64,000 nt of DNA, taken from Ostrea edulis. Taxonomy: Eukaryota. Where the stretch lies: NCBI RefSeq assembly GCF_947568905.1, contig NC_079166.1:92318001-92382000 (forward strand), in the 5' to 3' direction. The position numbers and the translations under genes were made by a program. How positions within the stretch are numbered: the first letter of the stretch is position 1; every line of letters begins with the position of its first letter. Of this stretch, positions 1 through 64,000 are shown piece by piece. The notes under the pieces were generated by a model that was not told the origin of the DNA, made no database searches, and saw nothing but the letters and a program-made list of their open reading frames with translations.

Positions 1-39
1 TCGATATTCGAACCCCGACCTTCTGCATGCGGGGCGAAG
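1..39 (-). mobile_element. tRNA-derived SINE head, cut by the window edge
   Basis: Reverse complement TTCGCCCCGCATGCAGAAGGTCGGGGTTCGAATATCGA matches the head of the SINE at 5497, including the B box GGTTCGAA. Confidence 0.7.
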
Positions 40-54
40 TGATTGTTGAGCAAA

Positions 55-760
55 ATGCCGCGGTTGAGTGAAATCGATAATGTAGGAGCATTCGAATAGT
101 CATGTAGCCCAGCAATAGTCTGTGTAGTTTGGCATCTTAGAGCCACAGTGAGTTTGGGTGACCGTCTCAGGAGCGGACGCCCGCGCGTTACGTCGCGATG
201 TCAAGATAGAGGCATCCCTCTCTCGCCCGTCCGTGACATTTCAGACGGCGACGGAGGTGGCATGCCAATTTGTCAGCACTCATGTCCAAGAATAAGTAGG
301 AATCAGATGCGGGCGTTTTTTAAGGCCACGACGTCCCTATGTAGATGCACCACTTACGCAAAGTCGATGTCAATGTCGATTGCAGTGGCTGCTTGCACAT
401 CCACCTAATTGTGTTTATCGACCTCGTGGTGAGCGATATTCTAACGTTTGCTGACGGAAAGCGACATATTCGATGAAGGGTCTGTTATGGTATGGACAGG
501 GATATCTCAAGGCGTGAAAATACCTCTTGTCCTTGTGGCAATGCTGCAGCGGTAACATATCGGAATCAGGTTTTGAGACCACACGTCCTTCCACTTATCT
601 ATCAACGTAACCGTACGTTGCAGAATGACAACGCGAGGCCTCGTGTTTCTATGAATTTTCGTGATTTTCTGGCTAAAAAAGTCTCAGTTCTTGATTGACC
701 ACCATACAGTCCAGATTTGTCCCCAATAATGCATTTGTGGGACGAGCGGAACAGGAGGGT
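55..760 (+). pseudogene. Tc1/mariner transposase relic
   Basis: Fragments in several frames: MPRLSE start, DRLRSGRPRVT (HTH region), YRPRGERYS, GSVMVWTGIS, YRNQVLRPHVLP..LQNDNARP, and D*PPYSPDLSPIMHLWDE (WPxxSPDLNPIExxW motif with the catalytic E lost). Stops and frameshifts are present; the first catalytic D segment is not seen. Confidence 0.85.
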
Positions 761-1191
761 TAAGTTGGTTAGATGTATATTGTTTAACATTCTGTTTCAG
801 AATTTTCACTCATGTAGACGTGACCAGTGCCGATAAAGGGCTCATTGTTTGTTTACATTTCACAAAAACCATGCATGATACCAAAGTTCTATCAGATTAG
901 CTAACTAAAGTTTGCCCTTGTAAATTGCTGCTGCTGTAAACCAATCGCAACAATACTGCATCAGGTATGCATGTGTACTCAAAGCTGTGGCGTCGAGCAT
1001 AGTAGGTCTACATTGGTAGCACTACAGCGGGTGATGTCTCAGAATGTACGAACTGTTTTTGAAGTTACGGAGAACAAACCAAATAATTCATCTGTATACA
1101 AATTTTTAAAAATTCTTAACTGGTTTTGAGTGACTGTAAATATCAGAAATCACTGCTTTTGTCTAAGAAGTTCGTTAGCCACGATACTTGC

Positions 1192-2631
1192 CAGTGTGGA
1201 TAAAACTCGTGGTTTCTTTACTTATCTACAGTGTGGATAAAACTCGTGGTTTCTTTACTTATCTACAGTGTGGATAAAACTCGTGGTTTCTTTACTTATC
1301 TACAGTGTGGATAAAACTCGTGGTTTCTTTACTTATCTACAGTGTGGATAAAACTCGTGGTTTCTTTACTTATCTACAGTGTGGATAAAACTCGTGGTTT
1401 CTTTACTTATCTACAGTGTGGATAAAACTCGTGGTTTCTTTACTTATCTACAGTGTGGATAAAACTCGTGGTTTCTTTACTTATCTACAGTGTGGATAAA
1501 ACTCGTGGTTTCTTTACTTATCTACAGTGTGGATAAAACTCGTGGTTTCTTTACTTATCTACAGTGTGGATAAAACTCGTGGTTTCTTTACTTATCTACA
1601 GTGTGGATAAAACTCGTGGTTTCTTTACTTATCTACAGTGTGGATAAAACTCGTGGTTTCTTTACTTATCTACAGTGTGGATAAAACTCGTGGTTTCTTT
1701 ACTTATCTACAGTGTGGATAAAACTCGTGGTTTCTTTACTTATCTACAGTGTGGATAAAACTCGTGGTTTCTTTACTTATCTACAGTGTGGATAAAACTC
1801 GTGGTTTCTTTACTTATCTACAGTGTGGATAAAACTCGTGGTTTCTTTACTTATCTACAGTGTGGATAAAACTCGTGGTTTCTTTACTTATCTACAGTGT
1901 GGATAAAACTCGTGGTTTCTTTACTTATCTACAGTGTGGATAAAACTCGTGGTTTCTTTACTTATCTACAGTGTGGATAAAACTCGTGGTTTCTTTACTT
2001 ATCTACAGTGTGGATAAAACTCGTGGTTTCTTTACTTATCTACAGTGTGGATAAAACTCGTGGTTTCTTTACTTATCTACAGTGTGGATAAAACTCGTGG
2101 TTTCTTTACTTATCTACAGTGTGGATAAAACTCGTGGTTTCTTTACTTATCTACAGTGTGGATAAAACTCGTGGTTTCTTTACTTATCTACAGTGTGGAT
2201 AAAACTCGTGGTTTCTTTACTTATCTACAGTGTGGATAAAACTCGTGGTTTCTTTACTTATCTACAGTGTGGATAAAACTCGTGGTTTCTTTACTTATCT
2301 ACAGTGTGGATAAAACTCGTGGTTTCTTTACTTATCTACAGTGTGGATAAAACTCGTGGTTTCTTTACTTATCTACAGTGTGGATAAAGCTCGTGGTTTC
2401 TTTACTTATCTACAGTGTGGATAAAGCTCGTGGTTTCTTTACTTATCTACAGTGTGGATAAAGCTCGTGGTTTCTTTACTTATCTACAGTGTGGATAAAG
2501 CTCGTGGTTTCTTTACTTATCTACAGTGTGGATAAAGCTCGTGGTTTCTTTACTTATCTACAGTGTGGATAAAACTCGTGGTTTCTTTACTTATCTACAG
2601 TGTGGATAAAACTCGTGGTTTCTTTACTTAT
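1192..2631. repeat. 37-bp tandem minisatellite, about 39 copies
   Basis: Unit CAGTGTGGATAAAACTCGTGGTTTCTTTACTTATCTA, near-perfect. Five consecutive copies (~2385-2545) carry an A>G variant (ATAAAGCTCG). Confidence 0.97.
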
Positions 2632-2634
2632 TAT

Positions 2635-3371
2635 TGTTATTTATTGTAAAGCCCGTGTATGGTGTTATTTATTGTAAAGCCCGTGTATGGTGTTATTTAT
2701 TGTAAAGCCCGTGTATGGTGTTATTTATTGTAAAGCCCGTGTATGGTGTTATTTATTGTAAAGCCCGTGTATGGTGTTATTTATTGTAAAGCCCGTGTAT
2801 GGTGTTATTTATTGTAAAGCCCGTGTATGGTGTTATTTATTGTAAAGCCCGTGTATGGTGTTATTTATTGTAAAGCCCGTGTATGGTGTTATTTATTGTA
2901 AAGCCCGTGTATGGTGTTATTTATTGTAAAGCCCGTGTATGGTGTTATTTATTGTAAAGCCCGTGTATGGTGTTATTTATTGTAAAGCCCGTGTATGGTG
3001 TTATTTATTGTAAAGCCCGTGTATGGTGTTATTTATTGTAAAGCCCGTGTATGGTGTTATTTATTGTAAAGCCCGTGTATGGTGTTATTTATTGTAAAGC
3101 CCGTGTATGGTGTTATTTATTGTAAAGCCCGTGTATGGTGTTATTTATTGTAAAGCCCGTGTATGGTGTTATTTATTGTAAAGCCCGTGTATGGTGTTAT
3201 TTATTGTAAAGCCCGTGTATGGTGTTATTTATTGTAAAGCCCGTGTATGGTGTTATTTATTGTAAAGCCCGTGTATGGTGTTATTTATTGTAAAGCCCGT
3301 GTATGGTGTTATTTATTGTAAAGCCCGTGTATGGTGTTATTTATTGTAAAGCCCGTGTATGGTGTTATTTA
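2635..3371. repeat. 28-bp tandem minisatellite, about 26 copies, abutting the 37-bp array
   Basis: Unit TGTTATTTATTGTAAAGCCCGTGTATGG; GCCCG recurs at 2651, 2679 and onward. Confidence 0.97.
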
Positions 3372-3459
3372 GGCTCTTAAAAGTTTCAAAAGGTCATTTG
3401 TCTAGATGTTAGAATAGGGAACAAATATTTATCATAGTCTTAATCTCTTTTAGAAATTT

Positions 3460-5850
3460 ATGCAAGGACATCCCAGGATAAAAGGTCCACGCTTTGTACA
3501 TGATCGCATCGCTATTGTTGGAGCTGGCCCCGCAGGACTACACATGGCGTACGAGCTCAAGGTATGGTGACATATGTCATTAACACTTGCTTAAATAAAG
3601 CAGATTTATACATTGGCATCTTCAAAATATGAAGACATTTCATATAATCTGGTGCAAATTTTTACGTAATACACTGAAGGAAAAATGACGTGGGATGATT
3701 ACTCCTCCTAGACACCTGATCCCACTTCTGGTGTGTCCAGGGGTCCGTGTTTGTCTGATCCCACTTCTGGTGTGTCCAGGGGTCCGTGTTTGCCCAATCT
3801 TTTCTTTTGTATTCCTTATAGGAGTTATGAGATAGATCACTGTTCTTCATCTTCACGTTTCATGTTGGTATAATCGTAGATTATTTTCATATTGCTGTCT
3901 TTGTAGATTTTAATTGATCTATTTTGGTCGAGTATTATGTATTAATTAGGGTATTGAATGGCGACATGCTTTTACCTCTAAATAAATAACAAATGTACTG
4001 CAATCGACAATTAGTACAAGCTTAAAAGCTTGTGAAAAGGAATTTATTTGTTATAATTTCGATAATAGTTTGCATGTTATGAGTAACATTATGGTTTTTT
4101 TCTTCTAACAGAGGCGTGGTTTCCATAACATTGTAATCTTTGAAAGTCGACATGAGGTAGGCGGGAAAACAACATCGAGACTCTACAGGAACGTGTGGCA
4201 TGACCTCGGAACAATCAACTTAGCAGTCACCTATGATAAGACAGTAGCTCTACTGGAAAAATTCAACACAGGATTCGACATCATACCTAATCCTCCAAGT
4301 TCCATTTGGAACAATAGACACGGTAGGCGAATAATGAACAATAGACATGATATGCGAATAATGAACAATAGATACGGTAGGCGAATAATGAACAATAGAC
4401 ACGGTAGTCGAATAATGAACAATAGACACGGTAAGCAAATAATGTGCAAATAGATACGATGGACAGTGGTGATTTGAGTGTTGATTTGTTTTAAAGATAT
4501 CTCTAGACATTGGGGAAATGAAATGTTTGGTCTTCTCAAATGATAAAAGGAAAATTAAGTACAATCAATTTACATCCACGCGACCTACTCATTCATTCCT
4601 CAATTAAATATTACTTCAATGATACCGTGTTTTGAACTGACTTCAGTCATAGATCTATAATTCAATTTTAGTTGTAACACGCAATATGATTGGCTGACCA
4701 CACTGACAAAATTAGTTTATATTGTAAAATATAACTTACTATGGGGATGCGCCCCCTTGACAACCCAAAAATGGCACTACTTTGTTCAAATTGCACATTG
4801 TAGCACCGTCTATGAAGTAGAAAATCGCCTGAAGAAACAGTGCAGAATAAAATAAACTGCACCACGTTACATTATATCTTACAATAAAAGTCAACATTAG
4901 CTTCTTTCCTTAAATGCTGAAACAGTAGTCTTAGAACAATGATTTTGAGTACGGATTACTCCCTTTACCCGTTTATAAAGGGCTCACAGCGGATGTGACC
5001 AGTCGACAGGGAAAGTGTACTTCTCCTAGGCACTTGATCCCACCTCTGGTATATCCAGGGGTCCGTGTTTTCCCAACTCTCTATTTTCTATTGCTTATAA
5101 GAGTTATGAGATTGATCAATCTTCGTCATCTTCACCTTGCATATTTAAAGACAGTGTTATATCCAACTTATATTGTATAGGTCAAATTTAGTTATATGAA
5201 TGGTGAAGATAACGAATAATGATCAATCCCATAACTCCTATAAGCAATATGATTGATATGGGTTGAGGTAAAAAAAAAATATATTATACTTACATAAGGG
5301 TTAATGTTAAGAATTGCCGGACATATACCGATTAATCTTGAGAATTTGGGGACTAACATACAGATTAATGAGTCAAAGGTGGGATCGGGAGGAGTAAGCA
5401 TCCCCTGTCGACTGGTCACATCCGCCCTATATCTTGATTAAGATATATCGGACTCACAAACATAATATATCTTGAAACTTTCTATCAACACCAACTGTCG
5501 CGGTGGTCTCAAGGTGGAGCCTTCACCCCGCATGCAGAAGGTCGATGTTCGAATCCCGGCCGCAACAGACCTATGTCGTTAAAACAGGTAGTGAGAATTC
5601 CATCGCCAAACGCTCGGCATTAGATGTGAATTTCACGGGAGATGACATTAAAAACGAATGTTCCATGTCTCAGTAGGTGTGGCACGCTAAAGAATCTTCA
5701 ATGTTCGTAAGCGTCGAGCATAAACCTAAATGTGCAACCCTTCACCGTTATTGGTAACGTCTTCATATGAGTGCAACTTCCCGATAAACAAAATAAAATC
5801 AATCAAAATATATTGCTATTACACCGTTTCTGTTACGTCATAAAGTGGTT

Positions 5851-5896
<46 letters not shown>

Positions 5897-8800
5897 GTAC
5901 GTGGAATACTCGGTCGAACTTTAAGAGGTAGGATACAATTCAGGATTACATACATATCTTTACGATTCATTCGTGTTTCTATCAACTTATATAACTATTT
6001 TGAACAGTTTCCATTCTACAACGAATGTATCGGACAGGGATCGTGGTCTCTGGAACTCTACAAATGACATTTGCTTGAACTCACAAGCGCTTTGAAACGG
6101 ATCACACATCTACCTAAAATTTATGTAACCCCACCTCCTTACAGACGGAAACACAGGTGGTTATGGACGAACTTCCGGTTCCCTTCTTGTATTTTTGAAA
6201 GTTCAATTCCTTGGGTATTTCAGGATATCTTTGATAAACTATATAACTTCAGAGTGTGAGTGTATCTATTTCAATGAAATACACAAATGTCTCATGGGAA
6301 CCGTTGTTAAACATGGCATAGATACATGTATCAGCGATCATAATATATGAACAAAGTCTGCAACTCAGCCAGCTAATGGTAATCGGGTGATCTCGTCTCG
6401 GGTGTTCTATTTCTAAAAATAGTTGGCTGCAACAGAAATATCCCAGCATCACAACTTCCGTTCGTTGTAGCACGAAATGAATAGCGGCGCGATTAAAACG
6501 ATGAAATTGAACGGCGTGAAGTAAATATTGCGCACCAAATAGCGGTGGATTTAATCTATGATTCATCAGTAGATTTAGAGCGACCGTTCTTTTCGGTTAG
6601 TGAGTGTATTAATAGTGGGTTTTTTTTCAATTGGATTTCTCAGAGAGACGTATTTTTTTCCCCAAAATGTCGCTGGCTGGCTGAGTTGCATACCATTTTC
6701 ATATATTATGATCGTTGATATGACATTTTTAAAAACGGTTTCTATGTGACATTTGTGTATTCCTTCATTACAACTGCAGTTTTGTGTTTTGTAGAGTTTA
6801 ATTCCGCCTTTGAAGCTTTCTCAGTGTCGCTACCGAAGTTATTAGAGGCATCTGAGCGATATATTGCTTTACATAGATGTTTCTTTGGCACCTATGATGG
6901 AGAACTGATGCCTCGACCATCTCCAGATATTCTATACAGGGTAAGGCCATCATCACATATTTTGTAGTATAAGTAAGGCAATATGCTCAGATATTCTATA
7001 GCGGGTAAGGACCTCATCACATATTTTGTATAGTGTAAGTAAGACAATATTCTCAGATATTATATACAGAGTGAGGACATCATCACATATTCTGTATAGT
7101 GTAAGTAAGGCAATATTCTCAGATATTTTATACAGAGTGAGGACATCATCACATATTCTGTATAGTGTAAGTAAGGCAATATCTCCAGATATTATATACC
7201 GGGTAAGGACATCATCACATATTCTGTATAGTGTAAGTAAGGCAATATTCTCAGATTCTCTATACCGTGTAAGGACATCATCACATATTCTGTATAGTGT
7301 AGTAAGGCAATATTCTCATGTATGAAGGTTAGTATAGACTTTCACATATCACCAAATGTTCTGTGTAAGGTAGGGGGGACTGTAACATATTCTCAGATAC
7401 TGTAAACCAGCATTTATTGGCGATATACTTTTTCGCTATTTACTAGTGGTAAACTGGTACACTCCCACTACTTTTGGCGACCTAGATAATTTTGATTAAT
7501 AATATCCATTGTGTCGTTAACAAAAAATATTCGTTACGATCATATTCTTGTGAACCTCTCGAAAATTTCACACCCACCAATACAAGGTGGTATACAGTAT
7601 GTTGTATGTGTTGCAGATTCCAGGGCTCTGTGTTTGTACAATTCCCTATTTTGTATTGCTCATACGAGTTATGAGATCGATCAATGTTCGTTATCTTCAC
7701 CTTTATAGGAATTATGAGATCGATCACTCTTCGTTTTCTTCACCTTTATAGGATTTATGAGATCGATCACTATTCATTATCTTCACCTTTCATTATGAGA
7801 GATTTTGTATATGGTTAAGTATAGATTTATAATTTGTATATGGTAAGTAGCCATTTATAAAATTATATTATGAGATTTTTTGTGAAGGGTAAGTAAAGAT
7901 TCTCTTATATTCTATATAGGATAGAAATGTACTATCATATATTCTATATAGGATAGAAATGCAATCTTATATATTCTATATAGGATAAAAATGTACTCTC
8001 ATATGTTCTATATGGGTTGAAAATGTACTCTCATATATTCTATATAGGATAGAAATACACTCTCATATATTCTATCTAAGGTTCATAAGATTCATCACTG
8101 TTCGGCATCTTTTTCTTTATCTCTAAAAATATTACTCGCTATTCTACGTAGTTCGTATATTATAGGGTTTTTGAACGTATATTTTTTAATATTGGCCAAG
8201 TTGAATTGGGAATTAAAAAATCGTGATCTTGTGAGCATTTTTCAAATCGAACTTGGCAAATATTCAAATCAATATCAATACCTCATTGATTACGTATGCT
8301 AAACCACGTGTATATTCGTTGTTTTCTATTGATGATTCATTCATTTTCTCGTCGAGTTGGGAACTTTAGCAACGATTGATGTAATACTACAGTTACAGGC
8401 TTTTTCAACGCTCATCTAAATACATTGGTTAAAGTTGTTAAGTGTTTCGAATCGACAATAATATTTTCTGCTCCTTAATTGTAAATCACGATCGAAATAT
8501 CGAAGAATAGATGAAATATGGAGATCAGTTACCAGATTTAACAAATTGATAGCTGATTCGAAGTTTGTCTGATAGCAGGGGACAGTTTCACTCTATACGC
8601 CCGTACAACATTCTTAGAAAATTAAAATATGCCATATTTAAAGTGATATTGTATGCGTACAGAAAATTGGTGATTTTCTAATTTCCCACTGGCTATTTTA
8701 TCCTCAGACACTGAGACACGTAATACAATAGTGTTTTCCTGCAGTTTGGGTGCTTGTGTGACAGTTGGTAATCAACCTTTCAATATCGGTGTACTTAAGA

Positions 8801-9956
8801 ATAACACAAAGGAAAACAACTATTGGGAAACTCGAATATTTGCATATTGCGGTTTTTCGGGTATTTACAGTGCGGGATTTTAAGCCTCAGCAAAGCCCCG
8901 ACACTAGATCTAAAGATATGTAATGTGTGTTATTTATATTTTCTTTAACGGCTCGGGTTTCTTTCAATACTCACAGTTCTTTGATCAGTATCTTGTTTTC
9001 TCCCTTAGGTCCGTGGTACCATTGATGATTTTCTCGTAAGATACAACCTCACAGACCTACGACCGTTATTTTTCATTGGTTTTGTAGTGAATGCGTACGG
9101 TTCCCTGAATGAGACATCGGCGCTGTATGCATTAACATTTGTACCCCCAGCAGTGGTTCGGTCCTTTCTAAGACCTGACAGGGGACTTTACCGTCTCCGC
9201 GGTGGCTGGCAAAATCTATGTCGTGAAATATCTAGACGAATAAACGTCGAAATTAGATTCAATGTGAATATAAAACACATTCACAGAGAAAACGGAATTC
9301 GAATATTGTTCCAAGAAAAACATTTCCCTTCACTGCATGTGGATAATTTTGATTTTCTTATTCTTTCTCCATCAATGAATTCCTTATTCGGTATTATGGA
9401 TTTCAATCCACGTGAATTAGCAATATTTACACACTTGCGAAATTTATATTTCTTGAAGTCGATTGTTAATTCCATCAGTCCTGGTAGAAGAGCTCTTTAC
9501 CCACGCGAAGTGTTTCTATATGATTTACAACGTGAGCAATACTCTGTTTATGTATCTATCAATCCGCATCAAGTCGAAAATAATGTGACTGGCCTTGACT
9601 ATCAGCGAGGGCGACGGGAAAACACCGATAGAGATGGCAGTACGTATGAAACAAGTGTATATCATCAGTTTGGGAAAGCTAATCCTTGGAAGAGAGACGT
9701 AAATTCTGACATTCAAAGAAATCTTTTTCAACATCTAAAAGATTTCAACAAAGGCAATCCGGAATTAGTCGAGCAAGTGACGTGGTCATATTACTTTCCA
9801 AATTTCCCACCGGAAGCTATAACTGAGGGTGCATTGTGGGATGTTTTAGATATGCAAGGAATGTATAACACATGGTACATAGGATCATCTGTATCTTTTG
9901 AGTCAATAGAAAGTGTCTTTGAGTATAATCATTTATTGATGAAACTGTTTTTCTGA
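3460..9956 (+). CDS. FAD-dependent oxidoreductase (flavin amine oxidase fold) resembling polyunsaturated fatty acid isomerase PAI; 468 aa
   Basis: Exons 3460-3561, 4112-4322, 6795-6940, 9009-9956; all GT-AG with phases 0/1/0; 1407 nt open. Motifs: RIAIVGAGPAGLHMAYELK (Rossmann GxGxxG), IFESRHEVGGK...HDLG, and C-terminal WSYYFP...MQGMYNTWYIGSSVSFES..LLMKLFF. Confidence 0.9.
3692..3863 (+). mobile_element. 3' UTR/tail copy of a Naiad-type Penelope-like element with an internal ~39-bp duplication
   Basis: Matches the 3' UTR that follows the RT ORF at 50485 (CTCCTAGGCACCTGATCCCAC...GAGATTGATCACTGTTCGTTATCTTCACCTT). Confidence 0.85.
4308..4440 (+). repeat. 27-bp tandem repeat (5 copies) spanning the exon 2 splice donor
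   Basis: Unit GAACAATAGACACGGTAGGCGAATAAT; donor position recurs at 4323, 4350 (mutated), 4377, 4404, 4431. Confidence 0.95.
4963..5446. mobile_element. Two Penelope-like 3' tails in tail-to-tail inverted arrangement (+ 4963-5141, - 5196-5446)
   Basis: Both match the 50486-50703 tail, in opposite orientations about 55 bp apart. Confidence 0.8.
5497..5810 (+). mobile_element. tRNA-headed SINE (Meta/Deu-domain type of bivalves)
   Basis: A-box-like GGTGGTCTCAAGGTGG, B box GTTCGAATCCC, body AAAACAGGTAGTGA...CGCCAAACGCTCGGCA, tail ending AAACAAAATAAAATCAATCAA. Related pieces at 990-1050, 16650-16736 and 53376-53715. Family name is from recall. Confidence 0.75.
5853..5893. repeat. (CT)n microsatellite
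   Basis: Direct reading. Other microsatellites: (CT)n ~16050-16095, (TA)n ~21467-21529 and ~40744-40787. Confidence 0.97.
6920..7322 (+). repeat. ~66-bp tandem repeat (about 6 copies) spanning the exon 3 splice donor
   Basis: Unit like TCAGATATTCTATACAGGGTAAGGACATCATCACATATTCTGTATAGTGTAAGTAAGGCAATATTC; translates as a 22-aa repeat in ORF 7026-7325. Confidence 0.92.
7620..7793 (+). mobile_element. Penelope-like 3' tail with its terminal ~42 bp triplicated
   Basis: TTATGAGATCGATCAmTnTTCrTTwTCTTCACCTTT occurs three times in tandem. Confidence 0.8.
7895..8075. repeat. ~33-bp degenerate tandem repeat (about 5 copies)
   Basis: Recurrent CTCTCATATATTCTATATAGGATAGAAATGTA. Confidence 0.8.
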
Positions 9957-10850
9957 ATACAAACTCGTGTAAACGATACGTAAGAATATTGAAAATGCCA
10001 GAATTATGATTTTATTCTGTTGGTGTTGATTTTCTTTTGAAATATATGTCGCATTGTTTTCATTCAGTAATGGTACATGGCATTGTATGTTCTTTTGATG
10101 ACTGAGAATAATAAATGATTCATAGTTTGCACAATGAATGCCATTGAAGTGATAATGAAATAGAGCTTGAATACTGTAAGCTTTTTAAAATGTTAATGCA
10201 TATTCCTATTGTTGTAGAGAAAGAAGAGCTAGATTCTGACCAAATTTACTGTTTTCTGAAGTTTTGGAAATTTGTTTGGTTTGCTTTTTATACTGTTTAA
10301 CGGTGATGGACAAATGAAGGACACTATCTGTAGCCAGTTTGATGTCACAGGCAATTATCATAATCATTGGATAGTAAATATACATTTTGATATGTGTATG
10401 TTAACGTCCATGATTGACTTATCGTTGTCCTATCGACAGGGGATACTTACTCCAACTCTGGTATATCAAGGGGTCCGTGTTTTCCCAACTCTCTATTTTG
10501 TATTCCTTAATTCATGCAGTTTTACTTAAAGATTTATCTTGAGAAAGCCTACAAATGAACATTTTTCATGTTTCACATTAATATGAAACTCCTTCTCAAA
10601 GTCATAGCAAAACCCTTACATTCCACAGAGTTGTAAGGATGAAATATACCGGGGATAGTTCTCTATCAGCGTGAACCAAGACAGAGTTACATGTCCCATT
10701 ATCCAATGATAATATAATATATCGTATTATATGGTTATTAAAAAATTGGCAGCTTATGAGCGAATTTTCACCAACGAGCGAATATCGGTATTCCCTTATG
10801 TTTGTTCTATATCCCCTTTATTCTACAGCTGAACGATTTTAAAAGCAAAA

Positions 10851-12650
10851 CATGAAAGGTGAAGATAACTCCTATAGGCAATACAAACTAGAGAGTTAAA
10901 CATGGACCCCTGCATATACCAGAGGTGGAATCAGGTGCCTAGGAGTACACATCCGCTGTCGACCTGTCACACCCGCCGTGAGCCCTATATCTTTATCAGA
11001 TAAACGGAGTTATTCGTATTCAAAATCAGTGTGCCAAGAACAGTCCAACAGTCGGTATGAAACACGTCAGACAGCATTTGACCCAATGGTAGGTTACATT
11101 GGCAAACTAGATCGTTATAACGACCATAGAATTTGCAAAATGTTTACTTTAAACAAGACTGTTGAAACCCTTGTATCATCAAGTTGTTTGTCAATAGATT
11201 GCCTCGATTTAAAAACTGATCATAGGCAAAGCAATCTCTTGCGTATGAAAGGTGAAGATAATGAATAGCGATCAATCTCATAACTCCCACACACAATACG
11301 GAAACAGCAAACCAGATCGCCATAACGACCACAGTCTGCGAAATGCTGACCCCAAACGACACTGCCGGAACCCCCGTACCACCAACTCACCTACCAGCAA
11401 CCTGTCTGGACTCAAGAACTGACCATAGCAGAACACGCCTCCGCTCATTGAATCAGCTGAGAGACACACAAACACCATACGAAGGTGATAATGGAACATT
11501 ACCACACAAATATGAGAAGTTGACAATGGAGAAGCCAAAACCATCCCGGGATGTTTGTCACAAATTTGAGCTGCCAGTTTGCCATTGATATCTACCCTCA
11601 ATCAATTGAGAGATATAAACACCATATGCAGGTGATAGTGGAATATTGCTACATAGATATGGGAAGTTGACGATGGAGAAGCTGAAATAATCCTGTTTGT
11701 CATCAAGTGGAGTTATTAGTTTGCCGTTAATATCTACTTTCAATGAAATATTTAAGTGATAAGTAGAAGTTGACGACTCTGTGGTGTCTTTTATTTGGAG
11801 TTCACAGGGATATATCCAATCGATATATGAATGAAAGTCTTTATTGTTAATAGATAAATAAAACGTCGTCGATATACTGTAAACGTATTATATTTGGCGT
11901 GTACGATATTTGGCGGAAATCGTTTTTTCAACAAGTTAGCGTAGATTTGATTTAGCGCATTCCTGAATTACTTTAAACATCTAAATTTACGGATGGCATT
12001 TAGCGATGTACTTGATTTAGCGGAAGCTGCGTTCCGCCAAAGTCGCTAAATAGAATACACAGCCAAATGTAATCTATTTACAGTATTTAAATGTCGAATT
12101 GAAGGCAACAACAAGAATTTTTTCTACTCACATAGAGGTTTTTGAATAAATTCTGCTTCATATAAATATAAAAACAGATCAGCTAATAAAGGAGCACAAT
12201 TCGTGCCCATGTTAATTCCAACAGATTGTTGGAAGACCTGATCATTAAATACCACGAAGATATTGTCAATGAAGAACTCTAGCATATTTCTTATTTCAAT
12301 TTCAGACTATTTGTGCGTGGAGTCAGAGTGGTGTTTAACAAAATGATTTTTTGGATGACTGATCACTAGATATGAATATTTCCGTTTTCCACTTTTGTTG
12401 AAAAAGCAACTGTCTATGATGTCAAAAAGTCTAATCTTTAATTCATCGTGAGGAATGGTCATGCATAGTGTTGAAAAGTCATACGTTTTGATGTTGTTGA
12501 TTTGAGAAAAGTTTTGCGATTTAAAGTTTACTAAAAGTTCTTTAGATTTTTTTAGAATCCACATTTGATTTACACCACTTCTGGCATATGTAGTGGTACA
12601 GTAAGTTTGAAGTTTCTCCTTCACAACTGTTAATATTACGAAACGCATGG
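10851..12650 (-). mobile_element. Rearranged Naiad-type Penelope-like retroelement with decayed reverse transcriptase
   Basis: Minus-strand RT motifs: KTYDFSTL..TIPH, GINMGTNCAPLLADLFL, FNSTFKYIDDV (split by a MITE), and a duplicated FSIVNFPYLCSNIPLSPAYGVYISQL, followed by the same 3' UTR as at 50486. Confidence 0.88.
11877..12083. mobile_element. ~207-bp MITE with TA target duplication
   Basis: TA|CTGTAAA ... TTTACAG|TA; removing it restores the RT YIDD motif on the minus strand. Confidence 0.85.
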
Positions 12651-14878
12651 ACTATAAAACGATAATCAGTTATGTCCAAGTAGAACGACAGGGAAGAATC
12701 ATGATCAAACGACTATAATTTTATACAACTTAATGTCATGAAGAAACATAGGTCAGGTGTTATCATAGAAATAATTGCCATGAATTACACCTATGTATCA
12801 TTGTCTATGGAACAGAACATTGTACGACCTATCTAATTCCCATATGATCTGCATATATTGACACGTTTATCTTTATGTGACATCATTGTACAATGACTGT
12901 GCATGAACATACCCCCGCAAGGCACAATCACGATAAGTGATGGACGTATTGGCATGGTAATACCTATGTCTTCTCAGACCTTTTTGCACAGGATATAATT
13001 TTGGGACACAAATTCACTCACTCGCTACAAATTCACATATTCTACAACATTAAAATCTCCAGGAGTCCGCTTGACAATCTAGTACATAAGTTCTGACCAC
13101 ACCAGCTCACATTGTAATCATGTGTTCAGCTTTGCCTTCATTTTCTTGCATGTGCCTATGTTCGTAATCGACTCTGGGTTGGGATATGTCCGAAATCTGT
13201 ATATGAATGGCGGCGGTGTGGGTAAGACAGGGCTCGTGGTTACTGTAATGTGACGTGCATTTTTATTTTCATATTCAATTTCGTCGTTTTGAACTTTTAG
13301 AAATGAAATATATGAAAAAAAATATGAGATGAAACAAGGAATAATTTCATTAAAATGATTAGCATAAAAAAATTCACCATTCGGGGATCCTGATGCAGAA
13401 TAATGCAATGAAAATAATCACAAATATTGAAAATATTTTGCAAAATCAAGGAAACAAAACAAATTGAGAGCCCGGTAATCAGTTACGCAGAGCTTTCAAT
13501 TCTACCACGGTTATTGCGAGATCAAAGGAATGCCGTATGCATTCTTTTCCAATACACAATACATGATCAAAAGATCATCAGAACATTTATACATATCAAA
13601 CTTCCACAACATAGATAAAGGTATAGGTGTGAAACGTAATTGCGATTTACTCCATGTGGATTTCACTTCCTTGACCTGATTAGACGCTGTGCGTTGTGTT
13701 AAAACATCTGTATGATATGACTCTTCCACGATACCCCCTACTGTTTTTATTCTTCGTCTTTTGCTAAACAAGAATGGAATCGATAACTGATAAATTTAAT
13801 TTCATAACCGTAAAAATCAAATCAATATGAAAAGTGAAGGTAATGCACAGTGATCAATCTCATAACTCCTACAAGCAATACAAAATAGATAGTTGGACAA
13901 ACACGGACCCCTAAACACACCAGAGGTGGGATCAGGTGCCTATGTGGTAAACTTTATGAATGAGATACAAATACCTGTCATTCAATATACGTCAATCGCC
14001 TGCATTCCGAGATCGATACACAATTAAACGAACATGTAAGATAAGTTAACTCTCGTACAGGTATGTGTAGTTTAGTTGGACTGTGTCATCAGAGCAGGTG
14101 ATACAATCCATCAACATTAAATAAATGCTTGATTTTTTTAAAGAGGTACCCTACTATTTCACCTTTTTCGTCAGCAAAAACAAAAACCCTGACACATGTG
14201 AAATGCATTGCGTTTCGGAAGCTGCAATGACGTCACATAACTGTATAGGTAAACGATCGGCTGTATATTTGTGAGTCGTAGTAGAATAGAAACAAAGTTC
14301 TTTTCGAAGATGATGCAGGGTACCCTAGACTTTTATATTTCAAAATAACATATCTCGACCTCAAAGGTTATCCTGCACCATCTACGAAAACACGTACTTT
14401 CTTCCTTAAAATAATTAAAGCAAGTTTTTAGAAGACTGTTATATATCTTGTAAAGTCGAAGAAAATTTGAAATCATTATACGGTCCAGTATATGTATAAT
14501 TCGGTTATAAGAGGCTGTAGAAAATCACAGAATTTCTCCTAGTTGATAAGCCTATATGCAGTGCTAAATATAGTTACTTCTATGGGTCAACTACATGAAA
14601 GGTGAAGATAACGATAACGTATAATATATCGTAATATATGGTTATCAAACTTATATTGATGAATATCAGCCGGTTAAAAAATTTGGCAGCTTATGAGCGA
14701 ATTTTCACCAACGAACCAATATCGGTATTCCCTTATGTGAGTCCTATATCCCCTTTAATCTAACGATTTTAAAAGCAAAACATGAAAGGTGAAGATAACG
14801 AACAGTGATCAATCTCATAACTCCTATAAGCAATACACATTAGAGAGTTGGGCAAATACGGACCCCTGGACACATATA

Positions 14879-16046
14879 CCCAAGGAGCACGAACCTTTTT
14901 CAAAACATTTTTTTAATGGTTTATTGGGGGTTTGATAAAACATTTTTTCAAAACGTTCTAAAAATGTTTTTAAAACATTTCGTCTTTTTGTAAATTGTGT
15001 TAAAAACGTGTAAAAAGCATTTTTATTTTTATTCTTGAAAAGTTTTTCTAATCTGTTTAATGAATTGTTTCAGAAATGTTTTTTAAGCGTTTCATTAAAT
15101 AGTTCTTCAGTCCCTGATTAAAACTTTTTTTTCAAACGTTTTAAGAATGTTATGTTGGCATTTCTGATAATCATTTTAGAAAATGTTGATATGCCATTTT
15201 CTTAAAACAGTCTAAGTACGTTTTCAAAAAATGTCATTAAAATGATATTTTAAATATCTTTATTGAACATTTCAAAAACGTTTTTCAAATCCCTTAGCCA
15301 AAATAACTGGAAATTTTCCATTGAAATAAAATTGAAAATCAATTGAAATAGCAGTTATCATTGAAATACCAGTATTTTATCAGTGATTTGCTTTTGGGGC
15401 TCATTAGAACAGTTATTTCATGACCATTGAAATACCTGTTTTTGGATAAATGTACTTTCAATACCTTAAATTTACCAGTGAAACACAAGTTTTTCTTAAA
15501 ACTTGATAATCAATGCTATAAATAAACATTTTTACACCAGTTAATTTCTATTACAGTTTTTCTGTTTTCAATGGTGAAGCATATCTTAGTCTAGTCAATC
15601 TAAAAGTTATATAAAAGTTTCCATCCTCTAAACCTTTCATCAGAAATTGATATTGATATAATTGATCACAAATTTTCCCTGAAACAGGGACTTTTGGACC
15701 AAGGTCATTTTGGAAAGATCAAGGTCACTCGGAACATATACCTTATGTAAGTAAAAGTTTGTGAAGTTATGAATGAATATTGACACCAAAATAATTACCT
15801 ACCCCCCCCCCGTAATTTTTAAAAAAAAATCCTAGTTAATAATTCTCAAAAACACGGCACCCCCCCCCCCCTTCATCCTTCATTCAAAATGATGCTGCGT
15901 ATCAACGTAGTAAACCCCCCCCCCCCCCCAATGCAACGTACTTTAAAATGGGTGGCTCCCCCCTTCCCCGGCCACTCTTTTTTATTTTTGTAGTAGTGAG
16001 TGGGAAGATTAGGTAGAGGTTATGAGTATTGGCCCCATGTATTAAG

Positions 16047-16099
<53 letters not shown>

Positions 16100-16679
16100 C
16101 ACACGCTATATGATTTTCAAAGAAGTCGATATCGAGAATATTAAAATCTGGTAGGTCCCCCCTCTGAAAAAACAGTAGATTAAATAGATATCGGTAAATC
16201 GGCTGTTTCTTTCGACATGATTCCTGGATGCGCCCTTGATCCTCTCGCTTCTTCAGGATGCTGATCGCGCAGACTCCACATGACGTCATTTAAGGCATTT
16301 GAATTGAGTGTTGGACGAGTGAATATATTTGATCAACATGTTTGCAGCGATATATTATACCGATGACAGGAAAATAGAAGTGGTCCATTCTAAGAAGTGA
16401 ATCGGTTGGAAAATGCAAACAAACATTCACAACTTTCAACTTGTTGTATAGAGACTGTGACAAAATATAGCTAGATCTACTTGATGATGCGAGGGGCGGG
16501 AGAGTTGGATTCAGAGACGTGATGTCGACTACGATGTGGGTAAACAAAGGTAAGCATTTCTTTCGTATAAATTTCAAGTGCAATCACATGGGCCTGTCAC
16601 GAATTTGATCCTTCTCTATATAGACTATACAATAAATTAATAGTGCGGGGGCCTAAATTTTGCAGCCTTTCATGCTTCA

Positions 16680-16710
<31 letters not shown>

Positions 16711-19295
16711 GTATTCTCGAGAGGGAAGTAAAACAGCGCAGATTTCAATTCACTGCGATGATTTACATGGATGTCGTTAGACGAAAATATCGAGATTAAA
16801 GATGTGTTTCTTAATTAGATCTTAGGAGTCGGCAGTTGTATCTGTAAGGGTGTACAATATAAATAACAAACACTAAGCTCTTCGCGATCGAAGCGACAGG
16901 AATGTAACCCAATTTTGGCAAAACACAACACGCGGCCCGGTATGATTTAACTAAATATGACAGTGGAAATGTCCCACCTGATTTCTGGAACGACCACGGT
17001 AAATAACATTGACAATTTAGATTTATGAAACATCACAATGTGTAATATACATAATATATTTTGAGCAGTTGGGCATGCTGTGGGTAGTTTGAATTATCAA
17101 AATCGCAGTACATGTAAATGTAATTTGTAAAATGTAAATACATGACTATAGTACATGTATAGACTAGAAGCTGTAAAACATGTCGACTTGGTACAAAAAA
17201 AAAGATATAATATGATACAAAATTTCTTGTCAAAGCTTTTTTAAAATATTGAATTGAGCCTCAATTTGAGGGACATGTTAATCCCTGAATATTCGTTTAT
17301 CTACAGTGTAGATTACAGTCTTGGATCCAAAGTATTCCTAAAGCTTATATTTTAAATTTTATATAGTTAAACCTCATTATAATGCCCATCGTTTCATTTG
17401 CCACCTCACTTTATACCGCCACTGATTTTGAATGAACAATTTTTTCCAAACATAGGACCGTTACATGATTTTATTACTCTATAATATTGACCTGATCTTG
17501 CGGAGTTGAACTTTCTCGGACTTATTGTTAAACTTTTAAAGAACAACCCCGAAATAATTGACCCATAACCGATCAGGTCAATTAAACAGAGTAATATGTT
17601 TGTACAATTTAAAATAGTGCAAGTGGATTTAGTAAAAACTTACAACTTTTTTGTAGGTGCTGGAAGAAAAGCTTAAAAAAAACAAATTTCAGTGGAAGAA
17701 CTAAAGAATGAGGTGTTTGAGGTGTTAAGAAGTGCCCCGAATAAACCAGGAGGCTCCAATTACATGAAGGTATGTTTTATTAATAATTTAATTTAGAATT
17801 CATTTAATAGGTAGACATGATGTTCAAAGTTAATTAACAAGAGACCATTTTCACAACAAACCACCATTTTTTTTAAACAAAACTTTCAATAGATGTCTGT
17901 ATCGCTGGTACACTTCCAGATTTTGGCTCTAGCTTCACTGATGAGACCAAATAGGTCGTTATGTACATTTGGTTCAACAAAATTCACACAGATACATCCA
18001 ACAAGTGGCCTTCAAAATAACAAGGCCCCTTCTTCATTGATCTGATTTGATTGGATTGGAATTTTTATTTTTATTAAAACATTTATAAATACATTTTGCT
18101 TTGACATCAATTCTGACATTCTTCTAATATCACAAAATGTGGACATATAGTTTCGCAAAACTCTGTTGGAGTTTCCATTATTTTGAATGTACTTGCGACT
18201 TGCATGATACTATTGGGGAAAGCCGATGTACTAAATAAATATTCATGTCCCTCCATGAAAAGATTGTCAATTGATAGCATCTGTTGTTCTTTAACATTTT
18301 TTGGTCTACTTTATAGGGTTGTTATAGATAAATATATATAAATGTCAAGCTCCAAAATAAACCCAACAATGTTAGACCTGTATGAAATTTACAGCAAATT
18401 TATGATCGTTCCCTCATATATATGTAAACTCTCATTTATTTGTTATCTTTTTTTTAATATAGAAACAAAAGGAAAAGAGGCGGAGGTGCTTGCCTGAAAT
18501 CCCAGAGGATGACTGATTGTGAGACGTTACAAATTTCTACACTGTGTTTCGGAAATCCCAGAGAACAGAGGATGACTGATTGTGAGACGTTACAAATTTC
18601 TACACTGTGTTTCGGAAATCCCAGAGAACAGAGAATGACTTACAAGACTTTAAAAATTCCCCACTATGTTTTTTAAAATCTAATGTTACTGTTATATTTG
18701 CCTTTTTTCATATCTAAATAGTAAATATTTTAAACTCTAAATAATATCTTTTGAATCCATATCTCCACAGGACAGTGGTATTTAAATGTCATTTTGCATC
18801 CATCGTCATTCCCACATGCTAAAAACAAAAATCAAAGAATAACAGAAAAGAAAAAATTAAACACTAATCAAATAAGATTGAATACAATGCTTCATATAGT
18901 TTATTGCAACTTTTGAAAATAGGGATGTTTAAAAAATGATATTTTACCGTTAAAAGTGTCTTATAACAATGTTTTGAACACAGTTCATAATATTGTTTTG
19001 AAAACATTTCATAATATTGTTTTGAAAACGTTTTGTTATATTATTATAAAACATCTAATTAAAATGTTTTTAAAATGTTTTCAAACAACGTTTTGAAAAT
19101 GCTTAAGAGAAACATTTTGAAAACGCTTTTACAAAACGATAAAAAAACGTTTTCGAAAACTGTTTTTCAAAACGTTTCCATTCTGTTTCTAGCGCCATAC
19201 AAAAAAACGTTTTAAAAACATTTTTAAAAAATGTTTTCACTCTTTTAAAAGAAACGTTTCTAAAATGTTTCTGTAACGTTTCTGTGTTACCTGGG
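14879..19295. mobile_element. ~4.4-kb non-autonomous DNA transposon, CCCA...TGGG termini and TA TSD (CMC/EnSpm-like, tentative)
   Basis: TA|CCCAAGGAGCAC ... GTGTTACCTGGG|TA. Dense AAAACGTTTT-like subterminal motifs at both ends (14900-15300, 18960-19290). It interrupts a Penelope-like tail that resumes at about 19367. Confidence 0.7.
17657..18516 (+). pseudogene. Last two exons of a spliced cargo gene inside the TA-flanked transposon
   Basis: Exon 17657-17769 (AGRKA*KKQISVEELKNEVFEVLRSAPNKPGGSNYMK) splices in phase 0 to 18463-18516 (KQKEKRRRCLPEIPEDD*). The LRxAPxxxGG ending resembles DUF4806-type transposon accessory proteins (recalled, not searched). Confidence 0.5.
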
Positions 19296-21217
19296 TAGCT
19301 AACTAAACAACCCGAGAGGCATATCTGGGGGAATGCATCTAAACATTAATATTACCAATAGACAGCCCTATATCCTGATCAGGTAAACGGAGTTATCCGC
19401 AGTCAAAATCAGTGTGCCAAGAACGCCTTAACAATCGGTATGAAACACTTCAGACAGCATTTGATATATACAGCACACGTTGATGCAAAGTATCATATCG
19501 ACTGTTAAACGTTTAAACATTCTAGTATTTCCAAAGGAAAACATATAAATTGTAGTATAACATATCTTTGAAACATAATTTACAAATTGACTCAAAAGAA
19601 ACAATCTTAACTACTTATAAAAGGAAATTAATACTATCATTTATGAGAGAATAATTAAAAGCTTTTCAACAATTATGATAGTATACAATATCATTCGAAT
19701 ATCATTCAAACATTGTAAATACACAAATGTCATACGGAACTTCTCGGTGCTATATAATAAACACATTTTCCACTTTGATCGTGGAAGCGTTACGGAACAA
19801 ATCAAAATTAGTCTTGGGGAAATCACTATTTAATCAACTGCAGATGGTTCAAAGAATTGGAAATAAATACATTTACTACATGAAAGGTTAAGATAACGAA
19901 CAGAGATCAATCTCATAACTCCTACAAGCAATATAAAATAGATAGTTGGGCAAACATGAACCCCTGGACACACCAGAGATGAGATCAGGTGCCTAGGAGG
20001 AGTAAGCATCCCCTGTCGACCAGTCACACCCGCCGTGAGCCCTATATCCCGATCAGGTAAACGGAGTTATCCGTAGTCAAAATCAGTGTGCCAAGAACGG
20101 CTTAACAATCGGTATGAAACACATCTGACAGCATTTGATATATATTCTCAAAATGTGTTAGAGCAAGGTGATTTTGGAAATCGAATAACTAACATTTGAA
20201 AGATAACGAATATGTAAATGGGGGGAAAGTATTATACTTTTGATTAAACAACAGTATGCAGCAACACCTTACTTGTGTGAAGCCATAAACCAACTACCAG
20301 ATGTGAAACTCTCTCTAGACTAATAGTCTTCCTGAGGGAAATTTATTTCATAATAGAGGATCTTCAAAATGTTTAAGGCAATAACAACACTTAAGTGAAA
20401 ACCAAACGGTCTGGATTAGATCGAAGCTAGACGCTGTGATATTCTTTGCTTGAATTACAAAATACAGTTGACAAATATGACAACATACTGTTCGAAGACC
20501 TGATCTCCAAATACTTCATGAATTTTGCGAAAGAGAAATTCCATCAAATTTTGCGTAGAATCAGAGTAGTGTTTAACAAAGTAATTTATTTGCATGGTTT
20601 ATCACAAGATATGCATTCCATTTTTATTGACGAAGCAGCTGCATATGAGGCCAAATCGCCTGGTCTTTATTCATTGCGTGCTATTGTAGTGTAAAGTTTG
20701 AAAGGTCGTATAATTGATGTTGTTAATTTGGAAAAGCTCTGGGCTTTAACTATGCTAAATTTGCGTTCGAATGTTTGAAAATCCGCTATTTTCTTCACAG
20801 TATTTCAGGTATCTGTTATGGCACAATATATCTGAATTTTTTCCTTGCGAGCAGTTCACTTTTCTGTGAGGAGTACAGATAGGGGCCTGGTAGAACATTT
20901 ACTGGATCCATCAATTTATCCCTGTAAGGGTTATTGGAATTCAGTATAGGCACGGCACCTCAATTGTTTGTCGTATGTGTAAAACTGAAACGTGATTTTG
21001 AAATTTTTGCGATTTCGAAAGGATCTTTCAGTATAAGTTGGGTCAATAGATAGGGAATTAAAGGCTAGCTTTCTAACATATAGTTGTAATAATGGGCTTT
21101 TGAAGGTAAAGGCAATCGTGTTACAACCAGGACATATTCCTTGTGTAATTTATTTAGTTTCTTATCATTCCTTCAGATCTACTTATTTACTTCTTTTATC
21201 ACTCCTTCAAATTTATT

Positions 21218-21466
21218 CACATGGGTATCCAGGTTGGAATAGGTCCTCAGTGCCCCTGTTTGTCGTAAGAGGCGACGAAATGGGACGGACAGCAAAATCC
21301 AAAGCCACCTGTCACAGAAGATGTGTCACGATAAAGATCTCTCAGTGCTCAAAAGGCTGTATGCACCGAGCATAGGCCTACATTTTGCAATTTTTCATCG
21401 GAAATGGTGACGTCTCCATACGAGTTTTCTTTTTACAACCAACCCACCATCAAATTTTAGAATGCT

Positions 21467-21532
<66 letters not shown>

Positions 21533-22000
21533 AAATCACAATACAAAAGAATTTCTAAGGTGTTTTGAAAATATAGAAATACCACTAAATCTATTGTTAT
21601 AGCAATAAAAATGATAATAATGATATTAATAATAATAATAATAACAACAACAATATTCAACATATACTCTATCGTGCAAAGTATTGCAACATTTTCATTT
21701 TCACGGTTCCTTTCTTTTTATATATTGACAAACTACCCCGTGGGGTTCGAGGTTAAATAGGTCCTAAGTACCATTTGCTTGTCGTAAGAGGCGACTAAAT
21801 GGGGTTGTCCTTCGGATAAGACCGCAAAATCTGAGGTCCCGTATCGCAACAGGCATGATATGATAAAGATCCCTCCCTGCTCAAAGGCTGTAAGCGCCGA
21901 GCATAGGTCTAACTTTTACGGCCTTTCACTGGCAATGGTGACGTCTCTATATGGGTGAAAAATTCTCGAGCGGGTCGTTAAACAATATACAACAAACCTA
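21218..22000 (+). mobile_element. Two SINE-like copies (21218-21424, 21736-22000) with a non-tRNA head and the same tail as the SINE at 5497
   Basis: Shared head GGT..GAATAGGTCCT.AGT.CC..TTGTCGTAAGAGGCGAC; Deu-like GGATAAGACC...GAGGTCCCG...TAAAGATCCC; tail GAGCATAGG...AATGGTGACGTCTC.ATA. Confidence 0.7.
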
Positions 22001-22148
22001 CAAACGGGTGATTTAAATAACTGATAAATACAAGATGGATCACTATAAATAGGTAGACATATCTTCTAACGTTGAATCTACGAACCCCAAACCAAAAGTA
22101 GAAAACCCACAGGGCGTTTTACCTTCCTTGTTTTCTCAATTAATCAAC

Positions 22149-25100
22149 ATGGGTTCTGAATCGACAATGTTGGTCTGTTGTTTCTGTTGTCTTGTGCTGC
22201 CTAGTGTTGTTTTGCAGACATGTGGATTTTTCTCACCATTCTGGATCAAACACAACTTAACAACAGATTGTTTTCTAGGAGTTGTATACAACAAAGACTG
22301 CCCGGACGATACCGAAGGTTGTGTAAGAACTTGCCAACAATTGATGATATAAAAAATTAATGTTTATTGTAAGATGAAACTCCAAACATATGCTGCACTT
22401 CGGTATAGCATTTGACTTTGATTGTGCATGTGCATATTTGTAGGTGTATGATAAAATTGCGTAAAACTGTTTTTAGATTAAAATTATCTTAATTATGATA
22501 TATGACCCCAGTAATGAGATTTGTATGGCAGTGCCCTTTACGTACCTCTTAAGGACATCTTTCAAGTATAATTTGATAATATGCTTGCAGTTTCATATAT
22601 TGCGATCTGACGTTATATTTATATTTCATCTACATGTATTTACTATCTATTAGATTTCTTTGCAGGTTGCAAGTTATACATTTTTATTTCAATGTAGTCC
22701 TTTCTATATTCCTCCTAAACGCCCACTTGTCAATATTACACTGTTTTACGAGTATGTCAGGACGTTTATGAGTATTGAATCGATCTTATGGTGTAATTTG
22801 ATATGATACACAGATTTGCCTGATTTATCATTTAAAGTTAACGCGCATTCACCTTAATAGGATTATTGTCGTTATTCAAATTCTATAGTTTATTAACATA
22901 CAGTCCATTTATCTTTTGTCATAGAACCAAAATCCATATCATTGCACACATGTAAATTACTGTGGATCATTTACGTTCCCATGAACTACTGACTCTTTGC
23001 TATAGGTTTTTAGTAATTTGATTTATATTATTAATATTGCATGGTGAATCAAAATTGGTACCGTATAAGTTGTACATTAACACACGAACTTCACTAACTA
23101 GTAAATATGTACATTGACCACAGCAGTTTTGCAGTGTTAGGTACATGTATGCACAATAAACCACAGAGGATCTACCTTTAGTGTCACATGATGACCCTGG
23201 GTGTCGACCTTGAGTTCTCAAATTGTACCATTATTGTATTGTTCCAGATTCTGTCACGTAAATTTGTCTTCCAAAACAATGTTTCAACGGGTAACTTTGC
23301 GGCGCTTTTGAGTATCGACCTTGCTTTTTAATTCATACCATTGTTGAATGTTTTCACGCATTTCTGTCTTTTAAACAGCAATTGAAGCACAAAAGTCTAA
23401 CTTCGTTTCGGTTTTGAGTTTTCAAATCATGTCATTATTCCATTGTTCTGGACTCTTGCACGTCATTTTTGTATTCCTAAACAGTGATTCAATCAAATAT
23501 AATTTAGTGGTACATGTGTAAAACTTATACGGTACCCATTTTGTTGCACCAGATGCGCATTTCGACAAATAATATCTCTTCAGTGATGCTCAACCGAAAT
23601 GTTTGAAATCCGAAATAACAATGAAGTTTTAGAACTATTATAGGTAAAAACAATGTACCAAAAAAAGTGGAGTCAAATTCGTTTAAGGATAAGAGCTATG
23701 TGTGAGGGAGATAATCCTTAATTTTGAAATGAATTTCTAAATTTCATAACAGCAATTAAATATACATCCGTATTTTTAAGCTAGTAGCGAAGTACTTAGA
23801 TACTGGGCTGTAGAGACCCTCGGGGACTAACCGTCTACCAGCAGAGACCTCGACTACTCCTAAATCAATGCGTGACTTATTTTATCGGGCTAACGGCGGG
23901 TCTGGCCGATTAGCAGGGTATGGTCACTCCTCCTAGACACTCGATCTCACTTTCGATACATACAGGATTCCGTGTTTGTCCAACTCTCTATTTTGTTCTC
24001 CTTATAGGAGTTTATGAGATTGATTACTGTTCATTATTTTCATCTTTCGTGACCTTATATATCATGTGCCTTACTATTCATACATTCTAAAGCTCCTGTC
24101 CTAAATCTTTACAGTGCAATTGCAAGAATAGTTGATTTATTTTAGAAATGCTGTAAACTGTTAAGATTTGTCTAAACGTATCAAACATTATCATACGTGG
24201 GTATATTGTTTACAAACTATCTTTGATAACAGTAGAACAGTAAAGTTTTATGTTTATGGAAGATTAAGATTAAGATTACTTCCAAATAACAGTATTAATG
24301 TATCTATTGTAGTGTTATCTAATAACTTGTACAACGTGAATTATTGGTTTAATGCTAGATGAAAGGTCAAACATTTACGTTCATCATCGACTTGTATGAT
24401 TTATAAACAACGTCAGGGGCCTTATTTGTATATTGTATCCATCCCAAGCCTCCTTTTAACACGTGGTGTGAAAGAAACAATGGCATATATAAGTTTTGAC
24501 AACGAGTTGAGTAGTTAGTTTGTCATCAATATCTATTTTCAAAATATTCACGTATGAAGCAGAAGTGGACGACTCTGTGGTGTCCTTTATTTCGAGCTCA
24601 CAGGGAAACATATAATCGATATATGAATGAAAATTATTATTATTAACATAAAAATAGAAATTCGTCAATCTATCTAAATATTTCATTGAAAGCCACGGCA
24701 ATGTTTGTCTTTTCACGTAGACGTTTATGAATAAATTCTGCTTCATAAGACCATAAAAGCAGACCAGCAATTCGTGTCCATAGGAATCCCAACAGACTGT
24801 TGGAAGACCTGGTCACCAAAGACATGTAAGGTATCAGGGGGGCGTGGTTTCTCAAGAGAGGGGGTGAGTTGTCTTGAAGAGGGGGCGAGTTGTCTTGGAA
24901 ACAAGTTGTCATGATACTGTCTCTTTTAAATTTCCACGCTAAAAAGCATTAACTAATAAGGCTCAAATATTAGAATATTCCCCATATGATACAAACATAT
25001 TTATATATTGTGACTTAACGATTCATTGTGACGTCAAATGTGTTAGGTGTTTTTCTATAGTGCATTTTAAATATTAGCATAATCTACATTTAATTCGTGT

Positions 25101-28031
25101 TCTTTTTACTATTACTGATACGACATCCATGTTTGTAATATATTAAACCATTTGTGTATCTATCATTAGGTCTTGGTTCAGCTGCCCTCGGACTACAGGC
25201 TACGGCGTTTACTATCATTGCCCTAACAACAGTAATCTCCATCTGTTTCATCTGCTGTAACAACGATGATGAGGACGATGACGATGATGTTGGGTGTTGT
25301 GCAAAATTTGGCGTCTGTTTGATATGCCTATATCCTGTCGCAGGTGTGATTTTGTTTTGTTTTCAAGAGTGTGACTTCTTTCCACAATCATATATGTTCT
25401 GCCATTTAGCATTACCAGTTAAGCACTGTCCTTCATCCTTTTCGTGATTAGACAAACATTATGTATGATTCTCAGGTTGCTAGTTTTGTTTTAAAAAACA
25501 TGGTAACGTCACAAGAAATTGCACCTTTCCCTTCCAACTAACACGAACTATTATGACAAAGAATATAAATAATACCGCAATGAAAACGTGAATATGATGA
25601 ACAGTGATCAATCTCAGAATACACCCTTAAAATACAAAATTAAAAGTAGGGCAAACAGGGATACGTGGACACATAAGGTATTTTGTCCTAGTGTTTCAAA
25701 GAATATAAAGATATGAAGAGGGTCAAAATAGTGAATAATTACCTAAAGATAGTATACTTTAAAATTACGAGAAGGGCAAACAGACTCCTGGACATATCTA
25801 AATCGAGAAAACAGCTTTTGCCTTGATCAAGTGATTAAAACATGAATTTATTCATGAGTTGTTATTTTCACTTTATGTATCCTACTCCAGGTATTATTGG
25901 ATTCGCCGGCTGTATGGTGGTAGTCGCTGATTATGGAGACCATGATAAAGGCTGGTCTTTCTATCTTTGTTTGGTGGCGTCTTGTTACGTTATCCTTGAG
26001 GTATGTGTTCTTACGATGATTAACAGTTTTTTTTAAGCTTTTAATTAGAGGTCAATGGAATTTGGAATTGTGATGATAATATCTGTTAATATTTGTGTTG
26101 TTTTGTTTCGCTTATGGAAATTCGGATGCATATTTCATTATGATATCATTAGCCCTAAGGTGAGAGAAAATTAGTCTGCAATGAAAAGATGAAGAAAACG
26201 AACAATTATCGATTTCATAATTACTATCGTTAATACAAATTTACAGATAGGGAAAACACAGGTCCCTCGACACATCAGGGGTGGGATCAGATGTCTAGGA
26301 GGAATGAAATGTGAATATAACGGACAGTGGTCAATCTCATAACTCCTATAAGCAATATAAAATAGGGAATTGGGTAAACACGGGCCCCTGGATATATTGG
26401 GCGTTCCGATGAACCGGTCAGACCCACTGTGGACCCTATATATTGAACCTGTCATTGGGTCAAATGTTGACTGGCATGTTCCATACCAATTGTTAGGCCG
26501 TTCTTTACACATTGATTTTGACTGCGGATTACTCCGTATACCTGATCGAGATATATAAATCACATCAGGTGTGGCTGGTCGACAGTAGATACTTTCTCCT
26601 CCTAAGCACCTAACCCCACCTCTGGTCCGGGGGTCCGTGTTTGCTCAATTCTTAATTTTGAATTCCTTCGGAGTTATGATATTGGCCACTGTTCGTTATC
26701 TTCATCTTTTCATGTACATACTGCCATAAGTGTCTAAAACAATTTATATAAATCAAACCAAATTTGTGTGAAGTAGACCAGCTGCTTTAATTATGGTAAA
26801 GTCAATGCATTCCATGGGGGTCATTTTCATGGGTTTCGGAGGTAGCCGTGTCCATGTAATTTAAATATCTACGAAATACACAACTTATGTGATGGTTTCA
26901 TATACCTAAACCGTTTATGTGGCCTGTAATGTTGCAAACAGGATCGATGTATAAAACGCGACAATCGACAAAGATTGCTTTCCCCAAATCAAAATGATCT
27001 GTTCCTAAGTGTTGTATGGAACAATGTATAAAGGAGGTTCGCATCAACTGAATTGACATTTCAAATGGTACGGGTGAAGGTACACTGTGAATAATGTCAT
27101 GGACCCTACAAATGATATGAAATTGAGAAACGAGGGGGCACACGGATCTTGGAAAGGTTTGGGGGTCATCATGCGCCTTTGATGTATAAACAGTCCTCTT
27201 AATCAGTCACATCCGCCGTGAGCTCTTTTTCCTCTCAAGGAGACGGAGTTATGGAATCCAAGGCTTACATTCGTCTCAATCAACAAGTAGGTGTTTCTTT
27301 TTAGCGTAGTGGGCAACACATACTCCTCTCCTTTCTGTGACTGTGGCTGAATTCCGTCATCGACAATGATCATATTTAAGGTGTCATTGGTAATCGGTAA
27401 TAATACTAATAATAACATTCATTAATATAGCGCCTTATATAACTATAAATATCCACTCTAAGCGCTGCACACAATAAAAATGATACATGTTATAAAAGTA
27501 GTAAAAGGAAGTTACAATAACATTAAGACATGATAATATTAAAACACTAATCGGTGATAGTTTTCTCCAAAGGACTCTGATTTCGTCTTTAACGATCTCA
27601 TTCATGTACAGAGGGGGTACGCAAATTTGTAATGATCTTGGTTTTACCGACGAAGACCAAAATCGACATTTATTATCATGTGTATGCGGGGAGTGATAGC
27701 TACTAAAATTGAATTATAACAAATCAAACATGCAAATCAAACTATTCTAAGTTGAATTCTTTAATTTCAGATGATTTTCTGCTGCTGTGTTTTATGTAAG
27801 GCAGCAAAGGAAGGTAACAGCGACACGGAGGGTGGACAAGGGAATGTTGGCTATGTTGGAGATGAGGTCCAGCATTACGGGACCAGATATGATGGGCAGT
27901 CTGTAACTTCTCCCAGTGGTGGAGGAATGATAGTGGGTCAGATTATGGAACACCAACATGTGGCTCTTACTGGGACTGGGTCACTCATAGTGAGGAAGCT
28001 GCAGATTGCAAGAGTGTTCCGTATCAGCTGA
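22149..28031 (+). CDS. Cysteine-rich four-transmembrane protein, claudin/PMP22-like; 237 aa
   Basis: Exons 22149-22317, 25170-25343, 25891-26000, 27771-28031; GT-AG with phases 1/1/0; 714 nt open. Four hydrophobic segments; claudin-like SPFW after TM1, a C..G..Y...C loop, and GWSFYL before TM4. Confidence 0.85.
23546..23589 (-). ncRNA. Minimal type I hammerhead ribozyme within a ~350-bp repeat (about 23518-23860)
   Basis: Minus strand reads GCAUCA-CUGAAGA-GAUAUUAUUUGUC-GAAA-UGCGCA-UC-UGGUGC: intact core, 6-bp stem I, 3-bp stem II, palindromic stem III, AUC cleavage triplet. Confidence 0.85.
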
Positions 28032-28424
28032 CATGCATTTATAACTTGCTTAATGCATCGCATCAATATATGTATTTGCTTTCAGGATATATTTTGAACA
28101 AAGATGTGTTTCAAACATAAAAACTGAAGTATATTGCCTTATGAAAGAATTACTTGTAATTAAATTTTCATAACATCTGATTTTCTGAATTCTTTATTTT
28201 CGTCTATTCGAAGAAACATCACTTCGTAAAATTTTTAAAGGCGTATCCCCCTAATAGTTCTACAACATATTGCCCAGCATTTGTGAATTGCCTATGCTTA
28301 TCAACATTTCCTTTTGTTGTCATAGATAGAATATAAGCTTCTTACTATATGGTTTAAAATTCAATAAGTAAAAACACAAAAGTGCATTGCTCAACATACA
28401 ATATTAGGAGGGAATATAGTTTGC

Positions 28425-28580
28425 GTGTGATGGAATTAAGAAAAAAGGCCAAGGAAACTGATGAAGAATAAAGAGAAAAAAAAAGGTCGAGGAAACTGAA
28501 GAAAAATATAGCCAAAAAAAGGCCAAGGAAACTGAAGAAGACTATAGAGAATAAGGCCAAGGAAACTGAAAAAGAATATA
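28425..28580. repeat. ~35-bp degenerate tandem repeat
   Basis: Recurrent AAGGCCAAGGAAACTGAAGAA. Confidence 0.7.
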
Positions 28581-29179
28581 GAGCGTTTCTTCTTACCTTA
28601 TTTTGTTCACAGATAAAGATTAACCTTCTAACAGGGTTACTTCCAGGAATTTTATGAATTAAGATTTAACTGATAGATTGTCAAATATGTTTCCGAGAAT
28701 AATTCTTAAGCATCGTTAAAATTACTTTGGTAAGTTTCATGTAAAAGTTCACTCTTCATTTGTTTTACGGGTATCTCGAGCATTTGAACAGTAAAGTTAA
28801 AAAAATTCTTTCAAATGAAGTTTATAGCTTAAGAATGTATATTTGTATCACTTCAAAAACATATTTTTAACATAGATAATTTCCATAGTAAGACAGTAGA
28901 TATATGTTTATAAATCAGTGTCATTGTACATTCTAAATGGTCATAATTAATATAACTATTCCTAGTTGTTTGTAATTATAAAATGTTTATATAAGACTAA
29001 TTCACCTTTTCTGATTGTACATATTTTATTTGATCAATTCATGCTAATTAACATAAAAATCATAAGAAACCTAAAGCAAAACATTCACAGTTCCTTCCGT
29101 GTTATGTCAGTTGACTGTTGCTGCCTAGTTTGGTGTTGCAGTTTTTTTATCTTTGTTTTGGAATAAACAAAACAAAAAT

Positions 29180-29376
29180 TTGTGTCGATGAGTCCTCTAT
29201 AACATACACTGTCCAGATGATACTGAACGGGTTGTAAACCTTTGTCGATGAATCCTCTACAACATACACTGGCCAGATGATACTGAACGGGCTGTAAACC
29301 TTCGTCGATGAATCCTCTACAACATACACTGCCCAGATGATACTGAACGGGCTGTAAACCTTCGTCGATGAACACT
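29180..29376. repeat. 60-bp tandem repeat (about 3.3 copies)
   Basis: Unit GTCGATGAATCCTCTACAACATACACTGGCCAGATGATACTGAACGGGCTGTAAACCTTC; accounts for ORFs 29085-29381 and 29147-29431. A ~45-bp duplication follows at about 29430-29527. Confidence 0.9.
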
Positions 29377-29612
29377 GACATGGAATGAAAAGATTCTGAA
29401 ATACTATAATTTTGAGCTTAATCAGATGCATCAGATGTGTCTTTTAGCATGATTTGTGTTCTACATTCATGAAACATCTGATGTGTCTTTTAGCATGATT
29501 TGTGTTCTAGATTCATGAAACATCTGATCTCTGATGTGAATGAATATATTCCTGTGTGGAACTACAAGTATACGCTGAGTGTATGTAAAACTTAGACGGT
29601 ACCAATTCCGAT

Positions 29613-29652
29613 GCACCAGATGCGCATTTCGATAAATGTCTCTTCAGTGATG
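29613..29652 (-). ncRNA. Second hammerhead ribozyme copy (core intact, stem II weakened)
   Basis: Minus strand CAUCA-CUGAAGA-GACAUUUAUC-GAAA-UGCGCA-UC-UGGUGC, with the same GTAAAACTTA.ACGGTACCAATT flank as the 23520 copy. Confidence 0.7.
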
Positions 29653-32600
29653 ATCAAACTTTTGTATACATGTATATCACGAATTAGCTCCTCGAAGATC
29701 ATAACTATAAAGTAATATGATAAATGAAAAGATGAAGGTACCGAACAGTGATCAATCTCGTCATTCCTATACAGAATACAAAATTAGGAGTAAAACAAAC
29801 ATCAACCCAGGAAACACCTATGGTCGGATCATGTGCCTTGTTGGAATACGTAATACCCTGTCGACCGATCAAACCCACCTTGAATCCCATATATTGATCA
29901 GATTAAAATATATTCCATTTCACGACAAGTCCAAGGATCATATCTAAACCACTAATCGTTGCAAATGAACTGAACAAGCTTATCATACTGTTTATCAAGT
30001 CAGGTTTATCTCAGAGATAACAGGGTAAAACAGGAAATGTTCTTCCACAGAATGTTGAAGAAATGAACTTAAAATTGTCTACACATATAACGAAATTTGA
30101 AGTTCTTGAAAAGGAGACAGAAAGAGTGGAAACTGAAAGAGACATATTGTCTTCTAAAGACTTGGAAGATCTTACACTTGAAAATGATTTAATGAGTAAT
30201 TCAGTTGCAAAGAAAAGAAGAGAAAAAGATTTTTTTTGTTTCCGAAATTACCAAGATCAAAGCAACTAATCAAAGCCTAGGCATGTCAGTAAGTGATGCT
30301 GAGACAGAAGTAGAAAAATTAAAGACTGAGTTACAAGAGAACACTATTGTCCAAGACGAAAGTGAAAACTTGTTACAGCAAAGCTTGACAGAATCCAAAT
30401 CTCAGTTTGAAGATAATGTGAAGTTGAATGAGATGTTTTCAATTCTACAGTCAGAGCTAATCACCACTAAAACAGAAAATCAAGATAAAGAAAAACAACG
30501 CTCATTTCTTACTGAAAGCACATTATTTCTAGAGACTGAATTAAAAAACCTAGAATCAACAGAAATTGAACTGAGAGATAAGTTAAAGACATTTCAAGAC
30601 GAAATAGATGCCAGACTAGTTTTAGTGGAAGAAAAGCTGATTTCTCTAAATGACAAAAAGAAAACATTAATCGACAAGAAAGACCCATTTATAGACAAGC
30701 TGTCTCTGACAGAATCACAAATGTGTGTTCTGCAGGCTGAAGTTGAGGATTTACAGATGCAGAATGTTGTTGAAAAAGAACTTGTATTGAAACATATCAA
30801 AGAACTTCATTGCACAAGTGACAGGCTGCGACATTTGGAAGAAAGTGCCTGTGCTTTAGAATATTCTTTTAAGAACCAACGTAGTTTGCTTCAGACAAAA
30901 GAGGAAACAATTGTAGAACTTAATGAATCAAAAACAATATCAGAAACACAAATGGTGAATTTTCTGAAAGAATTACAAGATATGAAGTCAGAGCATGCAG
31001 AAAAAATTAATAATTCAGAAATTCTAATAAACTCTCTGATGTCTGATATCAACTGTCTAAGGGAGGGAAAAGAGAGGTTGGATAATCAGAACCAGGCTCT
31101 AACGAGCAATTTCCAATCTCAAGTTGAAAAAAATAGAGAACTACAAAAGAAAGTATAGCAACGTGATCAAGAAATCACTGTCTTGATGGAACATTCTCAA
31201 GAACTAGAAAACCGTTGCTTTGAGATAACTGAAGTTATTACGAAAGTGAGATCGGATGAGAATAAGAACAAATAAAAAAAAAAAACATGATGAAATGGTT
31301 AAAAGAACACTAAAATAAAATGCCCTGAGGGAGATCTTAAGAAACTAATGCTCGACTTGGAAAGTAAAGATAAACAACTAGATAAGATCAATTCAGATTT
31401 AGTATCAACAAATGAAGCTTGTAGAAGTACAACAGATAGATTGCAACAAACATGCAATAACATGCGAGGAAAATACATCAACGAGCAAAACAGATGTAGT
31501 GAATTTCAAACTAGAGTAACAGAGGTAGAGACTGAGGTAAAGACCAAGGATGTACTCATAGAAGAGTTAAGACAGTTACACAAACAAAACCGACTTGAAA
31601 TTGACACTGAAGAAGGTAAATGAAGAAGTTAATGTCCTGGAAAATGAATTAAAGCAACAGAAAATTAATTATCATCAAATGGTTTCTGAAAAAGAACAGG
31701 AGAAGGGCATCAATGTTGCGCTGTTCAAAGTATTAGAAGAAGAAATTGAAATGCTGAATGAAACTAACCAAAAGCATAGAATGATTATAACAAAACTGCA
31801 GGTGCATAGTAAGACAAAGTCTAAAGAAATCCATGATTTAGAAATGATGATAAAGAAATTAGATATGAATTTAGAGAGTAAAATCAGAATAGAGGTGGAA
31901 AATGGAAAAGAAGATACGGCAAATGCAAAGGAGAAACTGAGGAAAGACATTCTAGAATGTAAAGAAATGCTACAGGATAGGGATGTTAAGCTGTCGGAAT
32001 TAGAATTTAAATGTAATGAGTTGAATAAAAGCAACCAAGAGCTTGAATGCAATTATTCTTCTTTGGAATGTAACATGAAAGATGCAGAAGAAATGCGTAT
32101 TAAAGAAATACAATCCATGGAGGAAAGGTTAAAAAATTCATCCAGGGATTTTGAAGACATGTCTGAAAAGAATAGAATGCTAAATGAAGAGTTATTGTGT
32201 GCTAAACAGGAGTGCCAGTCTCTTAGTGTAGAGATGGATAGTCTTCAATTGAAGCTTGACACTTTTATACACGAGAAGAATGAGCTTTTACAAGAAAATA
32301 ATGATTTAGAAGTGTCGAACAGAGAATTGATCAAGGCAAGAGAAGAATTGACATCAGTCCAAGAAGATTTCGAGAATTTAGTGGGAGAAAAAACGATGTT
32401 GATGAAGGAATTGAAAGAATTGCAGACCAAACTTGTGACTGAAACAGAACTTCTCAACAAAGATGTTGAAGAAAAAGAAGTGTCTTTATCAACTTTAAAT
32501 CGTCCGGTGGAATCATTAACTCTAATCAATACTGAACTAGAAAATGAGACTTTGTGCTTGAAAGATGCGGTAAACGAATTGCAAAGTGCGAGTAAGAGAA

Positions 32601-35600
32601 ATGAAGAACTTAGCATTGCGTTTAAAACAAAAGAAGATGTGTTTGATCAAAAAATTGAAATGCTGATACTACAGAATGAAGATTACGTTGAAAAATTCCA
32701 AGATTTAGATTCCTTGCTTATGAATGAAAGCCAGAAGAATACTGGTCTTAAAAATCAACTCCAAGAAAGCATAATAAAACTGAATTATATGGAGTTGTTT
32801 AGAAAAGGAATATGCTGAATTGAAAATATGTTTTCAAGAAAAGAATGATCAGTACGAGAATTGTCTGAATAAGGCAGGGGCTGTCGAGTCAGATATTCTG
32901 CACATGAATGCCATCATGGGAAAAATGAAGGAGGACATGTCTTATAAAGTAACATCCATTGAAGAACTCACAAAGTAAAATGAAATGTTGAAGCAAGACA
33001 ATTTTAGAGGAAAAGAAAAGCAGAGAAATGATAGATTGCAATGTGAAGAATTTGAATTGATGTTAGAAAAGAACAACACGGCTTTGGATGCTTGTTTGAA
33101 GTGGTTGAAATCATTGTTCAAAGAGCTAACACTAGGCACAGATGACGCTGAAGAAACAACTTACATTGATGGATGGATTGGATTAGTTAACACAGAGATC
33201 TTGACATTGAAAAGAAATCTTCTTTTAAATATATCAGAAGAAAACACCTCCCTTCTTAAACAAATAGAAGCCAAATCAAGAAAGCTGAATCGTGTTGAAG
33301 AAGAATTGAAACAAGGAAGATGTGAGGTCGAAACTGTGAACAGTAAACATTATTTAATGCTATCAGAATATGAGGAGCTGCAACAAGCATTGCTCAGTAT
33401 AAATACTAATAGTGGGATTACTTTGACAACAAACAAGAAAATGAAGGAGGAGATGAATGATCAACAAGCAAAACTTCAGAAGCTAACTGAAGCTAACGAG
33501 GTTTTGGAACATCGGTGTGACGGTTACGAACAGGGATTAAGGAAGTTGTTACAAACAACAGAACACAGTTCACTCGAGTTTTCAGATGAATTCTATGGAA
33601 GAGATGGAAACGTTTCAATGCTTGAAAAACTTGAGGAGTTTATAAGCTCAATGAAAGGAAGTATGCTCAAGCTGGATAAGGAGAAAACAACGCTGGAAGA
33701 TGAGCTACAGAAAGCAGATAGTACCCTGAAAGATGTGACACTATCTCATGAATAATTGACACATAAAGCCACAGACACAGGGACTCGTTAAAAGCTGATA
33801 TTACAGACGAAAGAGAAAGTAGATTTAGAACTTTCAAAATGCGAAAGTGAGTATTCCGCATTGAGAGAGCCGTTCCATGCATTGACGGATGCAAACGAGG
33901 CTCTGAAATTTCAGGTAACGTACATATGTTTTGAACTAAGAGAATATGAAAGTAGAGCCGTCATGATGTGTTTTAGCATTGACAGTAATTATTCATTTTC
34001 GCTTGTTTTGAGCCTTTGGCATTATTTTATTTCTATGACGTGTATTTTCCAAATCAAGATGACAAATTTCGAAAGATGTTCTATCAGAAATCTTTAGGAA
34101 TCTATTAGTATGAAACAATGAAATATAACATCTCCCAATTATTTTTTCAGTACTTTGTTGCCAATTTGCAACAACAATTCATCAATGTATTTTGGAGAAT
34201 TTCTTTAAAGGACTGGTTTAAAGGGATTGGTTTCATTCTACACTTTGTATTATTTCTAGTTGGACAGTTTTAGTGGAAACTCTGATTTGGGGTTAAGGTA
34301 TATTTAAAGATCGAGTATCAAGACACCAGTACTAGTTTTTAAATGCCAAAATTAAAGTTTCATTGCTCTGATCCCCCCTTACCAAATTCCTTCAAAAGAA
34401 TTGTCATAAACTCTTCACCTACATGTGTACATGTTACACAAAGAAATGACATTTTGGCAGTAAATCCTGTTCAGACTTGTCATCCTTGTCCTAAAAAAGT
34501 TGCAATTAAAGGAAAAGTAGCTGATAACGTTAATAGTAAAGTATAAATATGAGTTATATAAATATACGAGTAAGTAAGAAGGATTCCATCAGGATTTAGT
34601 CTCTTCACGTCATGTTTTTAGAGCCAAATTTATTCCTATTGACTTTGAACATATGGATACTGATGACAATGAGAACGTACAGTTATGGCCAGATCACTCT
34701 ACATGTGATTGAAAAAAGGAGATTTGTAGTGCATTGAGTTTTGTTAGTTAGTATAGTTAGGATAATTTCTGTGCTAAATTCGACCTTAAGGATATGGGGC
34801 ATTGTTTTATGTTAACAAAACTGCTTTCCTATTTATTTTTGAGGCTTCATTCGTACTTATCGTCTCAAATCATTTTCATTTAGCTACATGAAAAAGAAAA
34901 TATAATACTGGACCTCCGAAGAGACTCTAAAGAAGCGATGGACCAAAACGATCAGAAAATAAGTGATTTGTTGTCGGTACAAGAAAACCTAATTAGGCAA
35001 AAGTAAGATATTACGATTAAACTTGAAAAAGTTCTAAGAGAGTTGTGTGAGTTGCAAAGGGAATTCAAGGTGCAAAATGGTAAGAATGTTAAACTGAGGA
35101 ATTCTATTGAAGAAAAAGAGAATCGCTTACTACAACACAAAGTGGAATCAAAGGAGTATGAATCTAGAATAGTTAAACTCCAACAGGAGTTAGAAATTCA
35201 GAGAAGCTCACACAAACCGCTGACTGAAAAACCATTGAGTAGTGCAGAGGATAGGAACACAGACTTCGAAAAACTTTATGGTGAAATTAAGAAACTTCAG
35301 AAACTTTGTAAAGAAAAGGCTGCCAAGATATCTAAAATGACACAAGAAATGAACAACCAAGACCTGGGGGACAGAAAGGCTTTTGAAAATAAAGTAGAGA
35401 AATTGGAAACAACGTTAAAAGAGGTTATTGACGAAAGAGAAAGTATGTGAATTGAAAATCAAAAGTTGCAGAAAATGTATAAAGGCAGGGAAGTGAAACT
35501 AAAGAAATTGGACGAAATAGTAACATAACAGGAGAAACTGCTGAGTCAGTACGAAGCAGATAAACTTATCTTAAGCGAAAGTGTGAATGAACTGAATGAA

Positions 35601-38600
35601 AAAGTAGAGGATGCAAGATATAAGGAACAAATTGCACAAAAGGAACTTCAGAAATTTACTATTCAGCGTCAGGAGCGGATTGATGAGATAGAAGAACTTA
35701 GAAAGGTCATTGCAAAGAAAGAGGAAGAAATAATAAAATTTGATCGAGAATTGGTGCATTTGAAAGATTTGTTACAACAACAGAACACGGAATTTAACAA
35801 ACGCAACCAGAGCCAACATGTGTTTTCTTCTCAGCTTGAGGAAGAAAATACTCCCTTGAAATCAAAAGTTGAAAAAATGGATGAAGAAATCCAAATCTTG
35901 AAATCCAAAATTGTTAGTCTCGAGGAGAGTCATGAAAAGCATGTGACAAAATCTAAAAAAACAAACATGGTGACCAAAGGAAAAGATACTAAAGTCAAGA
36001 AAATGGAAGAGGTGTTAAAAAGAAAGAAGAGGAACTAAAATCAGTTCATCATCAACTCCAGGAAATCAAGAAATCATATGAAAGTAGCCTTGAGAAAGAA
36101 GAGGTTAAAGCTCAAGAAATTCTGAAATTACAAAAACTGGGAAAGGGGAAAGAGGCGAAAGTAAAGAAGTTTGAAGATGTTATAAATATACAAGAAAAAC
36201 TTCTTGCAGATAAAGTAACATATACTGTGATCCTGCAGGGTAGTATTTCTGAAATGAATTTAAAAGTTGAGGATCTTGGTGCTACTGAACAAAGTTTGAG
36301 AAGTGATTTAGAAGATCATTTGAAAACGATTGCAGAATTGAAGGGAAAATGTTCAGAATTGGAACAAAACGAACGTGATCTCAGACAGGCTTTAGAAATG
36401 AAAGAGGAGGAGATTCAAATATTAAACAGAGAATTGGAGACAAGTAAAAAAAGTTACAATGTATTGCTTCAGGAAAAGGAAGAAGTCGAAGAGCAATGTG
36501 GCAAAATTAAGCATTCTTTATTACAAACGAAAGAAAAGCTACACGAATCAGAAAACGAAGTTCAACAACTATCTGAAGATCTTGAAAAGGTTAGAAAAGA
36601 AAGAGAAAACATTATTTATGAAGCTGAGAAAATGAAAAAGGTCGGAAAAGGAAAATTAACAAAGCTTAGAAAATTCCAAGAAATAGTTGTAAAACAAGAG
36701 AATATTTCATCGGAAAAAGATACGGATTTATTTATGATGAAAGAAAGGATTAACGATTTGTCTGAAAAACTCGGACAAAAAGAAGAAGAGTTACAATTAC
36801 TGCAGGGAGATTTAGAAAGAATGACTCATTGGGAGGAGGTTTGTAAACAGCAAGAGCGGACAATACATGACATACATCAAAGTGTCAAAGATAGAACCAG
36901 GGAATTCACGGAAGGAAATATCGAAAGTGAAAGGAAAATTTCCATCTTTGAAGAAAAATGTTCTGCTCTTGAAAATACTATTGAATTTTTGCAGCGTCAA
37001 GAGAAGCATATGGAACTTGAAATCCAGTCACTCTCTGCATCTTCTTCAGAGGCTGATGACTGGAAAACTAGGTGTCAGAGGCTTGAGGAAGGAAATGAAT
37101 CTCATCTAAAAAGAATCCCAATCGTCAGCGATTTGATAGAACGTCAGGAAACTAATCCGTCCTTAGCCATCAAACCAAAGATCCAAGAAGATAGCACTGA
37201 CGACAATGACCCCGAATATGAGGATTTGAATCCTAAACAGCTGATAATAACATTAGATGAAAAACAAGCTTTAATTCTTTCAATGCAAGATAACCATCAA
37301 AAAGAACTCGCAGCTTTAAATGCCAAATTATCCAAGATGAAAACGCTATGTAAAGCCAAAGATGCTAAAATTGCCAAACTTCAGAACATGGCAAAAGACA
37401 AGCAAAATAGAGGTGATGAGAATGGAAGCAGTAATGCACGGGAAAGTACAGACAATTTGTCCTTGAACTCTAATGTGGTTGATAATGAATGGAGAAGAAG
37501 AATTATGCATTCTGAGGTAGTGATGCAACTTGAAAGGCAAATCAAAGATTTGAAAGACGTTATTCAATCAAGAGCGAGGAAATTGTTGATGGAAGGAATT
37601 TTGCCATAAACCAGCAAGAAGAGTTACATTCCGTAGGAGAATTTTAAATGCCAAAGAAGAAGATCTGTTTGGTCTTAAAGAGAGGGTATATGGTTGGGAG
37701 GATTGGTATGATAAAGAATTTAGAGGCATTGAATCTTCGCTGGCTGCAATGGAAAAGTCTTCGATAGAAAAATACACAATTATTGCCAGTATGAAGGAAG
37801 AACTTGATTATTTAAGAGATATATCGATGACTGAGGAGGCTGAGTTATTAGAGGGTAAAGAGACGGACGTACACAAATCTTTTGAACAAGAATTATGTAA
37901 ATTAAAAAGAATTTGTAAAGGCAAGGAAGCTAAAATAAATCAGCTCGAACAAGCAAAAAAAGACTTGGAAGAAAAAGATGGACGAAATGCAGAACAACTA
38001 TCGACAACCTCCCACACAACCAATCCAACTGAATGGCGTCAGCTGTTAGAAGATAGTCAAGATGAAAATCAGAAGTTGTGCCAGCATATAGAAACTCTTA
38101 ATACTGAACAGCTTCAGAGAGTAAAAGATTTTGAATCAATGTTAAGCGAAGAAACAAACCAAATCCTGACATTGAAACAAAAGTATATCGATTTGGAAAA
38201 TAAATGCTTAAAATTAGAGGAATCTTCAAGTTTAGTAGCTATTTAACTCAACATGTTCAAGAAGGAAGTTTTTGAAGTGATCAGAGAGGACTATGAATTT
38301 GTTTATCGTGAGGCGCTTGAATCAGCCAGCAGTCCTGTTGCAATTTTATCAATGCTTCGAAAAGAATTTTCTTAACTTCGTCTGTCCTTTGAAGAAAGTA
38401 CAGCAAAATTGAAGGAGAAAGAGTCTTGTATTTCATCTCTTGACGAAGCTAATGATGCAAGATTGCAGAAAATGAAAGACTTGGAAGACATGGTACGGTC
38501 ATTAGAAAAAATAAAGGCAACTCATCAACAGAGTCTGGAAGAAAAGGAAACTCATATTAGAAACATCAGCTCACAGCTAGCAACTATACAAAATGATGAA

Positions 38601-40738
38601 ATTCTTGAACAGACACAAGTTGTTCAAGGTTTAGAGAAACAGATTGCGCGGTTGAAAGATAATTTATCTCGACAAGGAAACGAGATGCAGAATATACAGA
38701 TGCTGTATGATAGCCAAAGCGAGCAATTAGAAGAAACTGTAAAAGTACTAGATGAAGCCAATAACGTTAGGAGCACGAAGATGGAGGAACAAGATTTGGC
38801 AATTACACATTTATGAAAACGTTTGCAAGAGGAGGAAGAGAAGTGCAAACATTTTTCATCATCTTTCGAGGAAAACCAGCAGTCTGTAATTGGTTTACAA
38901 CAAACAATACAAAGTTTGAATGAAGCCAACCAAGCATACCGGTACTACTATCAGGAAAAAGAAAATGAACTTCATATTGTAGTCAAAGACTCGCCGAGCT
39001 GCAGGCCGATTGCAAACAGCAAGAGGATAAGGTATCTGCTCTAGAAGAACGATGTAACGTTATTTTAATGGAGAAAAATAACTGTGAAAAAGTTTTGAAG
39101 GAAGTGAATAACTCTTATCAGGAAAAAGCGGGACAAAGGGAAATGATCATTACAGACATGAGACAGCAAATTGAAGAGAAAAAACAACAAATTTACATTC
39201 TAGAAGGTGAAAAATCTCGTTTGAATGAACAATTGGGCACTGCATTGGAAGTGAATACTAAACAAGAAATTGAAAAAGTAGAGTTGCGAAATACAATACG
39301 ATTTTCAGAAGAGAAAATTCAAGAACAGAATACTCGTATAATTAACCTTGATATTACTGTGGAAAAGCAGACTGCTTTAATGCACAAGAAAGGAAATATA
39401 GCGGAGGCTTTGCAAAATGATTTAGAGAAGGAAATTGTCACTTTAAAGGAGAGCTTGAAAACAATACACGAAGAACTTTCGATTACAAAAGAGGAATTGG
39501 AGGAAAATTGTAATACTAAGAATCAGCTGCAAATTGAGCAGGATAAGCTAATCAATTTGAAAGAAGAAGTAAATCGTTTGTATGAAGAAAATCAACACCT
39601 TCATAGTGTTGTAGGGGGAAAAGAGCAACAATTGTGGTCTCTGCAAAATACATGTTCTGTGATGAAAAGAGAGGCTGGAGCTTTGAATAAACACGCCGAA
39701 GAAACATTTGAAATTTCTAATGTTGTAGTTGAGCCTATCATTGAAATATCCTCAGAAAAGCTGCTGGGTGCTGTGCCTTCTTCCAAACCAACGGAACTAA
39801 TGAAAACATCCGACACAACTCAAGATCTAAGAGATTATGTAGAACTGCACTTGTGCTAACACTATCTTTTCGGTGTTGTGATTAGTTGCTATGCTCTATA
39901 GACTTTTCATAGCAAGCTCCGTTCATTTCTTACTAACTTCGGCGATATACAAGGTGAAGATAACGAACAGTGATCAATCTCATAACTCCTACAAGCAATA
40001 CAAAATAGATAGTTGGGCAAACACGGACCCCTGGACACACCAGAGGTGGGATCAGGTGCCTAGGAGGAGTAAGCATACCCTATTGACCGGTCACACCTGC
40101 CGTGAGCCCCATATCCTGATCAGGTAAACGGAGTTATCCACAGTCAAATCAGTGTGGCAAGAACGGCTTAACAATCGGTATGAAACACGTCAGACAGCAT
40201 TTGACCCAATTCGAGGTTGTATTGACGAACTAGATCGTATGTATGAAATCCTGCTGCATGCCAGGATGACTTGATACCTATACTTACTTATTCCTATGCA
40301 TTTACTAACTGGTTGGGAGTTGAAACATTCATGTCGAAGTCGAATTTTAAAAGTGAGATTTACTTTTATGACTAATTAGATTTAGGATTTTTCTCATGAA
40401 GAAAAAAAAGCGTATATTATGTGTGATTTAAATGGCTGCCAGAAACAGTTTTACGATTTCAGCAATCGCTTTCTGAAAATACTCTTCTAGTGGTGTTTTT
40501 CCCCCATTGAAATATTCTTTAAATTTAATTAGCTTGCAGAATGAATAATCAAACACAAAATGTATAAATTGTTATCATTGTATTTATCATTGGTAAATAG
40601 TATATAAAGTAGTGGAAAATATTGCTTTGCACTCTTGTATTCCATATTTATCTATTTTTGTAGTCGGAATTCAGTATCTAATCGGTAAACAAGTTACAGC
40701 AGAATTACATGTAGAATTATACATACATACATGTGTAT

Positions 40739-40790
<52 letters not shown>

Positions 40791-43700
40791 GAATATATAC
40801 TATATTATACATATATTACCATATATAATTATTGTTTTTGTCTATCATTATTTCTAAAGATTTTATGAACTGGTAATTTAAATAGTCAGTAAAATATTAC
40901 CGTAATGGATTGGATTGATATATGAAAGTTTTATATGTCAGAGGACACATTCTATGATTTATCGTATATGATTTTCAGTGTTGATAACATTTTAATCTCT
41001 TTTTTTGTAGGCAAATGAAACGACAGAACAACTCGGGGAGAAAATAATTCAACTGGAGCTCTGTAAGCAACAGCTTACGGACCAATGCTCTCAACTGGAG
41101 CTTAATCTGGAGCATGCAAGAAAAAGCCAAGGTGAAAATGACAGTCACAAACAAATGGTAATGGACAGATTGACAGAGGCTCAACAAAGCGTAGAAGTAT
41201 TGTCGGCTGAGAACTCCCAACTTCAGAGGTCTTTGTCTGAAAGAATGGAGGAACTAAGTCTGTTGAAGTCCAAACTAAAGAACACAGAAGAATCCATAGA
41301 AAAGTTCAGTGGAATAGTACAGGCAATGTCAGCAGAACAAGAACAATCAACTGGAAATTTCAGAGAGGAAATTGAAACATCAAGAACAAACATAGTGAAC
41401 CTGCAAGAACAGATCCATGCACTGGAACTATCAGAGAATAATATAAAGGCCGAATGTGAACAATATCGACTGCAGGTTTGTGATCTTCAACAACAGTGTT
41501 CAGAATCAAATAACGTACTTGAAAGTGAACGGGAAAAATTTCTGGAAAGTGAAATCTATTTGTCACTACAATGTAAGACACTCTTCGATGAAGTAGACCA
41601 AGAAAAGAAGAAAAATCAATCACTTGAAAGTAGAATTCAATCTGTGATCGACGAACTTCATCAAGAAAAACAGAGGACAGCTGATCTTGGAAAAGAGATG
41701 GAGCAATTGCAGAAATTAAAATTGGCTTCTGATGAACTGGCCAGTTCGATGGAGGAGAAAGAAAATATACTATCAAGCTTGATTGACAATAAGAATTCCG
41801 ATGAGGAAATGATGCTAAAGAAACTTAAAGAAAAAGATGAGAAAATCGCATCACTTTTAGAAAACATGCAAGAAATGGAGGAAGGTCTCAATCAACTTGA
41901 CCAGGCAGATAAAATGAAAGAATCATTGAAGGAGACGTGTGCCAAATAAGAACAGGAATATCAAGAGCTGAAAAAGCAGTATGAAGACAAGGATTTACAT
42001 TTCCGTAAGGCATTAGCAACAGCAAAAAAATTAAAATTTCAACTCCAACAATCTACTAGCAAAAAGGAAGACATTGAAACCGAAATTAAGTCTCTAAGGG
42101 CTGAACTGGAGAAGAAAGGAAATTTCGAAAATGAATCTAATGACATCAAAACGGATGCTGGTACTGAAAAGAAAGAAAGTCTTTTAGTAACCGAGCTTAA
42201 GCAGAAAATTATGACGGATGAATCATCAATTCATATATTAGAAGAGAAACTAACAGCTGTAGATGATTTAAGTCAGAAACTGGCTGAATGTGAGAACTTG
42301 TTAATGACAAGGGAGAAAGATTTTGTTGTGATTCAGGAAGAACTTGAAAATCGAGTAAGCGAGTTGAGTTCACTGAGCTTGAAATTAACCGATAGTGATA
42401 AAACTATTCAGGATTTAGAAACTGCAAATAGAAAACTAAATGACAAGCTACACATGGAAACAGAGAGGCTGACTGAAAACATTATTAAAGCCGAATCTCA
42501 GAAATCAGAGATGCATTTTCAGATGGTTACACTAGAGGAAGAAAAGACGCAAATACAAGGCTTGCTTCAAGACAAATCTGAAGAATGTGTGAAGTTACAA
42601 GCACAAGCCGACCAGACAGTAAAGGATATCGCAACAAAAGATAAAATGATTAATGATGTGGAGAGTCTGTTGGAACAGCTGTTGCAAAGTAACGAAAAAG
42701 ACAGTATGATTACTGAATTGTCTCAAAAACTAAAAAACCTGGACGTGCAACTTGCAGAGAAGGATAAGAAAATTGAAGAATTTGATCGCAAAAGTAATGA
42801 ATTTGACTGTTTATTGCAATCGTTATAGCAGGAGGTTCGCTCTAAAAGTGAAATGGTGAACAGTCTTCATGATAGTCTCCGTTCAGCTGAGCTTGAGAAA
42901 GGACAACTAGAGGAATCCGTTTAGTCAATTAGCAAAGAATTAGAGACGCATAATGAGAGAATTCTGTACCTTACAAATTTGGTATCTGAAAAAGAGGACC
43001 AACTATCTTCAATAATACACAATGTGAAAGGATGTTATCGTGAAGTGACAGGAGATGAATGCAATGTGCAAAACATTGAAGGCATTATGATTGCCTTACA
43101 GAATTTTGTAAGCAGTCAGTTAACTTCATTGCGACTACAGGTCAATAATGCAGAAGCCTTACAACAGGGAACACAAAGAAAGGAATTAGAGCAACAAATC
43201 AGTGAAATGGAGAAGTGATTGAAGACGAACGAGAAAGACTACACACTGTACAAGAAAAATATAGCCAAGTCAATGATGAAAAATTGATCATCTCCCAGCA
43301 GCTGAAAGAAATTGAAGACAGCAATCATGATCTACTCGCTCAGGTTGCACATCTAAAGTCTACCATTGAAGAAATGACAGAGCGCGAGAGTGTAAGGGAT
43401 TACATCTGTTCGGATCTAACGTTAGCAGTAGAAAATCTCACGAAAGAAAACGATGCATTGAAAAGTGGCTGTGATATATCAAATGCTAAATGCAGCAAAA
43501 TGGAAGATGACTTGGTTGAATACAAACAAAAATACAGCAGTCTGTTAAATGAAAATGAAACATATAAGTCTGAAAGCGAGGTTCTAAAGGCTGAAATTGA
43601 ACGTCTCTCAGCTGCGTCACAAGAAACTTTTACCGCATCTTCAGCTCACAAACTTTCCACTGAATTTCCGGAAAAACTGAACTAAAGGAGGAAGAACATT

Positions 43701-46700
43701 TAAACCAGTCCTCAGCAAATGGTAGATGTGTCGAAACCGAGCTGCAAACCACTAAGGAAAAACTCAAATCAATGGAAGATGCCTATGAGCAAATACATAG
43801 CAGGTTAAAGTCATCAGAAGGAAAATGTGAGAAGATGTTGGTGAAGTTGAAAGCCTTCAAAACAAAGTGTGATAAGCTTCAAGAGGAGGTCAATGTTTTG
43901 AAGGAAAGTTCTGCACAAGTTACCAACGAAGGCAATGCTGCTGATAACACTTTAAAAGAAGAACTTGCACTCCGAATTCAAGAACTGGAGGAAACACGCA
44001 GGAAAGTTGAGACTAGCCAGTGGTATATCTCTGAAATTGAGAAACTGAAAGAGAATGAGGGCATGTTGGAGACCACTATAGGAAAACAATCTGAGAGTGA
44101 AAAACGGTTAATTGGTGAGATAGATCTGTTGAAAAATAACTTACAACAAAAGGATGAGAGGTTCCAAAAGAAGGAAAGTGAACTGAAAACACTGATGGAA
44201 ATGAACTCAGAACTGCAGACTCAGATAACATCTTTATTAAGCAAATAGGAAATCAATGATTCTAGAAAAAGGGAACTTCAGGATAGGATTTCTGAATATG
44301 AAAATGAAATGCTTACAATGAGTGATTTAAAATCTTATTTAATAACTGCAGAGCGAAAACAAATAGAACTAGAGAGAAAGTTAAAAGACAGTGTAATGCT
44401 CTGTGACTCATTGGAGGTTGAAAATAAAAATTTTTAAGGATATTGTGGCTAGGATGAGAGAGACAAATTCCAAACTGGAACAAGAGACGAGAACTGCGCA
44501 TGAAAGTGAGACAAAAATCCAAAATCTATTAGAAAGAGTAAAGGAGTTTGAAAACGAACGTGAACAGATGCAGGAAGAAATTGATGGATTTAAAGAAGAT
44601 GTTTCAGAAATGAAGAAAGAAAAGAATGCCTTAAAAGATGAATATGAGTCGCTTGATCTGAAGTTAAAGGAAGTTTTAAATGAAAACAAAGGACTTAAAG
44701 AAAAAATCGGGGCAATCGAATGGAGGTTAGAAGAAGTCGAATCTTTGGAAGAAGAGCTAGAAGAAGTGAGATCTGAACTTGACAGGAAGAACTCGGACTT
44801 AAATCTGACAACAAAGGAAAAAGAGAAGATTCAGGCAGAACTAGAACAAAGCAAACAAAACCAAAATAATCCCTCACAGCATACGCTGAATGAAGATATC
44901 ATGTCTTTAAAAGAAGAGCTGGATAAGAAAATGGAAATGAATAAAGACCTAGAGGACCAAGGGGATTCCTTCCGAGAGGAATTAAATGAGACTGCGACCG
45001 AAATAGACAACTTGAGAGGAGAACTCAGTACAGCTGCCATTAAAGCTTCCATGTTTGACACTTTGCAAAAAGGAATATACTGCTTTAGCGATGAAGTATG
45101 AAGACCTTCAAAATCTGAAATCTTCAAATGATACTGATACAGAGAAATCCCTCAAGGGAGTAGAAGATCAGACTAGATTGTTAAGAGAAGAACTCCACCA
45201 ACCAGCAACAGAGAATGAAGGATTGATCAAGGAATTGAATTTAATCAGGGAAAAATATAACCAGGTCGAAATAATTCAAAAGGAAAATGATAAACTAAAG
45301 ACAGAACTAGAAGTCTTGAAACGAGATGAAAGCAAATCTACGGATACAATTTCTGGTGCAGGTACAGAAACATCAAATAGGATGCAAGAACTTGAAGAGG
45401 AGTTGGAGCTTATCAAAGAAGAACTGAATGAGACAATGTCCGAAAATGAGAAGCTGAGAAGTGAAAATGGGTCAGATTACAAAGCAATTTTGTTTGACAA
45501 ACTTCAGCATGAATATCAAAATTTAAGAGCAGAAGTAGAGTCGATGAAGAAAAGTGGCCCATCCAATGTCAGATGATGACGCAATAAAAGTCCTGAGAAA
45601 TCAACTCGAAACAAGTGAAACGGAAAATGATCATTTAAAATCTCAACTATCAACAATGCGCATCGAATCTTTTGGGAGGAAGGAAGATGTTATGCATTCT
45701 CGATCATCTCCAAGCAATATAGAGAAGGAGCTGGAAGAAAAGCAAGAACAGTATGAATCTCTGATGGAAGACTTTAATTTACTCACCACTGAAAATGACG
45801 AAATGAAGGGAGAAATGGGACATCTGAAAGTTCAGAGTCAAATGTTTAATGAAGTGAAGAAAGAGTACGAATCTCTAAGCGACCAGTATCATAAGTTGTT
45901 GACAGAGAACAGTGAGATGGTTAAGAAAATTGAAGTCTTACACCGGGATTTACAAAACAGCACTAACCATGAATCATCATACATTAAGGAAGAGAGAGAG
46001 CATGCAATAAGAGAAAAGGAGACACTGCTGAGTATTATACAACAGCTAGAGAAGAAATGTGAATATCTTGCTCAGAATAATTCTAACATTAGTCATGAAC
46101 TGCTGGCAGCCGAGGGACAGATACAACAACTTAAATTTGATAATGGGACTTTGAGGGCTCAGTTAGGCATTTCACATGGTGGACAGATGCAGATGGACAA
46201 CTTTCATGCAGACTATCAACGACTTCAAGGACAGTTTTCAACAGCCATGGATCAGAAAAACAAAATACAAATCGAACTCAACCAAATGGCTCATCGACTT
46301 CAGCAAAGAGATGCAAGGTGCCAACAAATGGCTATGCAGGTAAGGTTTGGTAAACATGTGAATTACATGTATCGAATCTGGCACTGCACTTTCTATCAGA
46401 ATCCGTTATAAAAACACAAATGTCATTCATAACATATAGGCATGGGATAAAATAATTCATATTTATAAACGTAGGTAAGCCAGCTGGCGGAAGACAGAAG
46501 TTACCTTAACCCTTTCTCTACCGTATCGGTCAATATGACCGATAGCGCGTAAAAACAGGGCTACGCAAAAGGAGTGTATATAAATCTTTGAAACTACGGA
46601 CGTAATATATATGTTTTATATATAATTTTTTTGGAAATTTTCTATATTTTTTAACTATGTAAAAATCAATTGAATAAATAAAGCCATTAAATTAAAAAAG

Positions 46701-48428
46701 CATTTAAAATGAAAGATGACTTCGTCTAAATATTACGCAACGCTTTGTCGCAAGGCCATTTCCCCCCTCGCTATGATTTTTTTTTATTTTCCCTATTAAT
46801 GCAATATTTTTTATATTTTTGAGAAGCATATATTCCCTGCTTTCAGTACATATAAAAAATATTTTTAATGCCTGGCAAAGTTATAAGAAAATAGCAATTT
46901 TTTGCACATATACGTTGTTTTACGATTTTATTTCTCAATGTTTAAACAGATCGGCGTTTTATCTATATTTATATATGGAAATTGGGAAAAGTAAATACAT
47001 TCTGTAAAAGTAGAGGAAATGTTCTTTTTGATGGACCCTTATTCATATTATAATTCTCTGTAGTTTTTATATTACGATAAAATGAAATTGGGACATGCTG
47101 CGCGGTTTTCTTAAAAATTAGCGACAAGTCGACGTCGCTAACAGCAATCGACGCGTGTCGCACAATAAAGTGGTGAAAACTATTTGTATTGTCCTCTTTT
47201 TTTAGTAAATTCAGTACCTGTTGATACACTAAAACAACATACATACATGTGTGAAATAATCAGCCTGGTATCTCAGCTTTTTTAAAAAAAAAAGAAGAAG
47301 CATAAAACCAATATTGGTTTATAACAGTTACACAACCTACATGTAACTTCATAAATGCTACATCGGCAGATTGAATTTAAAAAAAGATTAATAAAGTACT
47401 TCAAATTCAAATATAAACGTTATATTTGTTCGGAATAGTAATAATTTTTTTTCTCTGCCAAAGAAAGAAAACAAAAAGAAGGTCGCCTATATATAGCCTG
47501 TATACTTTTATTTTTCTGTGATCCGGATCGCGGGCCTCGCGGGGTTTTCTGAAAGTGTGCACGGAGAACACACGTGTTTCCGTTTCAACGAAAACAAACA
47601 AACACAGCTTCACCGTGACTGTCACAGCGAACGCTTGTATTTTACATCTTTAAAACGACCTGATGTCAAAAGAAGAAGATGCCCTGGATCCCCTGTTGCA
47701 GGATGACCCAAACGATCATGCATTCAGTATAAATACGTACATGTAAGTTGATGTAGCCACATAGGCCGACTAAAAAGGGGAAGAAATGCGGTTTTGTTAT
47801 GAAAAATTCACGATTAATTAACCGCGATTTGATGCCATGCTTTGTCGTTTCATGAAAGAAAATATTTATATTTTATGATATCTAAAACAAGTGAATAACA
47901 CTCTGTCCGGGTCCGGCACTTTGATTAACACCCCCCCCCCCCTTTTCCCCAGAATTATCTCCTTACCTGACGCGCGAGTGTAAGAAGGGGTTGTATTTAG
48001 TGTATAATGGGATGGGGTGGTTTTAATCAGACTGGGCATTCACGACCGCTGGTGAGAAGGCTATTTTCCAAGTTTTTTCCATGTTTATAAAAGAAATTAT
48101 CATTCTATGAAAAGAAAACACAATCTGTTAGGAAAACACAATTAGCATTATTGTAATGATAGAATTTATTATCATAATTTGAATTATTTTCTTTATTCTG
48201 CAACAGAAATAAAAACAAAATGTGTGTTTGGGCCAAAATGGGGGTTGGTTAACATCAATCAAAGTCTGATTATGACAGGCTAATGAAAAATCATATTGAT
48301 TTCTCTTTTATCCAAATGCATGTATTTTATATACACTTAATAGCTTATGACCATAAATTACATGTGATCCATACATGCTGGTACTTGTATGCTATGACCT
48401 GATGGGCACGTGTCCCATTCTTGCCGTC

Positions 48429-48657
48429 CTCCTCCGTGGCCGAGTGGTCAGAGCAAATCACACGGCCTCTCACCTCTGTCGGCGCGGGTTCGAATCCCGT
48501 TCGCGCCGGTAAGTGAGAAAGTTTTCCCAGTTTACTTTCGAAAGATCAATGGTCTCTCCCCAGGTATCTGGGTTCTCTCTTCCACCAATAAAAAAACTGG
48601 GTGCCACCAGATAACTGAAAAATTGTTGAGTTTGGCAGAAAACATCAATCAATCAAT
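48429..48657 (+). mobile_element. tRNA-headed SINE (V-SINE-like) in intron 1 of the transposase
   Basis: A box TGGCCGAGTGG, B box GGTTCGAATCCC, tail CCACCAATAAAA...AACATCAATCAATC. Sister copy at 56981-57225. Confidence 0.8.
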
Positions 48658-49929
48658 CCCCCTCTCTAATTTCGACTAAATCCACAGCCCATCAGAGTAC
48701 CATACAAGGGGATTTAGACACTGGGTACCATTAAGAAGCAATTCAATTCAACTTTTATATCTGGGGTCATTCACTTTCCCTCAGAGTTTCAGTATTTTCG
48801 CTGGACCCTGTAGGTTTTAACCTGAATTTCTTCAGTATTTGCCCTCGTGTATAATATATGCTAGGCATAATGCAGATACCTACATGATACATTTTTTTTT
48901 CATTACCCACTCTGCTACTCTCGCAATGTATAATACAATATTCGATTCATTTCTAACACATGTATGCAATCCCTTACTTTATCTTTAAATAAATTTGAGT
49001 AAATAAATTTAAGTGCGAAACTGTTCCATGCTACCGTGAAACTTAGATTTTGCTTTTTAAACATAAACCAACAATTCTTAATTGTAATTTCTTTTCTTCT
49101 TTAAAAAGGGTATTGACATCCCAATATTTAGTGGGAAGTTTCCAGGTATCATCCACTAGCGACAGTCTACTGACAAATCCAGACATGCATTGGAAGGATG
49201 CTGATGTGGAGGACACAGGAACACCTGATCACAGAACTGTGGCATTTCATTCGGGGTGACAACCTGGCTTTCAGTTGGTATGACTCTTTGATGTTGAATA
49301 TAGGGTTTAATCAGTATAAATGTGATTAACATTCAAATAAATTCAGATAATACATTCACAATTGGAATCATGGCATTATGGTACACTGATATGTGTGTAC
49401 CATTTTACTGGGTTTTTTTTTTTCCTGCATAACTAGGGATCGTATACATACAAAATAAGACAATTTCTAATTAGTTTCTAATTATAAGGTATGACACGTT
49501 TTAAGGTATGGTGGCCAATACTGATTTTATTTTTATTTGCAATTTTCTTTCAGATATGGGACTCTATTATTCGGAAAACTGCAGATTTTATGAAGCTGTC
49601 TTTGACAGAAGATTTGGTTTTCTCCATCTGTGTTGCCACCAACCATTATGCTGAGATAGTCATAACTAGGGGGAAGGGTTGCCATATACTTCCCAAGGAA
49701 GTTTGCAGCCTCTCACTGAAGAGGAACTGTACAGGTATTACTAGTTTTAAAAACCGATATTGTGGCAGTGATTTCCAGTTTCAAAAGAATAATAAAATGC
49801 ATAGTAAAAAGATTACCTTTACCAAAATTAATCTGGCTGTGAATGTACATGTAACTCATTTATTAAATATGTATTACAATTACCTCTGATAAAATTTCAT
49901 AAGTAATTAAATTCATACTTTTCAGAGGG

Positions 49930-50703
49930 TCTTGATTATCGAAAACATTTACAGAGCCAATTTGAGTATTCAAAAGCTTTGACAATACATTAGTATTTAG
50001 GACTAAGTATTAACGATGACGTTTTGTCTATTAACAATGATAGCTTTCATTCATATGTCGATTTGATATATCCCTGTGAGCTCGAAATAAAGGACACCAC
50101 AGAGTCGTCCACTTCTGCTTCATACTTAGATATTTTATTGAAAGTAGACATTAACGGCAAACTAACAACTCAACTGTATGACAAACGGGATGATTTCAGC
50201 TTCTCCATCGTTAACTTCCCACATTTATGTAGCAATATTCCATTATCACCTGCATATGGTGTTTATATATCTCAACTGATTCGATATGCAAGAGCTTGTT
50301 CTGGGTATAGTCAGTTTTTAAATCGAGGTAAGCTACTGACAAACAAGTTGATGGTACAGGGATTTCAACAGTCTCGATTGAAGTCAGCATTTCGCAAATT
50401 CTATGGTCGTTATAACGATCTGGTTCGTCAATACAACCTCGCATTGGGTCAAATGCTGTCTGACGTGTTTCATACCGATTGTTAAGCCGTTCTTGGCACA
50501 CTGATTTTGACTGCGGATAACTCCGTTTACCTGATCAGGATATGGGGCTCACGACGGGTGTGACCGGTCAACAGGGGATACTTACTCCTCCTAGGCACCT
50601 AATCCCGCCTGTGTGTCCAGGGGTCCGTGTTTGCCCAACTATCTATTTTGTATTGCTTGTAGGAGTTATGAGATTGATCACTGTTCGTTATCTTCACCTT
50701 GCA
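49930..50703 (+). mobile_element. 5'-truncated Naiad-type Penelope-like element: RT C-terminus plus 3' UTR
   Basis: ORF 50024-50485 (..DDVLSINN..LDILL..TTQLYDKRDDFSFSIVNFPHLCSNIPLSPAYGVYISQLIRYARACS..DVFHTDC*) ends without a C-terminal GIY-YIG endonuclease, as expected for N-terminal-EN Naiad PLEs. Confidence 0.85.
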
Positions 50704-51984
50704 TTAAGAAATACTTTTTTTCCAGATTTCTGTGCATTATCTTATACACGCCTGATGTGAAGTTCCAGTCGATAGACAGATATTGGTCAACGCATGCCCC
50801 TGTCGGAACAACTCGTTATCAAGAATTATGTCTCGAAATAGGTTTCAAGAGGTTGAATATAAGAACATTTTTGTTAAATATGATGCAAGTACATTTAAAT
50901 CTAGTGATTGAAAGTAAGTACTTGAACATTCGTTTATGTTGAACTTGGAGAGGAAAAATGGTTAGTACTTTTTGATAACATTTGATAAGGTGTTGTTGCT
51001 TAGCAACCAAATATAATTGAATAAAAATAGATTATTTTAGATTAACAATAATTGAAAGATCTTTGTTTTAATGTTGCAATACTTATTATATTTAATGGAA
51101 CATAATGGCAAAACGTCATATTATTAGAAAATGATGGACAAGTATATAAAGTATGAAGGTTCCATTTGATGACCTTTGATCTTAATTCTCTTGATTATAT
51201 TTTTTGTTAAAAACCTTTTAAAATGATTAAGATCTATTTAAAGATTAGATTTTTAAAATAATGTGACATTTACTAATCATCATGGATTGTAATCACGTTT
51301 AAATTGTGTCGAATGGATGCAGAAAGGCAAATTATGGTCAAAATTGTACTATGAGTGTTGTTACTTAGCAACCAAAAATATTTGTTTGTCAATAAAATTG
51401 ATTAATTTGATTTTGTTCTTTTTGTAGTATATTAAAAGGCACATCAGCTCATACATTTAGAATTTCCTATTTTTGACTCTAATCTAGTGAGAGGGGTCGT
51501 AATATATATATTTCAGAGAAAAAAGATTGCAAAAATGTGCACTTATATGACCTTTGACCCCGTAGACGTCTTTGAGGTCATGGGATACATTGACAAATTT
51601 TATAAGAAAGTGTTCCCTATCCAATTCCTAACAAAATTATATGTCATATGCCTACTCCAAATCATGATCCATGCAGATTTAAATCGATTTAAAAATGCTG
51701 TCATTTAGTCTTTAAAAACCTCTAAAATGTGCCGGTAGAGAAAGGGTTAATGTTCAGCTTGGAAACCTTTCGAAATCATTAAGAGAAAAGGAGAATGAGC
51801 TGCGTTCTTTACAACAGCAATACAAAATCCTTTATCAGACGCACATGTCACCTCAGTCCAAGGTAAGATGCGATGTATTCATTCATTTCTTTAAAAAATG
51901 AATCCACATTATTATACATCAAACATTGAGACCTATTCCTGTTAAACATGTTATTATTACTTGGTAAACTGCTGTACTTTTAGA

Positions 51985-52833
51985 TAGTGGTGTTCCAATC
52001 ATCGATTATAATCGAAAATCAGTCGATTGTTGGCAAATTCTAAGCGCTCGATTATGAAAATTTTATTCCAATTAATCGGTTTTTAGATTTTGTTTTCTCA
52101 ACGACTGTAGTTTTTGAAGAATATTCCTGCCGTGACCTATCTAGTAACCTAAAAGGTTTGTTTATCATAATGGCGGCGCACTCGAAAGCGAAAGTATCCA
52201 TACACGGGGAATAAAGCATGTTCACGTTGGTCAGATACTGAGATAGACGTACTTTGATTCAGGCATATAAACGAAGGACCATTATCAAAGAGAATCTTGA
52301 TACTACATGCAGCAAAGCCATGTGGGAATTACGCATATAAAAATTTCAAAGGCCACTGTTACTCTGCACGTGCGGATCGTGTTTTCAATTGGTGACAATA
52401 AATCTCTTAATTTATCTGTTTTAATTTTGTTCGTAATAAAATGAATTTCTTTCCTCATTTTGCTTTGCTTTGCTGAACGTTAGGCCCTTATTATATTTTA
52501 ATTCAGCCGGATCATCGTCAGTTAATGACATTTAACTTTGATATACGGACCGGAACTGAAGCAAACGATATCTGGTTTTTTTTTTGGCGACTTTTATATA
52601 TGCAATTAAAAGAATTTAAAAAAATACAGACAGAAGATATTCACTTACACTCTCTCAGCTATGGAAACAACGAATATAAACGTAAAAAATATTTATTTAC
52701 ACTTTTGTAGTACTTATCTACTTAAATTACTTTAATTATTATAGAATTTCTCTATGTCCGATTATAATCGATAATTAGTTAGTTACAGTAAACCAATCAT
52801 CGATTGTAAAATTCACACCGATTCCCATCACTA
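51985..52833. mobile_element. hAT-type MITE, 849 bp
   Basis: Perfect 8-bp TSD CTTTTAGA (51977-51984 and 52834-52841); TAGTG.TG ... CA.CACTA termini; ATCGATTATAATCG-like motifs near both ends. Confidence 0.88.
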
Positions 52834-52990
52834 CTTTTAGATAATAGAATAGGAAACAAAGACCATTAACATGGCCATGCAACGGGCTTCTTCAGTAGAA
52901 ATAACTGCAGTTTCAGAGCAGCGAATTGTTCCATAAGAAACTAAAATCACCATGTCTGCCCAGACGAAATGGACGAAATCAGACAACTTC

Positions 52991-53230
52991 GCTCTAAGTA
53001 TGTATTTTGATAATTGTTCTACTGGCTCTAAGTATGTATTTTGATAATTGTTCTACTGGCTCTAAGTATGTATTTTGATAATTGTTCTACTGGCTCTAAG
53101 TATGTATTTTAATCATTGTTCTACTGGCTCTAAGTAGGTATTGTGATAATTGTTCTGCTGGCTCTAAGTATGTATTTTGATAATTGTTCTGCTGGCTCTA
53201 AGTATGTATTTTGATAATTGTTCTACTGGC
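52991..53230 (+). repeat. 34-bp tandem repeat (about 7 copies) spanning a splice donor
   Basis: Unit GCTCTAAGTATGTATTTTGATAATTGTTCTACTG starting at 52991, 53025 and onward; the first copy holds the donor at 52998. Confidence 0.95.
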
Positions 53231-53375
53231 AATACTATTATTACGCTGGTTAATATCGTCTTCTTCATGAAAGTTTTTATTGCAATGCCATAATTGTTAA
53301 TGGAATTCTATCGTTTTGCCATGTTCTCTGTCATCTTATATTGACTGTAGTACACTCATGCTTCATGATGAGACT

Positions 53376-53715
53376 AGATGTGGTAGTTCAGTGTCAGAGC
53401 ATTTGCTTTGTAACCGGGATGTTGTAAGTTCGAGTCCCGTGATGCCATGGTTGCGTCAAACCTAATGCGTAAACATAGGTAGTGATTGATCCTTAGCCAA
53501 ACGTTTGGCATTTAGAGGTGAGAAGCATGGGTCTTTCTGATATGACCTTTATAACATAGGTCCCGTCTCGTGGCAGGCATTGGCAAGTTAAAAGAACTCC
53601 CACTCCTACAACCCTGCGTGTTAAGCATAGGTCTAAATTAGTGATACTTCACCTACAACTGATGGCGTCTCAATATGAGTGAAACATTCTTGATGGGATG
53701 TAAAACAAACAATGA
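53376..53715 (+). mobile_element. Diverged full-length tRNA-headed SINE related to the copy at 5497
   Basis: B box AGTTCGAGTCCC, ATAGGTAGTGA...GCCAAACG.TTGGCATTTAGA body, same tail. Confidence 0.75.
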
Positions 53716-54737
53716 AACATTCTTCTCGAATATATCCATTAATTCATATTTATGTTAATCATTTTAGTGATTGAATTTCACGTTATGTAGCTACATGTAT
53801 GATTATGACTTAAATTGTAACTCTACCATCATTGAATTTTGATCTGGCATCCATTATATATAGATTGCAGGAGACGGAGCTAACTCGGGAACAACTACAC
53901 ATCCAGCACCACGCCCTGGAGAAGGCACTGCAGGTGGAGAGGGAACAACGACTCCAGCTGGAGGAGGCCCTGAACACTATGCAGGAGCAGGCCCGGCTTG
54001 TAGCAGAAAACAAGCAGGTAATGGCACTTTTGTGTAATGTATTCATGACGAGTAATACTATTATTGTGGACCGAAACATTAATCAATCTGAAACGCCTCT
54101 TTGTTTCAAAAATCTTCTGTTTTGATTGTCATATATGAATTATTATATGATGAATTTTGATTTCAATTGAAATTGTTATTCATGAAATATACTCGGGGGG
54201 GGGGGGGGGGGGGATGTCAGGATAAGCCATATTTTGACCAAAGAATTGTTGGTTTAAAATGTTCTCTATAAAAGGAATATTATTATTGGAGAAAGAGAAA
54301 GAGTTGATTTGCCAGATGTATACTCTCTAAACAATCACATCAAGGGAAAGTAAGAGATGTCGATCTTTATCATAAGTGACATTATGTTTTAGTTGCTCAC
54401 AGTTTAATTTAATGTATTGCACACTCTATTTTTAGAAATGTTTGTTAATAAGTGATCACTTTTCTTTAGATCAATCTCCAAATTGAAGATGATGAGGAGG
54501 AGATAATCCTAGAAGCAAGTCCCATGCTGAGTAAGTGGTTTATATCATTTCTATAGTAACCTCAAACCTTGTAACTTCATTGTTAGATAGTCCCAACATC
54601 TGCTAAGCATAGATACAATGCTGACTATTGAACAATGTCAACTTTTACTATTAGTTTTTGTCATGACGTCGTGGGCTCTGACCTGAGACAGGATCTCAGT
54701 CTTTATCTGTTTTGTCATTTAGTCATGATTACAGATA

Positions 54738-55893
54738 ATCTATTTAACGTTGTAAAGTGTTGGCGTACTAGGAACAGATACACTATTTAATGTTGTAAAA
54801 CTTAGGCTAGGAACATATACGCTATTTAACATTGTAATATTTAGGCAGACTAGGAACAGATAAACAATTTAACATTGTAAGATTTATGCTGGGAACATAT
54901 AAACTATTTAACGTTGTAAAACTTAGGCTAAAAACATACACACTATTTAAAGTAATAAGGTTTAGGCTAGTAACAATAAACTATTTAACATTGTAAGGTT
55001 TAGTCAGACTAGGAACAGATAAACTATTTAACGTTGTAATGTTTAGTCAGACTAGGAACAGATAAACTATTTAACGTTGTAATGTTTAGGCGGACTAGGA
55101 ACAGATAAACTATTTAAGTTGTAAGATTTAGGCTAGGAACATATAAACTATTTAACGCTGTAAGGTTTAGGCGGACTAGGAACAGATAAACTATTTAACG
55201 TTGTAAGGTTTAGGCAAGCTAGAAACAGATAAACTATTTAACGTTGTAAGGTTTAGACTAGGAACTTATAAACTATTTAACGTTGTAATAGGTAGGCTAG
55301 GAACAGATAAACTATTTAACGTTGTAAGGTTTAGGCGGACTAGAAACATATAAACTATTTAACGTTGTAATGTTTAGGCGGACTAGAAACATGTAAACTA
55401 TTTAACGTTGTAAGGTTTAGGCTAGGAATAGATAAACTATTTAACATTGTAAGGTTTAGGCGAGCTAGAAACAGATAAACTATTTAACGTTGTAAGGTTT
55501 AGGCGGACTAGGAACAGATAAACTATTTAACGTTGTAATGTTTAGGCGGACTAAAAACAGATAAACTATTTAACGTTGTAAGGTTTAGGCGGACTAGAAA
55601 CATATAAACTATTTAACGTTGTAAGGTTTAGGCGGACTAAAAACAGATACACTATTTAACGTTGTAAGGTTTAGGTGGACTAGAAACATATAAACTATAT
55701 AACGTTGTAAGGTTTAGGCGGACAAGGAACAGATAAACTATTTAACGTTGTAATGTTTAGGCGGACTAAAAACAGATACACTATTTAACGTTGTAAGGTT
55801 TAGGCTAGGAATAGATAAACTATTTAACGCTGTAAGGTTTAGTCGGACTAGGAACAGTTAAACTATTTAACGTTGTATGTTTAGGCGGGCTAG
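54738..55893. repeat. Intronic minisatellite of mixed 43-bp and 39-bp units (about 27 copies)
   Basis: AACTATTTAACGTTGTAAGGTTTAGG(CGGA)CTAGGAACAGATA. Confidence 0.93.
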
Positions 55894-56079
55894 AAACATG
55901 AAACCGAAAGGTCCCAGGTGCTAACTAAAGAAAATTATAATATGTGCATTACACTAAAGTTTTGTTGATTTATTCCTGTAGTGCATAATAAAGTATCACA
56001 TATTAAGGTATATCCCATAATAATGACCGTGCCATTCCTTTGATCTTTGCAATAACCATGGTAGAAAGTAACATTATAT

Positions 56080-56600
56080 AAATATTGCATGTATTTGAGG
56101 GTAACATTGAAAATTTTCACCCCGAGAAAACCATTGTCAACCGAGGCGTAGCCGAGGTTGACAATGGTTTCTCGAGGGGTGAAAATTTCAATGCTACCCT
56201 CAACTACATGCAATATTTGTTTTATTATACTGAATGTTATGTAAACTGGAAAGCAGAAAAACTTACGTCTGTTGACATTTGATCAATCACTGTCGTGCGA
56301 TATTTCGTATTTCGATGCGGGTACTCGCGTTTATTACAAACGCTCAAACGACGTCGTCTAGCAATCTACGGTGAACCGTACGCGCATAAATTTGATGCAT
56401 GTGATATTTTTTTATAATATCACCCGTTGTCAAGTACTGTTACCCGTTGCTAGATACTATCACCCTTGGTCGCGTGTTTTCTGTTCTCAGAGGGTAACAA
56501 TATGTTTTTTCAAATGCTTCTCGACCAATCAGGTTCGAGTATTTTACATGAAAGTATAATAAAATGTTTTGTTAAATATTCTTGTATTGCATAATTAGTT
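56080..56600. mobile_element. Non-autonomous element with a 139-bp near-perfect hairpin (Crypton-like, tentative)
   Basis: 63-nt arms at 56080-56142 and 56156-56218 around GAGGCGTAGCCGA. Family assignment is recall only. Confidence 0.5.
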
Positions 56601-56980
56601 ATTACGTATTTCTTTCATCTTTGTAATAACCGTGATAGAATGTAATGAAATGCGTTGTTGATTTCTTCCTGTAGTGCGTAGTGAGGCTGGTTATGGACAG
56701 ATGGTGTGGAATTGGCTTAGAGTGCGTCGGTAAGTGGATTATTCACATTATGCTTTTGATACCGTATGTTTTTACAGCATTATTTACTTTGCCATGTTCT
56801 AGGTGATAAACAGTATAAGCCGTATGGGAATATATCCGTTGAATTATTGATGTGGATTTTATATACAATCACGAAATTTTAAAATATTTTTTTATTGGGA
56901 TGGGTTGGGATGGACACACATAACATTGCTGCGGATGTTCCTTTCTAGCAATGTATGTATATAGAGGTATTAGTATGTAT

Positions 56981-57225
56981 GGGGCCTCCGTGGCTGAGTG
57001 GTTAGAGCATCGCGCTCAAAATCACACGGCTCTAACCTATGGTCGGCTCGAGTTCAAATCCCGCTCGCGCCGGTAAGTAGGATAGTTTCCCAGTTTACTT
57101 TCGGAAGGTCGGTGGTCTCTTCCCATGTACAGTGTGTCTGGGGTATATCTTCTACCAATAAAAACAGGGCGCCACCAGATAATTGAGAATTTGATTAGTG
57201 TTTCGGGAAAACAGCTAAACAATAC
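56981..57225 (+). mobile_element. tRNA-headed SINE (V-SINE-like), sister of the 48429 copy
   Basis: A box TGGCTGAGTGG, B-box-like GAGTTCAAATCCC, shared body CGCGCCGGTAAGT...CCCAGTTTACTTTCG. Confidence 0.8.
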
Positions 57226-57762
57226 AATATATGGCATAGTGTATATGAACAGGTATGACTGTAATTGTTGGGTTTTGTAGCTTTGTGTTGGGTGGTTGTA
57301 GTGTCACGTTGTAATGTGTGTACTTCAGGGAATACATCTGCTTTTCCAGTCGAACTTTGAATCGCTTGATGCGCATGCGCCCAGGAATCCGGAAGATAAT
57401 ATGGGGTTACTTTCTCCTGCTTCACCTGCTGGTCATTGGATTCTTGTTTGGACTTTTATAACGTACCTTTTCACATATATGTCCAGAGAGAGCAGTTATC
57501 CATTTCTTGTGAAAAACCAATTTAAATGTTCATTTTAATCATGCTTTGTCGCATTAGCGGTCGTGCAATCAAATATACCTTATGTTGTTTACTTTTTGAG
57601 TGAATGAATGAATGCACGAATTCTGTAACAACATGCAATGTATAATGAATAGTGTATGCTGCGATATTGTGATTCTGTATAAGATTGTGTGTAGCTCACA
57701 ATTTTTAAAATTATATAATGCTTATTTGTGTATATATGTAGATAAGAGGACATAAATAAATT

Positions 57763-58238
57763 GTATAGTACGTTGTATACTATAGAGAATCATGAGATGA
57801 TTCATCACACTTCAATATTTATAAGAACACTGTATAGTACGTTGTAGATTATAGAGAATCATGAGATGATTCATCACACTTCAATATTTATAAGAACATT
57901 GTATAGTACGTTGTAGACTGTAGAGAATCATGAGATGATTCATCACACTTCAATATTTATAAGAACATTGTATAGTACGTTGTAGACTATAGAGAATCAT
58001 GAGATGATTCATCACACTTCAATATTTATAAGAACATTGTATAGTACGTTGTAGACTATAGAGAATCATGAGATGATTCATCACACTTCAATATTTATAA
58101 GAACATTGTATAGTACGTTGTAGACTATAGAGATTCATGAGATGATTCATCACACTTCAATATTTATAAGAACATTGTATAGTGTGTTGTAGACTGTAGC
58201 GAATCATGAGATGACTGATCTCACTTCAATATTTATAT
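57763..58238. repeat. 69-bp tandem repeat (about 7 copies) downstream of the giantin-like stop codon
   Basis: GTATAG starts at 57763, 57832, 57901 and onward; unit GTATAGTACGTTGTAGACTATAGAGAATCATGAGATGATTCATCACACTTCAATATTTATAAGAACATT. Confidence 0.95.
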
Positions 58239-58764
58239 GAGCGTTGGGACACTACCTGTCAATAGTATTTGTTATACAGTGTCCTTAATAATTGCCACTC
58301 CGTGTTTATGCATTTGTTGTGATGGGAGGAGTATTGTTCTTCCTCAACATTCCGTCTATATTAATTGTAAATAATATTTTAAACGAAGTAAGGCAATTAA
58401 GTTTTATGCATTAATGATGTAAATGTTTATTTTGCATTATGTTGTTACTGATGTATTGCCATTACAAGTGTCGTTTAGGAGAGACTTTTGTGATTTGATA
58501 CATAAAAACTGTGGATGATACATACCATGAGAGGCCCATGATTAAAATTATTTTTCGAGTAAAACATTGCTTATTTCTTTACTAATGACTTCTAGTAAAA
58601 CCTATTGCTTATTTCTTTACTAATGAATGTGTTGAGGAGATCGAAGTCATCTTCATACAATTCCGTTTCCCCCATATGATTTCGATTTAAACCTTATTTT
58701 GTCATCAGTAACTTTAGGTAAGGAGGCTACAAGTATGTTGTAGTCTTTCACTGAAATTTGTCTG

Positions 58765-58975
58765 TAACTATGGACAACATTTACATGTAAGCTAGGTTTG
58801 ATAACTGGTGATATGCCTATACACTGAAGTTTGTGTGTAACTGTGGACAACATTTACATGTAAGCTAGGTTTGATAACTGGTGGTATAACTATACATTGA
58901 AGTTCGTGTGTAGCTGTGACAACATTTACATGTACGGTAGGTTTGATAACTGGTGGTATACCTAAACATTGAGAA
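58765..58975. repeat. ~73-bp tandem repeat (about 3 copies)
   Basis: Recurrent GACAACATTTACATGTAAGCTAGGTTTGATAACTGGTG. Confidence 0.85.
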
Positions 58976-59321
58976 GCCACTGTGACAATCACTAGCGTTT
59001 GTGAAAATGGGTCACCTCAAATTCGCTATGATGACGTACCGACCTTCGTGTCCAGTTCGATCCGGGTTAGAATACAGATGAAATCCTCTTCATGCAGCTT
59101 TATTATTCTGATAAGGAAGATGATTGATGTTTTTGCTGTTTTGGGATAATTTCATATAACGAAGAGGGATGGCCGTCTGTGACCTTAGCTAAGGAGGCTA
59201 CATTTTTGTTTTTCTCTGTGACACTGACCAGCGTGTACGAAAAATCGGTCACCTCAAAATTAAGTCTTGAGACGTACTGACCTTTATAATTAAGCAGGCT
59301 AGTGGAGGTTAGTGGAAAAAA

Positions 59322-60390
59322 TACAAGAGGCCCAAGGGCCTAGAATCGCTCTTCTGATAAATTGTACAACCCCACCATTTCTATTCTTAGCCTCTTAGTA
59401 TTCTAAATCTTTAGTTAAATCCTAAGAATTCAAAAAAAGTTGGTCAATGTGACCTACTTTTTGGTTTACACATTTTGAGAATCCAAGAAATATCAACTGA
59501 CAAAATTTGATGATTTTAAGCCAATTAGTATCTGAATATTGAAATATAGCTGTCAAATTCCAATCGTAGGTCATGGTGACCTACTTTTTGGTCAGCGACC
59601 TCCGAACATGCAAGACCCATCAACTGACAAAGTTTGATGACTGTAGGTCAAATAGTATCTGAAATATATAAATATGGCCATCAAATTCAAAAAGTAGGTC
59701 AAGTTGACCTACTTTTTGGTCGAAACTCTTCGAACATGCAAGACCCAACAACTGACAAAGTTTGAGTTTGATGACTGTAGGCCAAATAGTATCTGAAATA
59801 TATAAATATAGCAGTCCAATTCCAAAAGTAGGTCAAGGTGACCTACTTTTTGGTCGACACACTCCGTAAACTCAAGATGCATCAACTGTCAAAGTTTGAT
59901 GATTGTAGGTCAATTAGTGACTGAAATATATAAATAGAACTGTCAAATGCCAAAAGTAGGTCACAGTGACCTACTTTTTGGTCGATACACTCCGAAGACT
60001 CAAGATGCATCAACTGACAAAGTTTGATGATTGTAGGTCAAATAGTGTGTGAAATATAGTAATTTAGACTGAAGACGCATCAACTGACAAAGTTTGATGA
60101 TCCTAGGTTTTACAGTGCCCAAAATATGCATCTAAAATTGAAAATGTGAAATTTGAATATCTGCAAAATTCAAAAAGTAGGTCACTGTGACCTACTTTTT
60201 TATAGATATGTTTCAAGGCCTCAAGATGCATCAACGTACAAGATTTGATGATTCTAAACCTCTCGGTATTTGAAATAACAACTTAAAATATATCTATAAA
60301 TGATAAGCCATAAAATTCAGAAAGTAGGTCACGGTGACCTATTTTTCAGTTGACGCATTTCAAGGTCCCATGACGCGTGTGACTTAAGGT
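59322..60390 (+). mobile_element. Helentron/HINE-like non-autonomous element carrying a ~128-bp internal satellite
   Basis: Starts ACAAGAGGCCCAAGGGCC..ATCGCTC, resembling oyster HINE left ends (recalled). Monomer palindromes at 59441, 59568, 59696, 59830, 59958, 60179, 60326. No intact 3' hairpin seen. Confidence 0.65.
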
Positions 60391-61554
60391 CATGTTTAAG
60401 AATTATTAAAAAAAATGAAGCTTAATATCCTATTGTTTTGGGTGTAGGTCATTTATTAATATTAAAAAACTGAAGACACTTTTCAAGTACCACACCATAT
60501 ATACGCCTCATGTACTTTCACTTCGCATGTTTACTTAAGATGTCAAGGGTCATATGACGTCATTTGACCAGATTATACAAGACGCAAATAGATGATCATA
60601 AATCGACACGGCGCACAGCCAGCTGTACATAAATCAATAAAAACATGACATGATAGAAAAGAATAAGTTTCACAGAATCGAGTATTCACTGTCCAAATTG
60701 GATCATCCGCTTGCAAATAAGTTAAAAATGGCCCACAAGATGAAAACCTACCCCTGTACTTTGTTTATTTGTGTTTTTTCTCGAGTTCAGTGTATTGTTC
60801 AAGAATATTTCAAGATTTGGACAGTGATTTCTAGATAAAGCCTTGTTCAAAGCTTTCAAATAATCTCATGGTTCCACAACACATTTATTTTCCTCTTACC
60901 GCCGTCCAGTTTTATCTTCGATATGCATGTAAACACGCTATCTAATTAATATTCAAACGCAGCACTGATGTAGAATATTGATCCAAAATTAGATACTGGA
61001 AAGGGAAGTAACACGGCGGGAAAATTACAATTTATTATGTAAATGTATACATGATACATGTACGCAGGACAACCAATGTATTTTAACCAAGAAACATTTA
61101 CTTTAGTTTTAATCTTTTAACTCTCTATATATTGTTTATTCGCCAATCAAGGTTCCTTGGGAAGGGGGGGGGGAGCATGTACAGTAATGAAAATAAGAAA
61201 ACAATCATTCAGAATTACTAATACTATCAGAGTTCACACTTCTGCACTGCACATATCTATAACTATATATGAAATACTGATTGCAGACAAGATTTAAATT
61301 AACAACATGATATATACAATAAAATAACCCAACTGCTTCACACATCAGTTTCTGAGACAGTGGATAGGTCCAAGTGTGTTGTGTGAATACATATAAAATT
61401 GTAATCAAATCAGTATTATTGTAGTTTAGTAAGTACAGTATGCAAGTATAAAACACATGTACATGTAGGATCCAGTTGTTCTGAATGTTTTATGCTAATG
61501 CAGAGAGGTTAGAATAGAATAATTATATAAATGAAAACAATTGATTGTATGAAT

Positions 61555-61611
61555 GTAAAACTTATACGGTACCAATTTGAATGCACCAGATGCGCATTTC
61601 GAGTGTTCAGT
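61555..61611 (-). mobile_element. Truncated third copy of the hammerhead-bearing repeat, core broken
   Basis: GTAAAACTTATACGGTACCAATT..TGCACCAGATGCGCATTTCGA is present, but stem II and CUGANGA are degraded. Confidence 0.7.
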
Positions 61612-64000
61612 AAAGAAAGTATGAATTGTTGACTTGATTACAGGGGGCACCAAGGGACAGTGCCTGTTAACAGTCTGGTAATAAATATATTGTACCGGAC
61701 TGTTGGTCTTGTACTCCCAGTAACCAAGACATTTATATTTAACAACTAATTTCAGAGACATTTTAAACTATAGTTTGTATTCAAACATTGTACGTTTGTA
61801 ACGACATAATGATAACGAAGCGGATAAAAGATCTGTTTACAATCAGATTATTTAAAGTCCAATCTTAAACCTCATGAATGAATGACAGTCTGATACCCCC
61901 CCCCCCTTTCCCCTATCGTCGTCAGGGACCATTAGAAGGGAGCTGGTTTTAATCAGACTACACACATAAATATGCATGCACTATCTACCTTCGATCTATG
62001 CCTAAAACGAAATAATTCCTTCAAACAAGTGTGTAATATATGTATTACATATATTAAAAAAAATATTTCTTTGCTTTGGTATGAATACAACACACCAGTA
62101 TCTATATATTTTTTTTGAAAATTTAATCTGATGCAAAGAATTATGCATTTAATTTCACAGAGATCGGTGCGGTGTTGAATTATCTTATCTGCATTATCTC
62201 GAACACATCATACGTGATGGCCATTAGTACAGCAAGTTCTTATATTTCTGAGCTTAATAACAGATCGAACTCAGTGCGTAATTTGTAACTGACGATTCGC
62301 GGTGCAAATCATGTGCTGATCCAGCAATATAGTCTCGGGTGTCAATCCCTGCATTGGGGTGGGGGTGTCTAAACAAGGTTACAAACATGCAGTATCTACT
62401 AAATAGATGTAGAATATATACAAAAATATGATACACTACATGTATGTTTTCATGAAACACTGTTGAAGGGTGGTTGTCTATATCTGGACCCATGCTGCTC
62501 TTGCAATGAAACACAGTTTAGGGAAGGGGATAACTTAATTTGATAGTTTTAAAATCGATTAAAATGTCATGGAGTTATTACTTTTCAAATTGAGTGGGTT
62601 TGGGTAGGAGTCTGGACCCATGCAGCATCTGCACTTGCAATGAAACATACATAATGAGGTGGGGGGGGGGGGGGTATATGTATCTTGTTCTACAATGAAT
62701 ATTTGTATTATATCACTGTGTATATTAAAAAAATCCGTGGGAATACCTAATGACTCGAGTTGGATTTCTTTTAGAAATTGTTTAAGGTGACAACTTGAAA
62801 ATCAAAATTGCTTTCAACAAAATATGTATCTAGAATACAGCCATCATACAAGCTACTGGAAAACCAGAAGTGACACATACTCCTACACTACTTGGGGAGG
62901 GGGTATATTTTCCCAGTTTTAAGAAATATTCTTAATTCATTATTGAAAATAAAGATAAGTGGCTGCAGTGTGTAAAATATCTAGTTCACCAAATGAGTGT
63001 CAATCTTTTTACTTCATTTGACACCCCCCCCCCTTCACTCTCAAATACTTTTTATCACTTGACCATGAACATGTAGAAAGATTAAAATTTGAAGTACTCA
63101 GTCAATGCAAAGTAATTCAAAGTGAATTTCAATTAAGTTTCAATAAAACTATTTCTCATTTTGTTTTGTGTTTAATTGAAAACATTCATAGAACACAAGA
63201 TTAGATGCTTTTTCAGCAGCATTTTCTTCATATTAAAACTTGACAGTTTACTAAAGTTCGTAAGCACAAATGTAGATGACAATTCACATCACTGAATTCA
63301 ATTAGTGGATATCCTGGTTTGACCACTATGTACAGCGTAGTAACCAGCTGATGGAGATGAATATTATCTACTGGAGTCAATATGGCTGTCATCTGTGGGT
63401 ACTAAATGAAAAAAAGATGAAAGTTGCCAGTCAAAAATATTTAAAACACAATACTGTAGGTCTAAGTGTTCAAGTTTATATGTGCATTATAACATAAAAA
63501 CATTCAGATTTCATACCATACAGCAATATCAAAACATGCTTCATATGAATTTTCTCTTATTTATCATTTTGAATAAATTAATATTGACTAGATGTAAACA
63601 ATGCCTATAATTATGTATATCCAGTGCCTGGTTGGATTATTTAAAGTTTGTAAAAATTACCTTGTATGTACATTTGTGGTCACTGGTCTAGAGATGTGGA
63701 AAATTGGAAATATCATGCTGTTTGAAAAGTTCACATTCTTGTTGGTATCATGCACATCTGTAAATAGCATTATCTCATATTATAAATACATATGCCGCAA
63801 ACATTCAATGTATTAAAGAAGGGTCTCAAATACACATAAAAAATTTGGGCAATCAGTGTGCATTCAGGGTCTTTTATTTTTCTTCCATTTATTCAAACTG
63901 TAATGTAAGCGAAAATATCCCAAGTTTATTTTTTTTTTCTAGTATGTCACTTGATAAAATTAAATGTGACTGTAAATCTAGAGCATCAAAATTAATGTAG

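What the first reader, a model, noticed from the sequence alone, without database searches (positions are those of the whole stretch)
3460..9956. Intact, spliced animal homolog of the bacterial polyunsaturated fatty acid isomerase (PAI) type flavoenzyme
Both ends of the protein resemble Cutibacterium (Propionibacterium) acnes PAI as I recall it. N-terminus: RIAIIGAGPAGL..GFH..ILE...VGGK. C-terminus: W.YFP...MQG..NT.Y.G...SF.......LV..FF. PAI is an FAD-dependent isomerase that makes conjugated linoleic acid. No such activity is established in molluscs to my knowledge, although bivalves are known for unusual fatty acids. Three phase-consistent introns and an open 468-aa frame argue for a real host gene, not contamination. 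The function is inference.
Basis: partly seen in the sequence, partly recalled or inferred. Interest (0 to 1): 0.7.

Follow-up and report, generated by a model that had tools for sequence, protein, structure and literature searches.

The report
Oyster PAI/PFI-family flavoenzyme gene
This is a real, intact four-exon gene of the flat oyster for an FAD enzyme whose closest solved relative is the bacterial fatty-acid double-bond isomerase PAI; related genes in other bivalves and cnidarians are already labelled "polyenoic fatty acid isomerase-like", and no animal member has been assayed.

Summary
Exons 3460-3561, 4112-4322, 6795-6940 and 9009-9956 (+ strand, all GT-AG) give a 468-aa frame identical to RefSeq XP_048765263.2, an "uncharacterized protein" of Ostrea edulis.

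PAI (PDB 2b9w) is the best solved relative by a wide margin:
- Single protein: E 1.4e-20 against 6e-8 for the next hit.
- Family profile: E 6e-62 over the full length, against 9e-18 for others, which match only the FAD-binding N-terminus.

The gene is not a recent bacterial import. It sits in a clade that holds all the named animal sequences (bivalves and cnidarians), far from the bacterial clade. NCBI already names several relatives "polyenoic fatty acid isomerase-like", after the red-alga enzyme PFI.

dN/dS against Crassostrea gigas is about 0.07. C. gigas mRNA contigs show isoforms with and without a signal peptide. Two further copies, 98-99.5% identical in DNA, lie 0.56 and 1.19 Mb away.

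The function is inferred, not shown. PAI residues R88 and F168 (numbering recalled from memory) are not conserved.

Verdict: a new member of a known but unstudied kind, of moderate interest.

The parts
3452..3459 (+). AG acceptor-like site (3452-3453) followed by in-frame Lys-Phe directly before the ATG. This suggests that 'exon 1' is an internal exon preceded by an upstream exon that I did not find.
   Evidence: The sequence is ...TCTCTTTTAG|AAATTTATG. The C. gigas orthologue mRNA contig L004 joins a signal-peptide exon at the equivalent point (...KKEF-MQGYP). No matching exon was found within 10 kb upstream.
3460..3561 (+). Coding exon 1 (34 codons). It holds the start Met and the FAD dinucleotide-binding beta1-GxGxxG motif (GAGPAG at 3520-3537).
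   Evidence: GT donor at 3562. G21, G23 and G26 are invariant in 37 family members.
3562..4111 (+). Intron 1 (phase 0, GT-AG). It contains a high-copy repeat at about 3700-3900.
   Evidence: DNA contig depth is 10^5-10^6 in the 3700-3899 bin.
4112..4322 (+). Coding exon 2 (211 nt). It holds Glu45, which ends beta2 (4142-4144), and the EVGGK 'GG' FAD motif (4154-4168).
   Evidence: Pfam NAD_binding_8 E 4.3e-12 and Amino_oxidase E 7.5e-12, both above the gathering score.
4309..4444 (+). 27-bp tandem repeat (x5) that starts inside exon 2 and repeats the exon-2 splice donor into intron 2.
   Evidence: The reading frame stays open through the array. This repeat is the subject of the separate finding s1-271647.
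4323..6794 (+). Intron 2 (phase 1, GT-AG), with high-copy repeats at about 4900-5700.
6795..6940 (+). Coding exon 3 (146 nt), which encodes the helical part that includes the conserved ...ELMPRPSP... stretch.
   Evidence: In one search, a 151-nt contig of run X1 (possibly RNA, 95.6% alike) stops at 6939 with 37 letters unplaced. That would fit a spliced transcript of a close relative, but the evidence is weak.
6924..7318 (+). 66-bp tandem repeat (x6) that starts in the last codons of exon 3 and repeats the exon-3 donor into intron 3.
6941..9008 (+). Intron 3 (phase 0, GT-AG).
9009..9956 (+). Coding exon 4 (315 codons plus stop). It encodes the substrate-domain core, the GYG-type loop (VNAYG), and the C-terminal family motif YYFP...DMQG..NTWYIGSS (9789-9890).
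   Evidence: This exon alone finds PAI at E 2.9e-9.

Best explanation
The stretch 3460-9956 is a functional four-exon nuclear gene of Ostrea edulis (LOC125673045). It encodes a 468-aa FAD-binding enzyme of the PAI/PFI branch of the flavin amine-oxidase fold. I put that part at about 0.95. The branch has two characterised members known to me. One is Cutibacterium acnes PAI, which converts linoleate to t10,c12-conjugated linoleate. The other is Ptilota filicina PFI, which converts arachidonate and EPA to conjugated trienes.

By analogy, the most likely chemistry is as follows. A polyunsaturated acyl chain enters a hydrophobic channel that ends at the flavin. FAD removes a hydrogen from a bis-allylic carbon and returns it at a shifted position. 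The result is a conjugated diene or triene with no net redox change. I put this isomerase function at about 0.4-0.5. It is inferred, not shown.

The C. gigas orthologue is spliced into one form with an N-terminal signal peptide and one without. The enzyme may therefore work both in the secretory pathway or outside the cell and in the cytosol. For the O. edulis copy only the form without a signal peptide can be read from the DNA at hand.
For: Gene reality.
- The GT-AG model is identical to XP_048765263.2, and the locus is identical to the chromosome record.
- dN/dS against C. gigas is about 0.07 (pN/pS 0.26) over 468 codons.
- C. gigas RNA-type contigs carry uninterrupted 509-aa and 468-aa ORFs.

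FAD binding.
- The GxGxxG motif, Glu45 and the GG motif are invariant in 37 relatives.
- The Pfam families Amino_oxidase and NAD_binding_8 score above their cut-offs.

Specific kinship with PAI.
- phmmer gives PAI 1.4e-20 against 6.4e-8 for the next hit.
- The C. gigas orthologue gives 3.2e-19 against 4.8e-8.
- The family profile gives 6.1e-62 across PAI residues 4-423. The next hit is 9.2e-18 and covers only the N-terminal FAD motif.
- The AlphaFold model has pLDDT 91.6 and pTM 0.92.
- Foldseek gives 2b9w E 8.8e-31 against 3.4e-22.

Kinship with PFI.
- Sources name relatives in C. virginica, Pecten, Mizuhopecten and Actinia 'polyenoic fatty acid isomerase(-like)'.
- The nearest ESM Atlas structure cluster carries the same name and is mostly Mollusca (TM 0.86).

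Other points.
- PAI F193 aligns with a Phe in the window protein (F206), and the GYG loop is conserved.
- PAI's use of FAD for isomerisation without net redox is summarised in PMC13076199.
- PFI's conjugated-triene chemistry is summarised in PMC7700177.
Against: - No activity was measured, and no animal member of the family has been characterised in the literature I could search.
- Identity to PAI is only 21%.
- PAI R88 aligns with Ser98, which is S/T/A/N across the family. PAI F168 aligns with Asn181, which is Q/N across the family. I recall R88 as part of the carboxylate gate, but the roles of these residues come from memory, because the PAI papers are not held.
- The family is large, with 1101 clusters at E below 1e-30, so two characterised members are a thin basis.
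- I could not obtain the Ptilota PFI sequence, so the link to PFI rests on the names given by the sources.
- Transcription of this exact O. edulis copy was not shown. The runs that hold it are DNA.
- I know of no reports of conjugated fatty acids in oysters (own knowledge).
Confidence: 0.5

Rival explanations
1. The fold and family are the same, but the chemistry differs. On this reading the protein is an O2-reactive flavin oxidase, dehydrogenase or cyclase acting on another hydrophobic or amine substrate. It might be a secreted H2O2-producing defence enzyme, in the manner of molluscan L-amino-acid oxidases, and not a fatty-acid isomerase.
For: - CpaO shows that a PAI-like scaffold can be an oxidase.
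- PAI R88 and F168 are not conserved.
- Many family members, including the C. gigas orthologue isoform, have signal-peptide-like N-termini.
- The gene has undergone recent multi-copy expansion, and differences between copies are mostly amino-acid changing: 9 nonsynonymous against 2 synonymous codon differences. This pattern is common in defence genes.
- The second-best sequence hits are L-amino-acid oxidases.
Against: - Full-length sequence and structure similarity is far stronger to PAI than to any oxidase.
- Unlike CpaO, all three domains superpose on PAI (412 of 423 residues at 2.5 Å).
- PFI, the only characterised enzyme the sources name the relatives after, is an isomerase that by my recollection is also made with a signal peptide. 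A secreted form therefore does not argue for an oxidase.
Confidence: 0.3
2. This particular copy is a redundant, recently duplicated gene drifting neutrally. It would then be a pseudogene in waiting or a poorly expressed copy, and the family's function would be carried by other paralogues.
For: - Three copies are 98.4-99.5% identical in DNA, introns included.
- Between copies there are 9 nonsynonymous and 2 synonymous codon differences.
- An allele or copy with 11 bases missing in exon 1 at 3478 appears in one DNA run.
- No RNA run was found to hold the exon.
- No signal-peptide exon was found upstream.
Against: - All three copies keep an open 468-codon frame. Every splice site is intact in the window and in L002. 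The mapped exon-2 donor of L003 reads AT, which may be a mapping slip at the repeat.
- All FAD motifs are intact.
- Long-term dN/dS is about 0.07.
- There are too few differences between the copies to estimate dN/dS.
Confidence: 0.08
3. The gene is bacterial contamination or a recent horizontal transfer of a bacterial PAI gene into the oyster.
For: The closest solved structure is bacterial, and the feature-based ESM Atlas neighbours are bacterial clusters.
Against: - The gene has three spliceosomal introns with oyster repeats inside them.
- It lies on a 98-Mb chromosome record.
- In the tree rooted on bacteria, all named animal sequences form one clade (SH-aLRT 100) and the bivalves form one clade (98). 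The bacterial clade (Halomicronema, Nostoc, Muriicola, Clostridia and others) is far away.
Confidence: 0.02

Closest known systems
[quoted passage not shown]
   Different: Identity is only 21%. PAI R88 aligns with Ser and PAI F168 with Asn. PAI's 'AGE' near the C-terminus is 'GSS' here. The oyster gene is eukaryotic and has introns. Its orthologue has a signal-peptide isoform, whereas PAI is a cytosolic bacterial protein. Activity is untested.
[quoted passage not shown] 1994, Zheng et al. 2002, cited in PMC7700177)
   Same: PFI is a eukaryotic marine enzyme. By my recollection it is a flavoprotein of about 500 aa made with a signal peptide. Sources name the bivalve and cnidarian relatives of the window protein after it. 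The C. gigas orthologue isoform of 509 aa has a signal-peptide-like N-terminus.
   Different: I could not retrieve the PFI sequence, so identity and tree position relative to PFI were not measured here. The O. edulis model lacks a signal peptide. RefSeq calls the O. edulis protein only 'uncharacterized'.
'Polyenoic fatty acid isomerase-like' proteins of Crassostrea virginica, Pecten maximus, Mizuhopecten yessoensis and Actinia tenebrosa, plus unnamed kin in Saccostrea, C. gigas, Argopecten, Ylistrum, Dendronephthya, Clytia and Actinostola
   Same: These belong to the same family. They are 31-69% identical to the window protein over 94-100% of its length. In the tree they form one clade with it (SH-aLRT 100), and the bivalves form one clade (98).
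   Different: The window protein belongs to oyster subclade A, together with C. gigas LOC105335871. The C. virginica protein that carries the PFI-like name is in subclade B and is 48% identical. None of these proteins has been characterised.
CpaO, FAD-dependent oxidase/cyclase of alpha-cyclopiazonic acid biosynthesis (PDB 9kp8)
   Different: Identity is 15%. There is no detectable full-length sequence similarity. It catalyses oxidative cyclisation of an indole alkaloid. It is fungal and forms a separate subfamily.
Flavin amine oxidases proper (L-amino-acid oxidases, MAO, putrescine/polyamine oxidases, LSD1) and protoporphyrinogen oxidase
   Same: They share the same superfamily fold and the same Pfam family, PF01593.

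Membership tests
Flavin amine-oxidase / GR2-type FAD fold (Pfam PF01593 with PF13450) | N-terminal beta-alpha-beta dinucleotide-binding motif: GxGxxG, an acidic residue at the end of beta2, and the GG motif | tested here: met
   GAGPAG lies at 3520-3537, Glu45 at 4142-4144 and EVGGK at 4154-4168. These positions are invariant in 37 relatives.
Flavin amine-oxidase / GR2-type FAD fold (Pfam PF01593 with PF13450) | Pfam score above the curated cut-off | tested here: met
   Amino_oxidase scores 45.7 bits against a cut-off of 19.8. NAD_binding_8 scores 46.6 bits against 21.9.
PAI/PFI-type fatty-acid double-bond isomerases | Full-length sequence homology to PAI that exceeds homology to other flavin amine oxidase subfamilies | tested here: met
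   P0020 gives 1.4e-20 against 6.4e-8. The family profile gives 6.1e-62 over PAI residues 4-423, against 9.2e-18 for the N-terminus only.
PAI/PFI-type fatty-acid double-bond isomerases | Three-domain architecture that superposes on PAI | tested here: met
PAI/PFI-type fatty-acid double-bond isomerases | PAI channel-entrance and active-site residues R88, F193 and F168 (roles recalled from Liavonchanka et al. 2006 and 2009, which are not held here) | tested here: not met
   By HMMER alignment, R88 aligns with Ser98 (S/T/A/N in the family), F168 with Asn181 (Q/N in the family) and F193 with Phe206 (variable hydrophobic in the family). Only one of the three is kept. The alignment around R88 is in a loop and is uncertain. 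A conserved Arg145 (R/K in 31 of 37) could serve instead, but that is speculation.
PAI/PFI-type fatty-acid double-bond isomerases | Conversion of a methylene-interrupted PUFA into a conjugated diene or triene without net redox | not testable with these tools
   This needs recombinant enzyme and UV or GC-MS assays.
Ptilota PFI (EC 5.3.3.13) orthology | Measured sequence similarity to the Ptilota filicina PFI protein | not tested
   The PFI sequence was not among the hits listed, and it could not be fetched. The link rests on names given by NCBI and UniRef to relatives and on the name of an ESM Atlas cluster.
Ptilota PFI (EC 5.3.3.13) orthology | N-terminal signal peptide (PFI being a secreted or glycosylated protein is my recollection) | tested here: inconclusive
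   The O. edulis model starts at MQGHPRIKGP with no hydrophobic leader. The C. gigas orthologue has a 509-aa isoform with a hydrophobic leader on mRNA contig L004. In the window, an AG acceptor lies directly before the ATG. No homologous upstream exon was found within 10 kb.
Classical amine / L-amino-acid oxidases | Closest overall sequence and structure relationship to MAO, LAAO or PAO enzymes | tested here: not met
   These are clearly weaker matches than PAI. The catalytic Lys and aromatic-cage positions were not examined.

The most novel reading that the evidence does not exclude
Bivalves and cnidarians keep an old, repeatedly duplicated clade of PFI-like flavoenzymes that isomerise dietary or membrane PUFA such as arachidonate and EPA into conjugated polyenoic fatty acids. 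Such products have not been described as animal-made lipids. Alternative splicing of a 5' exon switches the enzyme between a secreted form and a cytosolic form. This would amount to an unrecognised lipid-signal or chemical-defence pathway in marine invertebrates.
Probability: 0.3. Interest if true: 0.6.

Novelty: new member of a known kind. Interest (0 to 1): 0.4.

Why it matters
FAD-dependent double-bond isomerases that make conjugated fatty acids are known to me from one bacterium (PAI) and one red alga (PFI).

This work shows that oysters, scallops, sea anemones, soft corals and hydrozoans carry a conserved, intron-bearing and sometimes multi-copy branch of the same family, and that it is under purifying selection. 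That makes a concrete question testable with an ordinary expression and assay experiment: do marine invertebrates make conjugated polyenes themselves?

Such enzymes also interest people who want regio-specific conjugated linoleic acid or conjugated EPA biocatalysts.

The find is tempered in two ways. Databases already carry the 'PFI-like' label for relatives, so the homology itself is not new. And the chemistry in animals is still only inferred.

Tried and rejected
- **Second paralogue in the window.** tblastn with 13 family members found only the four exons. A weak hit at 62959-63249 (E 0.08) is chance.
- **Upstream signal-peptide exon.** Smith-Waterman with C. gigas leaders against 3.4 kb of the window and against 10 kb of L001 gave only chance-level matches. 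The FMSILVFHI match at L001 4525 runs into a stop. A heuristic scan gave two weak AT-rich candidates that I do not trust.
- **PAI primary papers.** They are not held, so the PAI residue roles are from memory.
- **Ptilota PFI sequence.** It was not among the listed hits of either alignment search or of the exhaustive profile search.
- **The search for related loci with the broad alignment A2.** The narrower bacterial alignment A5 worked, but Cutibacterium was not among the 80 loci returned.
- **Reads.** The three runs that hold the exon well are DNA, because their contigs cover the introns evenly. Splicing in O. edulis was therefore not shown.
- **Fusarium FgLAI12 (PMC5384231).** I checked it as a possible third characterised relative. 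The paper does not state its protein family, so I did not use it.
- **NCBIfam.** Only N-terminal FAD-motif hits appeared, all far below their cut-offs.
- **Literature.** Searches by locus names and for oyster or invertebrate fatty acid isomerases found nothing relevant.
- **Contamination and recent HGT.** Both were rejected on the introns and the tree.
Full report
**Observation**

On the + strand the region holds four open segments that match one protein family. Splicing 3460-3561, 4112-4322, 6795-6940 and 9009-9956 uses GT...AG at all three introns, which are in phases 0, 1 and 0. It gives 1407 nt, which is 468 codons plus a stop.

The product is identical, residue for residue, to P0020. That is XP_048765263.2, 'uncharacterized protein LOC125673045' of Ostrea edulis. 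The locus fetched for that protein (L001, record OX387706.1 near 92.32 Mb) is identical to the window wherever they overlap. The window contains no N.

**The motifs are real matches, not recollection artefacts**

HMMER aligns the last exon alone to PDB 2b9w as its top hit (E 2.9e-9). The alignment includes ...W.YYFP...MQG..NT.Y.G..SF...FF. 2b9w is deposited as 'putative aminooxidase', and its entry title is 'CLA-producing fatty acid isomerase from P. acnes'. The N-terminal RIAIVGAGPAGL...GFH..I.E....VGGK is present in the window and aligns to PAI residues 6-45 in the orthologue.

**Which family it belongs to**

Pfam places the protein only in the broad Amino_oxidase and NAD_binding_8 families. 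NCBIfam gives nothing above its cut-offs. Three finer tests all single out PAI.

- Sequence, single protein. P0020 gives PAI 1.4e-20 against 6.4e-8 for the next PDB sequence. The C. gigas orthologue gives 3.2e-19 against 4.8e-8.
- Sequence, family profile. A profile of 37 relatives (A2) gives PAI 6.1e-62 (213 bits), aligned across PAI residues 4-423. The next best hit is 9.2e-18, and all later hits align only to profile positions up to about 146, which is the FAD-binding N-terminus.

That did not happen.

**The immediate relatives are eukaryotic and already carry a name**

Word-based and profile searches return oyster orthologues and paralogues from C. gigas, C. angulata, two Saccostrea species and C. 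virginica. They also return scallop proteins (Pecten, Mizuhopecten, Argopecten, Ylistrum) and cnidarian proteins (Actinia, Actinostola, Dendronephthya, Clytia). Several of these are named by NCBI or UniRef 'polyenoic fatty acid isomerase-like' or 'Polyenoic fatty acid isomerase'. [quoted passage not shown]

The nearest structure cluster in the ESM Atlas is named the same. It has 60 members and is mostly Mollusca (TM 0.86).

The exhaustive profile search finds 1101 cluster representatives at E below 1e-30, so the family is large.

A maximum-likelihood tree of 67 sequences was built with IQ-TREE (LG+C20, quick search) and rooted on a bacterial clade whose members I identified from genomes. These include Halomicronema, Nostoc, Muriicola, Cytophagales, Nitrospinota, Myxococcota, Clostridia, Actinomycetota and Hyphomonas. 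The tree puts all named animal sequences in one clade (SH-aLRT 100). Within that clade all bivalves form one clade (98). The oysters split into subclade A (the window protein and C. gigas LOC105335871) and subclade B (the C. virginica 'PFI-like' protein) (the 158-row FastTree agrees).

This pattern fits vertical descent in animals with many losses. It does not fit a recent bacterial transfer. The root and the identity of the unnamed rows are not established.

I could not obtain the Ptilota PFI sequence itself. The PFI link therefore rests on the sources' names and was not measured here.

**A working host gene**

Against a C. gigas mRNA-type contig (L005), Nei-Gojobori gives dN 0.22 and pN/pS 0.26. 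dS is saturated, so dN/dS is about 0.07 over 468 aligned codons without gaps.

Logan contigs from four runs carry uninterrupted ORFs of the C. gigas orthologue. One (L004, 509 aa) starts with a hydrophobic signal-peptide-like leader joined directly to ...KEF-MQGYPRIKGP. Three (L005-L007) carry, at the same junction, about 50 extra nucleotides that begin with GTAAAG and contain a stop. Translation would then restart at the Met that corresponds to window position 3460. Alternative 5' splicing thus appears to switch the signal peptide on and off in C. gigas.

In the window an AG acceptor lies directly before an in-frame Lys-Phe-Met, which suggests the same arrangement. However, no homologous upstream exon was found in 10 kb. 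The 2.2 kb just upstream are two perfect minisatellites.

Transcription of the O. edulis copy itself was not shown. The runs that hold the exon well are DNA. One possible RNA contig from a close relative stops at the exon-3 donor, which is weak evidence.

**Copies**

The same chromosome record holds two more loci, 0.56 and 1.19 Mb away. They are 99.5% and 98.4% identical in DNA over about 9 kb or more, introns and flanks included. Both have open 468-codon frames.

RefSeq's 440-aa model for LOC130053007 merely starts at an internal Met. Its exon 1 is intact.

Between the window copy and the third copy, 9 codons differ nonsynonymously and 2 synonymously. That is too few to interpret.

**Mechanism, and how far the analogy carries**

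- Shown: the FAD-binding motifs are intact and invariant across the family, and the whole PAI architecture is predicted.
- Inferred: the protein binds FAD, admits a long hydrophobic chain, and shifts double bonds as PAI and PFI do. In PAI, FAD promotes the isomerisation of linoleate without net redox change (summary in PMC13076199).
- Against a simple transfer of function: PAI R88 aligns with Ser98 and PAI F168 with Asn181. These positions are S/T/A/N and Q/N respectively across the family. F193 aligns with Phe206 in the window protein but is only 'hydrophobic' across the family. The roles of these PAI residues are from my memory of Liavonchanka et al., whose papers are not held.

I therefore put family membership at about 0.95 and PUFA isomerase chemistry at about 0.4-0.5. 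The main rival is an oxidase or other redox reaction on a different substrate (about 0.3).

**Novelty**

No paper in the searchable library deals with an animal PFI/PAI-type enzyme. The homology is nevertheless already visible in public annotation of related species. This is a new, correctly recognised member of a known but unstudied kind.

No gap letters were sought.

Noticed in passing
window 1192-2631 and 2635-3371: Two long, almost perfect minisatellites lie directly upstream of the first coding exon: 37 bp x 38.9 at 99% and 28 bp x 26.3 at 100%. The same arrays occur upstream of both paralogous copies (L002, L003) with different copy numbers.
   Followed up: partly
window 4309-4444 and 6924-7318: Both exon 2 and exon 3 end inside tandem repeats (27 bp x5 and 66 bp x6), and each repeat carries the splice donor into the intron. 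The 27-bp array stays in frame with exon 2, so use of a later donor would add 9-aa units. Having two such donor-multiplying repeats in one gene is unusual. The first is the subject of finding s1-271647.
   Followed up: partly
L002 (OX387706.1 92.88 Mb) and L003 (93.51 Mb) compared with window 3287-12956: Segmental duplicates of the whole locus lie 0.56 and 1.19 Mb away. They are 99.5% and 98.4% identical in DNA, introns included. All three copies are intact. The full extent of the duplicated blocks was not measured.
   Followed up: partly
window 3478 (exon 1): In DNA run X5 the only contig covering this place lacks 11 bases. That would shift the frame from the first ATG and leave only the internal Met29 start, which has no GxGxxG. 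It could be an allele or one of the paralogous copies. All three DNA runs read C instead of T at 3494 (F12S), as do copies L002 and L003.
   Followed up: no
L004 compared with L005-L007 (C. gigas transcript contigs), 5' ends: Inclusion of about 50 nt after the signal-peptide exon introduces a stop. The same gene therefore yields a 509-aa form with a leader and a 468-aa form without one. Three of the four contigs are the form without the leader.
   Followed up: partly
window about 3700-3900, 4900-5700 and 7500-7900 (introns): These are very high-copy interspersed repeats. Summed contig depth is 10^4-10^6, against about 10^2 for the flanking sequence, and many false joints form between them. The element family was not identified.
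   Followed up: no
window 30205-46411 (+): A run of long open frames lies on the + strand in a region with strong G>C and A>T skew. Pfam gives only weak coiled-coil-type hits (TPR_MLP1_2, CC149, GAS, CENP-F). This is probably a large coiled-coil protein gene or a repeat-rich exon array, unrelated to the finding.
   Followed up: partly

What the first reader, a model, noticed from the sequence alone, without database searches (positions are those of the whole stretch)
47663..50851. piggyBac transposase gene interrupted by three spliceosomal introns inside a bona fide TIR/TSD-bounded element
Mobile piggyBac transposases are typically single-ORF; multi-intron structure is mainly known from domesticated genes such as PGBD5. 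Here canonical GT-AG introns (47743-49108, 49278-49553, 49735-50725) join in matching phases (2, 0, 2) and restore contiguous piggyBac N-terminal motifs within an element that clearly transposed. This points to a lineage of intron-rich mobile piggyBacs in bivalves. Whether it is already catalogued needs a database check.
Basis: partly seen in the sequence, partly recalled or inferred. Interest (0 to 1): 0.75.

Follow-up and report, generated by a model that had tools for sequence, protein, structure and literature searches.

The report
Dead copy of intron-bearing oyster piggyBac
This is a broken, internally deleted copy of a jumping gene (piggyBac) whose enzyme gene carries real introns; intact relatives in oysters, mussels and scallops share four introns at the same places, which published work on mobile piggyBacs does not describe.

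Summary
The element is real. It spans 46510-51746 (5237 bp), has perfect 14-bp inverted ends (CCCTTTCTCTACCG) and TTAA on both sides. The three gaps are real GT-AG introns, not later insertions.

Other copies of this element family in the Ostrea edulis assembly share these gaps. Intact relatives of 599-617 aa in Saccostrea and Mytilus, and a 472-aa Pecten model, have four introns at identical alignment columns with phases 2,2,2,1. In Mytilus galloprovincialis a public-run contig is the exact spliced form, 100% identical to two TTAA/TIR-bounded genomic copies.

- This copy is dead. It has a TGA in exon 2, frameshifts in exons 3 and 4, and a 1.85-kb internal deletion that removed the fourth intron and the whole catalytic exon.
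- About 260 bp of intron 1 and 696 bp of intron 3 are later nested repeats.
- The ancestral donor of intron 2 lies 15 nt downstream of the one proposed.

The copy belongs to an amplified non-autonomous subfamily that must be moved in trans.

NCBI already annotates the relatives as PGBD4-like genes. The papers I could search describe mobile piggyBacs as single-ORF, with Pokey's one intron the only exception I found. Repbase and Dfam could not be checked. The scan had already noted this stretch for another reason (s1-271564).

The parts
46506..46509 (+). Left TTAA target-site duplication
   Evidence: The same TTAA recurs at 51747-51750.
46510..46523 (+). 5' terminal inverted repeat, CCCTTTCTCTACCG
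   Evidence: (I3). It is perfectly complementary to 51733-51746. Near-identical TIRs occur in L001, L002 and L004.
46524..46544 (+). Subterminal palindrome: 9-nt arms TATCGGTCA / TGACCGATA with a 3-nt loop
   Evidence: Read. A similar ACCGGTCAAT.TGACCGG lies next to the TIR in the Mytilus copies. I infer a transposase-binding role.
46545..47662 (+). 5' non-coding region, presumed to hold the promoter and 5' UTR
   Evidence: Collinear with L002, L003, L001 and L004. In Mytilus the transcript contig starts 78 nt before the ATG, inside the element. No promoter was mapped here.
47663..47742 (+). Exon 1 remnant: ATG plus acidic motif (EEDALDPLLQDD)
   Evidence: The motif is conserved in all aligned full-length relatives.
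47743..49108 (+). Intron 1, equivalent to conserved intron A (phase 2); GT..AG
   Evidence: The acceptor context ttaaaaag is conserved in L001 and L003.
48401..48662 (+). Nested SINE-like repeat inside intron 1; boundaries approximate
   Evidence: Absent from the collinear copy L002. Another copy lies at 56985-57228. Depth is far higher in all DNA runs. No tRNA or Rfam match.
49109..49277 (+). Exon 2 remnant, with an in-frame TGA at 49257-49259 where relatives have Arg. The ancestral exon probably ran on to 49292.
   Evidence: Alignment of donor regions. P0004 uses the downstream donor.
49278..49553 (+). Intron 2, equivalent to conserved intron B. The donor at 49278 is specific to this subfamily; the ancestral phase-2 donor corresponds to GT at 49293.
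49554..49734 (+). Exon 3 remnant (181 nt against 183 in intact relatives). It is the start of the DDE_Tnp_1_7 homology (..DFMKL..TNHYAE.. then ..LTEEELY) and has two 1-nt deletions.
   Evidence: The P0002 counterpart matches Pfam PF13843 positions 6-82.
49735..50725 (+). Intron 3, equivalent to conserved intron C (phase 2); GT..AG. It was about 295 bp before the nested insertion.
50009..50703 (+). Nested high-copy repeat inside intron 3, with a 153-aa ORF at 50024-50485. TTAA is duplicated at its ends.
   Evidence: At least 15 copies in the window share a common 3' end. DNA contigs of X8 and X12 skip 50009-50702. It is absent in L002 and L003. The ESM Atlas feature search places the ORF near clusters carrying PF26215 HTH_animal, which is a lead only.
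50726..50847 (+). Exon 4 remnant: first ~122 of 173 nt (..FLCIILY..DRYWSTH.. then a frameshift, then ..MSRNRFQ)
50840..50851 (+). Junction of the internal deletion, about 1.85 kb relative to the longer Ostrea copy L004 (its 11594 joined to its 13438)
   Evidence: L002 and L003 share the same junction.
50852..51732 (+). 3' non-coding region of the element
   Evidence: Collinear with L004 13438-14350 and L002 6850-7894.
51733..51746 (-). 3' terminal inverted repeat
51747..51750 (+). Right TTAA target-site duplication

Best explanation
The stretch is the 5' two-thirds of a 5.2-kb non-autonomous piggyBac element.

Origin. It descends from a family whose autonomous form is about 5.5-8.4 kb. That form encodes a roughly 600-aa DDD transposase in five exons: four short N-terminal exons separated by spliceosomal introns A-D (phases 2,2,2,1), then one exon of about 1.17 kb holding almost the whole catalytic core and the Cys-rich tail.

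How the family works. Transcription starts inside the element. The host spliceosome removes the four introns. The transposase then binds the 13-14-bp CCC... ends and cuts and pastes the element at TTAA.

This copy. Its subfamily lost the end of exon 4, intron D and the catalytic exon in one 1.85-kb deletion. It kept both ends, so it can only be moved by transposase supplied in trans. This copy later picked up a nonsense mutation, further frameshifts and two nested repeats.

Shown: the ends and TSD, the intron positions and their conservation, the deletion, the decay, and splicing in a Mytilus relative.
Inferred: splicing in the oyster, trans-mobilisation, and any regulatory role of the introns.
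For: - TIR and TTAA are present.
- The family is multi-copy, intron sequence included. Element bins in DNA run X8 are about 100-400 times deeper than the flank. Copies L002 and L003 are collinear at 77-89% identity.
- Exact exon chains were obtained for P0001, P0002, P0004, P0006, P0010, P0060, P0062, P0064 and P0068. Introns B, C and D fall at identical alignment columns and phases in every model spanning those positions that has an undisrupted frame there (P0001, P0002 and P0006 depart at B or C), and exons of 183-186 and 167-173 nt are conserved.
- TTAA plus TIR bound the elements in Ostrea (L001, L002, L004), Saccostrea (L008), Pecten (L005) and Mytilus (L011).
- Two Mytilus copies are 99.8% identical over 5.56 kb at different loci.
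- Logan contig L012 equals the five exons joined, at 99.5-100% identity.
- P0068 matches the piggyBat transposase structure 9c0f at 6e-27, with the DE, D and DYN catalytic motifs aligned, and Pfam PF13843 over its full length.
- The deletion junction is mapped against L004.
Against: - No read-level RNA evidence for splicing was obtained in the oyster. The only RNA-like run (X1) is contigs, and 'RNA' is a guess. Its roughly 10-fold higher depth over exon bins is suggestive at best.
- I could not verify that the run behind L012 is RNA.
- No fully intact copy was found among the O. edulis proteins. The best, L004, has a stop in the DYN motif.
- Most gene models come from one pipeline, which may use protein homology.
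- No TIR was found for the M. californianus locus L009 or for L007.
Confidence: 0.85

Rival explanations
1. The gaps are not introns. They are later insertions of other repeats into a once continuous piggyBac ORF, and the GT/AG ends are chance.
For: About 260 bp of gap 1 and 696 bp of gap 3 are indeed nested repeats absent from sister copies. A more distant relative, P0018 (34% identical to P0068), reads straight through positions B, C and D.
Against: After the nested repeats are removed, about 1.1 kb, 276 bp and 295 bp remain, and all Ostrea copies share them. The same codon positions and phases are interrupted in Saccostrea, Mytilus and Pecten by sequences of quite different lengths, 233-2227 bp. 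The nested repeat ends 21 bp before the acceptor, so the pyrimidine tract and AG are native. The Mytilus contig removes exactly these gaps.
Confidence: 0.03
2. The intron-bearing genes are domesticated host genes of the PGBD type, not mobile elements. The copy here is only a pseudogene fragment of such a gene.
For: NCBI names the models 'piggyBac transposable element-derived protein 3/4-like'. Multi-intron piggyBac genes known from papers are domesticated: PGBD5, PiggyMac and TPB2 (PMC3902484, PMC5381638). No TIR was found around L009 or L007.
Against: TIRs and TTAA duplications bound the copies in four genera. The family is highly repeated. Two Mytilus copies at different loci are 99.8% identical. 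An amplified deletion derivative exists. The copy here sits inside a host coding exon.
Confidence: 0.05
3. The exon-intron models are artefacts of gene prediction that steps around stops in decayed single-ORF copies.
For: The models P0001 and P0002 for the decayed subfamily use a subfamily-specific donor that happens to restore the frame after a 1-nt deletion. P0004's extra exons 5-7 look like such patching.
Against: Intact models of 599-617 aa need no patching, and they share exon lengths across species annotated by different groups. The contiguous 1920-bp contig L012 is independent of any gene predictor's splicing.
Confidence: 0.05

Closest known systems
Canonical piggyBac (Trichoplusia ni IFP2) and piggyBat transposons
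   Same: TTAA target duplication, short CCC... TIRs, and a DDE_Tnp_1_7 transposase with a DDD triad and a C-terminal Cys-rich domain in the intact relatives. P0068 matches 9c0f at 6e-27 and 6x67 at 4e-17.
   Different: Those elements are about 2.5 kb with one uninterrupted ORF. This family is 5.5-8.4 kb with four conserved introns in the first third of the gene.
Pokey (Daphnia piggyBac element)
   Same: A mobile, TIR-bounded piggyBac whose transposase needs splicing. Its 68-84-bp intron was confirmed by RT-PCR (PMC3849761).
   Different: Pokey has one short intron. Here there are four, each of 174-2227 bp in the exon chains mapped, conserved across three bivalve orders.
PGBD5, PiggyMac, TPB2 (domesticated multi-intron piggyBac genes)
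   Same: Several spliceosomal introns lie within a piggyBac-derived gene (PMC3902484, PMC5381638).
   Different: Those are single-copy host genes without TIRs or TSDs, and PGBD5 lacks the canonical triad. This family keeps its ends, TSDs, multiple copies and the DDD triad. Whether any intron positions are shared with PGBD5 was not tested.
TLEWI, Tc1-like elements with introns in Pteriomorphia (bioRxiv 10.1101/656579)
   Same: A DNA-transposon transposase with 2-5 GT-AG introns, restricted to the same bivalve subclass, and with intron-free transcripts found.
   Different: It belongs to a different superfamily. TLEWI is low-copy and lacks TIRs, and was interpreted as possibly co-opted. The piggyBac family here is TIR-bounded and has amplified.
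Drosophila P element
   Same: A cut-and-paste element whose transposase gene has several introns, and which gives rise to internally deleted non-autonomous copies (established knowledge).
   Different: It is an unrelated transposase superfamily. Tissue-specific intron retention is shown for P but not tested here.

Membership tests
piggyBac superfamily element | TTAA target-site duplication | tested here: met
   TTAA at 46506-46509 and 51747-51750. With one TTAA kept, the host reading frame is continuous.
piggyBac superfamily element | Short TIRs of 12-19 bp beginning C[C/A/T][C/A/T] (criterion from PMC5381638) | tested here: met
   14-bp perfect TIR CCCTTTCTCTACCG.
piggyBac superfamily element | Encodes a DDE_Tnp_1_7 (PF13843) transposase | tested here: inconclusive
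   The window's exon pieces give no Pfam hit alone. Exon 3 is 78% identical to P0002, which matches PF13843 positions 6-82 at 6.9e-13. Only the first quarter or so of the domain survives here.
Autonomous piggyBac element | Intact ORF with the catalytic DDD triad and Cys-rich domain | tested here: not met
   A stop, frameshifts and a 1.85-kb deletion of the catalytic exon. The feature is met in relatives P0068, P0064 and P0062.
Spliceosomal intron | GT..AG borders with a pyrimidine tract | tested here: met
   All three gaps qualify. The tract of intron 3 is native, not part of the nested repeat.
Spliceosomal intron | Position and phase conserved among homologues | tested here: met
   Introns B, C and D share the same alignment columns and phases 2, 2, 1 in every intact or near-intact model that spans them, across five species (the decayed or patched models P0001, P0002 and P0006 differ at B or C). 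Intron A is phase 2 in a variable region.
Spliceosomal intron | Removed from the RNA | tested here: inconclusive
   This is met for the Mytilus relative if L012 is cDNA: it is an exact exon join at 99.5-100% identity, with two extra G at its 5' end. For the oyster there is only a contig-depth contrast in a run guessed to be RNA.
Domesticated PGBD-like host gene | Single copy, with no TIR or TSD | tested here: not met
   The family is multi-copy, with TIR and TTAA in four genera.

The most novel reading that the evidence does not exclude
A still-active piggyBac lineage has kept four spliceosomal introns at fixed positions across oysters, mussels and scallops. These introns may be functional: they could restrict transposase production to certain tissues through regulated splicing, as in the P element, or shield the element from host silencing directed at intronless invaders.
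Probability: 0.2. Interest if true: 0.7.

Novelty: new variant of a known kind. Interest (0 to 1): 0.45.

Why it matters
Reviews of the piggyBac superfamily treat mobile elements as TIR-UTR-single ORF units and treat introns as a mark of domestication (PMC3902484, PMC5381638). A TIR-bounded, recently active family with four conserved introns shows that intron content alone does not separate domesticated from mobile piggyBacs.

It also explains why genome annotations label these elements as 'PGBD4-like genes'. It parallels the intron-bearing Tc1-like elements reported from the same bivalve subclass. And it offers natural material for asking whether splicing controls DNA-transposon activity in molluscs.

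The copy in this window is itself an ordinary dead derivative.

Tried and rejected
- Pfam on the single exon translations found no piggyBac hit because the pieces are too short.
- ARAGORN and Rfam on the element found nothing, so the SINE-like insert stays unclassified.
- Read laying: all four runs were contigs. The 15 joints listed (of 1,470) showed nested-repeat skips, none at the intron borders. This neither supports nor refutes splicing in the oyster.
- An exact exon chain for the Tegillarca model P0011 could not be found with GT/GC-AG rules, so that model was left out.
- TIR search around L009 (M. californianus) and L007 found no convincing pair.
- My first count of stops in the last exon of L004 used the wrong frame. 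It was corrected.
- Not done: a tree with PGBD1-5 and Pokey, because those sequences were not in hand.
Full report
**Observation**

The window holds a piggyBac-type element at 46510-51746 (5237 bp). A perfect 14-bp inverted repeat (CCCTTTCTCTACCG) sits at both ends, and each end is flanked by TTAA.

The four proposed exons are 47663-47742, 49109-49277, 49554-49734 and 50726-50851. They are separated by gaps that start GT and end AG after pyrimidine runs.

The joined frame is not open:
- TGA lies at 49257-49259, where relatives have Arg.
- The homologous frame shifts within exon 3 and again within exon 4.
- The straight phases are 2, 0, 1.
- Single exon translations give no Pfam hit.

**Identity**

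A phmmer search with exon 3 against 1.84 billion representatives returned four relatives. Three of them, P0001, P0002 and P0004, were traced to the Ostrea edulis assembly GCA_947568905.1; NCBI names P0004 a piggyBac-derived protein.
- P0001 is 73% identical over 60 aa, and P0002 is 78% identical.
- P0002 and P0004 match Pfam DDE_Tnp_1_7.

These models are the same exons joined at the same sites. The peptide is therefore piggyBac-like, and the window is very probably from O. edulis, as earlier notes of the scan also say.

**Are the gaps introns or insertions?**

I derived exact exon chains by requiring the spliced translation to equal the deposited protein.
- Intact relatives have five exons: Saccostrea cucullata P0064 (617 aa), Mytilus galloprovincialis P0068 (607 aa) and M. 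californianus P0062 (599 aa).
- The Pecten maximus model P0010 and the Ostrea models P0004 and P0006 share the same internal exons of 183 and 173 nt; P0064 and P0068 have 186 and 167 nt at the same positions.
- In a MAFFT alignment, introns B, C and D fall at identical columns with phases 2, 2, 1 in every model whose frame is undisrupted there (the decayed or patched models P0001, P0002 and P0006 differ at B or C). Intron A is phase 2 within the variable acidic N-terminus.
- Intron lengths range from 174 to 2227 bp, so these are not copies of one inserted repeat.
- The window's introns 1, 2 and 3 correspond to A, B and C.

Two details refine the picture. The longer copies L001 and L004 have no GT there and use the donor that corresponds to 49293.

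A more distant relative reads straight through positions B, C and D. This is P0018, in a 3.75-kb TTAA/CCCTTTGGTG-bounded element, 34% identical to P0068. The introns are therefore a feature of this bivalve lineage, not of all its kin.

**Splicing**

P0068 is encoded by two M. galloprovincialis genomic loci, L010 and L011, each with four introns. It is also encoded by a 1920-bp Logan contig (L012) in which the ORF is continuous.

L012 aligns to the genome in five blocks at 99.5-100% identity, exactly the five exons. It includes 78 nt upstream of the ATG and two unmatched G at its 5' end. The simplest reading is a spliced mRNA. I could not confirm the library type of that run.

For the oyster, run X1 (guessed to be RNA) shows summed contig depth of about 400 over exon-bearing bins and about 30 over the neighbouring intron bins. 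The contrast is 1.3-3-fold in the DNA-like runs X8 and X12. The tool warns that contig depth cannot rank parts of a gene, so I count this only as a hint. No intron-removing joints were among the 15 listed.

**Mobility**

TTAA plus TIR pairs bound the following elements:
- Ostrea copies L001 (9.4 kb), L002 (4.8 kb) and L004 (6.6 kb).
- A Saccostrea element of 8.4 kb around the intact P0064.
- A Pecten element of 7.8 kb.
- The Mytilus element of 5.56 kb.

The two Mytilus copies are 99.8% identical and lie at different loci. In DNA run X8 the whole element, introns included, is about 100-400 times deeper than the flank.

P0068 matches the piggyBat transposase structure (9c0f, 6e-27) and the T. 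ni piggyBac transposase (6x67, 4e-17). The DE, D and DYN catalytic motifs align, and it has a Cys-rich tail. These are mobile elements, not domesticated genes.

**State of this copy**

Against the longer Ostrea copy L004, the window matches up to L004 11594 and resumes at L004 13438, with about 8 bp shared at the junction (50840-50851). This 1.85-kb deletion removed the end of exon 4, intron D and the catalytic exon. L002 and L003 share the same junction, so a deleted, non-autonomous subfamily has amplified.

Two nested repeats are specific to this copy:
- A SINE-like piece at about 48401-48662.
- A high-copy repeat at 50009-50703 with TTAA duplicated at its ends. It is absent in L002 and L003 and is skipped by contigs of X8 and X12. 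It ends 21 bp before the acceptor of intron 3, so that acceptor is native.

L004 itself is nearly intact, with a single stop inside the DYN motif of the last exon. No fully intact O. edulis protein turned up in the two word searches.

**Mechanism**

Shown:
- The structure, conservation and ends of the family.
- Splicing in one relative, subject to the library caveat.
- The deletion and decay of this copy.

Inferred:
- The family is transcribed from within the element.
- It depends on the host spliceosome to make a roughly 600-aa transposase.
- It moves by cut and paste at TTAA.
- The deleted subfamily is mobilised in trans through its shared ends and the subterminal palindrome, which is conserved between oyster and mussel.

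**Comparison with what is known**

Pavelitz et al. (PMC3902484) and Bouallegue et al. (PMC5381638) describe mobile piggyBacs as single-ORF and list introns only for domesticated genes. Pokey has one RT-PCR-confirmed intron (PMC3849761). Intron-bearing Tc1-like elements are reported from the same bivalve subclass (bioRxiv 10.1101/656579).

Four literature searches found no description of a multi-intron mobile piggyBac. Repbase and Dfam could not be consulted, and NCBI already annotates these loci as PGBD3/4-like genes. I therefore rate this a new variant of a known kind, of moderate interest. The copy in the window is itself ordinary.

**Verdict**

Noticed in passing
window 46475-46509 and 51751-51857: The element splits a host coding exon. 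With one TTAA kept, the two halves read as one open coiled-coil exon (VSQLAEDRSYLNVQLGNLSKSLREKENEL...) between an acceptor at 46474 and a donor at 51858, after the exon that ends at 46339. This haplotype may therefore carry a disrupted allele. The scan noted this separately as s1-271564.
   Followed up: partly
window 50024-50485; other copies e.g. 39947-40238, 10865-11878, 19858-20138: A very abundant repeat has at least 15 copies in the window, a common 3' end (..CTTCACCTTGCAT) and variable 5' ends. It carries a 153-aa ORF with no Pfam hit. ESM Atlas feature neighbours carry PF26215 HTH_animal, so it is probably the tail of a retroelement.
   Followed up: partly
L001 2856-21621: The 9.4-kb Ostrea piggyBac copy lies inside a larger pair of 20-bp inverted repeats (19 of 20 matching), each next to TTAA and about 18.8 kb apart. 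This may be a second, larger TTAA element nesting it.
   Followed up: no
L013 4410-8172: A compact 3.75-kb TTAA/CCCTTTGGTG-bounded piggyBac from an ENA assembly has no introns at positions B-D. An acidic N-terminal piece lies in another frame about 1 kb upstream, so it may have only the first intron.
   Followed up: partly
window 52985-53230: A tandem array of a roughly 37-bp unit (ctctaagtatgtattttgataattgttctactgg) begins right at an apparent exon end plus splice donor (..cgctctaag|gtatgt). It resembles the splice-donor minisatellites that other notes of this scan report for this genome.
   Followed up: no
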